A stretch of DNA of 32,000 bases, taken from NCBI RefSeq assembly GCF_000017845.1, contig NC_010546.1, forward strand, positions 4,200,001 to 4,232,000, read 5' to 3'. The notes under the pieces were generated by a model. That model made no database searches and was not told the origin of the DNA. It saw only the letters and a list, made by a program, of their open reading frames with translations. Shown in pieces: positions 1 through 32,000 of this stretch (its first letter is position 1; the number at the start of each line of letters is the position of its first letter). The position numbers and the translations under genes were made by a program. Source of the stretch: Crocosphaera subtropica ATCC 51142 (GTDB lineage: Bacteria; Cyanobacteriota; Cyanobacteriia; Cyanobacteriales; Microcystaceae).

Positions 1-88
1 ACCCTAGTTGCGTATGAAATAGGAGTCCTAAAAGAAAAGTTGCCCACAGGGTAATAATTTGAGTTTGATAATCAACTTTGGTATTCAT
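1..88 (-). CDS. 5' end of an unidentified, probably membrane, protein; the gene runs off the window start
   Basis: Not in the ORF track because it is too short. ATG at 88-86 is preceded by AGGAGG (rc of 98-103) 9 nt upstream. The frame is open to position 2 and reads MNTKVDYQTQIITLWATFLLGLLFHTQLG, with a hydrophobic stretch. No homology is recognisable. Confidence 0.35.
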   Translation of the reverse strand, partial: MNTKVDYQTQIITLWATFLLGLLFHTQLG

Positions 89-264
89 AAGCTTATCCCT
101 CCTGTTCCCATTTTAAACATTAGATTCAGAGGCGGTTCGCTTTTGTAACAGTTTGATAAATTATGGCTCAAATAAGCCCATCAAAATTGTAATTTGAGGA
201 AGCAGGAAAGGAAAATTCAAGAAATCTTCTTTATTTCTTCTGGTGAAAGATGTTCGTAAAGCTG

Positions 265-297
265 TCAAAAAACCCTTCTCAGTCACGAGAAGGGTTA
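265..297 (-). terminator. Rho-independent terminator downstream of hslO
   Basis: A perfect 10-bp stem (271-280 aacccttctc pairs with 287-296 gagaagggtt) with a 6-nt loop. On the minus strand it is followed by a run of six T (complement of 267-272). It lies about 30 nt past the hslO stop. Confidence 0.6.
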
Positions 298-326
298 ACT
301 ATTTTGATCAAAAAAATCAACTGAAA

Positions 327-1226
327 CTAAACTGATTCTGTCCGTAAATCTTCAATTAATTGTGCTAATTGATCGCTATTGGCCTGGTAAACTTCTCCAC
401 AAAATTCGCAAGTTGCTTCGGCACCATCATCCTTTTCAATCATATCTTGTAACTCCGCTTCTCCTAACAGTTTTAAAGCTCCTAAAACCCGACTAAAAGA
501 ACAACGGCAATCAAATCGTAACATTTGAACTTCAGGGAAAATAACTAACCCTAAATCTCCTAATAATTCCTCTAAAATATCGGGTAAAGTTTTCCCTGCC
601 CGTAATAAAGGGGTAAACCCTGAAAGCTTACCAAGACGAGATTCTAAGGTGGCTACTAACTTCTCATCTCTGGCTGCCTTGGGCATCACTTGCAAGAGTA
701 AGCCCCCTGCTGCTGTAACCCCTTGCGCCCCCACAAATACCCCTAATAACAACGCTGAGGGAGTTTGTTCAGAGGTGACTAAATAATGGGTCACGTCGTC
801 CCCAATTTCCCCTGATACCAACTCTACGGTACTCGAATAGGGATAACCATACCCTATATCTCGCACCACATAAAGAAATCCTTCCGAACCAACAGCACCC
901 CCGACATCTAACTTACCGACGGGGTTGGGAGGTAATTCGATACTAGGATTAGCTACATAACCCCTGACGGTTCCGTCTAACCCTGCATCTACTAATAACC
1001 CTCCTAACGGACCATTTCCTTTAATACGAATGTTGACACGGGACCCTTCTCGTTTCATGCTAGAAGCCAGTAATAGACCGGCTGACATGGTGCGTCCTAA
1101 AGCTGCAGTAGCGACATAAGAAAGTTGATGTCTTTGTCTTGCTTCTTCTGTGAGTCGGGTAGAAATGAGACTAACCGCCCGAATACCCCCATCGGCTGCT
1201 GTTGCGCGTATAAGTTGATCCGCCAT
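327..1226 (-). CDS. hslO: Hsp33 redox-regulated chaperone
   Basis: N-terminus MADQLIRATAADGGIRAV and a C-terminal zinc redox switch, CRCS...CEFCG (CxC...CxxC). The track start at 1286 is a TTG that adds 20 non-conserved residues. The first ATG (1226-1224) gives the typical N-terminus, so I call 327..1226. Confidence 0.9.
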   Translation of the reverse strand: MADQLIRATAADGGIRAVSLISTRLTEEARQRHQLSYVATAALGRTMSAGLLLASSMKREGSRVNIRIKGNGPLGGLLVDAGLDGTVRGYVANPSIELPPNPVGKLDVGGAVGSEGFLYVVRDIGYGYPYSSTVELVSGEIGDDVTHYLVTSEQTPSALLLGVFVGAQGVTAAGGLLLQVMPKAARDEKLVATLESRLGKLSGFTPLLRAGKTLPDILEELLGDLGLVIFPEVQMLRFDCRCSFSRVLGALKLLGEAELQDMIEKDDGAEATCEFCGEVYQANSDQLAQLIEDLRTESV

Positions 1227-1309
1227 GAAAACCCTTACATTTCTTGATATATTTTTTCTTATCTTAATCAAACTGTACAATATCAAACAAACGGTTCTAG
1301 TGTATTAAC

Positions 1310-2524
1310 GTGGCCAAAGTTACTTTACAAGATATCAACAAAAGTTTTCCTCAACGGGGGGGAAAATCAAAGGGGGATCGGGTCAAAGTATTGCATCATA
1401 TTGACCTAGAAATTAAGGACGGGGAATTTATGGTGTTGGTGGGTCCGTCAGGTTGCGGAAAAAGTACCCTTTTACGAATGATTGCCGGACTGGAAACAGC
1501 TACATCCGGCAACATCTGGGTAGGGGAAGAAAATGTTACCCAGTTGCCCCCGAAACAGCGAGACATTGCTATGGTGTTTCAAAATTATGCCCTTTATCCC
1601 CATCTCAATGTTTACGATAATATTGCCTTTGGTTTACGTCGCATGACACAAGGGGTAAAAGAGGAAAATAAGTCTGCTTTGCCTGGGAAACTCGAAAAAG
1701 GTTTAACGGGTTTAACCAGGGCATTTCCTAAGGAATTTCGTTACCATTCCGCAACAGAAACAAGTATTAAGCAAAAAGTTCAACAAGTTGCCCAATTATT
1801 ACAATTAGAATCTTTATTAAATCGCTTACCCAAAGATTTATCAGGGGGACAAAAACAACGGGTTGCTTTGGGACGGGCGATCGCTAGAAATCCTCAAGTT
1901 TTTTTGATGGATGAACCCATGTCTAATTTAGATGCAACTTTACGGGCTGAAACTCGTTCTCAAATTGTTCAATTACAGCGAAAACTAGGAATTACAACGA
2001 TTTACGTCACTCACGATCAAATAGAAGCGATGACGATGGGTGACCGCATTGCTGTTATGAATCAAGGGCAAATTCAACAGGTTGCTTCTCCTTTAGAATT
2101 GTATCATCATCCAGCTAACTGTTTTGTAGCTGGCTTTATTGGGACTCCTCCTATGAATTTTTTACCCGTTAATATTGAATATCCTCTGCAAATTAGTCAC
2201 CGTAAATTTAGTTTTATTCTTCCTTCCAAATGGAAACATTGTTTACAAAAAAATAATAAAAGATCGGTTATTTTGGGAATTCGTCCCGAACATATTACAG
2301 TCGGAACTTCTAGTACAGAAAATTTACAAGTTCAAGTCAATTTAGTAGAAAATTTAGGTAATGAAATTTATTTATTTACCGAAACATTAGATGAAACACC
2401 GTCTCAAATCATTGTTCGTCTTTCAGGAGAGAAGTCAGTCAAAATCGGTGAAAAACTCTGGTTATCTCTTAATCAAGAAAAAATACATCTTTTTGATAGT
2501 GAAAGCGAACAATCTTTATTGTAG
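1310..2524 (+). CDS. ABC transporter ATP-binding subunit, MalK/UgpC/MsiK-like, with a C-terminal regulatory (TOBE-like) domain
   Basis: Walker A GPSGCGKS, signature LSGGQKQR, Walker B VFLMDEP and H-loop VTHD are present. The start is GTG. No permease or binding-protein gene is adjacent. An extra segment of about 40 aa sits between the Q-loop region and the signature motif. Confidence 0.9.
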   Translation: MAKVTLQDINKSFPQRGGKSKGDRVKVLHHIDLEIKDGEFMVLVGPSGCGKSTLLRMIAGLETATSGNIWVGEENVTQLPPKQRDIAMVFQNYALYPHLNVYDNIAFGLRRMTQGVKEENKSALPGKLEKGLTGLTRAFPKEFRYHSATETSIKQKVQQVAQLLQLESLLNRLPKDLSGGQKQRVALGRAIARNPQVFLMDEPMSNLDATLRAETRSQIVQLQRKLGITTIYVTHDQIEAMTMGDRIAVMNQGQIQQVASPLELYHHPANCFVAGFIGTPPMNFLPVNIEYPLQISHRKFSFILPSKWKHCLQKNNKRSVILGIRPEHITVGTSSTENLQVQVNLVENLGNEIYLFTETLDETPSQIIVRLSGEKSVKIGEKLWLSLNQEKIHLFDSESEQSLL

Positions 2525-2727
2525 GAGTTCTCATACTGGTGAGGTACCAAGGTTATCGCTTTGAAGCAATAGGCAATGGGTAACAGGCAATAGTAAGAAC
2601 TTAAGAAAGTACCGTTCGGCTGATGCTCATGGCGAAGCCTCATCAAAATGAGAAACGCTATAAAACAATAAACTATTAATTCTTAAAACATAAAAAACAT
2701 AATTTTAAATAAATTCTATTAATAATT

Positions 2728-3927
2728 ATGCCTAAATCAAACAAATTAAAACAATTAAATAGTAATCTTTTGTTAGGACTAGGAGGGGCAATTTTTGCTT
2801 TAATGATTGGAGAAATTGCCCTAAGAATAATGGGTATTGCTTACCCTAGTTTTTATCAAGCTGATTCCCATCGTGGCCATGCTTTAATTCCAGGGGTATC
2901 AGGATGGTGGAAACACGAAGGAGAAGGATGGGTATCGGTTAATAACGATGGATTAAGAGATAAAGATTATACAAAAGAAAAGCCTGAAAATACCTTTAGA
3001 ATTGCTGTTATTGGTGACTCATTCGCTGAAGCGATACAAGTGAATGCAGAGGATACATTTTGGTCACTGATGGAAAATCAATTACCTCAATGTCAAAAGT
3101 TTAAAAACGAAAACATTGAAGTTATTAATTTTGGGGTGGGTGACTATGGTACTGCACAAGAATATATGACCTTAAAACATCATGTTAGTGAGTATTCTCC
3201 CGATTTAGTTATCTTAGCCGTTTTTACAGGTAACGATATTATTAACAACTCAAAAACTTTAAGTCCTGATGATAGATTTAGTCCCTTTTTGATCAAAAAT
3301 GAGGGAGAATATACTTTAGATATGTCCTTCAAGGAAACAGAAACCTATCAATGGCGAAATAGTTTTACGAGAAAAGCAATTTTTTCGATTATTAATAATT
3401 CTCGCATTTTGCAATTACTCAATGAAACAAGAGTCGCAATTAAAAAGAATCGTCAATTATTAGGAAATCACACAGCAAGCGATAATCAAGATGCACTTCA
3501 GTATCTTGATTTTACGCCAGAACTTTACAAAAATAGTGATCCTAATTGGAAAGAAGCATGGAATATTACAGATGAGTTAATTAAATTGATTCAACAAGAA
3601 ACAAAATCCATTAACTCAGATTTATTAGTGGTAACATTAAGTAATCCTGCTCAAGTCTATCCTGATGCTGCTTATCGAGAACAATATTTTAATCAAGCAG
3701 GAGTTAAAGACCCGTTTTATCCAGATAGACGGATTGAAAATTTAGGAAAACAACAAGGATTTGAAGTCTTAACCTTATCCCCTTTATTTCAATCTTATGC
3801 TGATGAGAATAACACCTTTTTGCACGGGTTTGAGAATACAAGCCTGGGGAGTGGTCACTGGAATGAATCGGGTCATCAATTAGCAGGAGAAATCATCAGT
3901 AAAAAAATTTGTACAACGGAAGACTAA
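2728..3927 (+). CDS. SGNH/GDSL-family hydrolase with an N-terminal membrane anchor
   Basis: Block I IAVIGDSFAEA, block II FGVGDYGT, block III FTGNDI and a block V-like GHWNESGH are present. The N-terminal hydrophobic helix is LLLGLGGAIFALMIGEIAL. Confidence 0.75.
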   Translation: MPKSNKLKQLNSNLLLGLGGAIFALMIGEIALRIMGIAYPSFYQADSHRGHALIPGVSGWWKHEGEGWVSVNNDGLRDKDYTKEKPENTFRIAVIGDSFAEAIQVNAEDTFWSLMENQLPQCQKFKNENIEVINFGVGDYGTAQEYMTLKHHVSEYSPDLVILAVFTGNDIINNSKTLSPDDRFSPFLIKNEGEYTLDMSFKETETYQWRNSFTRKAIFSIINNSRILQLLNETRVAIKKNRQLLGNHTASDNQDALQYLDFTPELYKNSDPNWKEAWNITDELIKLIQQETKSINSDLLVVTLSNPAQVYPDAAYREQYFNQAGVKDPFYPDRRIENLGKQQGFEVLTLSPLFQSYADENNTFLHGFENTSLGSGHWNESGHQLAGEIISKKICTTED

Positions 3928-4146
3928 AGACTTATGATCAAATTAGTTCTGAAACTGATTGATTGTTGTAATCTAAAAGATAAGCAAATGTTACTAACTC
4001 ATGCTTTGATCCCTAATGTATCACCGATGAGGAGTCAAGTTGATCTTAGTGATCCCTGTACTGAAAATTCCTTTGTCAGACAAAGCCAAATGGATATAAC
4101 ATAGTTCCAAGTATTTTATAAAAAGAAGATAAACACAACTGAATCA

Positions 4147-4488
4147 ATGATGTTGTCTGTTAACAATCACAATTTTTCCCACGTTGTTCTAGAGTCCCCT
4201 AACCCCGTCTTGGTCAACTTCTGGGCCCCTTGGTGTGGGTTATGTCTGTTAATTAATCCCTTTCTCCATAAAATTCAGAATGAATGGGATGGACCGTTAG
4301 AAGTGGTAAGTATTAATGCTGATCAAAATTTTCAATTGGCTAATACTTATCGTCTCAAAAATTTACCCACTTTAATTCTTTTTAATGAAGGAAAAATTAT
4401 TCATCGTATTGAAGAGATTAAAGGAAGGGATGAACTGATACAACAGTTACATTGCGTTAAGGTGAATAGTCTGCCTAAATCAGCGTAA
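4147..4488 (+). CDS. trxC: Thioredoxin with an atypical WCGLC active site (TrxC-like)
   Basis: Thioredoxin fold signature VLVNFWAPWCGLCLL plus the cis-Pro motif NLPTLILF. As far as I recall, WCGLC rather than WCGPC marks the cyanobacteria-specific TrxC. The symbol is tentative. Confidence 0.8.
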   Translation: MMLSVNNHNFSHVVLESPNPVLVNFWAPWCGLCLLINPFLHKIQNEWDGPLEVVSINADQNFQLANTYRLKNLPTLILFNEGKIIHRIEEIKGRDELIQQLHCVKVNSLPKSA

Positions 4489-4514
4489 TATTTGACCTCA
4501 AAATTTTTGCAGAA

Positions 4515-4540
4515 TGTCCCCACCATAAATAACGGGGACA
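4515..4540. other. 7-bp hairpin between the convergent trx gene and ORF 4611..4931; a weak terminator candidate
   Basis: tgtcccc (4515-4521) pairs with ggggaca (4534-4540) across a 12-nt loop. There is no clean T-tract on either strand. Confidence 0.25.
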
Positions 4541-4610
4541 CTTAACTAAGATATTGATACATTCAAATAATTTTTAATTAAGGGTAGGGTGGTGGCGACC
4601 CTGAAAATGG

Positions 4611-4931
4611 TTAAGGTTTCAATAATAGAGAAGGTAATCTAAACACTGCCGTAACGATTCCCCCAATGACAGCACTAATACCACCGACAATTAAAGGGAG
4701 AATTAGGGAACGAAAGCCTTTCAAGTCAGATACTTCTTTAACTAAAGTATTTTGGACAGTTTTCATATCTCTAACGTCTTCTTTGAAGTTTCTTACTTCT
4801 GTCTTGATTTCTGCTAACTCAACCTCAATGGTGTTTAGTTTCTCAAGCTTGGTGTTTACGTCTTTGATGTCCTGTTTTAGTTCTTTGAGGACTTCTACCA
4901 AGTCATAAGTAACGGTAATGGGTTCATTCAT
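4611..4931 (-). CDS. Small coiled-coil protein with a C-terminal transmembrane helix (tail-anchored type); function unknown
   Basis: 106 aa. The N-terminal ~70 aa are heptad-like and rich in charged residues and Leu/Val (LKELKQDIKDVNTKLEKLNTIEVELAEIKTEV...). The C-terminus ILPLIVGGISAVIGGIVTAVF is hydrophobic. The opposite-strand ORF 4666..4908 is its shadow. Confidence 0.6.
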   Translation of the reverse strand: MNEPITVTYDLVEVLKELKQDIKDVNTKLEKLNTIEVELAEIKTEVRNFKEDVRDMKTVQNTLVKEVSDLKGFRSLILPLIVGGISAVIGGIVTAVFRLPSLLLKP

Positions 4932-5341
4932 GAGTTAAACTCCTAAATAAGAATCATTTATTTGATGATGTCCCTTGGTGGCCTCGATAGGGACTATTTT
5001 TATTGTATGCCTAAAGTCTTCTCCTCTATAGTTTGGAAAGTATTTCAATACCTTATAAACGAAACAATTTGCAGTAGTTAATATAAAAATATCAAATATT
5101 GATTGACAATATGATGGTTAGTTTAAATAGGAGGTGTCAATATTATATGAAGGTTTAGTTAAATTATTGCTTAAGTAAATACTTGTAAGTAGAAAAAGAT
5201 ATTAATCGTAACTTACGATAATATACCTGATTAAAGTAATGTTATAAATGCTTACCATGATACTATTCATTAAATTTCTTAACTATTCCATATAGTCTAG
5301 AAGAGTTTCAAGAAATTATAAAAGTAGTCCATTTAAGAGAA

Positions 5342-5887
5342 ATGGGACTTATGGCAGGAAGAACTTTTTTATCATTTTTAAACAAAGAAATTTGTATTTA
5401 TGTTAGTAAAACACCCATTTTTATTACTTCTGATAATCCGGTTATAATAAGTGATGGTGATCCACATAGCCGCAGTGATATTTTAAATCCAAAATCTATT
5501 ATACAGTGTGCAATTACTCCTAAAATTTTAATAGTAATTTATCCTAGTCTAAAATGTAACTATTTATCTGAATATGAGTTAGAGAAAATGTTAAAAGTTA
5601 GTAATAAGGGGCATTTTGATGATGAAAATTTTAAAAAATTAAATCATCAGAAAATAAAAGTAAAAATTATACATAATTTAAAGATTAAAGAATTGTACAA
5701 TGAACTTATTTTAATTGAAGCAAAGAAATGGTTATTTTCAAGTAATGAAAACTTGCTACAACAGATTTTATATCTTTTCCCACAAAGATTAAAAGAAAGA
5801 CCTAAAATTACTAATCTTAATAATCCCTCTATCTTTGTTCCTTCAAGAATAAAATTTTTTAATGAGTGCTTAAAAGATTTACTATAA
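5342..5887 (+). CDS. AT-rich ORF resembling the C-terminal part of a DUF4238-type protein, possibly N-terminally truncated or decaying
   Basis: Contains the FITSDNPVII motif that I associate with DUF4238. The frame stays open 27 codons upstream of the ATG (to the TGA at 5258-5260) with no better start. The expected N-terminal part is missing. The region is clearly more AT-rich than its neighbours and has no HIP1 site. Confidence 0.4.
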   Translation: MGLMAGRTFLSFLNKEICIYVSKTPIFITSDNPVIISDGDPHSRSDILNPKSIIQCAITPKILIVIYPSLKCNYLSEYELEKMLKVSNKGHFDDENFKKLNHQKIKVKIIHNLKIKELYNELILIEAKKWLFSSNENLLQQILYLFPQRLKERPKITNLNNPSIFVPSRIKFFNECLKDLL

Positions 5888-6002
5888 AGATTATTCTAAT
5901 TTTTAGATGATCCTTGATTGCACCATGAATTATTTTTTTAAGAGGTCTATTATTAAGAGATAGTTATCCGACTCTAAAAAGAAAGCGCATATTATATTGT
6001 AC

Positions 6003-6050
6003 GAAAAAACCCAACAAATCAAACATTTTTGCTGTTGGGTTTCCCTTTTT
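6003..6050 (-). terminator. Rho-independent terminator ending the str operon (after rpsJ)
   Basis: A 10-bp stem (6007-6016 aaacccaaca pairs with 6033-6042 tgttgggttt) with a 16-nt loop. On the minus strand the stem runs into TTTTTT. It lies 29 nt past the rpsJ stop. An interrupted T-run on the plus strand means it could also serve ORF 5342..5887. Confidence 0.65.
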
Positions 6051-6070
6051 GATCAGATTATTGAAACAAA

Positions 6071-6388
6071 CTATAATTTAACTTCGATTTCTACACCGGC
6101 AGGTAAATCTAATTTCATCAAAGCATCAATCGTCTTAGAAGAAGGCTGATAAATGTCAATAATACGTCTATGGGTTCTGGTTTCAAAGTGTTCCCGTGAA
6201 TCTTTATCAACGTGGGGCGATCGCAGAACACAATAGATCCGTCTTTTTGTCGGTAAAGGTATGGGTCCTATCGCAGTTGCGTCAGTACGGTTAGCGGTAT
6301 CGACAATCTTTTCACAAGACGTATCTAATAAACGACGGTCAAAGGCTTTTAAACGGATGCGGATTTTTTGTTGTGCTAGAGTTGCCAT
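6071..6388 (-). CDS. rpsJ: 30S ribosomal protein S10
   Basis: 105 aa reading [11 protein letters not shown]...[13 protein letters not shown], the canonical S10 sequence. Confidence 0.97.
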
Positions 6389-6442
6389 AATGTTTAATTG
6401 TCAAGGTTCAGTAATGTACAGCAATGGATATTTTGAGAAAAT

Positions 6443-6479
6443 TAAGTGACCAGTTAAGGTAAATTTAACTGGTCACTTA
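6443..6479 (-). promoter_or_regulatory. Strong intercistronic hairpin between tuf and rpsJ (attenuator, processing or stability element)
   Basis: A perfect 15-bp stem (6443-6457 pairs with 6465-6479) with a 7-nt loop. On the minus strand it is followed by AATTTTCTC. It sits inside the 108-nt tuf-rpsJ spacer. Confidence 0.5.
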
Positions 6480-6496
6480 TTCATTGTTTGGTTGTC

Positions 6497-7726
6497 CTAC
6501 TTAAGAATTTTAGAAACAACACCGGCACCGATGGTACGGCCACCTTCACGGATAGCAAAACGCATTCCTTGTTCAATGGCAATAGGACTGATTAACTCTA
6601 CTGTCATTTTAATGCGATCGCCGGGCATGACCATTTCTACGGCACTACCATCGTCAGCGGTATAGTCTTGGATGGTTCCGGTTACGTCGGTGGTTCTTAC
6701 ATAGAACTGAGGACGATAGTTTTTGAAGAAAGGAGTATGACGGCCACCTTCTTCTTTGGTGAGAACATAAACTTCTCCTTCAAACTGGGTATGAGGGGTG
6801 ATAGAGCCAGGTTTGGCGATAACCATTCCCCGTTCAATATCTTCTTTTTTGATACCCCGTAGGAGTAAACCCACGTTATCCCCTGCCATCCCTTCGTCTA
6901 GGGTTTTCTGGAACATTTCCACGCCGGTGACGGTAGTGCTACGGGTGTCTCTGATCCCTACAATCTCAATGGTTTCTCCCACCTTCACTTTACCCCGTTC
7001 AATCCGTCCGGTGGCTACAGTACCCCGACCAGAGATGGAGAATACGTCTTCAACTGCCATCAAGAAGGGCTTATCAATTTCCCGTTCAGGTTCAGGAATA
7101 TTGTCGTCTACTGCTTTCATCAATTCGAGGACTTGATCAGTCCACTCGTTTTCCCCTGGCTTAATGTTGGGGTTATCGATAAGAGCATTAACGGCCATTA
7201 AGGCTGATCCTGAGATAATAGGAATATCATCTCCGGGAAAATCGTACTCGCTAAGAAGTTCTCGGACTTCGAGTTCAACCAATTCTAAGAGTTCTTCATC
7301 ATCGACTTGATCTTTTTTATTCAAGAAGACCACTAAGCTAGGAACCCCAACCTGTTTAGCTAAGAGAATATGTTCACGGGTTTGAGGCATTGGGCCATCA
7401 GCAGCAGATACCACTAAGATGGCTCCGTCCATTTGTGCTGCTCCTGTGATCATGTTTTTTACATAGTCAGCGTGGCCAGGGCAGTCAACGTGAGCATAGT
7501 GACGGTTCGGGGTTTCGTATTCAACGTGAGCAGTGTTGATGGTAATACCCCGTGCTTTTTCTTCGGGGGCAGCATCAATGTCCTCATATTTACGAGCTTT
7601 TGCACTTCCTGCTGCTGCTAAGGTCATGGTGATAGCAGCAGTTAAGGTTGTTTTACCATGGTCAACGTGACCGATAGTACCGATGTTAACGTGAGGTTTA
7701 GTCCGTTCAAATTTTGCGCGTGCCAT
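6497..7726 (-). CDS. tuf: Elongation factor Tu
   Basis: [17 protein letters not shown] and NKKD GTPase motifs across a full-length 409-aa EF-Tu. Confidence 0.99.
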
Positions 7727-7844
7727 GAATTAATTGTTCCTTTTTTTTGTCTTCTTTATTCTAAGCAGTGATGTTTTTGGGTCATCAGTTACCAATAGTC
7801 TATTATCCACTATCGATGGCTGACTATGCACTGATTTCTCATAA

Positions 7845-9938
7845 TCATTCACTGTCGTAGGTGTAGGCGTTCCCTGTGTTTTTCAGGACTATCGCTTCGG
7901 CGACATTACGAGGGACTTCTGCATAATGGCTAAATTCCATCGAGAAAATCCCCCGTCCTTGGGTTTTTGACCGGATATCGGTCGCGTAACCAAACATTTC
8001 TGCTAGCGGAACGTCAGCAGAAATCTTGGCAAGTCCGTCGTCGGTGTTCATCCCCTCGATCTGACCTCGACGAGCGTTGAGGTCCCCGATGACATCTCCG
8101 AGGAAATCTTCTGGGACTTCTACTTCGACTTTCATCATGGGTTCGAGGAGAACGGGTGAGGCTTTTTTGACCGCGTTGCGAATGGCCATTGAGCCGGCAA
8201 TTTTAAAGGCCATTTCTGATGAGTCAACGTCATGGAAAGAACCATCCACTAAAGTGACTTTAACATCAATGAGGGGATAACCGGCAATAATGCCTGAGTC
8301 ACAGGCTTCTTTCATGCCTTGTTCGGCCGGTGAGATAAACTCTTTCGGAATTGTCCCCCCAACAATTTTCGAGACGAATTCAAAACCGCTTCCTGCTTCG
8401 CCGGGTTCTAATTCGATCACCACATGGCCATATTGGCCTTTACCCCCACTTTGACGAATGTATTTACCTTCTGCATCGCTGGGTTTGCGAATGGTTTCAC
8501 GGTAAGCCACTTGGGGTTGACCGACGGTTGCTTCGACTTTGTATTCTCGCAACATCCGATCCACCAGGATTTCTAAGTGGAGTTCTCCCATTCCTGCAAT
8601 CACAGTCTGGTTGGTTTCGGGATCGACACTCACTTTAAAGGTGGGATCTTCGTCTGATAGGGCTTGCAAGGCTTTGGAAAGTTTTTCCATATCTTGCTTG
8701 GTTTTAGGTTCGACGGCCACGGAGATCACTGGCTCTGGAATGTACAAAGATTCCAGCAGAATGGGATGTTTTTCGTCACACAAGGTATCCCCTGTGATGG
8801 TGTTTCTCAGGCCAATGGCTGCCCCTAAGTCCCCTGCTCTGAGTTCGTCTACTTCGATGCGATCATTGGATTTAAGAACGATTAAGCGAGAAATTCTCTC
8901 TTTTTGTTCTTGAGTAGCATTGTAAACATAGTTGCCTTTTTCTAAGACTCCTGAATAAACTCGCATAAAGGTTAAACGGCCATAGGGATCGGAGGCAATT
9001 TTAAAGGCCAAAGCAGAGAAAGGTTCTTGATCGTCAGCTTTTCGGCTGTCTTCTGTCCCGTCTTTTAATAACCCTGTGATGGGGGGAACATCTAGGGGAG
9101 AGGGCAAATAGTCCACTACTGCGTCTAACAATAGTTGTACCCCTTTATTTTTGAAGGCAGAACCACACAACATGGGGATAATGGTCTTATTGAGGGTTCC
9201 TTTGCGAAGTCCCTGTCTAATGTCTTCTTCGGTCAGTTGTTCCCCTTCGAGATATTTTTCTAAGAGGGTTTCATCAATTTCTGCGATCGCTTCGATGAGT
9301 TTGGCTCGGTATTCTTGTGCCTGTTCTAAGTATTCATCTGGGATCTCTGTATCTTCGATGTTTTTGCCTAAATCATCTTGATAGATTTTGGCTCGCATTC
9401 TCACTAAATCCACGATGCCACGAAATTCGCTTTCGGTACCGATGGGGATTTGAATGGGAACGGCATTGGCTTTGAGGCGATCGCGGATTTGTTGATACAC
9501 CTTGAAGAAGTTAGCCCCTGTGCGATCCATTTTGTTGACAAAGGCAATACGAGGCACATGATAACGGTTGGCTTGTCGCCAGACTGTTTCTGACTGTGGC
9601 TGAACCCCACCCACGGAACAAAATACCGCAATCACACCGTCTAATACTCGCATCGACCGTTCCACTTCGATGGTGAAGTCTACATGGCCGGGAGTATCAA
9701 TGATGTTGATTCGGTGATCGAGCCAACTGGTACTAATGGCTGCTGCTGTGATGGTGATGCCCCGTTCTTGTTCTTGGGCCATCCAGTCCATCGTTGCTGT
9801 CCCTTCGTGGACTTCACCGAGTTTGTATGCGATTCCTGTGTAGAAGAGAATGCGCTCTGTGGTCGTTGTTTTGCCCGCATCGATGTGGGCAGCAATGCCA
9901 ATATTTCGCACCCTCTCTAGGGGGATATTCCGTGCCAC
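7845..9938 (-). CDS. fusA: Elongation factor G
   Basis: [17 protein letters not shown] and NKMD motifs in a 697-aa protein. The GTG start (9938-9936) is preceded by AAGGAGG. Confidence 0.99.
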
Positions 9939-10101
9939 AGCTACCTCCTTATGCTTTGCCTGGCTGTTTTTCTGCCTTGAGGCCGTCTATAAGTTTACAC
10001 TATTTACAATTCTATACTTTTCTTTGGAACAATTTACCCTAAATCCGTAAGAAAATAGGAAGTTACCTTCAAGCATTAATTCAGATAACTCTACCCTATT
10101 T

Positions 10102-10572
10102 CTAGTAACGGTAGTGAGCAAAGGCTTTGTTTGCGTCTGCCATGCGGTGGGTTTCATCCCGTTTTTTCATGGCTGCCCCTGTTTCGTTGGCTGCGTCCAT
10201 GATTTCGTTAGCCAGTTTACTAGCCATGCTCCGACCTCCTCTTATGCGAGAATAGCGGATTAACCATCGTAAGGCCAAGGTGGTTCCTCTAGCGGGACGC
10301 ACTTCCATAGGAACTTGATAGGTTGCCCCACCCACCCGTCTTGCTTTCACTTCTACGAGGGGAGTTAAATTTTTCATGGCTCTTTCAAAGACTTCTAGGG
10401 GTTCCTCTCCTGTCCGTTCTTTAATCATAGTCATGGCATCATAGACAATGCCGGCTGCTACGGATTTTTTACCGCTTTTCATGACCCGACGGATGGTCAT
10501 GTTCAATAAACAACTATTGTAAATGGGATCGGGGGGAACGGGTTTTCTTTTGATGTTTCCTCGGCGAGACAT
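10102..10572 (-). CDS. rpsG: 30S ribosomal protein S7
   Basis: 156 aa reading MSRRG...PDPIYNS...[20 protein letters not shown], the canonical S7 sequence. Confidence 0.98.
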
Positions 10573-10706
10573 AGTGGCTGGTTCCTTTGAACTAGGTTAA
10601 CATTACAGACATTACAATTTTCTTTATCAAACGACCCCATTAGGGTTGTTTGTAGTTTTCAAGGTTCAGAATAATCCCTAAATATTACTTATCTCAAGTG
10701 TTGATC

Positions 10707-11081
10707 TTACTCTTTAGGTTTTTTGGTTCCGTACTTAGAACGGCCTTGTTTACGATCTTTTACCCCTTGAGCATCTAGGGTTCCCCGAATGATATGATAA
10801 CGTACCCCAGGTAAATCTTTTACCCGTCCTCCACGAATTAATACCACGGAGTGTTCTTGTAAGTTATGACCGATTCCAGGGATATAGGCAGTCACTTCAA
10901 ACCCTGATGTTAAACGAACCCTAGCTACTTTCCTTAGGGCTGAGTTGGGTTTTTTCGGGGTAGTAGTATATACTCTAGTGCATACACCACGACGTTGGGG
11001 ACACTGCTTTAGGGCAGGGGATTTTGTTTTCTTTTTGGCTTTGGAGCGTTCGCTCCGAATTAATTGTTGAATGGTTGGCAT
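10707..11081 (-). CDS. rpsL: 30S ribosomal protein S12
   Basis: 124 aa reading MPTIQQLIR...[16 protein letters not shown]...[10 protein letters not shown], the canonical S12 sequence. Confidence 0.98.
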
Positions 11082-11142
11082 AATTTCATATATAACAAGA
11101 CTGTCAGAGCTTCCGATTCAATAAAATCGCTGACAAATTCTC

Positions 11143-11172
11143 ATGATACCAATATATACTATGCTGTGTCAA
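11143..11172 (-). promoter_or_regulatory. Candidate sigma-70-type promoter of the str operon
   Basis: On the minus strand: TTGACA (rc of 11167-11172), an 18-nt spacer, then TATCAT (rc of 11143-11148). It lies about 60 nt upstream of the rpsL ATG. This is a sequence match only. Confidence 0.35.
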
Positions 11173-11190
11173 TGTCATTAACCACAGGCT

Positions 11191-11547
11191 TTATGTTTCT
11201 TTTATGGTAAAGGATAAACCGCAACGACAAGATGTGGTAATTAAGGGATTATGGAAACGAAACCCTCCTCCCATCAAGTCTTCTGCGTAGTCTAAGCGTA
11301 AGTCTGATAAATAGTTTAAACTTTGTTCATCAATAAGTACGGAAATATCTTCTATGGTGTGAAGGCGATCGCTATTTTCTTTCGTCTCACATAAGTCAAA
11401 CGTATAATACAGTCCATCACAACCCCCTGGTTTAACCCCTAAACGAAAGTAACTATCAGGTTGTTGACGACTATTTTGCATTCGTTTAATTTCTTTTATG
11501 GCTGCGGTTGTTAGTTCGAGCATATTGTTAGCATTATAATCTATCAA
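11191..11547 (-). CDS. IscA/HesB-family iron-sulfur cluster insertion protein
   Basis: GVKPGGCDGLYY plus a C-terminal SCRCGLSF (the family's C...CxC cysteine pattern). The true start may be the internal Met at residue 9. Confidence 0.85.
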   Translation of the reverse strand: MIDYNANNMLELTTAAIKEIKRMQNSRQQPDSYFRLGVKPGGCDGLYYTFDLCETKENSDRLHTIEDISVLIDEQSLNYLSDLRLDYAEDLMGGGFRFHNPLITTSCRCGLSFTIKET

Positions 11548-11619
11548 GTATTAATTGTAAGCTCACCAATCCACTAGGGGAAGATAAGACTTGACTTATC
11601 GATAAAATCAAATTAATAA

Positions 11620-12273
11620 TTAGTTATCTTGAGAAATGATATTTTTTTCTGCTTGACTCAAGAACAATTTAGGAACTATTAAACCCGATACTTGTTGATA
11701 AGCTTCAAATTCAGGGTAACGGGAAAGGGACTTATCTTTTTTAAGCATATTAGGAACAAAAAGAAGACTAATAAATAGTCCTAAAATAACAAAAGGTAAC
11801 CAATGCTGAGTTAATAGAGCAAAGCTACCATAGATTAAAATTTCTCCTAAATAATTGGTATTACGACAACGGGCAAAAAATCCTTCTGTAATTAATCCTG
11901 AATGATATTTGAGAGTATAATATTTTTGAGCATCGCTACTGTAATGTAAGAAAACCCCTAATATATTCATGGCAATAACAATAGCAATTAAAGGAGGAGA
12001 CGCTTCGATAGTTTGACTAATTAAAATAAAAGGAGCAACCCAATAAAGAGAAACCAGAAAAAAATAAATAATTCCCATTGGAATAGAGATTTCTTGCTCC
12101 CAACTTTTGTCTGGATATATTCTATCTTTTAATAGCCAAAGAATACCATAAGTTCCGTGCAGTGCTAAATAAACCCAAGCGGTAACACTAAAATTTTGAT
12201 AAACACTCATCAAACCTAAGACAAAAAATGAAGTGAGTCCTTTCGATAAATTGATAGGATGTTTGATTTTCAT
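11620..12273 (-). CDS. Polytopic membrane protein, DUF1295 / isoprenylcysteine carboxyl methyltransferase-like family
   Basis: About 5-6 hydrophobic helices and a C-terminal-half motif, FFARCRNTNYLGEILIYGSFAL, that resembles the RHPNY-GE motif of DUF1295/ICMT-type enzymes. Confidence 0.65.
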   Translation of the reverse strand: MKIKHPINLSKGLTSFFVLGLMSVYQNFSVTAWVYLALHGTYGILWLLKDRIYPDKSWEQEISIPMGIIYFFLVSLYWVAPFILISQTIEASPPLIAIVIAMNILGVFLHYSSDAQKYYTLKYHSGLITEGFFARCRNTNYLGEILIYGSFALLTQHWLPFVILGLFISLLFVPNMLKKDKSLSRYPEFEAYQQVSGLIVPKLFLSQAEKNIISQDN

Positions 12274-12293
12274 GGTTTGTGTATTAATAGAGT

Positions 12294-13979
12294 TTACTCA
12301 ACACCAACATTAAAGAAAATAGTAGCGCGACGAATCCCATTTTCACTGCCTTGACTACTTAAGGTAAAAGAACGAAGATTTCTTAATAAGGGTTTGACAC
12401 CAAATTCTACTACTCTGGCAATGGGTAATTTTTGGGTTAAAATGGGTTCACTTTTTTGCCAATTGAGATAAAAATAACCATCATTTTCTGGGGACAATCC
12501 TTCAATAGCGTGTCTAAATTCTTCTGTTTGAATTAACTTAGGAAACTCTGGAGAAATGGCTTGAGAAATGCCTTCAACTGACGTAGAAAAGATTACATAA
12601 TCATCAATATTTCCATGAACCCCACTGACTTCAGCTTGTAAACTGGCTAAACTTCTTTTATTTTGGTTAACCGTTGCTTTTAGCTTTGTCCAAACCGTTA
12701 CAGTCTTATCTAATAAGGATAAATTTCCCACCGTATAACCTGCATTTTCTGCCCATTCATCAAACGTTTCTAATACTTCATCTATCGCTACATCAGGATT
12801 TTTTTGAGCGACAAAAATCCAATCGGCTTCACCCCCTTCTTCTTTAGGTACTAATCCTAAGCTAAATTCCCCTTTAACCCAGGGAAAAACATCTTTAGCT
12901 AAATTGACTCCTAACGGTTCTTCTAAGTGGCTTATGGAGCGATTTAATAGTTGTTGCAGGGGACTATCTTGATCTAATCCTGTCTCAATTTGTTGCCATA
13001 ATTGATTTAAGTTGGTTCCTGTGGCGGTTAAAATGGTGTTAGCAGGAAGATAAGAAAACGCTTCGACGGGTTCCGATAAAATAGGAGAACGATTATTATC
13101 TCCTGAAACTCCAATTAAGGCGGTTTGGGCGACTAACCCTTCTTCTTTGATGGAAAAGGCAATGGTTAAGGTTTGGGTGATCTCAGGTAATTCAGGAATG
13201 GGTAGATTAGCTAACCAAGCGGATAACTCAGGAAAATTGGTGTAAACAATGGCAATTCTGGGATCAGTAATCGTGTTTAATGCCTTCTGATAGCCTGGGG
13301 CATTTTTTAAGTTTAAATCAGGAACTTGAACATTATTAATACTCTCTTTTAAGACTTGAATATCATTAGCAAACAATACCATATTACCCACCACTGCCGT
13401 TGCAGAAAGGGGTGTATTTTTCTTTAAGTTGGGGTTCTCTTGTGCAATTAAATTTACCCCTTTATAAGATTCAAAAACTAAGTCAGACGTACCGGCGATC
13501 GCCTCAGCAGAATAAGACGCTTGTAAGAACTCATTGGCTAATTGTTGATCCTTTGTAGAAACTGCTAATAAATAACCCGGTTTGATGCCATTATTCGGAT
13601 TATGATCGTAGTCAAGAGATGTCACCGCCAGGGTAATTTCTTCTCCTAACCAGGGTTGAATTTGAGATTGATAATCAAGTCCTGTTTTGGCTAATAACGT
13701 TTTTTCAATAGTGAGTATTTCTTGATGCGATCGCCGTCTTTTTTCAGGGGAAGCAATAAACCGTCCCAACCCATCCAAGCGATCGGGGTTCGTTAACAAG
13801 GAAACCATCACCGGTGCTTGTTTTGGCAGAAAAACGGCCGTAATAGGTTCTTTCATCACCCCTCCTGCCAATAAAGGTAAAGGACTGGGTTTTAATATCC
13901 AGGAGACACTACTTCCTGCTAGAGAAAGAAGAAGAATAACACCAACGATGAGAGTGATAAAAAAAGGACGCAACTTCAC
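12294..13979 (-). CDS. Conserved cyanobacterial hypothetical protein with an N-terminal signal anchor (DUF3352-like, from memory)
   Basis: A 561-aa uninterrupted ORF with normal composition and two HIP1 sites. The N-terminal helix is FFITLIVGVILLLSLAGSSV. I recognised no catalytic motif. Confidence 0.7.
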   Translation of the reverse strand: MKLRPFFITLIVGVILLLSLAGSSVSWILKPSPLPLLAGGVMKEPITAVFLPKQAPVMVSLLTNPDRLDGLGRFIASPEKRRRSHQEILTIEKTLLAKTGLDYQSQIQPWLGEEITLAVTSLDYDHNPNNGIKPGYLLAVSTKDQQLANEFLQASYSAEAIAGTSDLVFESYKGVNLIAQENPNLKKNTPLSATAVVGNMVLFANDIQVLKESINNVQVPDLNLKNAPGYQKALNTITDPRIAIVYTNFPELSAWLANLPIPELPEITQTLTIAFSIKEEGLVAQTALIGVSGDNNRSPILSEPVEAFSYLPANTILTATGTNLNQLWQQIETGLDQDSPLQQLLNRSISHLEEPLGVNLAKDVFPWVKGEFSLGLVPKEEGGEADWIFVAQKNPDVAIDEVLETFDEWAENAGYTVGNLSLLDKTVTVWTKLKATVNQNKRSLASLQAEVSGVHGNIDDYVIFSTSVEGISQAISPEFPKLIQTEEFRHAIEGLSPENDGYFYLNWQKSEPILTQKLPIARVVEFGVKPLLRNLRSFTLSSQGSENGIRRATIFFNVGVE

Positions 13980-14335
13980 TATTATCTATCCAGAATAAGG
14001 GATGACCAATGTTTATTTTAACCCTAATATGGAGGATGGGCATTGACCGCCTTAGTCATAAACTAAGTAGATCACAAAGATCCTAGTTAGGACTGCGGGG
14101 AAGCAGCCCAAACAAGTAAGTTTTCGATCTACTGAAACTGTAAGCATTCAGCCGTCAGCATTCAGCTAAGAGATAAAATTAATCTAAAAGTTAGCCATCA
14201 TTGAGTTAGATTACGCTTTCATTAACAAATTGATGAGTTAAGAAAAAATCCGTTAGCATTACAAGAACTAACTCATCAGGTCAGTGTACGGATGAGTAAT
14301 GTATGTGAGTAAAATGTGAACGGTAAGGAAACACA

Positions 14336-15772
14336 ATGAAAAAAACCTTATTTTTAAGTCCTCCGTCCTTTAATGGGTTTGACGGGGCTGCAGGGGCTAG
14401 ATATCAAGCCAAACGAGAAATTACCTCCTTTTGGTATCCCACCTGGTTAGCCCAACCGGCGGCCTTAGTCCCAGGTAGTAAATTAGTGGATGCACCAGCC
14501 CATTATCAAACCGTTGAGGATGTCTTAAAAATTGCGAAAGACTACGAACTGGTGATTATGTACACCAGTACCCCTACCTTACCCAATGATGTTAAATGCG
14601 CTGAGGCCATTAAAGCCCAAAACCCCCACACACAAGTCGGGTTATTAGGGGCCCATGCTGCGGTTTTACCCACCGAAACCTTAGAAGAAAACCCTGTTAT
14701 TGATTTTGTCTGTCGCAACGAATTTGATTACACTTGTAAAGAATTAGCAGAAGGAAAACCCTACGAAGCCATTAAAGGACTCAGTTATCGGGATAAGTTC
14801 GGTAACATTAAGCATACCGAAGAACGGGAATTAATTCACGATTGGGACTCCATGCCCAGTGTTTTTCCCATGTACGAAAAACATCTAAATTTCCGTAATT
14901 ACTTTATTGGTTATTTACTCCATCCCTACGTCTCTTTGTACACAGGAAGAGGCTGTCCTGCTAAATGTACTTTTTGTCTCTGGCCCCAAACCATCGGGGG
15001 TCATCAATACCGTGCCAAAAGTCCCGAAGCAGTGGGTAAAGAGATGGCTTTAGCTAAGTCCATATGGGGTAACTCTGTCCGAGAATATTTCTTTGATGAC
15101 GATACCTTTACCATTGATAAAAAGCGGGTTATTGCCATCAGTGAACATCTCAAAAAGCTTAACTTAACCTGGAGTTGTAACGCCCGTGCTAACCTAGATT
15201 ATGACACCCTAAAAACCTTAAGAGATAATGGCTTACGTCTCTTATTAGTTGGGTTTGAATCGGGAAATCAAGGGGTTTTGGATGGCGTTAAAAAAGGCAT
15301 TAAATTAGAAGTTGCTCGTAAGTTTATGAACAACTGTAATAAACTTGGGATTAAGGTACACGGGGCCTTTATTCTGGGGTTACCTAATGAAAGCAAAGAA
15401 ACCATCGAAGATACCATTCGCTTTGCTTGTGAAGTCAGTCCCCACACCATTCAAGTGTCCATTGCGTCTCCTTATCCTGGCACAGAATTGTACAAACAAG
15501 CGCAAGAAAACGGTTGGTTTACGAACGGAGATTTAGTAGCCAGTTCCGGTATTCAAATGTCTACCTTACAATATCCTAATCTCTCTGCTTCTGAAATTGA
15601 AGATGCCGTTGAACGGATGTATCGTCGCTTCTATTTCCGTCGTCGGACGATCATTCCTATTGTCAAAGAAATGATCGTAGACCCACAAATGTTAGTGCGT
15701 CGTTTACGGGAAGGCCGGGAATTTATGGCCTATTTAAAAGAACGTCATACTCGCAGTTTAGTTAACGCTTAA
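14336..15772 (+). CDS. hpnJ: B12-binding radical SAM enzyme, hopanoid-biosynthesis-associated HpnJ-like
   Basis: The N-terminus MKKTLFLSPPSFNGFDGAAGARYQAKREITSFWYPTWLAQPAALVPGSKL matches my memory of HpnJ (TIGR03471). The radical-SAM cluster motif CPAKCTFC (CxxxCxxC) is at nt 14954-14977. Confidence 0.75.
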   Translation: MKKTLFLSPPSFNGFDGAAGARYQAKREITSFWYPTWLAQPAALVPGSKLVDAPAHYQTVEDVLKIAKDYELVIMYTSTPTLPNDVKCAEAIKAQNPHTQVGLLGAHAAVLPTETLEENPVIDFVCRNEFDYTCKELAEGKPYEAIKGLSYRDKFGNIKHTEERELIHDWDSMPSVFPMYEKHLNFRNYFIGYLLHPYVSLYTGRGCPAKCTFCLWPQTIGGHQYRAKSPEAVGKEMALAKSIWGNSVREYFFDDDTFTIDKKRVIAISEHLKKLNLTWSCNARANLDYDTLKTLRDNGLRLLLVGFESGNQGVLDGVKKGIKLEVARKFMNNCNKLGIKVHGAFILGLPNESKETIEDTIRFACEVSPHTIQVSIASPYPGTELYKQAQENGWFTNGDLVASSGIQMSTLQYPNLSASEIEDAVERMYRRFYFRRRTIIPIVKEMIVDPQMLVRRLREGREFMAYLKERHTRSLVNA

Positions 15773-15832
15773 ACCTATCGTTATCATCAGTCGGTTGGGT
15801 GGAACGAGAGTGAAACCCAACGCGATGAAGTA

Positions 15833-15870
15833 GGGGTTAGGAGTTCGGAGTTCGGAGTTCGGAGTTCGGG
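15833..15870. repeat. Heptanucleotide tandem repeat (GGAGTTC)x4 plus a degenerate flanking copy (STRR-like)
   Basis: Perfect copies at 15840-15846, 15847-15853, 15854-15860 and 15861-15867, preceded by ggggtta. Confidence 0.9.
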
Positions 15871-15924
15871 GATATGAGGTAGGAGGAAAGAGTCAAAACC
15901 AGGGTAGAATCATTTTGTAAGGGT

Positions 15925-16092
15925 GATCAATAATTTAGGACTATTGATCAATAAGTCTGTAATAAGGGTCAATTATTTTTCAACAGCGATCAATAATTGT
16001 GCAATAAGCGTCAGTTATTTTTTAACAGCGATCAATGATTCAGACCGATGGATCAATGATTTTGCAATAGCGATCAATGACCCTACACTATA
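15925..16092. repeat. Eight tandem 21-bp repeats with a conserved GATCAAT(A/G)AT core
   Basis: Core starts fall at 15925, 15946, 15967, 15988, 16009, 16030, 16051 and 16072, so the period is exactly 21 bp. Copies 3 and 5 are degenerate (ggtcaatt, cgtcagtt). Copy 2 forms the 10-bp palindrome ATTGATCAAT. Confidence 0.85.
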
Positions 16093-16116
16093 TTAAAAGG
16101 TGGGCAAAGCCCACCC
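16093..16116 (-). terminator. Rho-independent terminator of the FAD-oxidoreductase gene
   Basis: ggtgggc (16099-16105) pairs with gcccacc (16109-16115) across a 3-nt loop. On the minus strand it is followed by TTTT (complement of 16095-16098). It starts 7 nt past the stop codon. Confidence 0.55.
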
Positions 16117-16122
16117 TACAGT

Positions 16123-18192
16123 TTAACGACGAAGGCTAAACATTATGTCACGGGGAAAAGTAGTAGGATTACCATTACTTTCTAACCGTCGACGTAACTG
16201 TTGTAATTTAGCTTCTTGTTGAGGTAAATTATCCACCAATTGATAGGGTAAAATACTTTGTTCTAGGGAAAAACTAGCTAAGGTTCCGGCTGCAGCACCC
16301 ACGGACCATTCAAACCCATGTACCCGATAAGCAGCCGCCGCAATGTGACTGGTGGCAATACTTTTCCCTGATACGATCAAATTATCCACTTTTTGAGGAA
16401 TTAAAGCCCTTAAAGGTATTTGTGCCGGATGAGCCCCACCGTGAGCAACACGAACCCCTGGACGTTCGCGGTTACCACGCTTTTCTGGGGGAGATAAGGC
16501 CATACAAGGATGAAAATCAATCATATAGTCAGCGACTCCCACCGAGTCAGGATAAACGGTTGCATGGGTGCGTCGGGTGATCATGTACGACGGGCGATCG
16601 TTAGCAGTGACAAATTTGGATTCTAAATCCGCAATAGTTGACCACACCAACTGATACATGGGACGAGGTAAAGAGGTGCGATAAAAATCATGCCAATAAT
16701 CTTTAGTGGAAATATCGATCTCGTTAATCGCAAACCCTTGAGGATGATCGTAAGAGGATCTACCGATAATGCGTCTCCCCTCCCGAATATAAGGGTATTT
16801 GGATAACCCGTGACTGGTTCCCATAGGAGAATCTAACCCTTGCAAGAAGCGATGATTCGGATGAGGCCGTTTAACCCCATAGCCTAAACGAGAATCAGTA
16901 GTACCTGCAACTAACCAATAGTAAAACCCCTGAGAGAGTTCTTCTCCTTTGCGTAAGGCTTCTGTACGGAGTCCCCCTTTCCAACCGTCGGGTTCGAGTT
17001 GTCCCGTTTGTTCGAGTTGTCTACGACTATAAACCAAGTTATCTTGAGCGGTTCCGGGACGGTAATCATTCCCCCATACCCAGTTTTGCATGGAAATATC
17101 GCCGGGGGTGGGTTCATGAACTTTCATCGGCCCCACTCTGACAAATTTGCCTTGTTCGTTACTCCAGATGCGTCGATAGGTAAACACTAAGTCAAAATAG
17201 GCCATTCTGCGATCGCTATCATAACCGTAGTAGGGTTCGTACTGTTCATAAAAGGAGGGTTTCGTCTGGGGTTGGGGGGTGGCGGTTCGTTCCATTGCAA
17301 AGGGGTAGGTAAACCCTTGCACACAGTAGGGATCGCCATTTTCGGTGGGAGAAGAGGGGTTAAGATGACTACGGGGGTCCAGTCCTAAACGGTAGGGAAC
17401 GTCTGCTAAAGCGACGATTTCACCGGTTTCTGTGGCTTCTATGACAAACCAGTCGGTGGGACTTCCTTTTTTAGATTTGGACTCGAAGCGGATAATTTTC
17501 TTGTTAAACCGTTGAGAGTTTTCGTAGCTATAAGCATCTTCAATGGTTTTAGAAAGGGGATCTTTGTTGAGGTGACCGGTTCCAGTTTTCGGGCTATGTT
17601 GAATAGCGATCGCACTTTTGATTAATTTTCCATCTTCACTTAATTCTACGTCTTTAATCACCGTAGAAGGAAACCATTTTAATGTGCCTCTTCCCCATTG
17701 TTGGGCTTCTCTTAATTGCTGATATAATAACTGATGACCATGATAGGGAAGAAAACAACTTTCACTAACCCAACATTCTCCAGGGTTTTGTCGATTGTAG
17801 AGACGGGCAATATTTCTTCTTAACGTATTGTATCCTCTGGGAAAATGTTGTTGCGATCGCTGTCGTTTTCCTTCGTCTAAAGCCGAGGTTCCTTGTGACG
17901 AAATTTGTCCCCCAACCCAATCGGTAATTTCGGTTAAACAAACGGTTTTTCCTGCCAATAAGCCCTCGTAAGCTGCAGCCGAACCTGCTAACCCCGCCCC
18001 AACGATTAATATATCACAATTAACGGTTTCGTGAGGATTACGGGAATTAGCTGACATAGGTAACGTTGTTTCTAAGCTAATTATTCCTAAAAATAAACTT
18101 GTCAAAATTCGTTTTAACGTTTTTTTTTCATGGGTTCTTTTTGGTGACAATAATTTCCCAGATTTTTCCTGATGTTTCCTGAGTCTTCCCAT
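16123..18192 (-). CDS. FAD-dependent oxidoreductase (FAD_oxidored/PF12831-like) with a basic, hydrophobic N-terminal signal-anchor-like extension
   Basis: The dinucleotide-binding motif DILIVGAGLAGSAAAYE is followed by DWVGGQ. The N-terminal 45 aa are Lys/Arg-rich and then hydrophobic (ILTSLFLGIISL). The real start could be an internal Met (MSANS...). Three HIP1 sites lie inside the gene, which suggests native DNA. Confidence 0.8.
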   Translation of the reverse strand: MGRLRKHQEKSGKLLSPKRTHEKKTLKRILTSLFLGIISLETTLPMSANSRNPHETVNCDILIVGAGLAGSAAAYEGLLAGKTVCLTEITDWVGGQISSQGTSALDEGKRQRSQQHFPRGYNTLRRNIARLYNRQNPGECWVSESCFLPYHGHQLLYQQLREAQQWGRGTLKWFPSTVIKDVELSEDGKLIKSAIAIQHSPKTGTGHLNKDPLSKTIEDAYSYENSQRFNKKIIRFESKSKKGSPTDWFVIEATETGEIVALADVPYRLGLDPRSHLNPSSPTENGDPYCVQGFTYPFAMERTATPQPQTKPSFYEQYEPYYGYDSDRRMAYFDLVFTYRRIWSNEQGKFVRVGPMKVHEPTPGDISMQNWVWGNDYRPGTAQDNLVYSRRQLEQTGQLEPDGWKGGLRTEALRKGEELSQGFYYWLVAGTTDSRLGYGVKRPHPNHRFLQGLDSPMGTSHGLSKYPYIREGRRIIGRSSYDHPQGFAINEIDISTKDYWHDFYRTSLPRPMYQLVWSTIADLESKFVTANDRPSYMITRRTHATVYPDSVGVADYMIDFHPCMALSPPEKRGNRERPGVRVAHGGAHPAQIPLRALIPQKVDNLIVSGKSIATSHIAAAAYRVHGFEWSVGAAAGTLASFSLEQSILPYQLVDNLPQQEAKLQQLRRRLESNGNPTTFPRDIMFSLRR

Positions 18193-18701
18193 AATTTTTA
18201 TTGAGTGTGTGAGTATAGCAAGCTAGATGATTAACTATTATGAAGATAGATAGCCAATCATTTATTTTTGTTGTGTTTGGTTCTTTAAGTCTAGGAAAAG
18301 TCTCAGCAAATACTGCAATCTTTTAAGTCTTTTTTCAGATTGTTGAACAATTATTCTGAAAGTTAACAATTATCGTGGCTAAATCAATAGTTTCTATAAA
18401 TTTTTGTTGCTTTTAGCTTTTCTTAATTGATTAATCATCGTTGATTATGTAGGGTTAATTTATCATTCAACCAATTTCCCTTTCTAGTTTGTGACACTAA
18501 GTATTTAATTTAAGAGCCATACTAATATTCGTAAAAGTAAAAACTTTCTTTTTGATAATGCGTTCTCTAAATAATCCTGATAGAAAGGTAGAAAATCCAT
18601 AGAATATGATAAAAATATAAATATATTTGCACAGTTTTCTTATCATTTTTACATGAATTAATTCTGTCCATTTCTAACAATTAACAGTAGCCAATCATCT
18701 T

Positions 18702-18742
18702 GAGAAGGCAGAGAAGGCAGGGGAAGCAGGGGGAGAAAGAAG
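18702..18742. repeat. Purine-rich 9-bp tandem repeat (GAGAAGGCA x2, GGGGAAGCA, GGGGGAGAA...)
   Basis: Copies read directly at 18702-18710, 18711-18719 and 18720-18728, with a tail running to 18742. Confidence 0.7.
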
Positions 18743-18843
18743 ATTACTCTACGATGATAAGCGGATTTGGTATAACAAGAAGTCTCAAACCCTCATTCCC
18801 TCGTTAAAAAAATTCTAACTCCGTTGCGTAGCACGATGTAGTC

Positions 18844-18864
18844 GCACTCCGAACTCCGAACTCA
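18844..18864. repeat. Imperfect (GAACTCC)x3 run, the reverse complement of the 15840-15867 heptamer
   Basis: gcactcc, gaactcc, gaactca at 18844-18864. Confidence 0.6.
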
Positions 18865-18926
18865 CGTTCATTTAAGTCCCAAGCATAATGTGTAGTGCCA
18901 TAGAAATTGTCAAAACTTTTGTTGCA

Positions 18927-21900
18927 CTACCCTTTTGTCACTTCGCCAAGTTGCTGCTTAACCCAGGTTCGGTCAAAGATCCATTGATAAATACGATTAG
19001 TAACCCTGAGAAAACCCTGTTGCTTGATGACTAACCCTGACAACAGTAATTCCTTTTCTTCTGGACTGTTAGTAAGAACAACTGCTTCTTGATCTATCAC
19101 TTGTCGGTAGAGTTCTAACAGTTGAATAGATTGTTGACTGTTGAGGATTCGATCGCGGATCGTTCTCAAATGTTCTGGTTCATCTTGGGATTCCCAATTT
19201 TTGATGATTTGCTGGCGTACCAAATTTTCCACCCACTGCGTTTCATCATGAGTAGGGATGGGAGATGGATAATTACGGATCAACTTACACAGTTTTTGAG
19301 TCAGAAAAGGTTGACCATTGGTCCAAGCTAAAACTTCTTTGAGCAACGTTTGTGGGTTGGTAACTTTTTCTGCCAAACCTTGCAATAAGGGTTGAGCTTC
19401 ATGTTCTTTAAAACCCTCTAGTTGAATAGACTGACCGATGTTAAAGGGGGTGGTTTGAATATTGGTAATTAAATTGGAGGGGGTGGTTACACCAAATAGG
19501 GCAAAGGTTAAACGCTGATAAGCCTGATCAAAGCTGCGCTGGTTATAGCAAGAACGAATCAGAGCAAAAAAGTCATTAACAGGGAAATTTAACTCTAAAA
19601 CGTTATCAATTTCATCGATAAAAATAATTAGTGGTTTTGGAGGAATACCATTTTCGATACCAACTTCAACCAGCAGAATGTCTTCAATAAATTGACTGAA
19701 TCGCTGAACAGGAGAAATATCCTTTCGTTCTTTCCACCAAGCTTTAAGATTGACCTTTTTAAGCAACCCAAACCGTCGCCCTAATTCCACAGCCAAACCC
19801 TTATACCACTGCTCAGGGGTAACGTCTTCACTACCAATACGGGTCATATCAACCACCGCACAGCAACTTCCCTCCTGTTGTAGATAGTGCATCATACGAA
19901 CCATCAAGCTAGATTTACCCATTTGTCGGGGATTGAGAACGTAGCAAAATTCTCCTTGTTTTAGGGCTTTATAGAGATAACGATCCGCCGCACGCACCAC
20001 ATAAGTCGGCGCATCCATGGGTAAACTTCCCCCCACCTGATAGTCAAAAGTGGAAGATTGTTCAGCATTTTTGAGTAACTCATTTTCAAAGATCAGTTCA
20101 GCTTGGGTTGCTTTGAGAATATCTAAAGTGTGTGTGAGTTCTTGTGTTCGTTCTAAGACTTTGAGTTCTAGGTTTTGACTGTACTGAGCTATTTCCTGTT
20201 GAGCTTGTTCTAAGGCGATATTTTTGCGGGTGAGTTCTTGGGTAAATTTTGTTCGCTCTGCTTCTGCTCGTCTGCGATCGCTAATGTCAGTAAAAGCCGT
20301 GATGCCATAGAGAATTTGACCTTTCTCATCAAACACGGGACTAGCGGACACCTCTAAGGGGACAATCTGATCCGTTTTACGAACTTCGATATTATCAACC
20401 CTTACCTTTTCTCCGTTTAAAGCTCGCACAATAGGCTGTTCCTCAGTGGGATATAATTCATCAGTGCCTGTAAGATAAGCTTGATAGGTTTGGGTTAATT
20501 GTTCTGTGGTTGTTTCAGCGATGATTCCCTTTCCTAGTATCTGTTGAGCGGTTTGATTAGCATAGTAGGGGTTGCCTTGAGCATTAATAACAAACACCCC
20601 CACAGGCATTGCTTCTAAAATCTGCGTTAAGGTTTTTTTACTCTCCCGTAATGACTCGTACAGTTGAGCATTTTGCAAAGAAATGGCAGCCTGAGCCGAT
20701 AGAAGATTGAGAACTTCTAGATGACTGGCAGTAAAAGCGTCTGTGGTCAGATTATTTTCTAGATAAAGAAGACCTATCAACTTACCTTGATTGAGTAAAG
20801 GCACGCAAAGAACAGATTTAGCATGAGTCGCAGCAATATAAGGATCTCGCATAAATTGTCCCTCCTTAGCTGCATTGTTTAACACTAAATATTGTTGAGT
20901 TCGCACAACATAGTTAACCACAGCCACTGACAAGAGAGGAATTTGGCTATCCGTTTCCGATTGATCAAACGGAATATGTAATCGATTGATTTGGTCATCA
21001 TTAAGGGTTGCTTGAGCTTCTATGATAAAATTGCTTTGCTTCTCCAGAATTAAAAATCCTTGTTGCGCTCCAGCATTTTCGATGGCAATTTTCAATAATT
21101 TAGCAATCAGAGCATCGAGATCAATTTCTTCTGAGATTGCCTGAGATGCCTTCATAATGCTTGCGAGATCAAGGGTTTCAGGCAAAAGATTGGCAGTGGT
21201 TATGATGGAGAAATTGGTTTTTGATGCTTCGGAGGAAAACCACTGGGGATACGTTTGCTCCAATTGTTCAACTTTTCGCTTGGCTCCCCAAATTTGATAG
21301 GCTTGATGGGCTTTCCTCATGTAAAGTTCAGCAAAGTCTATCTTGCTCCGTTCTATCCAAAATTTAGCAGCCAGTTCATTCGCTAAGGCTTCATTTTGAA
21401 TAAACTCATTTTCTTGGGCAGAGGCGATCGCTTGATCGTACAAATTCATCGCCTGATGCCATTGCCCAGAAAGACGAGACATTTCTGCTGCCACTAATAA
21501 ATATTTATGCAGAAAGTTTTCAGGGCAGTTATCAGCCCAAATTTTCATTTGTTGTTGATTTGATTCGAGTTGCTGCCAATATCTTTGTTGTTCTTCTACA
21601 GAAACTTGAGGATAACAAGCGATTCGAGTGAGGGAATCATAAAAATTGTGTTTTGCAATGGAAATCGTGCCTGGAATATAGTCAAACCATTGTCCAGCTT
21701 GATCTAAAAGGGTTAAGGGGATGGGTTGGTCGTATAAGTAGAGAACTTGGGCTTTAAAGATGTAATATAGGCAAATGGCCGCAGTGGTTTGTTGTTGTTG
21801 GCACGTCTCTAAAAAGGGGATTTCCGCTATTTCTGCTATTTCAAAACAGGCCTCTGTTCCCTGCAAACCCATTAAATTCTCAATCAAAATCTTGGCACTT

Positions 21901-24900
21901 AAAATACAATTAACTGCCCACTGATTTTGACTTTCTTGGGTAAACAACAGACTGCGTTCAACTTCTTTAAGAAGACTCTCTAAGGGTTTCCCTTGATAAA
22001 TAAGATTATATAAATTGTAAGTCAGGCTATAGCCAACTGGTTGTAGATCCCCGATTTTCAAACCGGCTTCAATGCCCTCAATATTAACTCGTTCAGAGAG
22101 TTTAATATGCTTCAACCAGGGCATAATCATACCCGCGTGAAATTGTCGTGTTGCTACCTGAGAAGTCGAATCGTTATATTTATCCGCTAGTTTGACACTT
22201 AACGCCCCATGTTCGTAAGCCAAGGCATAGTTGTGCAACCGATGGGAATTGATGACCCCAAAACAAGAATAACCCACTGGAGATTTGTCCATATGACCAT
22301 ATTTGAGACTCAAATTGGTCATTTTCGTGCCAACAACGTACATCAGGGCTGGATTGAGAATCCAGGCGGCCGGCAGAATACGAATTAAAATTTTATAAGC
22401 AGCCTTTTTCTCTGGAATCACCATTTGATGATGATCATACAATTCACTAACGTTAATGGGTTCGACGGTTTTTTCGTAGTCTGCTAGTTCCGCCGCAAAA
22501 GCTGCTTCTAGGTTTTCTTTGGGGAGATCAATATTCAAGTCTTGTAAAGCTTGGCGACCTAATTCAACGGCCTCGGCTAATTTTCCTAACAGGGTAGATT
22601 GAATAATTTGTAAATAATAAAATTCTGTGCGATCGAGGATGGATTGCGCTTTTGTCAATGCTGTTTCAATTAAATGCTGAGATTCGCTTAAATTACCATT
22701 GAGATATTCCACCTCTGCCAGTTCTTTATAAAGGATTAAAGACATTTCGTACTTTTTTTGCCAAATGTCTCCTGGAAACTCGGTTTTAGCCATCCTTAAA
22801 TAATAGTTGGCCGCAGCGTAGGCGGTAGATTCTTTGGCTTTTTGACCGGCTTGTAAGTTTAATTGGGCTAAGGTAATTTTTTCAGTTTCATCCTCAATCA
22901 ACTCTCGTCCTTGATTGAGATGATCAACAATAGCAAAGAGTTCTTCTGTGTCTTTTTCATTCATGCTATCCCGTAACAGTCTGCCAATGGAGAGATGAAC
23001 GGCTGTTTTTTGCCGATCATCAATGAGAGCATAGGCTGCTTGTTGAACTCGGTCATGAAGAAACTTATAATTTTCAATGAATAAATCAGCCGTAATGGGA
23101 TCGTCTGGGGTGATTTCCAACGCTGATAGGGGTTGAATTAAGCCTAACTGAATGGCTGACAAAAGAGCGTCAAAGGTTTCAGAATGTGATGTTTGGCTGA
23201 TAATTGAGAGGATTGAGATGGTAAAGCGATCGCCAATACAAGCAGCTAAACGTAGGGTTTGCTGTGTTTTCTGGGGCAGTTTACTTAGTCGTGTAATCAT
23301 CAAATCCACCACATTTTTGGTAATCCCCGAATTGGCAATTTGGGTTAGATCCCATTGCCATCGTTGTTTGTGTGGGTCAAAGGTAAGAAAATTTTCTTGG
23401 TGAATGGTTTTGAGAAATTCGTTAATAAAAAAAGGATTCCCTGACGTTTTTTCTAACACTAATGCGGCCAGAGGCGAAACCGTTGAGCGATCGCAATAAA
23501 GACTGTCTGCTAATAACTGCTCAATTTCCTCAAGATTTAAGGGATCTAAAACGATATCGTTGATGATCATCCCTTGTTCGCGCAAACGATTGATCATGAT
23601 CATCGTAGGATGATGAAGACTCACTTCATTGTCACGATAGGCCCCCAACAAAAGCAGATGGTCTAGGTTGCCTTGAGTCATGATAAACTCAATTAAATTC
23701 AAACTAGCAGTATCAGCCCATTGTAGGTCATCGAGAAAAATAACCAGAGGATGGTCTGCTTGGCAAAAAACACCAATAAACCGTTGGAACACTGCTTTAA
23801 AGCGATTTTGTGCTTCTGTTGCCTCTAAGGATGACACCGCAGGTTGAGAACCGATAATTTTACTCAGTTCAGGAATAAAGTCAATCATCACTTGACCATT
23901 ATTTCCCAAAGCTTCTAGCAGCTTGTTACGCCATAGACTGAGGTTTGTCTCACTTTCTGTTAGTAGTTGATTGATCAGGGATTTGAAGGCTGAAATAACA
24001 GCATCATAAGGAATATTGCGTTTAAATTGATCAAATTTTCCAGCAATAAAGTAGCCCCGTTGTTGGGTGATCGGTTTATAAAGCTCTCGAATGAGAACAG
24101 ATTTGCCAATGCCAGAATAACCGCTAACCAGCAACATTTCCACCTGCTGTTGTTGCGTTTCTGATGCCATCACCCGTTGAAAGGTGGAGTATAATGTGGC
24201 TAATTGTTCCTCTCTACCGTAAAGTTTTTGGGAAATTGTTAATTTAGGGAAAACATCGTAACAGATGAGCGGAAATTCTGCAATTTCTCCCGTTTGCTGT
24301 AGTTGAGTTAGACAGTGTTCTAAATCCGCCTTGATTTGCAATGCTTCTTGGTATCGCTCCTCAGCCATTTTTGCCAGCAATTTCATCACAATATTAGATA
24401 CGGCTTTGGGAATGGTTGAATCCACGTCGTGAGGGGGAATGGGGGGTTTAGCCAAGTGAGCATGAACCAATGCTAAAGCATCTTTGGTGTCAAAGGGTAG
24501 CTGATGGGTGAGAAGCTGATAAAAGGTAATACCAAGGGAATAAAAATCAGTGCGATAATCAAGGGCGCGATTCATTCGCCCCGTTTGTTCTGGAGAAATA
24601 TAGGGTAAGGTTCCTTGAATAACTCTGGGATTTTGAAGGGTTGGGGTTTCACGGGTAAATTGGGTTGAGATGCCAAAATCAATAATTTTCAGTTGTTTTG
24701 TATCTGAGTTATAAATAATATTAGAGGGATTAATATCTTTATGAATGACATTGGCTGTGTGGATGTCATGAAGGGTCTGGGAAATCTCAATAGCGATGGC
24801 CAGAAAGTCCGAAAGCTTGAACCTTTGTAAACCCATTAACCGATCTAAGGACTTGCCCCCAAAATCTTCTAAAACAATGGCAAGAGTATTATTATAGGGC

Positions 24901-25118
24901 AATAAATCATAAGCTTTGATCACCCCGTCACTGTTAAAAGAACGGGTAATTTTATACTCTTGTTTATATCGAGTTAACTCTGAAGGGGTGGGATAATCTT
25001 CTCGAAGAACTTTAAGAACAACGGGTTGTTGACTAAGGTGATGAACAGCCCGATAAACCAGTGAATTCTCACTTTCATAAATCGTGGAAATAATTTGATA
25101 GTCGTTAAAAGCGTTCAT
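18927..25118 (-). CDS. 2063-aa multidomain protein: Ser/Thr kinase-like domain, AAA_16-type P-loop NTPase, long helical/TPR-like region, GAF, PAS, coiled coil, then a C-terminal AAA-like (PF14516-type) P-loop module
   Basis: Kinase motifs are [20 protein letters not shown] and YISPEQ (aa 7-265). AAA_16 has Walker A GYSGIGKS (aa 333-340) and Walker [13 protein letters not shown]. The GAF region ends in [22 protein letters not shown] (aa ~1325-1485). The PAS region has [22 protein letters not shown] (aa ~1493-1612), followed by a coiled coil at aa ~1613-1690. The AAA-like module has [17 protein letters not shown]...NPRQMGKSS...LIIFIDEID (aa ~1692-2055). Confidence 0.9.
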
Positions 25119-25172
25119 TTTATAGGATTAATTAATCTGGATAAATTATAAAATTAAATAATAAGATATGGT

Positions 25173-26255
25173 TTATTCCAAACCATAAAAACGAACAGGA
25201 TTATCCCAGAGGATCTTTTGAACAATTTTCTGAGAAAGTTGATCTTCAAGGGCAACCACTTCTGCCATGATTCTTGGTTTATGATCCATATGAGGGTAGT
25301 CAGAACCAAACATTAAATTATCTGAGCCAATATATTCAATTAGTTTAGCGAGATAAGGCTCAGATGGCTCGCAGGCAATAAAACACTGACGACGAAAATA
25401 GTCAGATGGCTTCATTTTTACTGTGTTTGCCACTTCCCATTGCAGATCCTCATACTCACGATCAAGTCGCCATAACCAGTAGGGTAGCCAACCACAACCG
25501 GACTCAAGTAAGCCAATTTTTAAGTTCGGATGCCGTTCTAAAACCCCCCCTTCGATTAACGCCAACAATGCCATCATTTGTTCCATGGGATGAGAACAAG
25601 CGTGGAGAGCAAAGCGCGTGTTAAAGCGATCGCTACCTGTTGTCGGTAAACGAGAATGGGTCCCTTCATGGATACTGACAGCAATGCTTAATTCTTCACA
25701 TTTAGCCCAAAATGGCTCATAGGCAGGGTCACTCAATAATCGACCTTTAACGGGATTGGGACGTAAAAAAACGGCTTTCCAGCCAAAATCAGCAATTCGC
25801 TGCAACTCTATAACCATTTCTTTGGGGTCATGGAGATTCACAACCCCCACCCCTCGAAGGATTTGGGGATTATAGGCACAAAAGTCGTATAACCAAGAAT
25901 TGTAAGCCCGAACAAAAGCACCCACCAGTTGGGGTGACAGGGTGTCCACTGCACTAATCCAGGAGAAGGTCGTAGGATAGAGGAAACAAAGGTCAACCCC
26001 CATCTGCTGCATGGCCCGCACCTGAGACTCGGCATCAAAGTGATTGAGCCAAGATAAGGGATACGCTTGACTGACTTGTTGATGGCCGGTTTCTCGGAGA
26101 CGTTGAGAATATTTGTGTAGGAGGGATTTCCCTTTGATTGTTAGATCGGGTGATGGTGCAAACCCTTTAAATGAGGGTTCGAGATACTTTTCCCACATAT
26201 CAGGGGGTTCGACCACATGGGAATCTGCATCGATAATACGATATTGATCAAGCAT
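25173..26255 (-). CDS. Metal-dependent amidohydrolase-2 family enzyme (ACMSD/LigW-type hydrolase or decarboxylase fold)
   Basis: N-terminal IIDADSHVVEPPDMW (HxH-like metal ligands in the DxH variant typical of PF04909), internal SIHEG and a C-terminal FGSDYPHMDH. Confidence 0.8.
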   Translation of the reverse strand: MLDQYRIIDADSHVVEPPDMWEKYLEPSFKGFAPSPDLTIKGKSLLHKYSQRLRETGHQQVSQAYPLSWLNHFDAESQVRAMQQMGVDLCFLYPTTFSWISAVDTLSPQLVGAFVRAYNSWLYDFCAYNPQILRGVGVVNLHDPKEMVIELQRIADFGWKAVFLRPNPVKGRLLSDPAYEPFWAKCEELSIAVSIHEGTHSRLPTTGSDRFNTRFALHACSHPMEQMMALLALIEGGVLERHPNLKIGLLESGCGWLPYWLWRLDREYEDLQWEVANTVKMKPSDYFRRQCFIACEPSEPYLAKLIEYIGSDNLMFGSDYPHMDHKPRIMAEVVALEDQLSQKIVQKILWDNPVRFYGLE

Positions 26256-26290
26256 AGGTAATCATTTGATGCCAAATGGACAAGATAAAT

Positions 26291-26323
26291 TTTCTCCCTG
26301 CTCCTTTCTCCCTGCTCCCCTGC
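26291..26323. repeat. 14-bp direct repeat TTTCTCCCTGCTCC x2 plus a partial copy, related to the purine-rich repeat at 18702-18742 in inverted orientation
   Basis: Copies at 26291-26304 and 26305-26318, then cctgc. The reverse complement GGGGAGCAGGGAGAAAGGAGCAGGGAGAAA resembles GGGAAGCAGGGGGAGAAAGAAG at 18721-18742. Confidence 0.7.
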
Positions 26324-26355
26324 AATCTTTTGGAGTCAATATAACTAATAAGACT

Positions 26356-28650
26356 TTACATCCACAACGGAAAGGGATTAAGTTCATTTTCTTTAAGAGA
26401 CTTTTCTAACCAGCCTAATTGTACTGGAATTTCATAAAGTCGTCCTGGCCCTAAACGTTTCCAGAAATGACGCAATCCAGGAACAACAACTTTGACGACT
26501 TTCAAACCAATATCAGGACGAGTCTGATCAAGCACTAACAGTTCCATCCCCTTTTGCTCAAGGATTTGCTGACAGGTTGTAATATCTTCGAGTAAATCCT
26601 CCCTTCCCCATGACAAATAATCAGAATAACGTCTTGATGAAACTGTTTCATTGGGTATGAGATAGGACTGATTTTCAAGAGTCGCTGTTTTCCACCACTG
26701 AATGGCTATGTGAGACATGGAAGAAGGATAACGGGTAGTGCCATCAAGATTAGCCGTTAAAACAGCTTGAAGAATTTTATTCATGCCGTTTAAAGCTCGA
26801 TAAATACCTATTTTGGGGTCGAAATGAGTACCAAAGTCAAAAATAATATCCTCTACCTCTCGATCAGTTCTGCGGGAAATCGCAGCAAAGGTGGGAATCT
26901 TCAAATCACTGGTCAGGTCTAAAACCCAGAACTCTCGATGAAGGGTTTTATAGTAATCTTTGAGGGCTTCAAAATAAGGTTCGTTAAAACTATCTAAATC
27001 AACCTTCGGTTTCTTCAGGCGATTGTACCACCACAATGCAGCACCATCTCGCTCGATTAACTCCATCAAACCTTGTAATATAGCTTCTTCAATGGTATTA
27101 CCGGCTGCACAGCCATTGGAATCTGCCCAACAATCGGGTTGAGAGGGAATAGGATAGCCATAATAGCAGTAAGCAGTGGGCAAATACTTAAACGTCTGAC
27201 TGGTTAAAGACCAAAGGGGTGTCCAGTCGATTTCTCTTTCCTCATCAAAAGGTTCAGGAACCCGTTGATACCAATCTAAAGACCGAGAATAGTTAGTATT
27301 CCATTCTTGGCGAGTTTGATATTGAGTTAAGCTAAAGTTCAAACAGGCATTGGGATGAATGGTTGGATGTTCCATTTGCTGATAACGACCTTTTTGCCTG
27401 ATTTCATCCCCTTGAAAGACACCAGAATATCGCTCAATGGCTTCACAAAAACTACTACATTTGGCTTGTTGGTCGGTTCTAGCGGTTCCCCCACTTCTGC
27501 CAATCATGTATTCTCGTAAAGCATAGAGATCATCAAAGATAGTCGCAAAATGATGTTGAGCGACGTAAGTATGAGTTAAACCCGTTGCCTCTTGATGAAT
27601 CTTGGAGAGTTCTCGAACAACCCCCGTGATGGGACTAATATGGTGTTGATACTGCTTCAGGGTTGCTTCTGGGGAAAATATGCGATCGCCTCCATCCCCA
27701 AAAAAGGTTTTTTTGCGGTGTCCTAAAAGAAGGGGTAAGGGCTTACTATTCAATTGTCCTATCAAGTTTTTACCACAGTCAGGACATTGAGGACGCTTAA
27801 CAACCTGATGATTTTTTGTTTCGAGAGAAAGGGTATCATGAGTGACTAAAACCCCCTCTAACCGCTTATTTTCTCCTGTTACAATCCATTTAAACACTTC
27901 TGTAGCTGCCATTCCTAAGGCGGTTTGCACTGTTGCAGTAAGGGAAGCTAGGGGAGGAGTCAGAGGGGTGGCAAGATTCTGTCTTTGTTGAATAAATGCT
28001 TCTACCGGTCTATTTTCTCGTAAACGCTGAGCCAAGCATTGCCAACAAGCTGTTTTGTGGGGTTGGAAGATTGGCCCAATCCAAACTAGGGTTCCGACGG
28101 GTTTGACTAACATCCACGGTTGGGATGACTCAAGGGTTTGTTGATTATAAATATCAAGACCTTTTTCTAAGTAATCATCGCTCAAGACAATTTCAATATC
28201 TCCCTTCTCAGCAATTTGAATATGTAAGGATTCTAGAGCATTTTTGAATTGAGCAATGGGTAAATTAGAAACAAAGGACTTAACTGCTACTGTGGTGGTT
28301 TGTAATCGCTGATAAGCTTCTGTGGAATCAATGTTCAAATGGTCACAAAAAATGGCCAAGTCAGGTGGCAGAATTTCTTCCTCTTTGACAATGTAACCCT
28401 TCTGTTCTAACTGCATTAAAACATAGTGAACTTGAGCCAGCATTAACATTTCTTCTTGCTCAGAGGTTGATTCTGTAAACAAATCAGAGCGAATTTTTTC
28501 GATAATTTCCTCAACCGTATGATGTTCATCCAGTAAAGGGATTAATTGCTGCAATAAAGGGTTACTTACAAAAGAGGAATTTCTTTCTGTTAACAAAAAG
28601 ATGACTTCTGCTGCTACATTTTCAATGCGAAAACAAGCTTTAAATTTCAT
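26356..28650 (-). CDS. Fused E1-like (docking/leader-binding) and YcaO cyclodehydratase, with PatD/TruD-like architecture
   Basis: The N-terminal part has VLSDDYL...QPWMLVKPVG..WIGPIF.P..TACWQCLAQRL plus RPQCPDCG. This gives a four-Cys site: C202/C205 at nt 28036-28047 and C289/C292 at nt 27775-27786. The YcaO part has SFCEAIERYSG and SNGCAAGNTIEEAILQGLMELIERD. The C-terminus has LVLDQTRPDIGLKVVKVVVPGLR and a terminal NPFPLWM proline-containing tail. Confidence 0.9.
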   Translation of the reverse strand: MKFKACFRIENVAAEVIFLLTERNSSFVSNPLLQQLIPLLDEHHTVEEIIEKIRSDLFTESTSEQEEMLMLAQVHYVLMQLEQKGYIVKEEEILPPDLAIFCDHLNIDSTEAYQRLQTTTVAVKSFVSNLPIAQFKNALESLHIQIAEKGDIEIVLSDDYLEKGLDIYNQQTLESSQPWMLVKPVGTLVWIGPIFQPHKTACWQCLAQRLRENRPVEAFIQQRQNLATPLTPPLASLTATVQTALGMAATEVFKWIVTGENKRLEGVLVTHDTLSLETKNHQVVKRPQCPDCGKNLIGQLNSKPLPLLLGHRKKTFFGDGGDRIFSPEATLKQYQHHISPITGVVRELSKIHQEATGLTHTYVAQHHFATIFDDLYALREYMIGRSGGTARTDQQAKCSSFCEAIERYSGVFQGDEIRQKGRYQQMEHPTIHPNACLNFSLTQYQTRQEWNTNYSRSLDWYQRVPEPFDEEREIDWTPLWSLTSQTFKYLPTAYCYYGYPIPSQPDCWADSNGCAAGNTIEEAILQGLMELIERDGAALWWYNRLKKPKVDLDSFNEPYFEALKDYYKTLHREFWVLDLTSDLKIPTFAAISRRTDREVEDIIFDFGTHFDPKIGIYRALNGMNKILQAVLTANLDGTTRYPSSMSHIAIQWWKTATLENQSYLIPNETVSSRRYSDYLSWGREDLLEDITTCQQILEQKGMELLVLDQTRPDIGLKVVKVVVPGLRHFWKRLGPGRLYEIPVQLGWLEKSLKENELNPFPLWM

Positions 28651-28653
28651 TAA

Positions 28654-29247
28654 TTAAGATCCTAACAAGAATATTCCCCCTAAATAAGACATATTATCTC
28701 CATCCCCCAAAAAGCTTCGTAATTCTTCTATCCCTAAATCTTTTAAACCATCTGGGAGATCAGGAATTGGTAATATTCCATATTGGCTTGTTTGTAGTGT
28801 GTCTGTGTGGATAAGGTTATTGAGAGGATGTTGCCGAACTTGTATTAATCTATCGGAATCGTTCCACACAGCAAGTAATTCTTCTGACCACAATTGTGCG
28901 TTTTCATCAAATCTGAGTATCCCTGTTAACCCATTTTGCAACAATTCCTGTAATTTACTTTGTTCTAAATTTTCTAATCCACCTAAAGGGTTAGGAATGG
29001 GTAGATAACCCCGATAGGATTCTCCTGGATCTTGTTCTGTTTGCTCTCGAATTGTTTCGGCAGCATCGGCTGTATCAACATCAACATCAACGTTAGTATA
29101 TTGACTATTTGCTAATCTAATTATTGTCGTTTTTGGATCTTTTCTAAGATCATTTAACACCTGTTCGTTTCCCCAAGCAAAGGCTAAGACCCTGCTCCAA
29201 TTCAATCTTGCATCTGCCAAGATATCTATGCCCGATTGTACCATCAT
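28654..29247 (-). CDS. 197-aa protein made of two tandem NHLP-like (nitrile-hydratase-leader-peptide-like) modules; candidate BMA_0021/0022-type precursor or partner protein
   Basis: An internal duplication is visible by eye. Compare W17-x7-W25...YRGYLPIPNPLGGLENL...LQELLQNG with W120-x7-W128...QYGILPIPDLPDGLKDL...LRSFLGDG. A GGGAGA Shine-Dalgarno sits 5 nt upstream of ATGATG. The stop lies 3 nt before the YcaO start codon. Confidence 0.7.
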   Translation of the reverse strand: MMVQSGIDILADARLNWSRVLAFAWGNEQVLNDLRKDPKTTIIRLANSQYTNVDVDVDTADAAETIREQTEQDPGESYRGYLPIPNPLGGLENLEQSKLQELLQNGLTGILRFDENAQLWSEELLAVWNDSDRLIQVRQHPLNNLIHTDTLQTSQYGILPIPDLPDGLKDLGIEELRSFLGDGDNMSYLGGIFLLGS

Positions 29248-29272
29248 TTATCTCCCAATTTTGTCAACAGGT

Positions 29273-30979
29273 TTACGGCAGTAGGTTTTTGAGAAAACTA
29301 ATGCTAGGGGCAAAGAAAAATTCTCCCCCCTTATTTTTAACACAACCGTAGAAAGAATAATCCACTTGTTCGTCATTATCCCACTGTTTTGGCCATTGTT
29401 GCGGATCAGGACAGTCTTGAACCCTTTTTGTTGCAGGATGTCCAATAATCGGATCAAGGTATTGTTCCTTACCCGTTCGTGGGAATTTTCTGTCGTCTGC
29501 CCATGCTTGTTGTAGCTCTAAAAACTGAAGACCAATATCCCTTTGAAAGCTAACAAATAGTAATCCGCTAATATTTTTTATTTGCTCTTCTAAGGATTGA
29601 TGACTCACTTTATTTTTTAAATAATCTAGCTGATTAAAACATCGTTCTAAAATACTTAATTGTGAGTTTTGTTGTGTTGTTAAATCATCAAAATAGGTAA
29701 TTCCTGCTCGAAAAATTCGTTTATTTTTTCGATTTTTTTCAAGTTCTTTGTTATCATTATCTCTACGAGGATTAACTTGTCTCATATGGGCGTGTAAGGG
29801 ACATTTGCTGCCATTAGGATCATCGGCATAATTAAAACTATCTCTGTCTTCGTTTTGATTCGGTTGATCGCATAATGCAAGGGGGGTTCCATCTTTAAAT
29901 CGTCCGATAGTTAAGGCATTGGCTCTTTCAATAGTTAAGGCATCAGCTTTTTGGGGATCATCTACCAATTCTCCTAACAGTTCGTCTATTTTTTCTTGAA
30001 AAAGTTCATAATTGGTTTCTAGTTTTTGCCAAACACAATAACTCCCAAAACTATAGGGATTTTGACTCAAAGGATCTTTAACCAGAACTAGGTTAAGACT
30101 AGCTTGAGGATTCCACTGACTCACATCATTACTGTCTTTATACTGGTCATAATCGCATTTAAAAAATAGAGGTTGACTAATACCGTCAGCAAATCCAAAC
30201 GGGCCGATAGGTGGCTTTTTTTTATCATTAGGTTGACACTCTTCTCTCACTACATATCCTGCTTCACAAGTAAGAATCTTACCTAACTGATTTTGTTTCC
30301 ATTCATTAATAATCGTATTAGCCCGATCTTTCAGTTCTTCAACACAATCATGCGCTAGAAAAATTAAGGCATGAACGGGATTTTTGGCATTGCCGATTTC
30401 CCATTTGTCGGGATGATTATACCAATAAGCATCTTTATACCAATCCTTTTCTTCATTAAAGGGATAGCTATCTTTCCAGACCTCGTTCATTGGCTGATCA
30501 AAGTCTCGATCCGAAGGTATACCAACTTTGTCTTGTACAGACACATCATCCTGTTGTTGTTTGCGAGAGCTTGTAAATAAAGAAGAATTCTTAACTTCCT
30601 TTTCTTCAAGAAGAACTTTATAACCTTGATAAGATAAGAAAAAATTTTGACAAAGTTCTCCATAAACAGTTGAAGAAGCATCAATATTATTTTGACGACA
30701 GTTTTCTTTATAATCTTCCGTATCTTGTAATTGTTTTAAAGTAGAGGTAACATGAGGGGCAATTTCACTCCCAATCCATTGTTTTACCTCATTGATTTTC
30801 TCGGCATCAAACTGAATGAAAATATAGAGTGAGTATTGTCGTCCATAATTTTTGAGCATTCCCCCTTGTAAATCTTGCAAGATTTGTTGATAGCCAGAAT
30901 TCAGATTACACGTATCAATTAGCTTATTATTATTAATCAGGTCATCATAGTAGTTCTGGTCATTATTAGGATTGTTCAT
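29273..30979 (-). CDS. DyP-type (dye-decolorizing) haem peroxidase, long form
   Basis: GxxDG motif FGFADGISQP (aa 261-270, nt 30170-30199). Proximal-His region HAHMRQVNPRR (aa 396-406, nt 29762-29794). Also RIFRAGITY, GLLFVSFQRD and GGEFFFAPS. An AAGGAG Shine-Dalgarno precedes the start, and the start overlaps the upstream stop (ATGA). Confidence 0.85.
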   Translation of the reverse strand: MNNPNNDQNYYDDLINNNKLIDTCNLNSGYQQILQDLQGGMLKNYGRQYSLYIFIQFDAEKINEVKQWIGSEIAPHVTSTLKQLQDTEDYKENCRQNNIDASSTVYGELCQNFFLSYQGYKVLLEEKEVKNSSLFTSSRKQQQDDVSVQDKVGIPSDRDFDQPMNEVWKDSYPFNEEKDWYKDAYWYNHPDKWEIGNAKNPVHALIFLAHDCVEELKDRANTIINEWKQNQLGKILTCEAGYVVREECQPNDKKKPPIGPFGFADGISQPLFFKCDYDQYKDSNDVSQWNPQASLNLVLVKDPLSQNPYSFGSYCVWQKLETNYELFQEKIDELLGELVDDPQKADALTIERANALTIGRFKDGTPLALCDQPNQNEDRDSFNYADDPNGSKCPLHAHMRQVNPRRDNDNKELEKNRKNKRIFRAGITYFDDLTTQQNSQLSILERCFNQLDYLKNKVSHQSLEEQIKNISGLLFVSFQRDIGLQFLELQQAWADDRKFPRTGKEQYLDPIIGHPATKRVQDCPDPQQWPKQWDNDEQVDYSFYGCVKNKGGEFFFAPSISFLKNLLP

Positions 30980-32000
30980 TTCTTCTCCTTAATTAAATTT
31001 TCAAAATAACACCGATATAACTCACAACTCACTTTTACTTTATCTTCTACATATTCAATCAATCCTAAACTGCTCAACTTGTAAGCTAAGATGGAATCTA
31101 TTTTAACAGGAATTTCAGAACGAATAAGCGAACCATAGGCGATCATTAAATCAGGCTGTTCTTGCAGTGTTATCCAATGACGTTGCAAATGATAATAATA
31201 AATTCCGTTGGGTTGAGTGGCATTTTTCAGTAGTTCCGTGACGGTAATATTCTCACGACTCAGATGATAGATGGCTAGATGAACCAGTGCCGGGTGTCCT
31301 CCTACCAGATTCATTAATTGTTTGACTTCCTTATCTGGCTTCCAATTGAGTCCGTAACACTGAGCTAACTGTTCGACTTCTTGTTGATAAAAAGGAATTA
31401 AATTAATGGGCAAACCGACATTAAAAGGAGACTGATTCAGTTGCAGAGGAACGTAAATTTCTGTGGAGTGAATCACGATCAAGCGAAGTTTTTGCCAAAC
31501 GGGGAGGGTTTTAGCTTCTTCGTACCAAGACCGTAATAGTAATAAAAAATCTTTGGCTACAGAAGAATACTCAAAAATACAACTGAGTTCATCGATCGCC
31601 AAAACTAAAGGCTGATCAAGTAATTCTAGTACATAGTCCTGAAAATAGGCAGTGCAACTAATTTTACTTCCCAAATCTTGATCCCAATACTCGTTTAGTT
31701 TAGGCTTGATCTCAAGCTGACGGGCAAGGTTAGCGCATAACCATCGGAGAAGTTTATTCAAGTCTTTCAAAATAGCTGCTTCAGCTTGCTCCAAACTAAG
31801 ATTAACGCTGTAATAACCTTGCTGTCTGGCATAGTCTAGATTTCTGAGGAGTAAGCTGGTTTTGCCCATCTCTCTGGGACCTTTGATTCGCACTAAAGCC
31901 CCTGCTTTGATGATTTCTTGATTAATCTGATCTTCAAGATCAGCACGTTTTAGGTAACAAGGAGAGTCTAGGGGGATTGAACCGCTAGGATAGAGTCTAG
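30976..32000 (-). CDS. AAA-like (PF14516-type) P-loop NTPase; the 5' end lies outside the window
   Basis: The track begins at a GTG (31893), but the frame stays open to the window edge. It reads ...RLYPSGSIPLDSPCYLKRADLEDQINQEIIKAGALVRIKGPREMGKTSLL, which aligns with the start of the kinase's C-terminal module ([47 protein letters not shown]). The Walker B-like motif is LVLAIDELS. Confidence 0.8.
   Translation of the reverse strand, partial: RLYPSGSIPLDSPCYLKRADLEDQINQEIIKAGALVRIKGPREMGKTSLLLRNLDYARQQGYYSVNLSLEQAEAAILKDLNKLLRWLCANLARQLEIKPKLNEYWDQDLGSKISCTAYFQDYVLELLDQPLVLAIDELSCIFEYSSVAKDFLLLLRSWYEEAKTLPVWQKLRLIVIHSTEIYVPLQLNQSPFNVGLPINLIPFYQQEVEQLAQCYGLNWKPDKEVKQLMNLVGGHPALVHLAIYHLSRENITVTELLKNATQPNGIYYYHLQRHWITLQEQPDLMIAYGSLIRSEIPVKIDSILAYKLSSLGLIEYVEDKVKVSCELYRCYFENLIKEKK

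Follow-up and report, generated by a model that had tools for sequence, protein, structure and literature searches.

The present data suggest a model in which a giant cyanobacterial signalling protein and a paralogous NTPase, encoded at opposite ends of a six-gene cluster, would together form a signal-gated NTPase switch that controls the adjacent cluster and acts as a portable, cluster-situated regulatory cassette, a reading to which we give about an even chance. The cluster lies in a 32,000-nucleotide stretch of Crocosphaera subtropica ATCC 51142 (the window; NC_010546.1, positions 4,200,001 to 4,232,000). The giant protein ends in an AAA_35 module (K-type), and the paralogue carries a second AAA_35 module behind a predicted DNA-binding HTH (S-type). 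Several elements are new here: an S-helix with its ERT signature, unfused phosphorelay versions of the pathway, the ORC/STAND-like predicted fold of AAA_35 with its conserved Walker motifs, the HTH on the S-type protein, counts of genomic linkage, variable enzyme cargo and tandem fusions of the two module types.

Results

Architecture of the giant protein

The giant protein is annotated in C. subtropica (P0121) as a "two-component sensor serine/threonine kinase", and Pfam matches place its parts in the order Pkinase, AAA_16, helical region, GAF, PAS, S-helix and AAA_35 (Table 1). The kinase domain contains HKDINPSN and DFG, with IYESxNSxVYRA in place of the Gly-rich loop, and AAA_16 carries Walker A (GYSGIGKS) and Walker B (LVIFLDD) motifs, motif conservation in both domains being seen across 120 orthologues. 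The sole family match in the long helical region was a weak one to TPR_CHK1 (aa 1128-1254, E=0.0021, below cut-off), and the region is homologous en bloc to the corresponding part of dual kinases, as seen by tblastn with aa 1-1300 in 28 paralogous loci (mostly 38-51% identity). The PAS domain is 58-63% identical to that of REC-PAS-AAA_35 response regulators.

Table 1. Features of the cluster and their positions in the window (nt)
Feature	Position	Strand	Basis
S-type AAA_35 gene, cut by window end	30976..>32000	-	Pfam AAA_35 E=1e-145
S-type Walker A, PREMGKTS	31855-31878	-	
S-type Walker B, LVLAIDELS	31582-31608	-	
Dyp-type-peroxidase-like protein, 568 aa	29273..30979	-	TIGR01413 65.3 bits, below cut-off 100.5
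197-aa protein, candidate precursor or substrate	28654..29247	-	two tandem homologous halves
E1-like/leader-peptide-binding + YcaO cyclodehydratase fusion, 764 aa, PatD-like	26356..28650	-	Pfam YcaO E=5.8e-99
Amidohydro_2 family protein, 360 aa	25173..26255	-	Pfam E=2e-38
Giant signalling protein, 2063 aa	18927..25118	-	100% identical to P0121
Ser/Thr kinase domain, aa 15-262	24333..25076	-	Pfam Pkinase E=1.1e-37
AAA_16 STAND-type NTPase domain, aa 298-490	23649..24227	-	Pfam AAA_16 E=1e-45
Long helical region between AAA_16 and GAF, aa ~500-1300	21219..23621	-	tblastn vs paralogous loci
GAF sensor domain, aa 1333-1481	20676..21122	-	Pfam GAF E=1.3e-15
PAS sensor domain, aa 1497-1617	20268..20630	-	Pfam PAS_4 E=8.5e-11
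S-helix linker, aa 1615-1691	20046..20276	-	ERT signature LERTQEL, aa 1655-1661, nt 20136-20156
K-type AAA_35 module, aa 1697-2048	18975..20030	-	Pfam AAA_35 (PF14516) E=5.6e-37
K-type Walker A, NPRQMGKSS, aa 1729-1737	19908-19934	-	
K-type Walker B, LIIFIDEID, aa 1830-1838	19605-19631	-	

The first-pass annotation had proposed that the protein ends in a P-loop module rather than in a degenerate histidine kinase. This is borne out by the AAA_35 match (127.7 bits against a gathering threshold of 27; profile positions 4-329 of 331), by the fold found with Foldseek (below), and by the fact that neither HisKA nor HATPase_c was matched in the giant protein by Pfam (21 families at E<=0.01) or by NCBIfam. 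The module does lie where it had been placed, at nt 18954-20045, with Pfam limits of nt 18975-20030. The succession of PAS and AAA_35 was likewise confirmed, although not as an exception: PF14516 forms the C-terminus in 120/120 of the best full-length homologues (51-71% identity, from many cyanobacterial genera), and the AAA_35-ending architecture is neither rare nor exceptional.

Among the orthologues the K-type Walker A reads NxRQMGKS in 111/120 and Walker B reads [FL][IVLF]DE[IV]D in 120/120; the module is a P-loop AAA+ NTPase and likely active. The AF2 model of the K-type module (pLDDT 78.5, moderate confidence) shows an AAA+ core together with a lid of helices and a winged helix, and Foldseek matched it to ORC2 (1w5t, E=1.9e-7), SSO1545 (2fna), Cdc6, Apaf-1, Roq1 and RPP1. 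The S-type model (pLDDT 78.4, moderate confidence), with a confident five-helix N-terminal domain, was matched to PAB2304 (2qen, E=3.4e-9, TMt 0.64), NRC4, ZAR1 and Avs4. The best PDB matches of both models had a probability of 1.00 and TM values of 0.4-0.64. As modelled, AAA_35 is an ORC/Cdc6/STAND-like AAA+ NTPase with a nucleotide-binding core, lid and winged helix. The K-type module (mean column identity 73%) is 65-76% identical across proteins with REC-PAS, GAF, GAF-PAS, cNMP-binding or DUF3365 N-termini. The AAA_35 family as a whole comprises 9580 representative clusters at E<=0.001; it also occurs N-terminally in WD40-containing STAND proteins and in fusion with TIR/cyclase domains.

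The coiled-coil linker, the sequence of which was earlier quoted from aa 1615 onwards, had been likened to the signalling helix that leads into HisKA, and this comparison holds. S-helices are elements of ~40 residues with a central ERT signature, situated between a sensory and an output domain, and characteristically connect sensors with outputs (PMC1592074). In the giant protein LERTQEL stands between PAS and AAA_35, and the linker aligns with the GAF-to-HisKA linker of the dual kinase of locus L105; the pattern NRTLE.KV.ERT.EL..TL..LKATQA is common to both and to REC-PAS-AAA_35 proteins. Its sequence marks the linker as a true S-helix and as a homologue of the one preceding HisKA in the sister dual kinase.

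The gene cluster and the S-type paralogue

All six genes of the cluster are on the (-) strand with gaps of -4 to 100 bp, and the Dyp-like start and the S-type stop overlap by 4 nt. As the first-pass annotation had it, two AAA_35 modules bracket the YcaO genes, the four genes between them being those for the Dyp-like protein, the 197-aa ORF, the E1-like/YcaO fusion and the Amidohydro_2 protein. The identical six-gene order was found in Nostoc punctiforme NIES-2108 and in L047, and orthologues of the Dyp-like protein occur in L004 and L047. The YcaO fusion scores above the cut-offs of TIGR03604 (251 bits vs 219.25) and TIGR03882 (173.4 bits vs 36.9), and the cluster has in it the combination of YcaO and an E1-like leader-binding domain that belongs to azol(in)e RiPP systems of TOMM/cyanobactin type. 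Amidohydro_2 accompanies YcaO in most related loci. The 197-aa protein has a conserved C-terminus (LGGIFL[IL]GS) and NHLP-like halves; it gave no family match, and no precursor or NHLP model matched it even at E<=1. Neither an FMN dehydrogenase (SagB/ThcOx) nor PatA/PatG proteases were found in the window with Pfam and NCBIfam; elsewhere in the family of loci, ThcOx is encoded in L044 and PatG in L005 and L049. PADLOC-DB 2.0 returned generic kinase-domain matches alone (giant protein aa 3-290) and none for the other five proteins.

The gene at the far end of the cluster indeed belongs to the same family as the C-terminal module of the giant protein: its partial ORF matches AAA_35 with 485.1 bits over profile positions 1-330, is 23% identical to the K-type module across 362 aligned columns (E=1e-21), and contains PREMGKTS and LVLAIDELS as well as the shared N-terminal lead-in. 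The label "stand-alone" that had been attached to it must be dropped, as the ORF is cut by the window end and the full protein (P0241, 449 aa) consists of an N-terminal HTH, a disordered linker and AAA_35. The HTH of P0241 corresponds to PF26355 (precomputed match), and HTH_26 was found in 4/5 S-type orthologues (E 4e-5 to 7e-4). The upstream regions of 36 S-type genes yielded no conserved operator-like motif. The S-type gene is apparently co-transcribed with the enzyme genes, an arrangement that fits non-regulatory roles as well.

Genomic linkage and cargo

Linkage of the kinase family to YcaO loci, fixed beforehand as a test capable of refuting the proposal, was recovered. YcaO or Amidohydro_2 lies near 18/31 non-redundant AAA_35-kinase loci, and YcaO, Amidohydro_2 or HTH-AAA_35 near 26/31, against 0/28 for kinase paralogues lacking AAA_35 (Fisher p=7e-12 for the latter two), these frequencies being rough because the loci were picked by similarity to the query and most metagenome loci show ~5 kb upstream of the kinase. 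At the remaining 5/31 AAA_35-kinase loci (e.g., L036) all three partners were missing from the neighbourhood, and no S-type gene was seen within the sequence in view at several K-type loci (e.g., L046, L048 and L105). From locus to locus the S-type gene and the kinase enclose different enzymes, which may be YcaO/Amidohydro_2, an RPE65-like dioxygenase, an amine oxidase, a radical SAM protein or a methylase. The two module types are fused in tandem in a 749-aa Anabaena protein (L023, Pfam), and the K-type/S-type pairing was also detected by tblastn in L019 and L035.

Unfused versions of the pathway

In 7/59 clusters the parts of the giant protein occur unfused. In L105 and L122, YcaO and Amidohydro_2 are followed by a dual kinase (1823 or 1825 aa) and then by two ORFs, one of 122 aa and one of 734 or 726 aa; in L105 Pfam identified HisKA and HATPase_c in the kinase, REC in the 122-aa protein and REC-PAS-AAA_35 in the 734-aa protein. 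L048 has the same order with its kinase split in two. The unfused version thus runs from a complete STK-GAF-HisKA-HATPase kinase through REC to REC-PAS-S-helix-AAA_35. Since these sister response regulators carry PAS-S-helix-AAA_35 directly after the dual kinase and REC, AAA_35 is the downstream output of the pathway. The earlier view of AAA_35 as a functional stand-in for the histidine kinase is not sustained, as the unfused loci place a complete dual kinase and REC upstream of it. The giant protein is instead a short-circuited fusion that has lost the His-Asp phosphorelay.

Comparison with known systems

The closest relatives are the dual kinases (cbSTKIII; HstK/Alr2258, Pkn40/Pkn41), with which the giant protein shares the Ser/Thr kinase, AAA_16, the helical region, GAF with or without PAS, and the S-helix. 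Over the first ~1500 residues identity is 38-51% for most of the 28 paralogous loci, with a single partial match at 36%, a full dual kinase occupies the corresponding position in the split sister loci, and the Pkinase and GAF domains that characterise the cbSTKIII/HstK family as defined in PMC2176072 are both present (E=1.1e-37 and E=1.3e-15). As had been expected, most relatives without AAA_35 terminate in a histidine kinase, with HisKA/HATPase after GAF in 18/28 loci (PMC2176072). In contrast, the giant protein lacks the defining C-terminal HisKA/HATPase and has AAA_35 after the S-helix, and the AAA_35-ending proteins have a conserved YcaO/Amidohydro_2/HTH-AAA_35 neighbourhood.

The earlier parallel with Burkholderia-type TOMM clusters is sound in that these contain a large Ser/Thr kinase (PMC2887384). 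Members of TIGR03903 (TOMM_kin_cyc) in the NHLP TOMM clusters combine such a kinase with an AAA_16/helical region beside an E1-like/YcaO docking fusion (PMC2887384), the giant protein partially matches the model (positions 482-898, kinase and AAA_16 regions only), and the tandem duplication in the 197-aa protein resembles the NHLP-Burk pairs that are fused in Delftia and Acidovorax (PMC2887384). However, GAF, PAS and AAA_35 are absent from that family, and the 197-aa protein matched no NHLP model at E<=1. Membership in TIGR03903 was rejected, the score being 116 bits against a cut-off of 705.75, with no match to Guanylate_cyc, the cyclase homology domain.

NtrC-like enhancer-binding proteins offer another parallel, in which a sensor or receiver and a signalling helix precede an oligomerising AAA+ domain whose assembly controls transcription; NtrC-like AAA+ domains are listed among S-helix outputs (PMC1592074), and the REC-PAS-S-helix-AAA_35 sister proteins are laid out as response regulators. 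The difference is that the DNA-binding HTH is here predicted on a separate paralogue and not on the same chain. Assignment to the NtrC-like class was discarded, as Sigma54_activat was not among the Pfam matches and the fold search favours the ORC/STAND clade. With STAND proteins, archaeal ATPases and ORC/Cdc6 the module shares a predicted three-part build in which a P-loop core is combined with a helical lid and a winged helix (Foldseek E as low as 3.4e-9, TMt as high as 0.64), although sequence similarity to the solved structures is confined to the P-loop. Proteins that begin with a close AAA_35 relative (55-60% identical) and end in a WD40 propeller show the classical STAND layout, whereas the K-type module is C-terminal, has no repeat sensor of its own and would receive its input through the S-helix from GAF/PAS or a receiver.

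Discussion

Taken as a whole, these observations can be arranged into a pathway in which signals from the kinase, STAND, GAF and PAS domains would pass through the parallel coiled-coil S-helix and toggle the K-type AAA_35 module between nucleotide-dependent states of assembly. The K-type module could then assemble with the S-type HTH-AAA_35 protein encoded at the opposite end of the cluster, whose HTH would bind DNA and turn the six genes (S-type, Dyp-like, 197-aa candidate substrate, E1-YcaO, Amidohydro_2 and kinase) on or off. The K-type/S-type pair would be a portable cassette, bracketing different tailoring enzymes in other genomes. Of the earlier proposal that the module may regulate or scaffold the YcaO machinery, the regulatory half is favoured because the partner is an HTH-AAA_35 protein, whereas the variable enzyme cargo argues against a YcaO-specific scaffold. 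Counting against this model are the lack of an operator-like motif upstream of the S-type genes, the loci in which the S-type gene or all three partners were missing, and the association of AAA_35 with WD40 STAND or TIR/cyclase domains, contexts typical of conflict systems and not of transcriptional control. More tentatively, the K-type and S-type proteins may form a signal-gated STAND/ORC-type hetero-oligomer, a kind of cyanobacterial switch that has so far gone unrecognised. Inputs from a Ser/Thr kinase, from a second STAND NTPase, from GAF/PAS and in some versions from a His-Asp phosphorelay would converge via the S-helix on the assembly of an NTPase-HTH complex, a portable cassette that would time the expression of cryptic RiPP/tailoring clusters; in its radical version the complex would be an NLR-like immune sensor and the YcaO-modified peptide its induced effector. 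We consider this wider proposal possible but doubtful. No literature was found on such an AAA_35 kinase/HTH-AAA_35 switch.

An alternate scenario would make AAA_35 a biosynthetic accessory within the peptide-modifying machinery itself, such as a scaffold or chaperone that uses ATP to present the precursor to E1-like/YcaO, with the sensors gating enzyme activity post-translationally. The K-type module is tied to a PatD-like YcaO and Amidohydro_2 in fused, split and GAF-only architectures, Cyanosarcina keeps only the E1-like/leader-binding half (292 aa) beside the kinase and two S-type genes, and a genuine cyanobactin cluster in L049, with PatG, PatB and PirE-like precursors, has a GAF-AAA_35 gene as its last member. 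However, the AAA_35 pair is also kept where YcaO is missing and the cargo is an RPE65-like dioxygenase (a 17-locus cluster and others), an FAD amine oxidase, or TP_methylase with TPR proteins; the S-type partner bears a predicted DNA-binding HTH; and the K-type module, like a signalling output, is found in fusion with receiver, cNMP-binding, GAF and PAS domains, so that an accessory role appears unlikely. A conflict or defence function is likewise an improbable reading. Here the AAA_35 proteins and AAA_16 would be NLR-like STAND sensors that oligomerise upon invasion or stress and trigger a toxic effector, in the window a YcaO-modified peptide and elsewhere other enzymes. The AAA_35 fold does match plant NLR resistosomes, Apaf-1 and Avs4, and its N-terminal position in WD40 STAND proteins and its occurrence with TIR/cyclase domains point the same way. 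The S-type N-terminal domain matches a Pfam family named for vWA-MoxR-associated proteins, which belong to conflict systems (PMC7159879); systems of this kind typically have a variable "effector" slot flanked by constant components; and some loci are on plasmids or beside transposases. Yet AAA_35 and YcaO are absent from PMC7159879, PADLOC gave only the generic kinase-domain matches and nothing for AAA_35, YcaO, the amidohydrolase or the Dyp-like protein, the cargo consists of tailoring enzymes rather than the nucleases, TIR, caspase-like or pore-forming effectors of known systems, and the S-helix, phosphorelay, GAF and PAS are wired as in signalling by small molecules or redox state.

It is also conceivable, if quite improbable, that the genes are linked without being coupled, sharing a common mobile or recombination-prone island while the kinase acts on unrelated genes elsewhere in the genome. 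Transposases and plasmid locations at some loci, the five loci lacking every one of the three partners, and the housekeeping genes that flank the window cluster are compatible with this. The association is nevertheless kept in distant genera (Crocosphaera, Nostoc, Anabaena, Gloeothece, Prochloron and Calothrix) and across three K-type carrier architectures, with conserved gene order and short or overlapping intergenic gaps, and the 28 paralogous kinases have none of the partners nearby. The linkage counts contradict the view that K-type AAA_35 genes are no closer to YcaO, Amidohydro_2 or S-type genes than gene density would predict.

To our knowledge, cyanobacterial genomes contain many silent RiPP and tailoring-enzyme clusters, and we know of no established triggers for them. 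A literature search found no paper on the function of AAA_35; as the family is also very large, a functional assignment would propagate widely. If the proposed switch is real, a STAND/ORC-like AAA+ domain would join the short list of S-helix-driven outputs. The naturally fused and unfused versions of the pathway provide a rare side-by-side system for the bypass of a His-Asp relay by domain fusion, and the conserved sensor/NTPase/HTH cassette at the cluster ends offers a handle, mutation or over-expression of which could activate silent clusters.

Domain architecture of the giant protein

P0121, the database copy of the giant protein in Crocosphaera subtropica ATCC 51142 (formerly Cyanothece 51142), is annotated as a 'two-component sensor serine/threonine kinase' and is 100% identical to the 2063-aa product, in which Pfam placed the domains tabulated below. 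Neither HisKA nor HATPase_c was matched in the protein by Pfam or NCBIfam, which bears out the first-pass annotation in its claim that an AAA-like module ends the protein and that a histidine kinase is absent; the Walker motifs and coiled-coil sequence that it had read were likewise found in place. A degenerate histidine kinase at the C-terminus was ruled out by the same lack of HisKA/HATPase in both libraries and by the AAA+ fold retrieved with Foldseek. The architecture is no oddity, and PF14516 was C-terminal in 120 of the 120 best full-length homologues (51-71% identity), which form length classes of ~2030-2110 aa with PAS and ~1850-2010 aa without PAS and come from Nostoc, Calothrix, Chamaesiphon, Gloeothece, Prochloron, Myxosarcina, Phormidium, Aerosakkonema, Spirulina and other genera. 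The AAA_35-ended kinase type is widespread but uncharacterised. Across 120 orthologues the kinase HKD and DFG motifs and the Walker A of AAA_16 are kept. The Gly-rich ATP-binding loop of the kinase is replaced by IYESxNSxVYRA, a substitution also kept across the 120, and the Ser/Thr kinase domain may be an atypical kinase or a pseudokinase.

Positions of the genes and domains discussed (nucleotides in the window or in related loci, residues in the giant protein)
Feature	Sequence	Position	Strand	Remark
Giant protein gene	window	18927-25118	-	
Pkinase	giant protein	aa 15-262		Pfam
Substituted Gly-rich loop	window	25041-25091	-	aa 10-26
AAA_16	giant protein	aa 298-490		Pfam
TPR_CHK1	giant protein	aa 1128-1254		Pfam, weak match
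GAF	giant protein	aa 1333-1481		Pfam
PAS	giant protein	aa 1497-1617		Pfam
AAA_35 (PF14516)	giant protein	aa 1697-2048		Pfam, E=5.6e-37
Dyp-peroxidase-like protein, 568 aa	window	between modules		score below family cut-off
197-aa ORF	window	28654-29247	-	no family match
Fused E1-like/YcaO cyclodehydratase, 764 aa	window	between modules		TIGR03604 and TIGR03882 above cut-off
Amidohydro_2 protein, 360 aa	window	between modules		
S-type gene, partial	window	30976->32000	-	
Low-G+C stretch	window	5001-6000		
181-aa ORF	window	5342-5887		
HpnJ-type hopanoid radical SAM gene	window	14336-15772	+	TIGR03471, 791 bits
FAD_oxidored protein, 689 aa	window	16123-18192	-	
749-aa K-type/S-type ORF	L023	22030-24279		Anabaena
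Adjoining K-type and S-type matches	L019	25451-27607		tblastn
Adjoining K-type and S-type matches	L035	21598-23829		tblastn
699-aa AAA_35 protein	L049	11373-13472		
RPE65-family gene	L073	1759-3591		
Triple RPE65 protein, 1396 aa	L008	5799-9989		
292-aa gene	L005	9120-9998		Cyanosarcina radialis

The linker following PAS contains LERTQEL (aa 1655-1661), the defining ERT signature of a signalling helix, or S-helix (PMC1592074). A 27-residue stretch of this linker aligns with the linker of REC-PAS-AAA_35 proteins and with the GAF-to-HisKA H-box linker of the dual kinase at the related locus L105 (YNRTLEQKVSERTEEL...LKKLKATQAQ...AGIAHEIKNP), and in fused proteins without PAS (L047) a homologous helix stands directly after GAF and is followed by AAA_35. 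Given the alignment with the pre-HisKA helix, the earlier impression of a signalling helix holds as far as homology goes. AAA_35 is, as judged from this alignment, attached to the same helix that elsewhere bears HisKA.

In several sister loci these parts occur unfused, in the order YcaO, Amidohydro_2, a complete dual kinase, a 122-aa receiver and a REC-PAS-S-helix-AAA_35 protein, a type that makes up 7 of 59 non-redundant clusters. At L105 the dual kinase comprises 1823 aa (Pkinase, AAA_16, GAF, HisKA, HATPase_c) and the last protein 734 aa; L122 agrees with it in ORF sizes and order, and L048 in order, but with the kinase split in two. The giant protein corresponds to the dual kinase minus HisKA/HATPase plus the response regulator (REC-PAS-S-helix-AAA_35) minus its receiver. 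The unfused loci mark AAA_35 as the predicted pathway output, acting after the histidine kinase in loci that encode one, and as a single fused chain the giant protein would skip the phosphorelay.

The AAA_35 module and its S-type partner

The C-terminal 444 residues of the giant protein retrieved 4474 homologues, the best 120 of which were 65-76% identical and differed in their N-termini, being REC-PAS (~727-735 aa, the commonest), GAF, GAF-PAS, cNMP-binding, DUF3365 or none. The highly conserved clade of this module is termed K-type (mean column identity 73%, alignment A1), and the clade of the partial ORF at the window end S-type. A PDB sequence search with both modules gave only an uninformative P-loop match to RecA. 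AlphaFold2 models of the K-type module (pLDDT 78.5, pTM 0.69) and of the full S-type protein P0241 (pLDDT 78.4) both present an alpha/beta P-loop core, a helical lid and a small C-terminal winged-helix-like domain. Foldseek against the PDB matched the K-type model to archaeal ORC2/ORC1/Cdc6, the archaeal AAA+ ATPase SSO1545, Apaf-1 and plant NLRs (E from 1.9e-7), and the S-type model to PAB2304 (E=3.4e-9, TMt 0.64), SSO1545, the NRC4, ZAR1 and RPP1 resistosomes, ORC/Cdc6 and Avs4. Taken together with Walker motifs that are kept across 120 orthologues of the kinase-linked module, these fold matches indicate that AAA_35 is a STAND/ORC-like NTPase module, probably an active one.

An exhaustive search placed 9580 representative clusters in the AAA_35 family at E<=0.001. 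In many family members, including relatives 55-60% identical to the K-type module, AAA_35 stands in front of C-terminal WD40 propellers, which is the classical STAND layout. Two scanned proteins, P0361 and P0368, carry two or three copies 48% identical to K-type, followed by the membrane-sensor domain CHASE2; tandem copies number 2 to 6 per protein in these and in P0364, P0365 and P0367. Literature searches outside subscription journals found no paper on PF14516, VMAP-M9 or the K-type/S-type cassette, the term 'AAA_35' giving unrelated matches only. Neither AAA_35 nor YcaO is mentioned by Kaur et al. (2020), and these regulators go unmentioned in surveys of cyanobacterial YcaO and TOMM clusters. 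The family is very large and apparently unstudied.

The partial ORF matched AAA_35 at E=1e-145 and aligned with the C-terminal module of the giant protein at 23% identity (E=1e-21), so that the proposed homology of the two modules stands. The description of the second as stand-alone does not, as PF26355 (HTH_VMAP-M9) precedes AAA_35 in the full protein (P0241, 449 aa). HTH_26 (Cro/C1-type) was matched in four of five S-type orthologues (E 4e-5 to 7e-4), JGI labels many members XRE-family regulators, and in the P0241 model residues 1-90 form a confidently predicted N-terminal domain of five helices ahead of a disordered linker. The cluster opens with the S-type gene, upstream of which come a 611-bp intergenic region (L131 2536-3146) and then an NDH-2-like gene. 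TAGCA/TGCTA half-site palindromes, seen at L131 and L004, were dropped as a shared operator, occurring in 2 of 36 S-type upstream regions (background 0.0098 per random window of equal length). At L023 a single ORF consists of a K-type followed by an S-type AAA_35 (two Pfam stretches), and the adjoining matches at L019 and L035 are arranged alike. Such a Rosetta-stone fusion, within a few kb of the kinase locus, is classic evidence for joint action of both types.

Gene clusters and their linkage

Between the two AAA_35 modules of the window lie four genes on one strand, with gaps of -4 to 100 bp, in keeping with the proposal that paralogous modules bracket the YcaO genes. The 197-aa ORF is built from two halves in tandem that are homologous to each other (W..L...W....L...R.DP ... 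G.LPIP...GL..L; BLASTP between halves E=3e-4) and is conserved at full length in Nostoc (L004) and L047, down to its C-terminal LGGIFL[IL]GS. Although reminiscent of the NHLP-Burk precursors that are fused in tandem in Delftia and Acidovorax, it matched no NHLP or precursor model at E<=1; it is a candidate YcaO substrate. Promoter and terminator counts in window 18000-32000 were no higher than in shuffles.

Gene look-ups, a genome scan and a metagenome scan yielded 101 K-type loci, onto which the window proteins were mapped by tblastn; collapsing the loci at 92% K-module identity left 59 clusters, in 31 of which the sequence covers the kinase start plus 3 kb or more of upstream DNA. Among the 31, an S-type gene was present in 18, a YcaO orthologue in 17 and Amidohydro_2 in 16. 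At least one of the three occurred in 26/31 against 0/28 kinase loci without AAA_35 (Fisher p=7e-12), figures that are rough, as in most metagenome loci the visible upstream sequence is only ~5 kb long, gene presence was pooled across each cluster and the loci were sampled by their similarity. The 28 control loci are paralogues from the same scan of genome contigs (few 8-mer patterns, returning mostly paralogues), and 18 have HisKA/HATPase after GAF. The kinase is thus linked to YcaO loci, as had been anticipated, with YcaO absent from all 28 controls.

The six-gene order is identical in Nostoc punctiforme NIES-2108 (L004) and L047. The Gloeothece locus holds two YcaOs, Amidohydro_2 and a ThcOx-type oxidase, and that of Prochloron YcaO and Amidohydro_2. 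Between the S-type gene and the kinase lie an RPE65-like dioxygenase (L073, in a metagenome cluster of 17 loci, L085, L108, L008), an FAD amine oxidase (L043, L101) or a radical SAM/SPASM protein with a methyltransferase (L045). Directly upstream of the kinase, with no S-type gene on that side in the visible sequence, are TP_methylase and TPR proteins (L054, L090) or PhyH with Dyp-like and YcaO proteins (L080); at L055 the dioxygenase is upstream of the kinase and the S-type gene downstream. The upstream RPE65-family (carotenoid-cleavage-dioxygenase-like) proteins of L073 and its relatives, including L055, measure 587-610 aa, and the L008 protein has three RPE65 stretches. At L049 a GAF-AAA_35 gene closes a genuine cyanobactin cluster with PatG, PatB and PirE-like precursors; 2 kb away, a protein combining Guanylate_cyc, TIR and AAA_35 looks in its architecture like a conflict-system protein. 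At L005 the kinase gene is abutted by a gene whose product corresponds to just the leader-binding (E1-like/winged-helix) half of the YcaO fusion (46% identity to its aa 3-277); as read from this alignment, the peptide-binding domain is retained and the YcaO domain lost. Two S-type genes lie next to it, as does a PatG-like protease accompanied by many small ORFs.

Elsewhere in the window, the HpnJ-type gene adjoins the FAD_oxidored gene, which a 734-bp AT-rich spacer separates from the kinase gene, and no evidence of cluster membership was found for either (window 14336-18192). G+C dips to 0.246, against ~0.40 around it, in a stretch whose 181-aa ORF matches the C-terminal part of DUF4238 only, and which may be a remnant of inserted DNA.

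Discussion

The observation made in the first-pass annotation is confirmed, and its interpretation, in which GAF/PAS sensing is coupled to an NTPase output that regulates or scaffolds the YcaO machinery, is supported in part only. Up to the S-helix the giant protein resembles the dual kinases, whose defining C-terminal histidine kinase it lacks (PMC2176072), and it has a parallel in Burkholderia-type TOMM clusters, which likewise encode a large Ser/Thr kinase (PMC2887384). Membership of TIGR03903 (TOMM_kin_cyc, NCBIfam) was rejected on score. The nearest mechanistic analogue would be an S-helix-coupled AAA+ output such as that of NtrC-like activators; AAA_35 differs in lying on the ORC/STAND side of AAA+ and in having the HTH on a separate chain.

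A role of the AAA_35 modules inside the biosynthetic machinery is improbable given the variable cargo of the clusters and the HTH on the S-type partner. The fold of AAA_35 and the contexts of its wider family speak for an NLR-like conflict system in which the enzymes would serve as effectors; however, PADLOC matched nothing beyond the kinase domain, and the kind of enzymes in the cluster and the signalling wiring also argue against such a system, which we consider equally doubtful. Linkage without functional coupling is less probable still, in view of the breadth of the association.

The domain order, S-helix homology, fold class, motif conservation, fused and unfused variants, HTH on the partner, gene neighbourhood and K-S fusion are the parts of a regulatory model that the sequences show, and to the model as a whole we give roughly an even chance. 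This model proposes that signals from the kinase, STAND, GAF and PAS domains would act via an S-helix dimer on the nucleotide-dependent assembly of the K-type AAA_35, which would then associate with the HTH-AAA_35 protein, and that this association may set transcription of the cluster.

Follow-up and report, generated by a model that had tools for sequence, protein, structure and literature searches.

Gene content and layout

The window, a 32,000-nt stretch of the Crocosphaera subtropica ATCC 51142 genome, contains six genes in a row on the minus strand (Table 1), and the ORF coordinates of the original prediction were matched exactly. Junctions recomputed from these coordinates are, from upstream to downstream, a 4-nt ATGA overlap and spacers of 25, 3, 100, and 54 nt, in agreement with that prediction. 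As also predicted, no terminator-like site was found on the minus strand at any cassette junction, and the number of these sites matched that expected from shuffling. The single plus-strand ORF of at least 80 aa within the cassette span (positions 23152 to 23403) is internal to the kinase gene, and a 14-nt perfect tandem duplication (positions 26291 to 26318) lies within the YcaO-ARO gene spacer. The gene spacing suggests that the cassette is an operon. No transmembrane (TM) segment or signal peptide was seen in any of the six proteins, which look cytoplasmic. The first gene runs beyond the window; its full-length product has 449 aa, and the gene was extrapolated to about position 32325.

Table 1 Features of the six-gene cassette in window coordinates
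Feature	Position	Strand	Details
HTH + AAA_35 P-loop NTPase gene	30976..32000	(-)	3' 340 codons; frame open to window end
DyP-type heme peroxidase gene	29273..30979	(-)	568 aa; ACB53449.1
Tandem nitrile-hydratase-alpha-like (NHLP-Burk-like) protein gene	28654..29247	(-)	197 aa; ACB53448.1
Flexible C-terminal tail of 197-aa protein	28657..28695	(-)	residues 185-197, NMSYLGGIFLLGS
E1/YcaO heterocyclase gene cce_4099	26356..28650	(-)	764 aa
cce_4099 N-terminal wHTH/RRE domain	about 28390-28641	(-)	DUF4423-like wHTH
cce_4099 E1-like docking domain	about 27616-28122	(-)	E1-like
cce_4099 YcaO domain	about 26368-27489	(-)	PF02624
YcaO-ARO gene spacer	26256..26355	(-)	100 nt
BarH-like dinuclear oxygenase (ARO) gene	25173..26255	(-)	360 aa; UniProt B1WQZ4, ACB53446.1
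Giant Ser/Thr kinase gene	18927..25118	(-)	2063 aa
Pkinase domain	24333-25076	(-)	giant kinase, domain match
AAA_16 STAND-type NTPase	23649-24227	(-)	giant kinase, domain match
GAF	20676-21122	(-)	giant kinase, domain match
PAS	20268-20618	(-)	giant kinase, domain match
AAA_35	18975-20030	(-)	giant kinase, domain match

Conservation of the cassette

The order of the six genes is identical in at least eight cyanobacterial genomes, with different flanking genes in each. Carriers include Myxosarcina sp. GI1, Nostoc punctiforme NIES-2108, [Phormidium] sp. LEGE 05292, and C. subtropica ATCC 51142, together with a Scytonema MAG, a Leptolyngbyales MAG, and two more MAGs or metagenome contigs. The six genes are a genuine, conserved cyanobacterial cassette, and the co-conservation put forward for a neighborhood check was confirmed. 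The 100-nt and 54-nt spacers could harbor promoters, as would be expected of unrelated genes that merely share a strand. However, such incidental adjacency is extremely improbable, as the order recurs amid unrelated flanks in several cyanobacterial orders and the components are found together in dozens of metagenome loci.

Among 33 metagenomic ARO loci of at least 15 kb, 30 carry the kinase and 23 carry AAA_35, and in 24 a nitrile-hydratase-like gene with a C/S/T end adjoins YcaO or ARO. YcaO and ARO are either both present or both absent. They are missing from two marine loci (L001 and L002), where a protein of the 197-aa type occurs with a kinase and without YcaO or ARO within 5 to 10 kb; hence, either the kinase-linked role of this protein is not strictly modification dependent, or the enzymes are encoded elsewhere. 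A PhyH-type oxygenase fills the ARO slot where the precursor tail is ...GWMMMCCR.

YcaO, ARO, giant STAND kinase, AAA_35, and nitrile-hydratase-like protein constitute a widespread, uncharacterized class. The window cassette is a rare variant of this class, distinguished by DyP; DyP and the tandem precursor are the only features special to its subtype. The composition is thus not unique. In line with the original statement that no characterized YcaO pathway of such composition was known, no paper in the literature searched describes the pathway; among systems already described, the NHLP-Burk TOMM system (2010) comes nearest. The absence of SagB, PatA/G, and C39-ABC genes from the cassette was likewise confirmed.

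Heterocyclase, oxygenase, and peroxidase

The YcaO domain of cce_4099 matched PF02624 at E = 6e-99, and the protein exceeded the cutoffs of both TIGR03604 (251 versus 219 bits) and TIGR03882 (173 versus 37 bits). With full-length homology to MusD (2e-206), LynD (2e-192), and TruD (4e-186), cce_4099 is, judged by its sequence, a cyanobactin-type fused E1/YcaO heterocyclase, which confirms the predicted E1/YcaO fusion.

The neighboring B1WQZ4 was originally taken for a metal amidohydrolase. It does match the Amidohydro_2 profile (PF04909; E = 2e-38), but it is not a hydrolase. Its best PDB match is PtmU3 (E = 3e-40), and its residues D11-x-H13, H196, E251, and D319-x-P-H322-x-D324 correspond to all seven LynB7 ligands. 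The D-x-H and D-x-P-H-x-D hallmarks that it bears are ARO specific (PMC13154177), homologues at 74 to 76% identity are named "BarH protein," and B1WQZ4 is itself the protein that was purified and classed as a diiron-dependent ARO, with its metal preference measured (PMC13154177). LynB7 and E0U9F9 convert 2-substituted thiazoline-4-carboxylic acids to thiazoles, for which a free carboxylate is needed, and a "thiazoline synthase" neighbors about 69% of the E0U9F9 clade (PMC10127204, PMC13154177). Relatives with assayed activity turn C-terminal thiazoline-4-carboxylates into thiazoles by oxidative decarboxylation. We propose that B1WQZ4, as a BarH/LynB7-type diiron oxygenase, would be an azoline-4-carboxylate oxidative decarboxylase. 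With such activity, the ARO would take the slot that a SagB-type FMN dehydrogenase has in canonical pathways. The supposed metal amidohydrolase is no stray component; it takes the functional place of the azoline oxidase that seemed to be lacking. The assayed substrates of BarH-type enzymes are thiazoline rather than oxazoline carboxylates, whereas the tail encoded in the window ends in Ser.

The peroxidase, annotated "probable peroxidase," was homologous in phmmer searches to the solved DyP structures AnaPX/Alr1585 (5c2i; E = 7e-65) and DyP2 (4g2c; E = 5e-43). The DyP call is upheld by this homology but not by profiles, as the search gave no Pfam match and TIGR01413 scored 65 bits against a cutoff of 100. 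All 9 DyP orthologues have the distal Asp within GFADG, the proximal His within ..AHxRxVNPR, and the distal Arg within RIFRAG. For DyP, as for the kinase, we infer a role: it may be an accessory oxidase that depends on H2O2 and occurs only in cassettes whose substrates are NHLP-Burk-like.

The tandem protein and its C-terminal tail

The 197-aa protein, annotated "unknown," is encoded directly upstream of YcaO. It had no match among Pfam and NCBIfam models even at E ≤ 10 and thus falls outside every curated NHLP model. Nevertheless, hhalign aligned it across both repeats with tandem PF27793/TIGR03795-type proteins (probability, 98.8%; E = 5.8e-17), and it contains an internal duplication. The prediction of a tandem NHLP-like protein is thus sustained at the level of the NHLP clan, and on the same homology the analogy to Burkholderia-type TOMM systems holds. 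Remote matches of the family carry TIGR03793, TIGR03795, and TIGR01323, and the best PDB sequence matches, an NHLP leader (8tb1) and NHase alpha (1v29), were at E of about 0.1. This is a rare family, with 14 clusters in a set of 5.8e9 proteins and 37 in a set of 1.84e9 representatives. The AF2 model (pLDDT, 82.8; pTM, 0.83) consists of a folded body and a disordered tail (pLDDT < 50 at residues 185 to 197), and Foldseek returned no structural match to it.

In the tail, G191, F193, and S/T197 are invariant or almost invariant. Residue 197, the sole conserved heterocyclizable residue near the tail, is Ser or Thr in 14/14 family members. The motif L171-x4-L176, 21 residues upstream, matches the L(X)4L by which the PatE and MprE leaders bind the RRE (PMC12455567). 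We propose the 197-aa protein as the modification substrate and Gly196-Ser197 as the site of cyclodehydration and oxidative decarboxylation. Action of the ARO on C-terminal azoline-4-carboxylates would explain why the sole conserved Ser/Thr/Cys of the substrate lies at its extreme C terminus.

The nitrile-hydratase-like proteins found beside ARO homologues in metagenomes offer an independent test of this C-terminal prediction. Among 43 non-redundant proteins, with related sequences counted as independent, 37 end in C/S/T and every one has C/S/T in at least one of its three final positions, against backgrounds of 26% and 45%, respectively, in the same loci. This enrichment at the sequence level supports the prediction. 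A minority of tails have one or two residues beyond Cys (..ACF and ..GCV in L011, ..SCL, and ..ACTV) and would require prior trimming or another reaction.

Alternatively, the small protein could be a mere kinase partner or phosphorylation substrate, with YcaO and ARO acting on the C terminus of another protein or on a small molecule, for example an acyl-Cys/Ser carboxylate. The occurrence of the small protein with the kinase alone in L001 and L002, the absence of a called precursor at L019, and the in vitro use of small-molecule thiazoline carboxylates by BarH-type enzymes fit this explanation. We consider it very unlikely, however, because RRE-bearing fused E1-YcaO enzymes work on leader-bearing peptides, because the gene for a C/S/T-ended protein so often adjoins YcaO or ARO in the long loci (see above), and because the terminal enrichment would otherwise be hard to account for.

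Proposed modification and fate of the product

With a confidence only a little above even, we favor a cassette that modifies the C terminus of a protein and couples this chemistry to a sensor kinase. The last residue of the small nitrile-hydratase-like protein is probably converted to an azole ring. The protein would be a folded tandem nitrile-hydratase-alpha-like scaffold presenting a predicted flexible tail of 13 residues (...GGIFLLGS). E1/YcaO would dock on it, probably through its RRE/wHTH domain at L171-x4-L176 of repeat 2, and, with ATP, would cyclodehydrate the last peptide bond, Gly196-Ser197, to a C-terminal oxazoline-4-carboxylate (-18 Da). By analogy with assayed relatives, B1WQZ4 would then use O2 to decarboxylate this free azoline-4-carboxylate oxidatively, leaving an azole at the end of the chain; this second step would change the mass by -46 Da, which makes -64 Da overall. 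The cassette encodes neither a protease nor an exporter, and the product most likely stays intracellular as a modified protein.

A classical RiPP pathway would instead use the NHLP-like region as a leader, with an unlinked protease cutting at ..LGG/IFLLGS, export of a small hydrophobic azole-ended peptide, and the kinase and HTH-AAA_35 protein confined to producer-side regulation or autoinduction. The 197-aa protein does fall within the NHLP clan, and a GG or SG pair (MG in two members) precedes a hydrophobic stretch of 5 to 8 residues. The heterocyclase has its closest relatives among cyanobactin enzymes, whose products are short peptides carrying a heterocycle at the C terminus. Two or three precursor copies are present in L011, L047, and L049, an S8 or S9 peptidase is encoded nearby in L015 and L002, and transporters of cyanobacterial RiPP loci are often encoded elsewhere. 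Still, this pathway appears unlikely: no cassette conserves a protease or transporter, the precursor is single copy at most loci, and the tail, far from being hypervariable, matches the scaffold in its degree of conservation. Moreover, the scaffold is modeled as a well-folded, two-lobed protein of 180 residues, all six proteins are predicted to be soluble and cytoplasmic, and the small protein is linked more tightly to the kinase than to the biosynthetic enzymes.

Proposed coupling to a giant kinase

The giant kinase also includes a TPR-like region and has no TM segment. Its catalytic motifs (VLK, HKD..N, DFG, and SPE) are present, as are its two Walker A motifs. Orthologues (43 to 70% identity) occur in all related loci. 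It is a real multidomain Ser/Thr kinase, as predicted, but it does not belong to TIGR03903 (116 bits versus a cutoff of 706; no cyclase domain). The AAA-like NTPase encoded by the first gene was verified by an AAA_35 match at E = 1e-145 and has the Walker A motif GPREMGKT. A gene for the full-length 449-aa protein, with PF26355 HTH_VMAP-M9 and PF14516, lies on contig L017, which encodes a DyP protein identical to that of the window. Every cassette has orthologues of this HTH-AAA_35 protein at 58 to 66% identity, and it is a putative DNA-binding, oligomerizing regulator.

The original prediction had offered a conflict or signaling system as an alternative. If the cassette served conflict, immunity, or programmed cell death, the STAND kinase and AAA_35 NTPases would sense an invader or stress, and the protein modified by YcaO, ARO, and DyP would be an effector or decoy. 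The giant STAND NTPase fusion and the HTH_VMAP-M9 domain of the AAA_35 protein recall the NTP-dependent conflict systems of multicellular bacteria, and a CHAT (caspase-like) protease is fused to AAA_35 in one sister locus. The cassette is patchily distributed, its flanks vary, and one locus contains an IS element; the kinase domain is like that of defense kinases in PADLOC and NCBIfam. However, the PADLOC matches cover the generic kinase domain only, the other five proteins match no defense model, and the conflict part of the alternative thus gained no specific support. Kinases of the Pkinase-AAA_16-GAF type are common signaling proteins in cyanobacteria. As typical effectors such as a nuclease, TIR, or pore are also absent from the window cassette, and an eLife 2020 survey of such systems names no YcaO, peroxidase, or nitrile-hydratase-like component, we regard this function as distinctly unlikely.

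In the favored scheme of C-terminal modification, the giant soluble kinase and the HTH-AAA_35 protein would form a signaling arm. On the basis of co-occurrence and domain fusion, we propose that the kinase may have the modified protein, or the tail of this protein, as its ligand or substrate; AAA_35-AAA_35 assembly of the kinase with the HTH protein could control transcription. In sister loci, the kinase would act on a PAS-AAA_35 module by His-Asp phosphorelay; the two are fused in the window kinase. The window kinase corresponds to the L014 kinase plus the L014 RR-PAS-AAA_35 protein, minus the phosphorelay, and its residues 1465 to 2060 are 65% identical to a stand-alone RR-PAS-AAA_35 protein of Scytonema hofmannii.

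Organization and boundaries of the cassette

Recomputation of the ORFs returned six minus-strand genes at the positions originally predicted (see table), encoding, in order, the HTH-AAA_35 protein, the DyP, a 197-aa nitrile hydratase-like protein, the YcaO protein, an amidohydrolase-related dinuclear oxygenase (ARO), and a giant kinase. The junctions computed from these coordinates also agreed with the prediction, comprising a 4-nt ATGA overlap followed by spacers of 25, 3, 100, and 54 nt. As had been claimed, minus-strand terminator-like sites were absent from all junctions; those called in the region were intragenic only, and their total equaled the expectation from shuffled sequence. No RNA elements or tRNAs were detected across the window.

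A 734-nt AT-rich gap (GC about 0.33) separates the kinase gene from the next gene and marks the downstream edge of the cassette. It contains no ORF of at least 50 aa, no Rfam family, and no tRNA. Beyond it lie unrelated genes (FAD oxidoreductase, B12-radical SAM enzyme, DUF3352, str operon), and none of the window's downstream flanking genes recurs next to the cassette elsewhere. The genes for the B12-binding radical SAM enzyme and the FAD-dependent oxidoreductase, which are located just downstream of the cassette, were excluded from the unit because they do not recur beside it in other genomes. Within the cassette, the spacer between the YcaO and ARO genes carries a perfect 14-nt tandem duplication (plus strand, TTTCTCCCTGCTCC twice; coding strand, GGAGCAGGGAGAAA twice), which might have arisen by slippage or might duplicate an element resembling a ribosome-binding site.

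Coordinates of the cassette genes and of other features of the window
Feature	Position	Strand	Product (aa)	Accession, locus tag, or annotation
HTH-AAA_35 gene	from 30976, frame open to window end	minus		
DyP gene	29273-30979	minus	568	ACB53449.1, "probable peroxidase"
Tandem nitrile hydratase-like gene	28654-29247	minus	197	ACB53448.1, "unknown"
YcaO gene	26356-28650	minus	764	ACB53447.1, cce_4099
14-nt tandem duplication	26291-26318			
ARO gene	25173-26255	minus	360	ACB53446.1, B1WQZ4
Kinase gene	18927-25118	minus	2063	
AT-rich gap	18193-18926			
FAD-dependent oxidoreductase gene	16123-18192		689	
B12-binding radical SAM enzyme gene	14336-15772			
Very low-GC patch	4100-6400			
ORF in low-GC patch	5342-5887		181	DUF4238 match

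Conservation of the cassette and its components

The cassette is co-conserved. In the gene neighborhood comparison, the same six genes recurred in the same order in Myxosarcina sp. GI1, a Leptolyngbyales MAG, Nostoc punctiforme NIES-2108, a Scytonema MAG with two precursor genes, [Phormidium] sp. LEGE 05292, and two further MAGs or metagenome contigs, with protein identities of 44% to 80% and unrelated flanks. This comparison supports the original view of the genes as one unit.

A metagenome scan seeded with the ARO retrieved 80 loci, and component counts were taken from the 33 loci that were 15 kb or longer. Among these, the kinase was present in 30, YcaO in 27, a nitrile hydratase-like small protein in 24, and an AAA_35 gene in 23. 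DyP was found in 2 of the 33, both of which contained precursors like those of the Burkholderia-type (NHLP-Burk) TOMM system, in which a nitrile hydratase-like precursor is combined with a fused cyclodehydratase and a giant kinase. The YcaO-ARO-kinase triad recurs in Coleofasciculus, in Desertifilum, and in a Parabeggiatoa locus, whose precursor matches PF27793 and ends in ...NCC. In the Desertifilum locus, an IS200-type (Y1_Tnp) transposase (L019:11517-12056) lies between the ARO and kinase genes, and no precursor was called there.

YcaO and ARO behave as a pair in gain and loss. In two marine (TARA) loci, the small protein and the kinase remain but both YcaO and ARO are missing; one of the two still has DyP and AAA_35. 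At a locus of this composition (L002:1-4008), a CheA-like HATPase-CheW-receiver protein and a peptidase of the S9 prolyl-oligopeptidase family are encoded upstream. In sister cassettes with precursors ending in ...GWMMMCCR, a PhyH-type oxygenase occupies the ARO slot, and one of these cassettes also contains DyP.

The ARO and the rejected amidohydrolase assignment

The original reading of B1WQZ4 as a metal amidohydrolase failed. B1WQZ4 does match PF04909 (E 2e-38), but its best solved relative in a PDB search is PtmU3 (E 3e-40), a diiron monooxygenase with the amidohydrolase fold. According to Liu et al. (JACS 2026, PMC13154177), AROs are set apart from the hydrolases and decarboxylases of PF04909 by an N-terminal D-x-H and a C-terminal D-x-P-H-x-D/E motif. 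Both are present in B1WQZ4 (D11-S-H13 and D319-Y-P-H-M-D324) and in all 120 of its best homologs, which are 67 to 100% identical to it, out of 2,817 homologs at an E value of ≤1e-30. H196 and E251 correspond to the strand-5 His (H197) and the bridging Glu (E252) of LynB7, and all seven metal ligands of LynB7 (PMC10127204) are reproduced. Homologs that are 74 to 76% identical to B1WQZ4 are annotated as "BarH protein." On these sequence features, B1WQZ4 is a BarH-like ARO with a putative azoline-carboxylate decarboxylation activity.

BarH, LynB7, and DolJ convert a C-terminal 2-substituted thiazoline-4-carboxylic acid to a thiazole by oxidative decarboxylation, for which LynB7 needs the free carboxylate (PMC10127204). 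PMC13154177 reports that E0U9F9, a cyanobacterial orphan, has this activity too and describes a "thiazoline synthase" neighbor, without a known product, in about 69% of its clade. For purified B1WQZ4 itself, it gives EPR data and metal preference and classes the protein as diiron dependent. B1WQZ4 shares with BarH, LynB7, DolJ, and E0U9F9 the PF04909 fold, both motifs, and the seven metal ligands. However, BarH, LynB7, and DolJ finish thioesterase-released NRPS-PKS products, whereas the azoline in the window would be ribosomal and made by YcaO on a protein, and BarH-type AROs act on thiazoline, whereas the ring predicted here is an oxazoline derived from Ser.

Two other assignments were ruled out. 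A peptide-bond amidohydrolase like PurAH of bottromycin biosynthesis is not compatible with the ARO-specific motifs, and PurAH was not among the PDB matches; LynB7 and PurAH share 14% identity (PMC10127204). Nonoxidative aromatic-acid decarboxylases of the LigW/ACMSD type matched at an E value of 1e-19 and weaker, compared with 3e-40 for PtmU3, and according to PMC13154177 such enzymes are without D-x-H and D-x-P-H-x-D.

The YcaO protein

The fusion of E1 and YcaO domains proposed originally is supported by TIGR03604 (251 bits; cutoff, 219) and TIGR03882 (173 bits; cutoff, 37). Alignments with LynD, TruD, and MusD run over the entire protein (E 1e-186 to 1e-206; for LynD, E 2e-192 over residues 4 to 762), including the N-terminal RRE/wHTH region. 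By this homology, the 764-aa cce_4099 is a cyanobactin-type heterocyclase. LynD, TruD, PatD, and MusD, which share full-length homology with it, RRE and E1-like domains included, are ATP-dependent azoline formers that often modify the final residue of the core peptide.

In contrast to cyanobactin pathways, the window cassette is without PatA/PatG proteases, a PatE-type precursor, and a PatF prenyltransferase, and its substrate would be a folded protein of 197 aa in which only one target residue is conserved. No Pfam family for PatA/PatG subtilisin-like proteases or PatE-type precursors was present in the window ORFs or the orthologous cassettes, and a SagB-type FMN-dependent dehydrogenase was missing from both the window and all of the related loci.

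The DyP and HTH-AAA_35 proteins

Assignment of the 568-aa protein to the DyP family was borne out through solved homologs, despite the curated profiles missing it. TIGR01413 scored 65 bits against a cutoff of 100, and the Pfam halves (PF04261/PF20628/PF21105) matched at an E value of about 0.1 only, missing the curated cutoff. In comparison, AnaPX from Anabaena (Alr1585; 5c2i) and DyP2 (4g2c), which represent class C/D (V), matched at 7e-65 and 5e-43, respectively. The catalytic residues shared with these enzymes (Asp of the GXXDG motif, proximal His, and distal Arg) were kept in 9 of 9 orthologs. Judged by homology and active-site residues, the protein is plainly a DyP. The DyPs known so far act on dyes or lignin models as stand-alone peroxidases or are carried as cargo by encapsulins; in contrast, none was found to be reported within a YcaO or RiPP-like cassette.

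At the position of the window DyP, the locus of Scytonema hofmannii PCC 7110 (L014:5271-6773) encodes a secreted protein of 500 aa that has a CxxCH heme c motif at its C terminus. It was ruled out as a divergent DyP (local DyP HMM, E 0.16 with --max). Another predicted protein (P0025; 447 aa), retrieved with the 197-aa family profile, carries about 340 residues from the N terminus of the cassette DyP fused to the nitrile hydratase-like repeat 2 and tail, and is either a deletion fusing two adjacent genes or an assembly artifact.

The first cassette gene product matched AAA_35 in Pfam (E 1e-145), as expected from the original assignment. On contig L017, which encodes the same DyP protein, the gene is full length (449 aa) and has HTH_VMAP-M9 at its N terminus. 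As the gene carries both HTH_VMAP-M9 and AAA_35, its product is predicted to be a DNA-binding P-loop NTPase. No solved homolog of AAA_35 was found by sequence search.

The giant kinase and its link to AAA_35

Pfam domains of the kinase comprise Pkinase, AAA_16, a TPR-like stretch, GAF, PAS, and a C-terminal AAA_35, with intact catalytic and Walker motifs. Membership in TIGR03903 failed (116 bits; cutoff, 706), and the cyclase (Guanylate_cyc) domain is missing. The Scytonema hofmannii PCC 7110 locus encodes HTH-AAA_35 and CHAT-AAA_35 proteins, a nitrile hydratase-like protein that ends in ...PVSGS and differs from the 197-aa family of the window, YcaO, and ARO. The kinase of this locus terminates in a histidine kinase module (HisKA-HATPase), which is followed by a receiver and by an RR-PAS-AAA_35 protein. 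The window kinase is 62% identical to this kinase over residues 1 to 1502, and its residues 1465 to 2060 are 65% identical to the RR-PAS-AAA_35 protein; therefore, the window kinase is a fusion in which the phosphorelay is bypassed. The split proteins (L014:11358-19624) and the window kinase form a Rosetta-stone pair, with PAS-AAA_35 fused directly after GAF in the latter. STAND kinase and AAA_35 modules are thus sometimes wired by a phosphorelay and sometimes fused.

This strict coupling to a STAND kinase and AAA_35 hints at a signaling or conflict role for intracellular RiPP-like chemistry. A conflict system would fit the STAND architecture, and the Scytonema hofmannii locus contains a fusion of a CHAT (caspase-like) protease with AAA_35 (L014:2349-4622). 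However, PADLOC-DB gave it no specific support: its Ser/Thr kinase models matched residues 3 to 278 of the kinase, a generic kinase domain, and its defense models did not match the other five cassette proteins. A known anti-phage defense system was therefore ruled out. An eLife 2020 paper on conflict systems contains no mention of peroxidase, nitrile, cyclodehydratase, or AAA-like.

The 197-aa nitrile hydratase-like protein

The 197-aa protein, scanned against Pfam and NCBIfam at full length and as separate halves, matched no curated model at an E value of ≤10. It was below the cutoff of TIGR03795/PF27793, and precomputed Pfam annotation was empty for 14 of 14 family members. Because curated profiles gave nothing, homology was established by profile searches and hhalign. 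With 14 clusters among 5.8 billion proteins and 37 matches among 1.84 billion representatives, the family is very small. Against the PDB, the two best matches of its profile, both weak, were the NHLP leader 8tb1 and the nitrile hydratase alpha subunit 1v29. Three family members matched TIGR01323, and remote matches of the family profile were recognized by TIGR03793, TIGR01323, the Os1348 NHLP-clan model, and TIGR03795. An internal duplication was detected, and hhalign aligned the family with tandem proteins of the PF27793/TIGR03795 type, ending in ...GWMMMCCR, over 157 columns and both repeats (98.8%; E 6e-17), in agreement with the tandem-NHLP call made from the DNA. Several independent lines of sequence comparison thus place the protein in the nitrile hydratase leader (NHLP) clan.

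The AlphaFold2 model has a confident, all-helical, two-lobed body (pLDDT, 82.8; pTM, 0.83), with residues 185 to 197 disordered. Foldseek searches of the PDB with the whole model and with repeat 2 alone returned nothing below an E value of 0.9. The tail of the substrate-like protein is predicted to be flexible and has the family consensus ...hLGGIFLxG[S/T], in which the terminal Ser/Thr is the sole conserved heterocyclizable residue; some members have a penultimate Cys. The protein itself ends in Gly-Ser, not in Cys or Cys-Cys, and its predicted tryptic C-terminal peptide is, e.g., SFLGDGDNMSYLGGIFLLGS. An L-x4-L element lies 21 residues upstream of the terminal Ser/Thr, with L176 invariant and L171 present in 11 of 14 members. 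Motifs of this type serve as binding sites for the RREs of LynD and the NHLP-specific YcaO protein MprC (PMC12455567).

Comparison with the NHLP-Burk TOMM system

Among described systems, the closest is the NHLP-Burk TOMM system, which consists of TIGR03795 precursors, a fused TIGR03882/TIGR03604 cyclodehydratase, and a TIGR03903 kinase/cyclase (Haft, Basu & Mitchell 2010, PMC2887384). It is defined by bioinformatics alone, and a characterized product was not found. The analogy drawn originally with this system holds. Both have a nitrile hydratase alpha-like precursor in two tandem copies (in some genomes joined as a single polypeptide), a short suffix whose final residue is heterocyclizable, a fused E1/YcaO protein, and a very large Ser/Thr kinase with AAA_16, and both are without a dedicated transporter. 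In contrast, the window precursor scores below TIGR03795/PF27793, even though it aligns over both repeats, and ends in Gly-Ser where NHLP-Burk precursors end in Cys or Cys-Cys; the kinase falls outside TIGR03903 and has GAF-PAS-AAA_35 in place of the cyclase domain; and the host is cyanobacterial. The cassette also adds a BarH-like ARO, DyP, and HTH-AAA_35. We regard the cassette as resembling this bioinformatically defined, uncharacterized system while departing from it in three defining features: the TIGR03795 score, the C-terminal Cys, and the TIGR03903 kinase/cyclase.

We found no paper linking YcaO with BarH-like AROs (BarH/LynB7/DolJ), DyP, or AAA_35 (PF14516), and no mention of the locus tags cce_4097 to cce_4102. 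The closest hint of a YcaO-ARO link is the "thiazoline synthase" neighbor; the available part of PMC13154177 notes this neighbor and not the substrate protein, kinase, AAA_35, or DyP.

Terminal residues and proposed mechanism

If the ARO needs a free azoline-4-carboxylate, the heterocyclized residue would have to be the last one. Cys, Ser, or Thr was the last residue in 37 of 43 nonredundant candidate substrates adjoining ARO homologs and was within the last three residues in all 43; among the other ORFs of the same loci, the frequencies were 26% and 45%, respectively. Nominal binomial P values are about 1e-16 (last residue) and 1e-15 (last three), which overstate the evidence because the sequences are related. 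The same pattern was seen in three different precursor families, and exceptions such as ..SCL, ..ACF, and ..GCV have one or two residues after Cys.

On the proposed mechanism, YcaO would cyclodehydrate Gly196-Ser197 (-18 Da), and the ARO, standing in for a SagB-type dehydrogenase, would turn the product into a terminal azole by oxidative decarboxylation (net, -64 Da). DyP may perform an extra oxidation specific to NHLP-Burk-like substrates. The kinase would read or act on the modified protein, with output passing via an AAA_35 assembly to the HTH-AAA_35 protein. Alternatively, YcaO and ARO could act on a different substrate.

Bottromycin biosynthesis involves a YcaO-formed thiazoline, removal of the follower by the amidohydrolase PurAH, and oxidative decarboxylation by a P450. 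The shared logic would be a YcaO azoline at or near the C terminus that becomes a terminal azole by oxidative decarboxylation (bottromycin is mentioned in PMC10127204). However, the oxidant in the window would be a diiron TIM-barrel oxygenase, PurAH is unrelated to the window ARO, and most tails are without a follower peptide.

The product could also be a classical RiPP that is cleaved from its precursor, as a GG-like motif precedes the tail, a few loci have multicopy precursors, and S8 or S9 peptidases are encoded nearby in two loci. However, no protease or exporter is conserved among the cassettes, the tail is conserved rather than hypervariable, and transmembrane segments or signal peptides were predicted in none of the six cassette proteins. 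An intracellular modified protein is therefore favored over an exported peptide. It is possible, if somewhat unlikely, that a terminal azole installed on this ribosomal protein by YcaO and the diiron oxygenase serves as a built-in ligand or switch for an intracellular circuit of the STAND Ser/Thr kinase and AAA_35, and not as an exported antibiotic, with DyP making the signal of the window subtype peroxide dependent.

Such a switch would be a new signaling module based on posttranslational modification, widespread in cyanobacteria and present in Beggiatoa-like bacteria, and would explain the huge kinase always found in NHLP-Burk-type TOMM clusters. If the proposed enzyme mechanism is correct, it would be the first partnership of YcaO with a BarH-type diiron oxygenase and a new way of making terminal azoles in ribosomal peptides or proteins, and it would provide a native substrate for a large orphan ARO clade. 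Since it was first noted in 2010, the link between nitrile hydratase-like TOMM precursors and a giant kinase has had no explanation. The cassette is of real interest because it bears on this question and yields a sharp, inexpensive experiment, with one defined substrate residue (Ser197) and two enzymes, one of them already purified by others.

Additional observations

Closely similar genes of the TP_methylase family adjoin the cassette in two unrelated organisms, on a marine cyanobacterial contig (L001:4305-5081 and L001:7546-8119) and on a Parabeggiatoa contig (L015:4441-5217 and L015:6101-6766). Those on the marine contig are accompanied by two paralogous ORFs of about 93 aa, ending in ...EEHTERS and ...EEDKYC. 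The TP_methylase family includes borosin N-methyltransferases, and these genes may represent a second peptide modification module.

Elsewhere in the window, the very low-GC patch (GC 0.246 at 5001-6000) adjoins the tuf/fusA genes and may be a remnant of foreign DNA. The DUF4238 match of the ORF within it is limited to the C-terminal part.

What the first reader, a model, noticed from the sequence alone, without database searches (positions are those of the whole stretch)
28654..29247. Cys-free 197-aa protein built from two tandem NHLP-like modules, with only a 13-residue tail after the second leader-like junction
Seen in the sequence: module 1 (aa 13-112, nt 28912-29211) and module 2 (aa 116-197, nt 28657-28902) share the same pattern. 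It starts with W-x7-W in a helical segment (NWSRVLAFAWGNEQVLNDLRKDP versus QLWSEELLAVWNDSDRLIQVRQHP). It continues with Y-x-G-(Y/I)-LPIP-(N/D)-x2-(G/D)-GL-(E/K)-(N/D)-L, then a Leu/acidic run, then a Gly-containing junction (ELLQNG versus SFLGDGD). The similarity even extends past the junction (LTGILRF versus YLGGIFLL). The whole protein has no cysteine. The tail NMSYLGGIFLLGS (nt 28657-28695) offers only Ser187 and Ser197 as heterocyclisable residues. Established knowledge: NHLP leaders have a helical N-part, a hydrophobic L-P-x-P segment, an acidic/Leu stretch and a Gly-Gly-type junction before a Cys/Ser/Thr-rich core. Inference: this could be an atypical substrate, for example through backbone chemistry such as amidine or thioamide formation, Ser-only cyclodehydration, or peroxidase-driven Trp/Tyr coupling. 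The protein carries 4 Trp and 5 Tyr. Alternatively the whole small protein could be the modified product or a scaffold rather than a leader plus core.
Basis: partly seen in the sequence, partly recalled or inferred. Interest (0 to 1): 0.8.

Follow-up and report, generated by a model that had tools for sequence, protein, structure and literature searches.

The report
Tandem NHLP-like protein in cyanobacterial YcaO cassette
This small protein of the cyanobacterium Crocosphaera subtropica is a real internal duplication of a nitrile-hydratase-like "leader" fold ending in a short conserved tail, and it sits in a conserved, undescribed six-gene cassette (peroxidase, ring-forming YcaO enzyme, metal enzyme, giant kinase) that probably modifies its last serine.

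Summary
The ORF at 28654-29247 (-) encodes a 197-aa, Cys-free protein, annotated only as "unknown". Its two halves are homologous: z = 5.9 in a shuffle test, and E = 1.3e-11 when family profiles of the halves are compared.

It matches no NHLP model directly (TIGR03793, TIGR03795, Pfam). Profile evidence still places it in the NHLP / nitrile-hydratase-alpha clan.

The 13-residue tail is the best-conserved segment, is disordered in a confident AlphaFold model, and is homologous to the C-terminal end of single-module relatives.

Across 8 further independent cyanobacterial loci the gene order matches the window: AAA_35 NTPase, DyP peroxidase, this protein, LynD/MusD-type YcaO heterocyclase, Amidohydro_2 enzyme, ~2000-aa kinase. 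Single-module relatives sit in the same kind of cassette. Three divergent two-module loci have no YcaO gene directly after the precursor gene; the two that extend far enough still keep the kinase.

Most likely mechanism (inferred): the double module is a folded leader or scaffold, and the YcaO cyclodehydrates the terminal Gly-Ser. Oxidative tailoring follows, and the product acts inside the cell.

The closest precedent is the fused NHLP-Burk precursors. I rate it a new variant of a known kind. It is uncharacterised, and the strain is available in culture.

The parts
28654..29247 (-). 197-aa tandem NHLP-clan protein. It is annotated as ACB53448.1 / WP_012362345.1 / UniProt B1WRK7, 'unknown'. 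By gene order it is the gene next to cce_4099.
28912..29211 (-). Module 1 (aa 13-112). It holds the W-x7-W helix (aa 17-25), LRKDPK, YRGYLPIP (aa 78-85), L(X)4L LEQSKL (aa 94-99) and a former tail, GLTGILR, that has lost its terminal Ser/Thr/Cys. It carries a ~30-residue helical insert (aa 47-76) that module 2 lacks.
28657..28902 (-). Module 2 plus tail (aa 116-197). It holds the W-x7-W helix (aa 120-128), YGILPIP (aa 156-162) and L(X)4L LGIEEL (aa 171-176, nt 28720-28737). That motif is the candidate RRE-binding strand.
   Evidence: the L(X)4L role comes from PMC12455567
28657..28695 (-). C-terminal tail NMSYLGGIFLLGS (aa 185-197). It is disordered in the model and is the best-conserved segment. 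The terminal Gly196-Ser197 (nt 28657-28662) is the proposed cyclodehydration site.
26356..28650 (-). cce_4099, a 764-aa fused winged-helix(RRE) / E1-like / YcaO heterocyclase of the cyanobactin PatD/LynD/MusD type. It starts 3 nt after the precursor's stop codon.
29273..30979 (-). 568-aa DyP-type haem peroxidase. It has the GFADG motif, and CPLHAHMRQVNPR aligns with the CPFHSHTRKTNPR stretch of AnaPX; this is taken (from general DyP knowledge) to be the proximal-His region. Its stop codon lies 25 nt upstream of the precursor's start.
25173..26255 (-). 360-aa PF04909 (Amidohydro_2) metal-dependent TIM-barrel enzyme. Its nearest solved relatives are PtmU3 and ACMSD-type decarboxylases.
18927..25118 (-). 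2063-aa protein with the domain order Pkinase, AAA_16 (STAND-like), GAF, PAS, AAA_35. It is the most constant neighbour of the precursor family.
30976..32000 (-). AAA_35 NTPase gene, cut by the window end. Its stop codon overlaps the DyP start codon by 4 nt (ATGA).

Best explanation
The gene encodes the substrate protein of a conserved cyanobacterial RiPP-like cassette.

Two tandem NHLP-fold modules pack into one compact helical domain of about 185 residues. This domain acts as a protein-sized leader or scaffold. A flexible, conserved tail of 10-13 residues ending in Gly-Ser projects from it.

The LynD/MusD-type heterocyclase encoded 3 nt downstream docks on the module-2 L(X)4L strand (LGIEEL) through its N-terminal RRE. 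Using ATP, it cyclodehydrates the terminal Ser197 onto the Gly196 carbonyl, giving a C-terminal oxazoline.

The co-transcribed DyP haem peroxidase and the PF04909 enzyme then tailor the tail oxidatively. One possibility is oxidation to the oxazole followed by decarboxylation of the resulting heteroaromatic carboxylate, or hydroxylation.

The cassette has no protease or exporter. It is always joined to a giant kinase/STAND/GAF protein, and usually to an AAA_35 NTPase. The modified protein, or a small C-terminal fragment of it, therefore most likely acts inside the cell in a signalling or regulatory circuit rather than as a secreted antibiotic.

Shown: the ORF, the duplication, the clan homology, the tail conservation and disorder, the enzyme identities and the conserved synteny. 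Inferred: that the protein is the YcaO substrate, the site and type of modification, the roles of the DyP and the PF04909 enzyme, and the signalling role.
For: Duplication.

NHLP-clan homology:
- The A1 profile's two best PDB matches are an NHLP leader (8tb1, E = 0.099) and nitrile hydratase alpha (1v29, E = 0.11), both on the W-x7-W helix.
- hhalign of A1 against P0046, which passes the TIGR03793 cut-off with 112 bits, gives probability 94.7% and E = 6e-8.
- Relatives found by the profile pass the Pfam NHase_alpha threshold.

Tail:
- Both modules align end to end with 90-120-aa single-module relatives. Those relatives stop right after G-x-F-G-I-(M/L)-R-x-(S/T) or ...WCC-x, so the tail is the ancestral C-terminus of the module.
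- The tail is the most conserved segment: 0.71 majority-residue fraction, and 0.80 when the three members P0011, P0013 and P0014, which have no YcaO gene directly downstream, are left out.
- Every two-module member has Ser, Thr or Cys within its last two residues.
- The tail is disordered in a model with pTM 0.83.

YcaO: it aligns over its full length with MusD, LynD and TruD, at E = 2e-206 to 4e-186. It also matches TIGR03882, 'TOMM precursor leader peptide-binding protein', with 173 bits, and has a winged-helix domain at residues 4-87. NHLP leaders are folded and bind the YcaO RRE through L(X)4L (PMC12455567).

Synteny: the order AAA_35 > DyP > precursor > YcaO > Amidohydro_2 > kinase is kept in the window and in L001/L002, L005, L008/L011, L012, L013 and L014. 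L015 and L006 match as far as their contigs reach. Single-module cassettes L009, L010, L016, L017 and L020/L021 have the same partners.

Match between enzyme set and tail type: tails with internal Cys come with a ThcOx-type azoline oxidase in L009 (the matching region of L016 lies off the contig). Tails ending in Ser or Thr come with Amidohydro_2.

Operon packing: a 4-nt overlap, then gaps of 25, 3, 100 and 54 nt.
Against: - The window protein gives no direct hit to any NHLP-clan model, even at E <= 10.
- Foldseek found no NHLP or nitrile hydratase match for either AlphaFold model.
- Three divergent two-module loci (L003, L004, L007) have no YcaO directly after the precursor; the two long enough to show it (L003, L004) keep the kinase. 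The protein therefore has a role that does not need the YcaO.
- I know of no demonstrated case of a LynD-type enzyme heterocyclising a residue with a free alpha-carboxylate. That statement rests on my own knowledge, not on a test.
- PF04909 enzymes are not known peptide-tailoring enzymes.
- There are no experimental data of any kind. No open-access paper mentions cce_4097 to cce_4102.
Confidence: 0.55

Rival explanations
1. The protein is not an enzyme substrate. It is a folded regulatory or adaptor partner of the giant kinase/STAND protein and the AAA_35 NTPase. The YcaO, DyP and PF04909 enzymes are accessory, or act on something else. The conserved tail is a docking peptide, not a modification site.
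For: - The kinase gene directly follows the precursor in loci with no YcaO or amidohydrolase (L003, L004).
- The kinase is present in every locus long enough to show it, including the single-module cassettes.
- The whole length of the protein is conserved.
- The fold is compact, with pTM 0.83.
- There is no protease or exporter in the cassette.
Against: - The YcaO start lies 3 nt after the precursor's stop codon, and a YcaO gene follows the precursor in the window and 8 further independent two-module loci, against 3 without.
- The YcaO is of the type annotated as 'TOMM precursor leader peptide-binding', and no other candidate peptide gene fits in the operon gaps.
- The type of tail residue tracks the tailoring enzyme set: ThcOx oxidase with a Cys tail in L009, Amidohydro_2 with terminal Ser or Thr.
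- A heterocyclisable residue is kept at the extreme C-terminus.
Confidence: 0.2
2. It is a classical leader-plus-core RiPP. The double module is only a leader. A housekeeping or distant protease cuts near LGG|IFLLGS or elsewhere in the tail. This releases a tiny modified peptide or small molecule, by the same logic as mycofactocin, PQQ or muscoride. The product is exported, or used as a cofactor or signal.
For: - The tail is conserved rather than hypervariable, as in pathways where a peptide yields a cofactor.
- The window tail contains LGG.
- An S9 prolyl oligopeptidase lies next to a Pro-containing tail variant in L004.
- The nearest solved YcaO is MusD, from the pathway to a small linear oxazole peptide (the product description rests on my own knowledge).
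- NHLP leaders are normally removed (PMC2887384).
Against: - The Gly-Gly is not conserved. Position 190 is Gly, Ser, Asn or Met.
- There is no C39-peptidase ABC transporter, PatA/PatG protease or other peptidase in the window cassette or in 8 syntenic loci.
- PF04909 enzymes are not known peptidases.
Confidence: 0.15
3. The chemistry is atypical. The YcaO forms an amidine or thioamide in the backbone, or the DyP cross-links Trp or Tyr side chains of the folded protein. Simple Ser cyclodehydration is not what happens.
For: - A YcaO is paired with an 'amidohydrolase' gene, as in the bottromycin and streptamidine pathways (the parallel rests on my own knowledge).
- A DyP stays next to the precursor even without a YcaO directly downstream (L003, L007).
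- All four Trp residues plus Tyr78 and Tyr81 are invariant.
Against: - The YcaO is a full-length LynD/MusD/TruD-type fused heterocyclase, not a stand-alone amidine- or thioamide-forming YcaO.
- There is no TfuA gene or sulfur-donor gene.
- The amidohydrolase belongs to the PtmU3/ACMSD branch of PF04909, and no bottromycin-pathway amidohydrolase appears among the 47 PDB matches at E <= 0.001.
- The invariant Trp residues are the clan-wide motif 1, also present in bona fide NHLP proteins and nitrile hydratase alpha.
Confidence: 0.07

Closest known systems
NHLP-Burk precursors (TIGR03795, BMA_0021/BMA_0022 family; Haft et al. 2010, PMC2887384)
   Same: - The NHLP-related module is about 108 residues, followed by a suffix of only about 11 residues.
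- The modules occur as tandem pairs, fused into one polypeptide in Delftia and Acidovorax.
- They lie next to a fused cyclodehydratase-docking (TIGR03882/TIGR03604) protein.
- There is no Gly-Gly cleavage motif and no dedicated transporter.
- The heterocyclisable residue sits at the very C-terminus.
- The product is uncharacterised.
   Different: - The window protein does not hit the TIGR03795 model.
- The host is a cyanobacterium, not a member of the Burkholderiales.
- The C-terminus is Gly-Ser, not Cys or Cys-Cys.
- The cassette adds a DyP peroxidase, a PF04909 enzyme, a giant kinase/STAND/GAF protein and an AAA_35 NTPase. None of these is mentioned in the passages of the NHLP-Burk description that I read.
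Canonical NHLP leader precursors (TIGR03793; for example the MprE peptides, PDB 8TB1; proteusins)
   Same: - They share the W/Y-x7-W 'motif 1' helix followed by DP(K/E), a Pro-x-x-Pro segment and an acidic/Leu L(X)4L stretch.
- The leader is folded and protein-like.
- It is recognised by the RRE of a fused YcaO (PMC12455567).
- hhalign against a bona fide tandem NHLP (P0046) gives probability 94.7%.
   Different: - The window protein falls below detection by the model itself.
- It has no hypervariable Cys/Ser/Thr-rich core. The tail is short and conserved.
- It has no conserved GG motif.
- There is no C39-peptidase transporter, LanM, rSAM epimerase or other usual NHLP partner.
Cyanobactin heterocyclase systems (PatD, TruD, LynD, MusD with PatE-type precursors)
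   Same: - The YcaO is a full-length homologue (E down to 2e-206) with the same RRE / E1-like / YcaO architecture.
- The Cys-tailed sister cassette (L009) carries a ThcOx-type azoline oxidase.
   Different: - The precursor is unrelated to PatE.
- There are no PatA/PatG proteases, no recognition sequences and no macrocyclisation.
- There is a single candidate site, at the free C-terminus.
Bottromycin-type C-terminal azole formation (YcaO, amidohydrolase and a haem enzyme that performs oxidative decarboxylation)
   Same: As an analogy only, from my own knowledge: a YcaO-made azoline ends up at the C-terminus, and a haem enzyme then decarboxylates it oxidatively. Here a YcaO, a haem peroxidase and an 'amidohydrolase' are co-encoded with a tail ending in Ser or Thr.
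   Different: - The YcaO clade is different (fused LynD type).
- The haem enzyme is a DyP, not a P450.
- The amidohydrolase belongs to the PF04909 PtmU3/ACMSD branch.
- There is no follower peptide to remove.
- None of this has been tested.

Membership tests
NHLP leader family (TIGR03793) | Score at or above the curated cut-off (50.9 bits) of the TIGR03793 model | tested here: not met
   There is no hit for the whole protein or for either module, even at E <= 10. HMMER's filters may hide very weak hits.
NHLP leader family (TIGR03793) | Homology to the NHLP / nitrile hydratase alpha clan (motif 1, AW-D-x-x-F...L..DP, and a Pro-x-x-Pro segment) | tested here: met
   - The top two PDB hits of profile A1 are NHLP leader 8tb1 and nitrile hydratase alpha 1v29, at E about 0.1.
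- hhalign against the bona fide NHLP P0046 gives 94.7% and E = 6e-8.
- Relatives hit TIGR03793 and PF02979.
NHLP leader family (TIGR03793) | Motif 2, ending in a conserved Gly-Gly cleavage site, followed by a hypervariable Cys/Ser/Thr-rich core | tested here: not met
   LGG is present in the window protein, but position 190 varies (Gly, Ser, Asn, Met). The tail is the most conserved segment, not a hypervariable one. Only the terminal Ser/Thr is conserved.
NHLP leader family (TIGR03793) | NHLP fold (as in PDB 8TB1) | tested here: inconclusive
   The AlphaFold models are confident and all-helical. Foldseek against the PDB returned no match with E < 0.89.
NHLP-Burk (TIGR03795) | Score at or above the curated cut-off (41 bits) of the TIGR03795 model | tested here: not met
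   There is no hit. Some relatives hit it weakly: P0046 at 27 bits, P0051 at 25 bits.
NHLP-Burk (TIGR03795) | Tandem or fused pair of modules of about 108 aa, each with a suffix of about 11 aa and no GG motif | tested here: met
   The family description is in PMC2887384.
NHLP-Burk (TIGR03795) | Adjacent to a fused cyclodehydratase-docking protein (TIGR03882 plus TIGR03604) | tested here: met
   The downstream 764-aa protein scores 173 bits on TIGR03882 (cut-off 36.9) and 251 bits on TIGR03604 (cut-off 219).
NHLP-Burk (TIGR03795) | Cys or Cys-Cys at the C-terminus of one member | tested here: not met
   The window protein has no Cys and ends in Gly-Ser. Cys-ended tails occur in relatives.
Nitrile hydratase alpha subunit | CxxCSC metal-binding motif | tested here: not met
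   The protein has no cysteine.
Cyanobactin pathway | PatA/PatG-type proteases and a PatE-type precursor with recognition sequences | tested here: not met
   No peptidase domain was found in the five operon genes scanned, in the kinase or in nine flanking genes. The YcaO itself is cyanobactin-like.
Substrate of the adjacent YcaO (functional claim) | ATP-dependent -18 Da modification of the tail | not testable with these tools
   This needs co-expression and mass spectrometry.

The most novel reading that the evidence does not exclude
A previously undescribed class of intracellular, protein-sized RiPP-like system. An NHLP-fold protein has its extreme C-terminal residue converted by a cyanobactin-type heterocyclase, a DyP haem peroxidase and a PtmU3/ACMSD-like enzyme into a new terminal heterocycle. 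The modified protein, or a released fragment of it, is the dedicated ligand or substrate of a co-inherited giant kinase / STAND / GAF / AAA_35 signalling machine. If so, RiPP chemistry has been recruited here for cell signalling or conflict sensing rather than for antibiotic production.
Probability: 0.25. Interest if true: 0.85.

Novelty: new variant of a known kind. Interest (0 to 1): 0.66.

Why it matters
- The fused-tandem, short-suffix branch of the NHLP clan (NHLP-Burk) was predicted in 2010. Within the open-access library searched here, none of the three papers that mention it reports a product.
- This cyanobacterial branch offers the same puzzle in a sequenced strain held in a culture collection (Crocosphaera subtropica ATCC 51142) and in Nostoc punctiforme NIES-2108.
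- The substrate is very simple: one conserved terminal Ser.
- The enzyme combination (LynD-type YcaO, DyP peroxidase, PF04909 enzyme) was not found together in any paper of the open-access library searched.
- The strict linkage to a ~2000-aa kinase/STAND protein suggests a function for RiPP-type chemistry in intracellular signalling.
- It would also give a natural protein substrate for a DyP peroxidase. To my knowledge, the physiological substrates of that enzyme class are mostly unknown.

Tried and rejected
- Direct HMM scans of the whole protein (NCBIfam, Pfam, PADLOC) and of each module (NCBIfam) gave no hits.
- Foldseek of the full-length model and of the module-1 model against the PDB gave nothing below E = 0.89. 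Fold-level membership stays open.
- Literature searches found nothing: YcaO + NHLP + amidohydrolase; YcaO + DyP; YcaO + 'ATCC 51142'; locus tags cce_4097 to cce_4102. The AAA_35 / PF14516 search returned only noise. The conflict-systems paper (eLife 52696) does not mention YcaO, peroxidase or nitrile hydratase.
- The alignment A2 was too diverse for the search for related loci. The metagenome scan with A3 confirmed only 2 of 147 pattern matches, because confirmation used the window's module 1.
- I tested whether AnaPX-like DyPs in general sit next to NHLP-like genes. They do not (L018, L019).
- P0025, a DyP-precursor chimera, was considered as Rosetta-stone evidence. I rejected it. It lacks the DyP C-terminal half, which includes the stretch taken to carry the proximal His, and the first ~87 residues of the precursor. 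It therefore looks like a deletion.
- The bottromycin-like amidine reading was rejected on the YcaO clade and the amidohydrolase family.
Full report
**1. Observation**

The ORF at 28654-29247 on the minus strand starts with ATG and encodes 197 residues. It has no Cys, four Trp (residues 17, 25, 120, 128) and five Tyr.

The internal repeat is real:
- Local alignment of residues 1-113 against 114-197 scores 55. Shuffled controls (2000) give 26.7 +/- 4.8, so z = 5.9. None of the 2000 shuffles reached 55, and the Gumbel p is about 2e-4.
- When the two halves are compared as family profiles, hhalign gives probability 97.4% and E = 1.3e-11 over 71 columns. That alignment includes LTGIL / LGGIF beyond the 'junction'.
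- Module 1 carries an extra helical insert of about 30 residues (aa 47-76).

**2. Identity of the sequence**

The window comes from Crocosphaera subtropica ATCC 51142 (formerly Cyanothece 51142).
- The DyP is 100% identical to that strain's 'probable peroxidase'.
- The 197-aa protein is ACB53448.1 / B1WRK7, annotated 'unknown'.
- The YcaO is cce_4099.

**3. Family relationships**

The protein, and each module alone, hit nothing in NCBIfam. That includes TIGR03793 and TIGR03795, even at E <= 10. The whole protein also hits nothing in Pfam at E <= 0.1.

A word-indexed search of 5.8 billion proteins found only 14 relatives. All are 191-219 aa and all have two modules. The alignment A1 shows conservation along the whole length.

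Clan-level homology to NHLP / nitrile hydratase alpha is nevertheless supported:
- The A1 profile's two best PDB matches, out of 177,635 sequences, are an NHLP leader (8tb1, E = 0.099) and a nitrile hydratase alpha chain (1v29, E = 0.11). Both align on the W-x7-W helix.
- An exhaustive profile search of 1.8 billion representatives found 37 proteins. Many are single-module proteins of 90-120 aa.
- Several of these hit TIGR03793 or pass Pfam's NHase_alpha threshold. P0046 is a bona fide tandem NHLP, at 112 bits against a cut-off of 50.9.
- hhalign of A1 against P0046 gives 94.7% and E = 6e-8.

Foldseek did not recover the relationship from either AlphaFold model. The fold-level test is therefore inconclusive.

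**4. The tail**

Both modules align end to end with the single-module relatives (A2). Those relatives terminate immediately after G-x-F-G-I-(M/L)-R-x-(S/T) or after ...WCC-x.

The window's YLGGIFLLGS is therefore the ancestral C-terminus of the module. Module 1's GLTGILRF is the same element, now internal and stripped of its Ser/Thr/Cys.

Conservation and structure of the tail:
- It is the most conserved segment. The majority-residue fraction is 0.71 across all 14 members. It is 0.80 when the three members without a YcaO gene directly downstream (P0011, P0013, P0014) are left out, and the last six residues then reach 0.85. This is the opposite of a hypervariable RiPP core.
- Ser187 is not conserved.
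- A Ser, Thr or Cys within the last two residues is universal in the two-module family: GS, AS, AT, VT, CF, CV, CT, YS.
- In the AlphaFold model (pLDDT 82.8, pTM 0.83) the two modules form one compact helical domain. Residues 185-197 are the only long disordered stretch.

**5. Genomic context**

The window genes form a tight operon on the minus strand:

| Gene | Coordinates | Spacing to next gene |
|---|---|---|
| AAA_35 NTPase | cut at the window end | 4-nt overlap (ATGA) |
| DyP peroxidase | 29273-30979 | 25 nt |
| 197-aa protein | 28654-29247 | 3 nt |
| YcaO | 26356-28650 | 100 nt |
| PF04909 enzyme | 25173-26255 | 54 nt |
| 2063-aa Pkinase / AAA_16 / GAF / PAS / AAA_35 protein | 18927-25118 | (last gene) |

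The same order recurs in:
- Myxosarcina sp. GI1 (L001/L002)
- a Leptolyngbyales MAG (L008/L011)
- Nostoc punctiforme NIES-2108 (L012)
- a Scytonema MAG (L013), with two precursor copies
- [Phormidium] sp. LEGE 05292 (L014)
- a cyanobacterial MAG (L015), as far as the contig reaches
- metagenome contigs L005 and L006 (L006 is short)

Three divergent members have no YcaO gene directly after the precursor:
- L003 has the DyP, the precursor and the kinase.
- L004 has an S9 peptidase, the precursor and the kinase.
- L007 has the DyP, the precursor and the amidohydrolase, and then the contig ends.

Single-module relatives live in the same kind of cassette:
- L010 and L020/L021 (tail ...GILR(C/F)T) have the DyP, the precursor, the YcaO, Amidohydro_2 and a Pkinase / AAA_16 / GAF / SpoIIE protein.
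- L009 (tail ...MRWCYSE) has AAA_35, a ThcOx-type oxidase, the YcaO, the DyP, the precursor, a PhyH enzyme and the kinase.
- L016 (tail ...MQWCCV) has the precursor, PhyH and the kinase. Its contig starts at the precursor, so the upstream genes are unknown.

The giant kinase is thus the most constant partner, followed by the DyP. The YcaO is present in most loci. The remaining tailoring enzyme tracks the tail type.

**6. The enzymes**

*YcaO.* It aligns over its full length with the cyanobactin heterocyclases MusD (E = 2e-206), LynD and TruD. It has the winged-helix RRE (PF21084, residues 4-87) and an E1-like region that scores 173 bits on TIGR03882. This points to ordinary ATP-dependent azoline formation, not amidine or thioamide chemistry.

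*DyP.* It is a genuine class-V-type haem peroxidase. It matches Anabaena AnaPX (5c2i, E = 7e-65) and DyP2 (4g2c). The GFADG motif is present (direct reading). The stretch CPLHAHMRQVNPR aligns with CPFHSHTRKTNPR of AnaPX. From general knowledge of DyPs I take this to be the proximal-His region. AnaPX-like DyPs in general are not in such cassettes.

*'Amidohydrolase'.* It is a PF04909 enzyme. Its nearest solved relative is PtmU3 (6omp, E = 3e-40). By my own knowledge PtmU3 is a diiron hydroxylase. ACMSD-type non-oxidative decarboxylases follow in the list. Nothing in that list suggests a peptidase or a bottromycin-type partner.

No protease, transporter or TfuA-like protein is encoded in the cassette.

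**7. Mechanism proposed (inferred)**

- NHLP leaders are folded. They present an L(X)4L strand to the YcaO RRE (PMC12455567).
- Module 2 has LGIEEL (aa 171-176), 21 residues before the C-terminus.
- I propose that the double module is a protein-sized leader or scaffold, and that the YcaO cyclodehydrates Ser197 onto the Gly196 carbonyl.
- The DyP and the PF04909 enzyme would then tailor the terminal heterocycle oxidatively. One chemically coherent route is oxazoline to oxazole, followed by decarboxylation of the heteroaromatic acid. Hydroxylation is another.
- The product would act inside the cell in connection with the kinase/STAND/GAF protein and the AAA_35 NTPase. The grounds are the missing protease and exporter, the conserved (not hypervariable) tail, and the kinase linkage that survives loss of the YcaO.

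Confidence that the protein is the YcaO's substrate and is modified at the tail is about 0.55. The downstream steps are much less certain.

**8. Rivals**

- (a) The protein is a non-substrate regulatory partner of the kinase (0.2).
- (b) It is a classical leader, with release of a tiny modified C-terminal fragment (0.15).
- (c) The chemistry is atypical: amidine, thioamide or Trp/Tyr cross-linking (0.07).

Rivals (a) and (b) are not excluded by any data here. Rival (b) partly overlaps with the best explanation.

**9. Comparison with known systems**

The closest precedent is NHLP-Burk (TIGR03795), described in Haft et al. 2010 (PMC2887384) and Cox et al. 2015 (PMC4603692).
- Shared features: tandem or fused modules of about 108 aa with suffixes of about 11 aa, no GG motif, no transporter, a position next to a fused cyclodehydratase, and a C-terminal heterocyclisable residue.
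- Differences: the window protein fails the TIGR03795 model, comes from a cyanobacterium and ends in Ser, not Cys.
- The cassette also carries a DyP, a PF04909 enzyme, a giant kinase and an AAA_35 protein. None of these is mentioned in the passages of the NHLP-Burk description that I read.

It works like an NHLP-type TOMM precursor, but it is not a member of either curated family by their own criteria. No paper in the searchable library combines YcaO with DyP, and none mentions these locus tags.

**10. Verdict**

The NHLP-like tandem architecture and the 'scaffold or whole-protein product' alternative hold up. The exotic backbone chemistry is unlikely.
- It is a new variant of a known kind, within a conserved and uncharacterised cyanobacterial cassette.
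- Interest: 0.66.

Noticed in passing
window 18927-25118 (-): The kinase domain of the 2063-aa protein reads [12 protein letters not shown] and IIDFG. The catalytic-loop Lys is replaced by Asn, and the Gly-rich loop is degenerate ([10 protein letters not shown]). It may be an atypical kinase or a pseudokinase.
   Followed up: no
P0025 (447 aa, NCBI/Logan; not in the window): This is a chimeric ORF. The first ~345 aa of a cassette-type DyP are joined in frame to residues ~88-197 of a two-module precursor. The DyP C-terminal half (including the stretch taken to carry the proximal His) and the precursor's N-terminus are missing, so it looks like a deletion that fused neighbouring genes. P0024 (137 aa) is a precursor with an internal deletion.
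   Followed up: partly
L013 10001-10531 and 11451-11999 (Scytonema MAG): There are two tandem copies of the two-module precursor gene, with tails ...GILPLACF and ...GILPLGCV. A DyP gene fragment lies between them, upstream of the YcaO. This is the only YcaO-linked two-module locus whose heterocyclisable residue is a penultimate Cys.
   Followed up: partly
L004 1951-4008 (TARA marine metagenome scaffold): An S9 prolyl oligopeptidase gene lies about 760 bp upstream of a precursor with a Pro-containing tail (...MGIFPTYS). This locus has no DyP, YcaO or amidohydrolase. It hints at proteolytic release after Pro in that subgroup.
   Followed up: no
L009, L016; L010, L020/L021: The cassette has three subtypes.
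- Two-module, tail ...GS: Amidohydro_2, plus AAA_35 at the kinase C-terminus.
- Single-module, tail ...GILR(F/C)T: Amidohydro_2, with the kinase ending in SpoIIE/PP2C and no separate AAA_35.
- Single-module, tail ...WC(C/Y)..: PhyH dioxygenase in both loci, with a ThcOx oxidase seen in L009.
   Followed up: partly
window 14336-15772 (+) and 16123-18192 (-): A B12-binding radical SAM protein and a 689-aa FAD-dependent oxidoreductase lie just beyond the kinase gene. They were not seen next to the cassette in the loci where the called genes beyond the kinase could be read (for example L002, L003, L004, L009). They are probably unrelated.
   Followed up: partly
L018 7603-11419 (Xenococcaceae MAG): An AnaPX-like DyP (31% identical to the window DyP) sits directly after a glyoxal-oxidase-like gene, a possible H2O2 supplier. 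No NHLP-like gene is nearby. The DyP-precursor link is therefore specific to the cassette clade.
   Followed up: no
P0033, P0040, P0041, P0047, P0032, P0051, P0046 (not in the window): Tandem fusion of NHLP-clan modules has arisen repeatedly. Examples are ...FGQMMISGGW...GWMMMCCR proteins, a 284-aa protein with GILKFEN and GILKYT ends, a GILELQ...GILRFT protein, and a bona fide TIGR03793 double module.
   Followed up: partly
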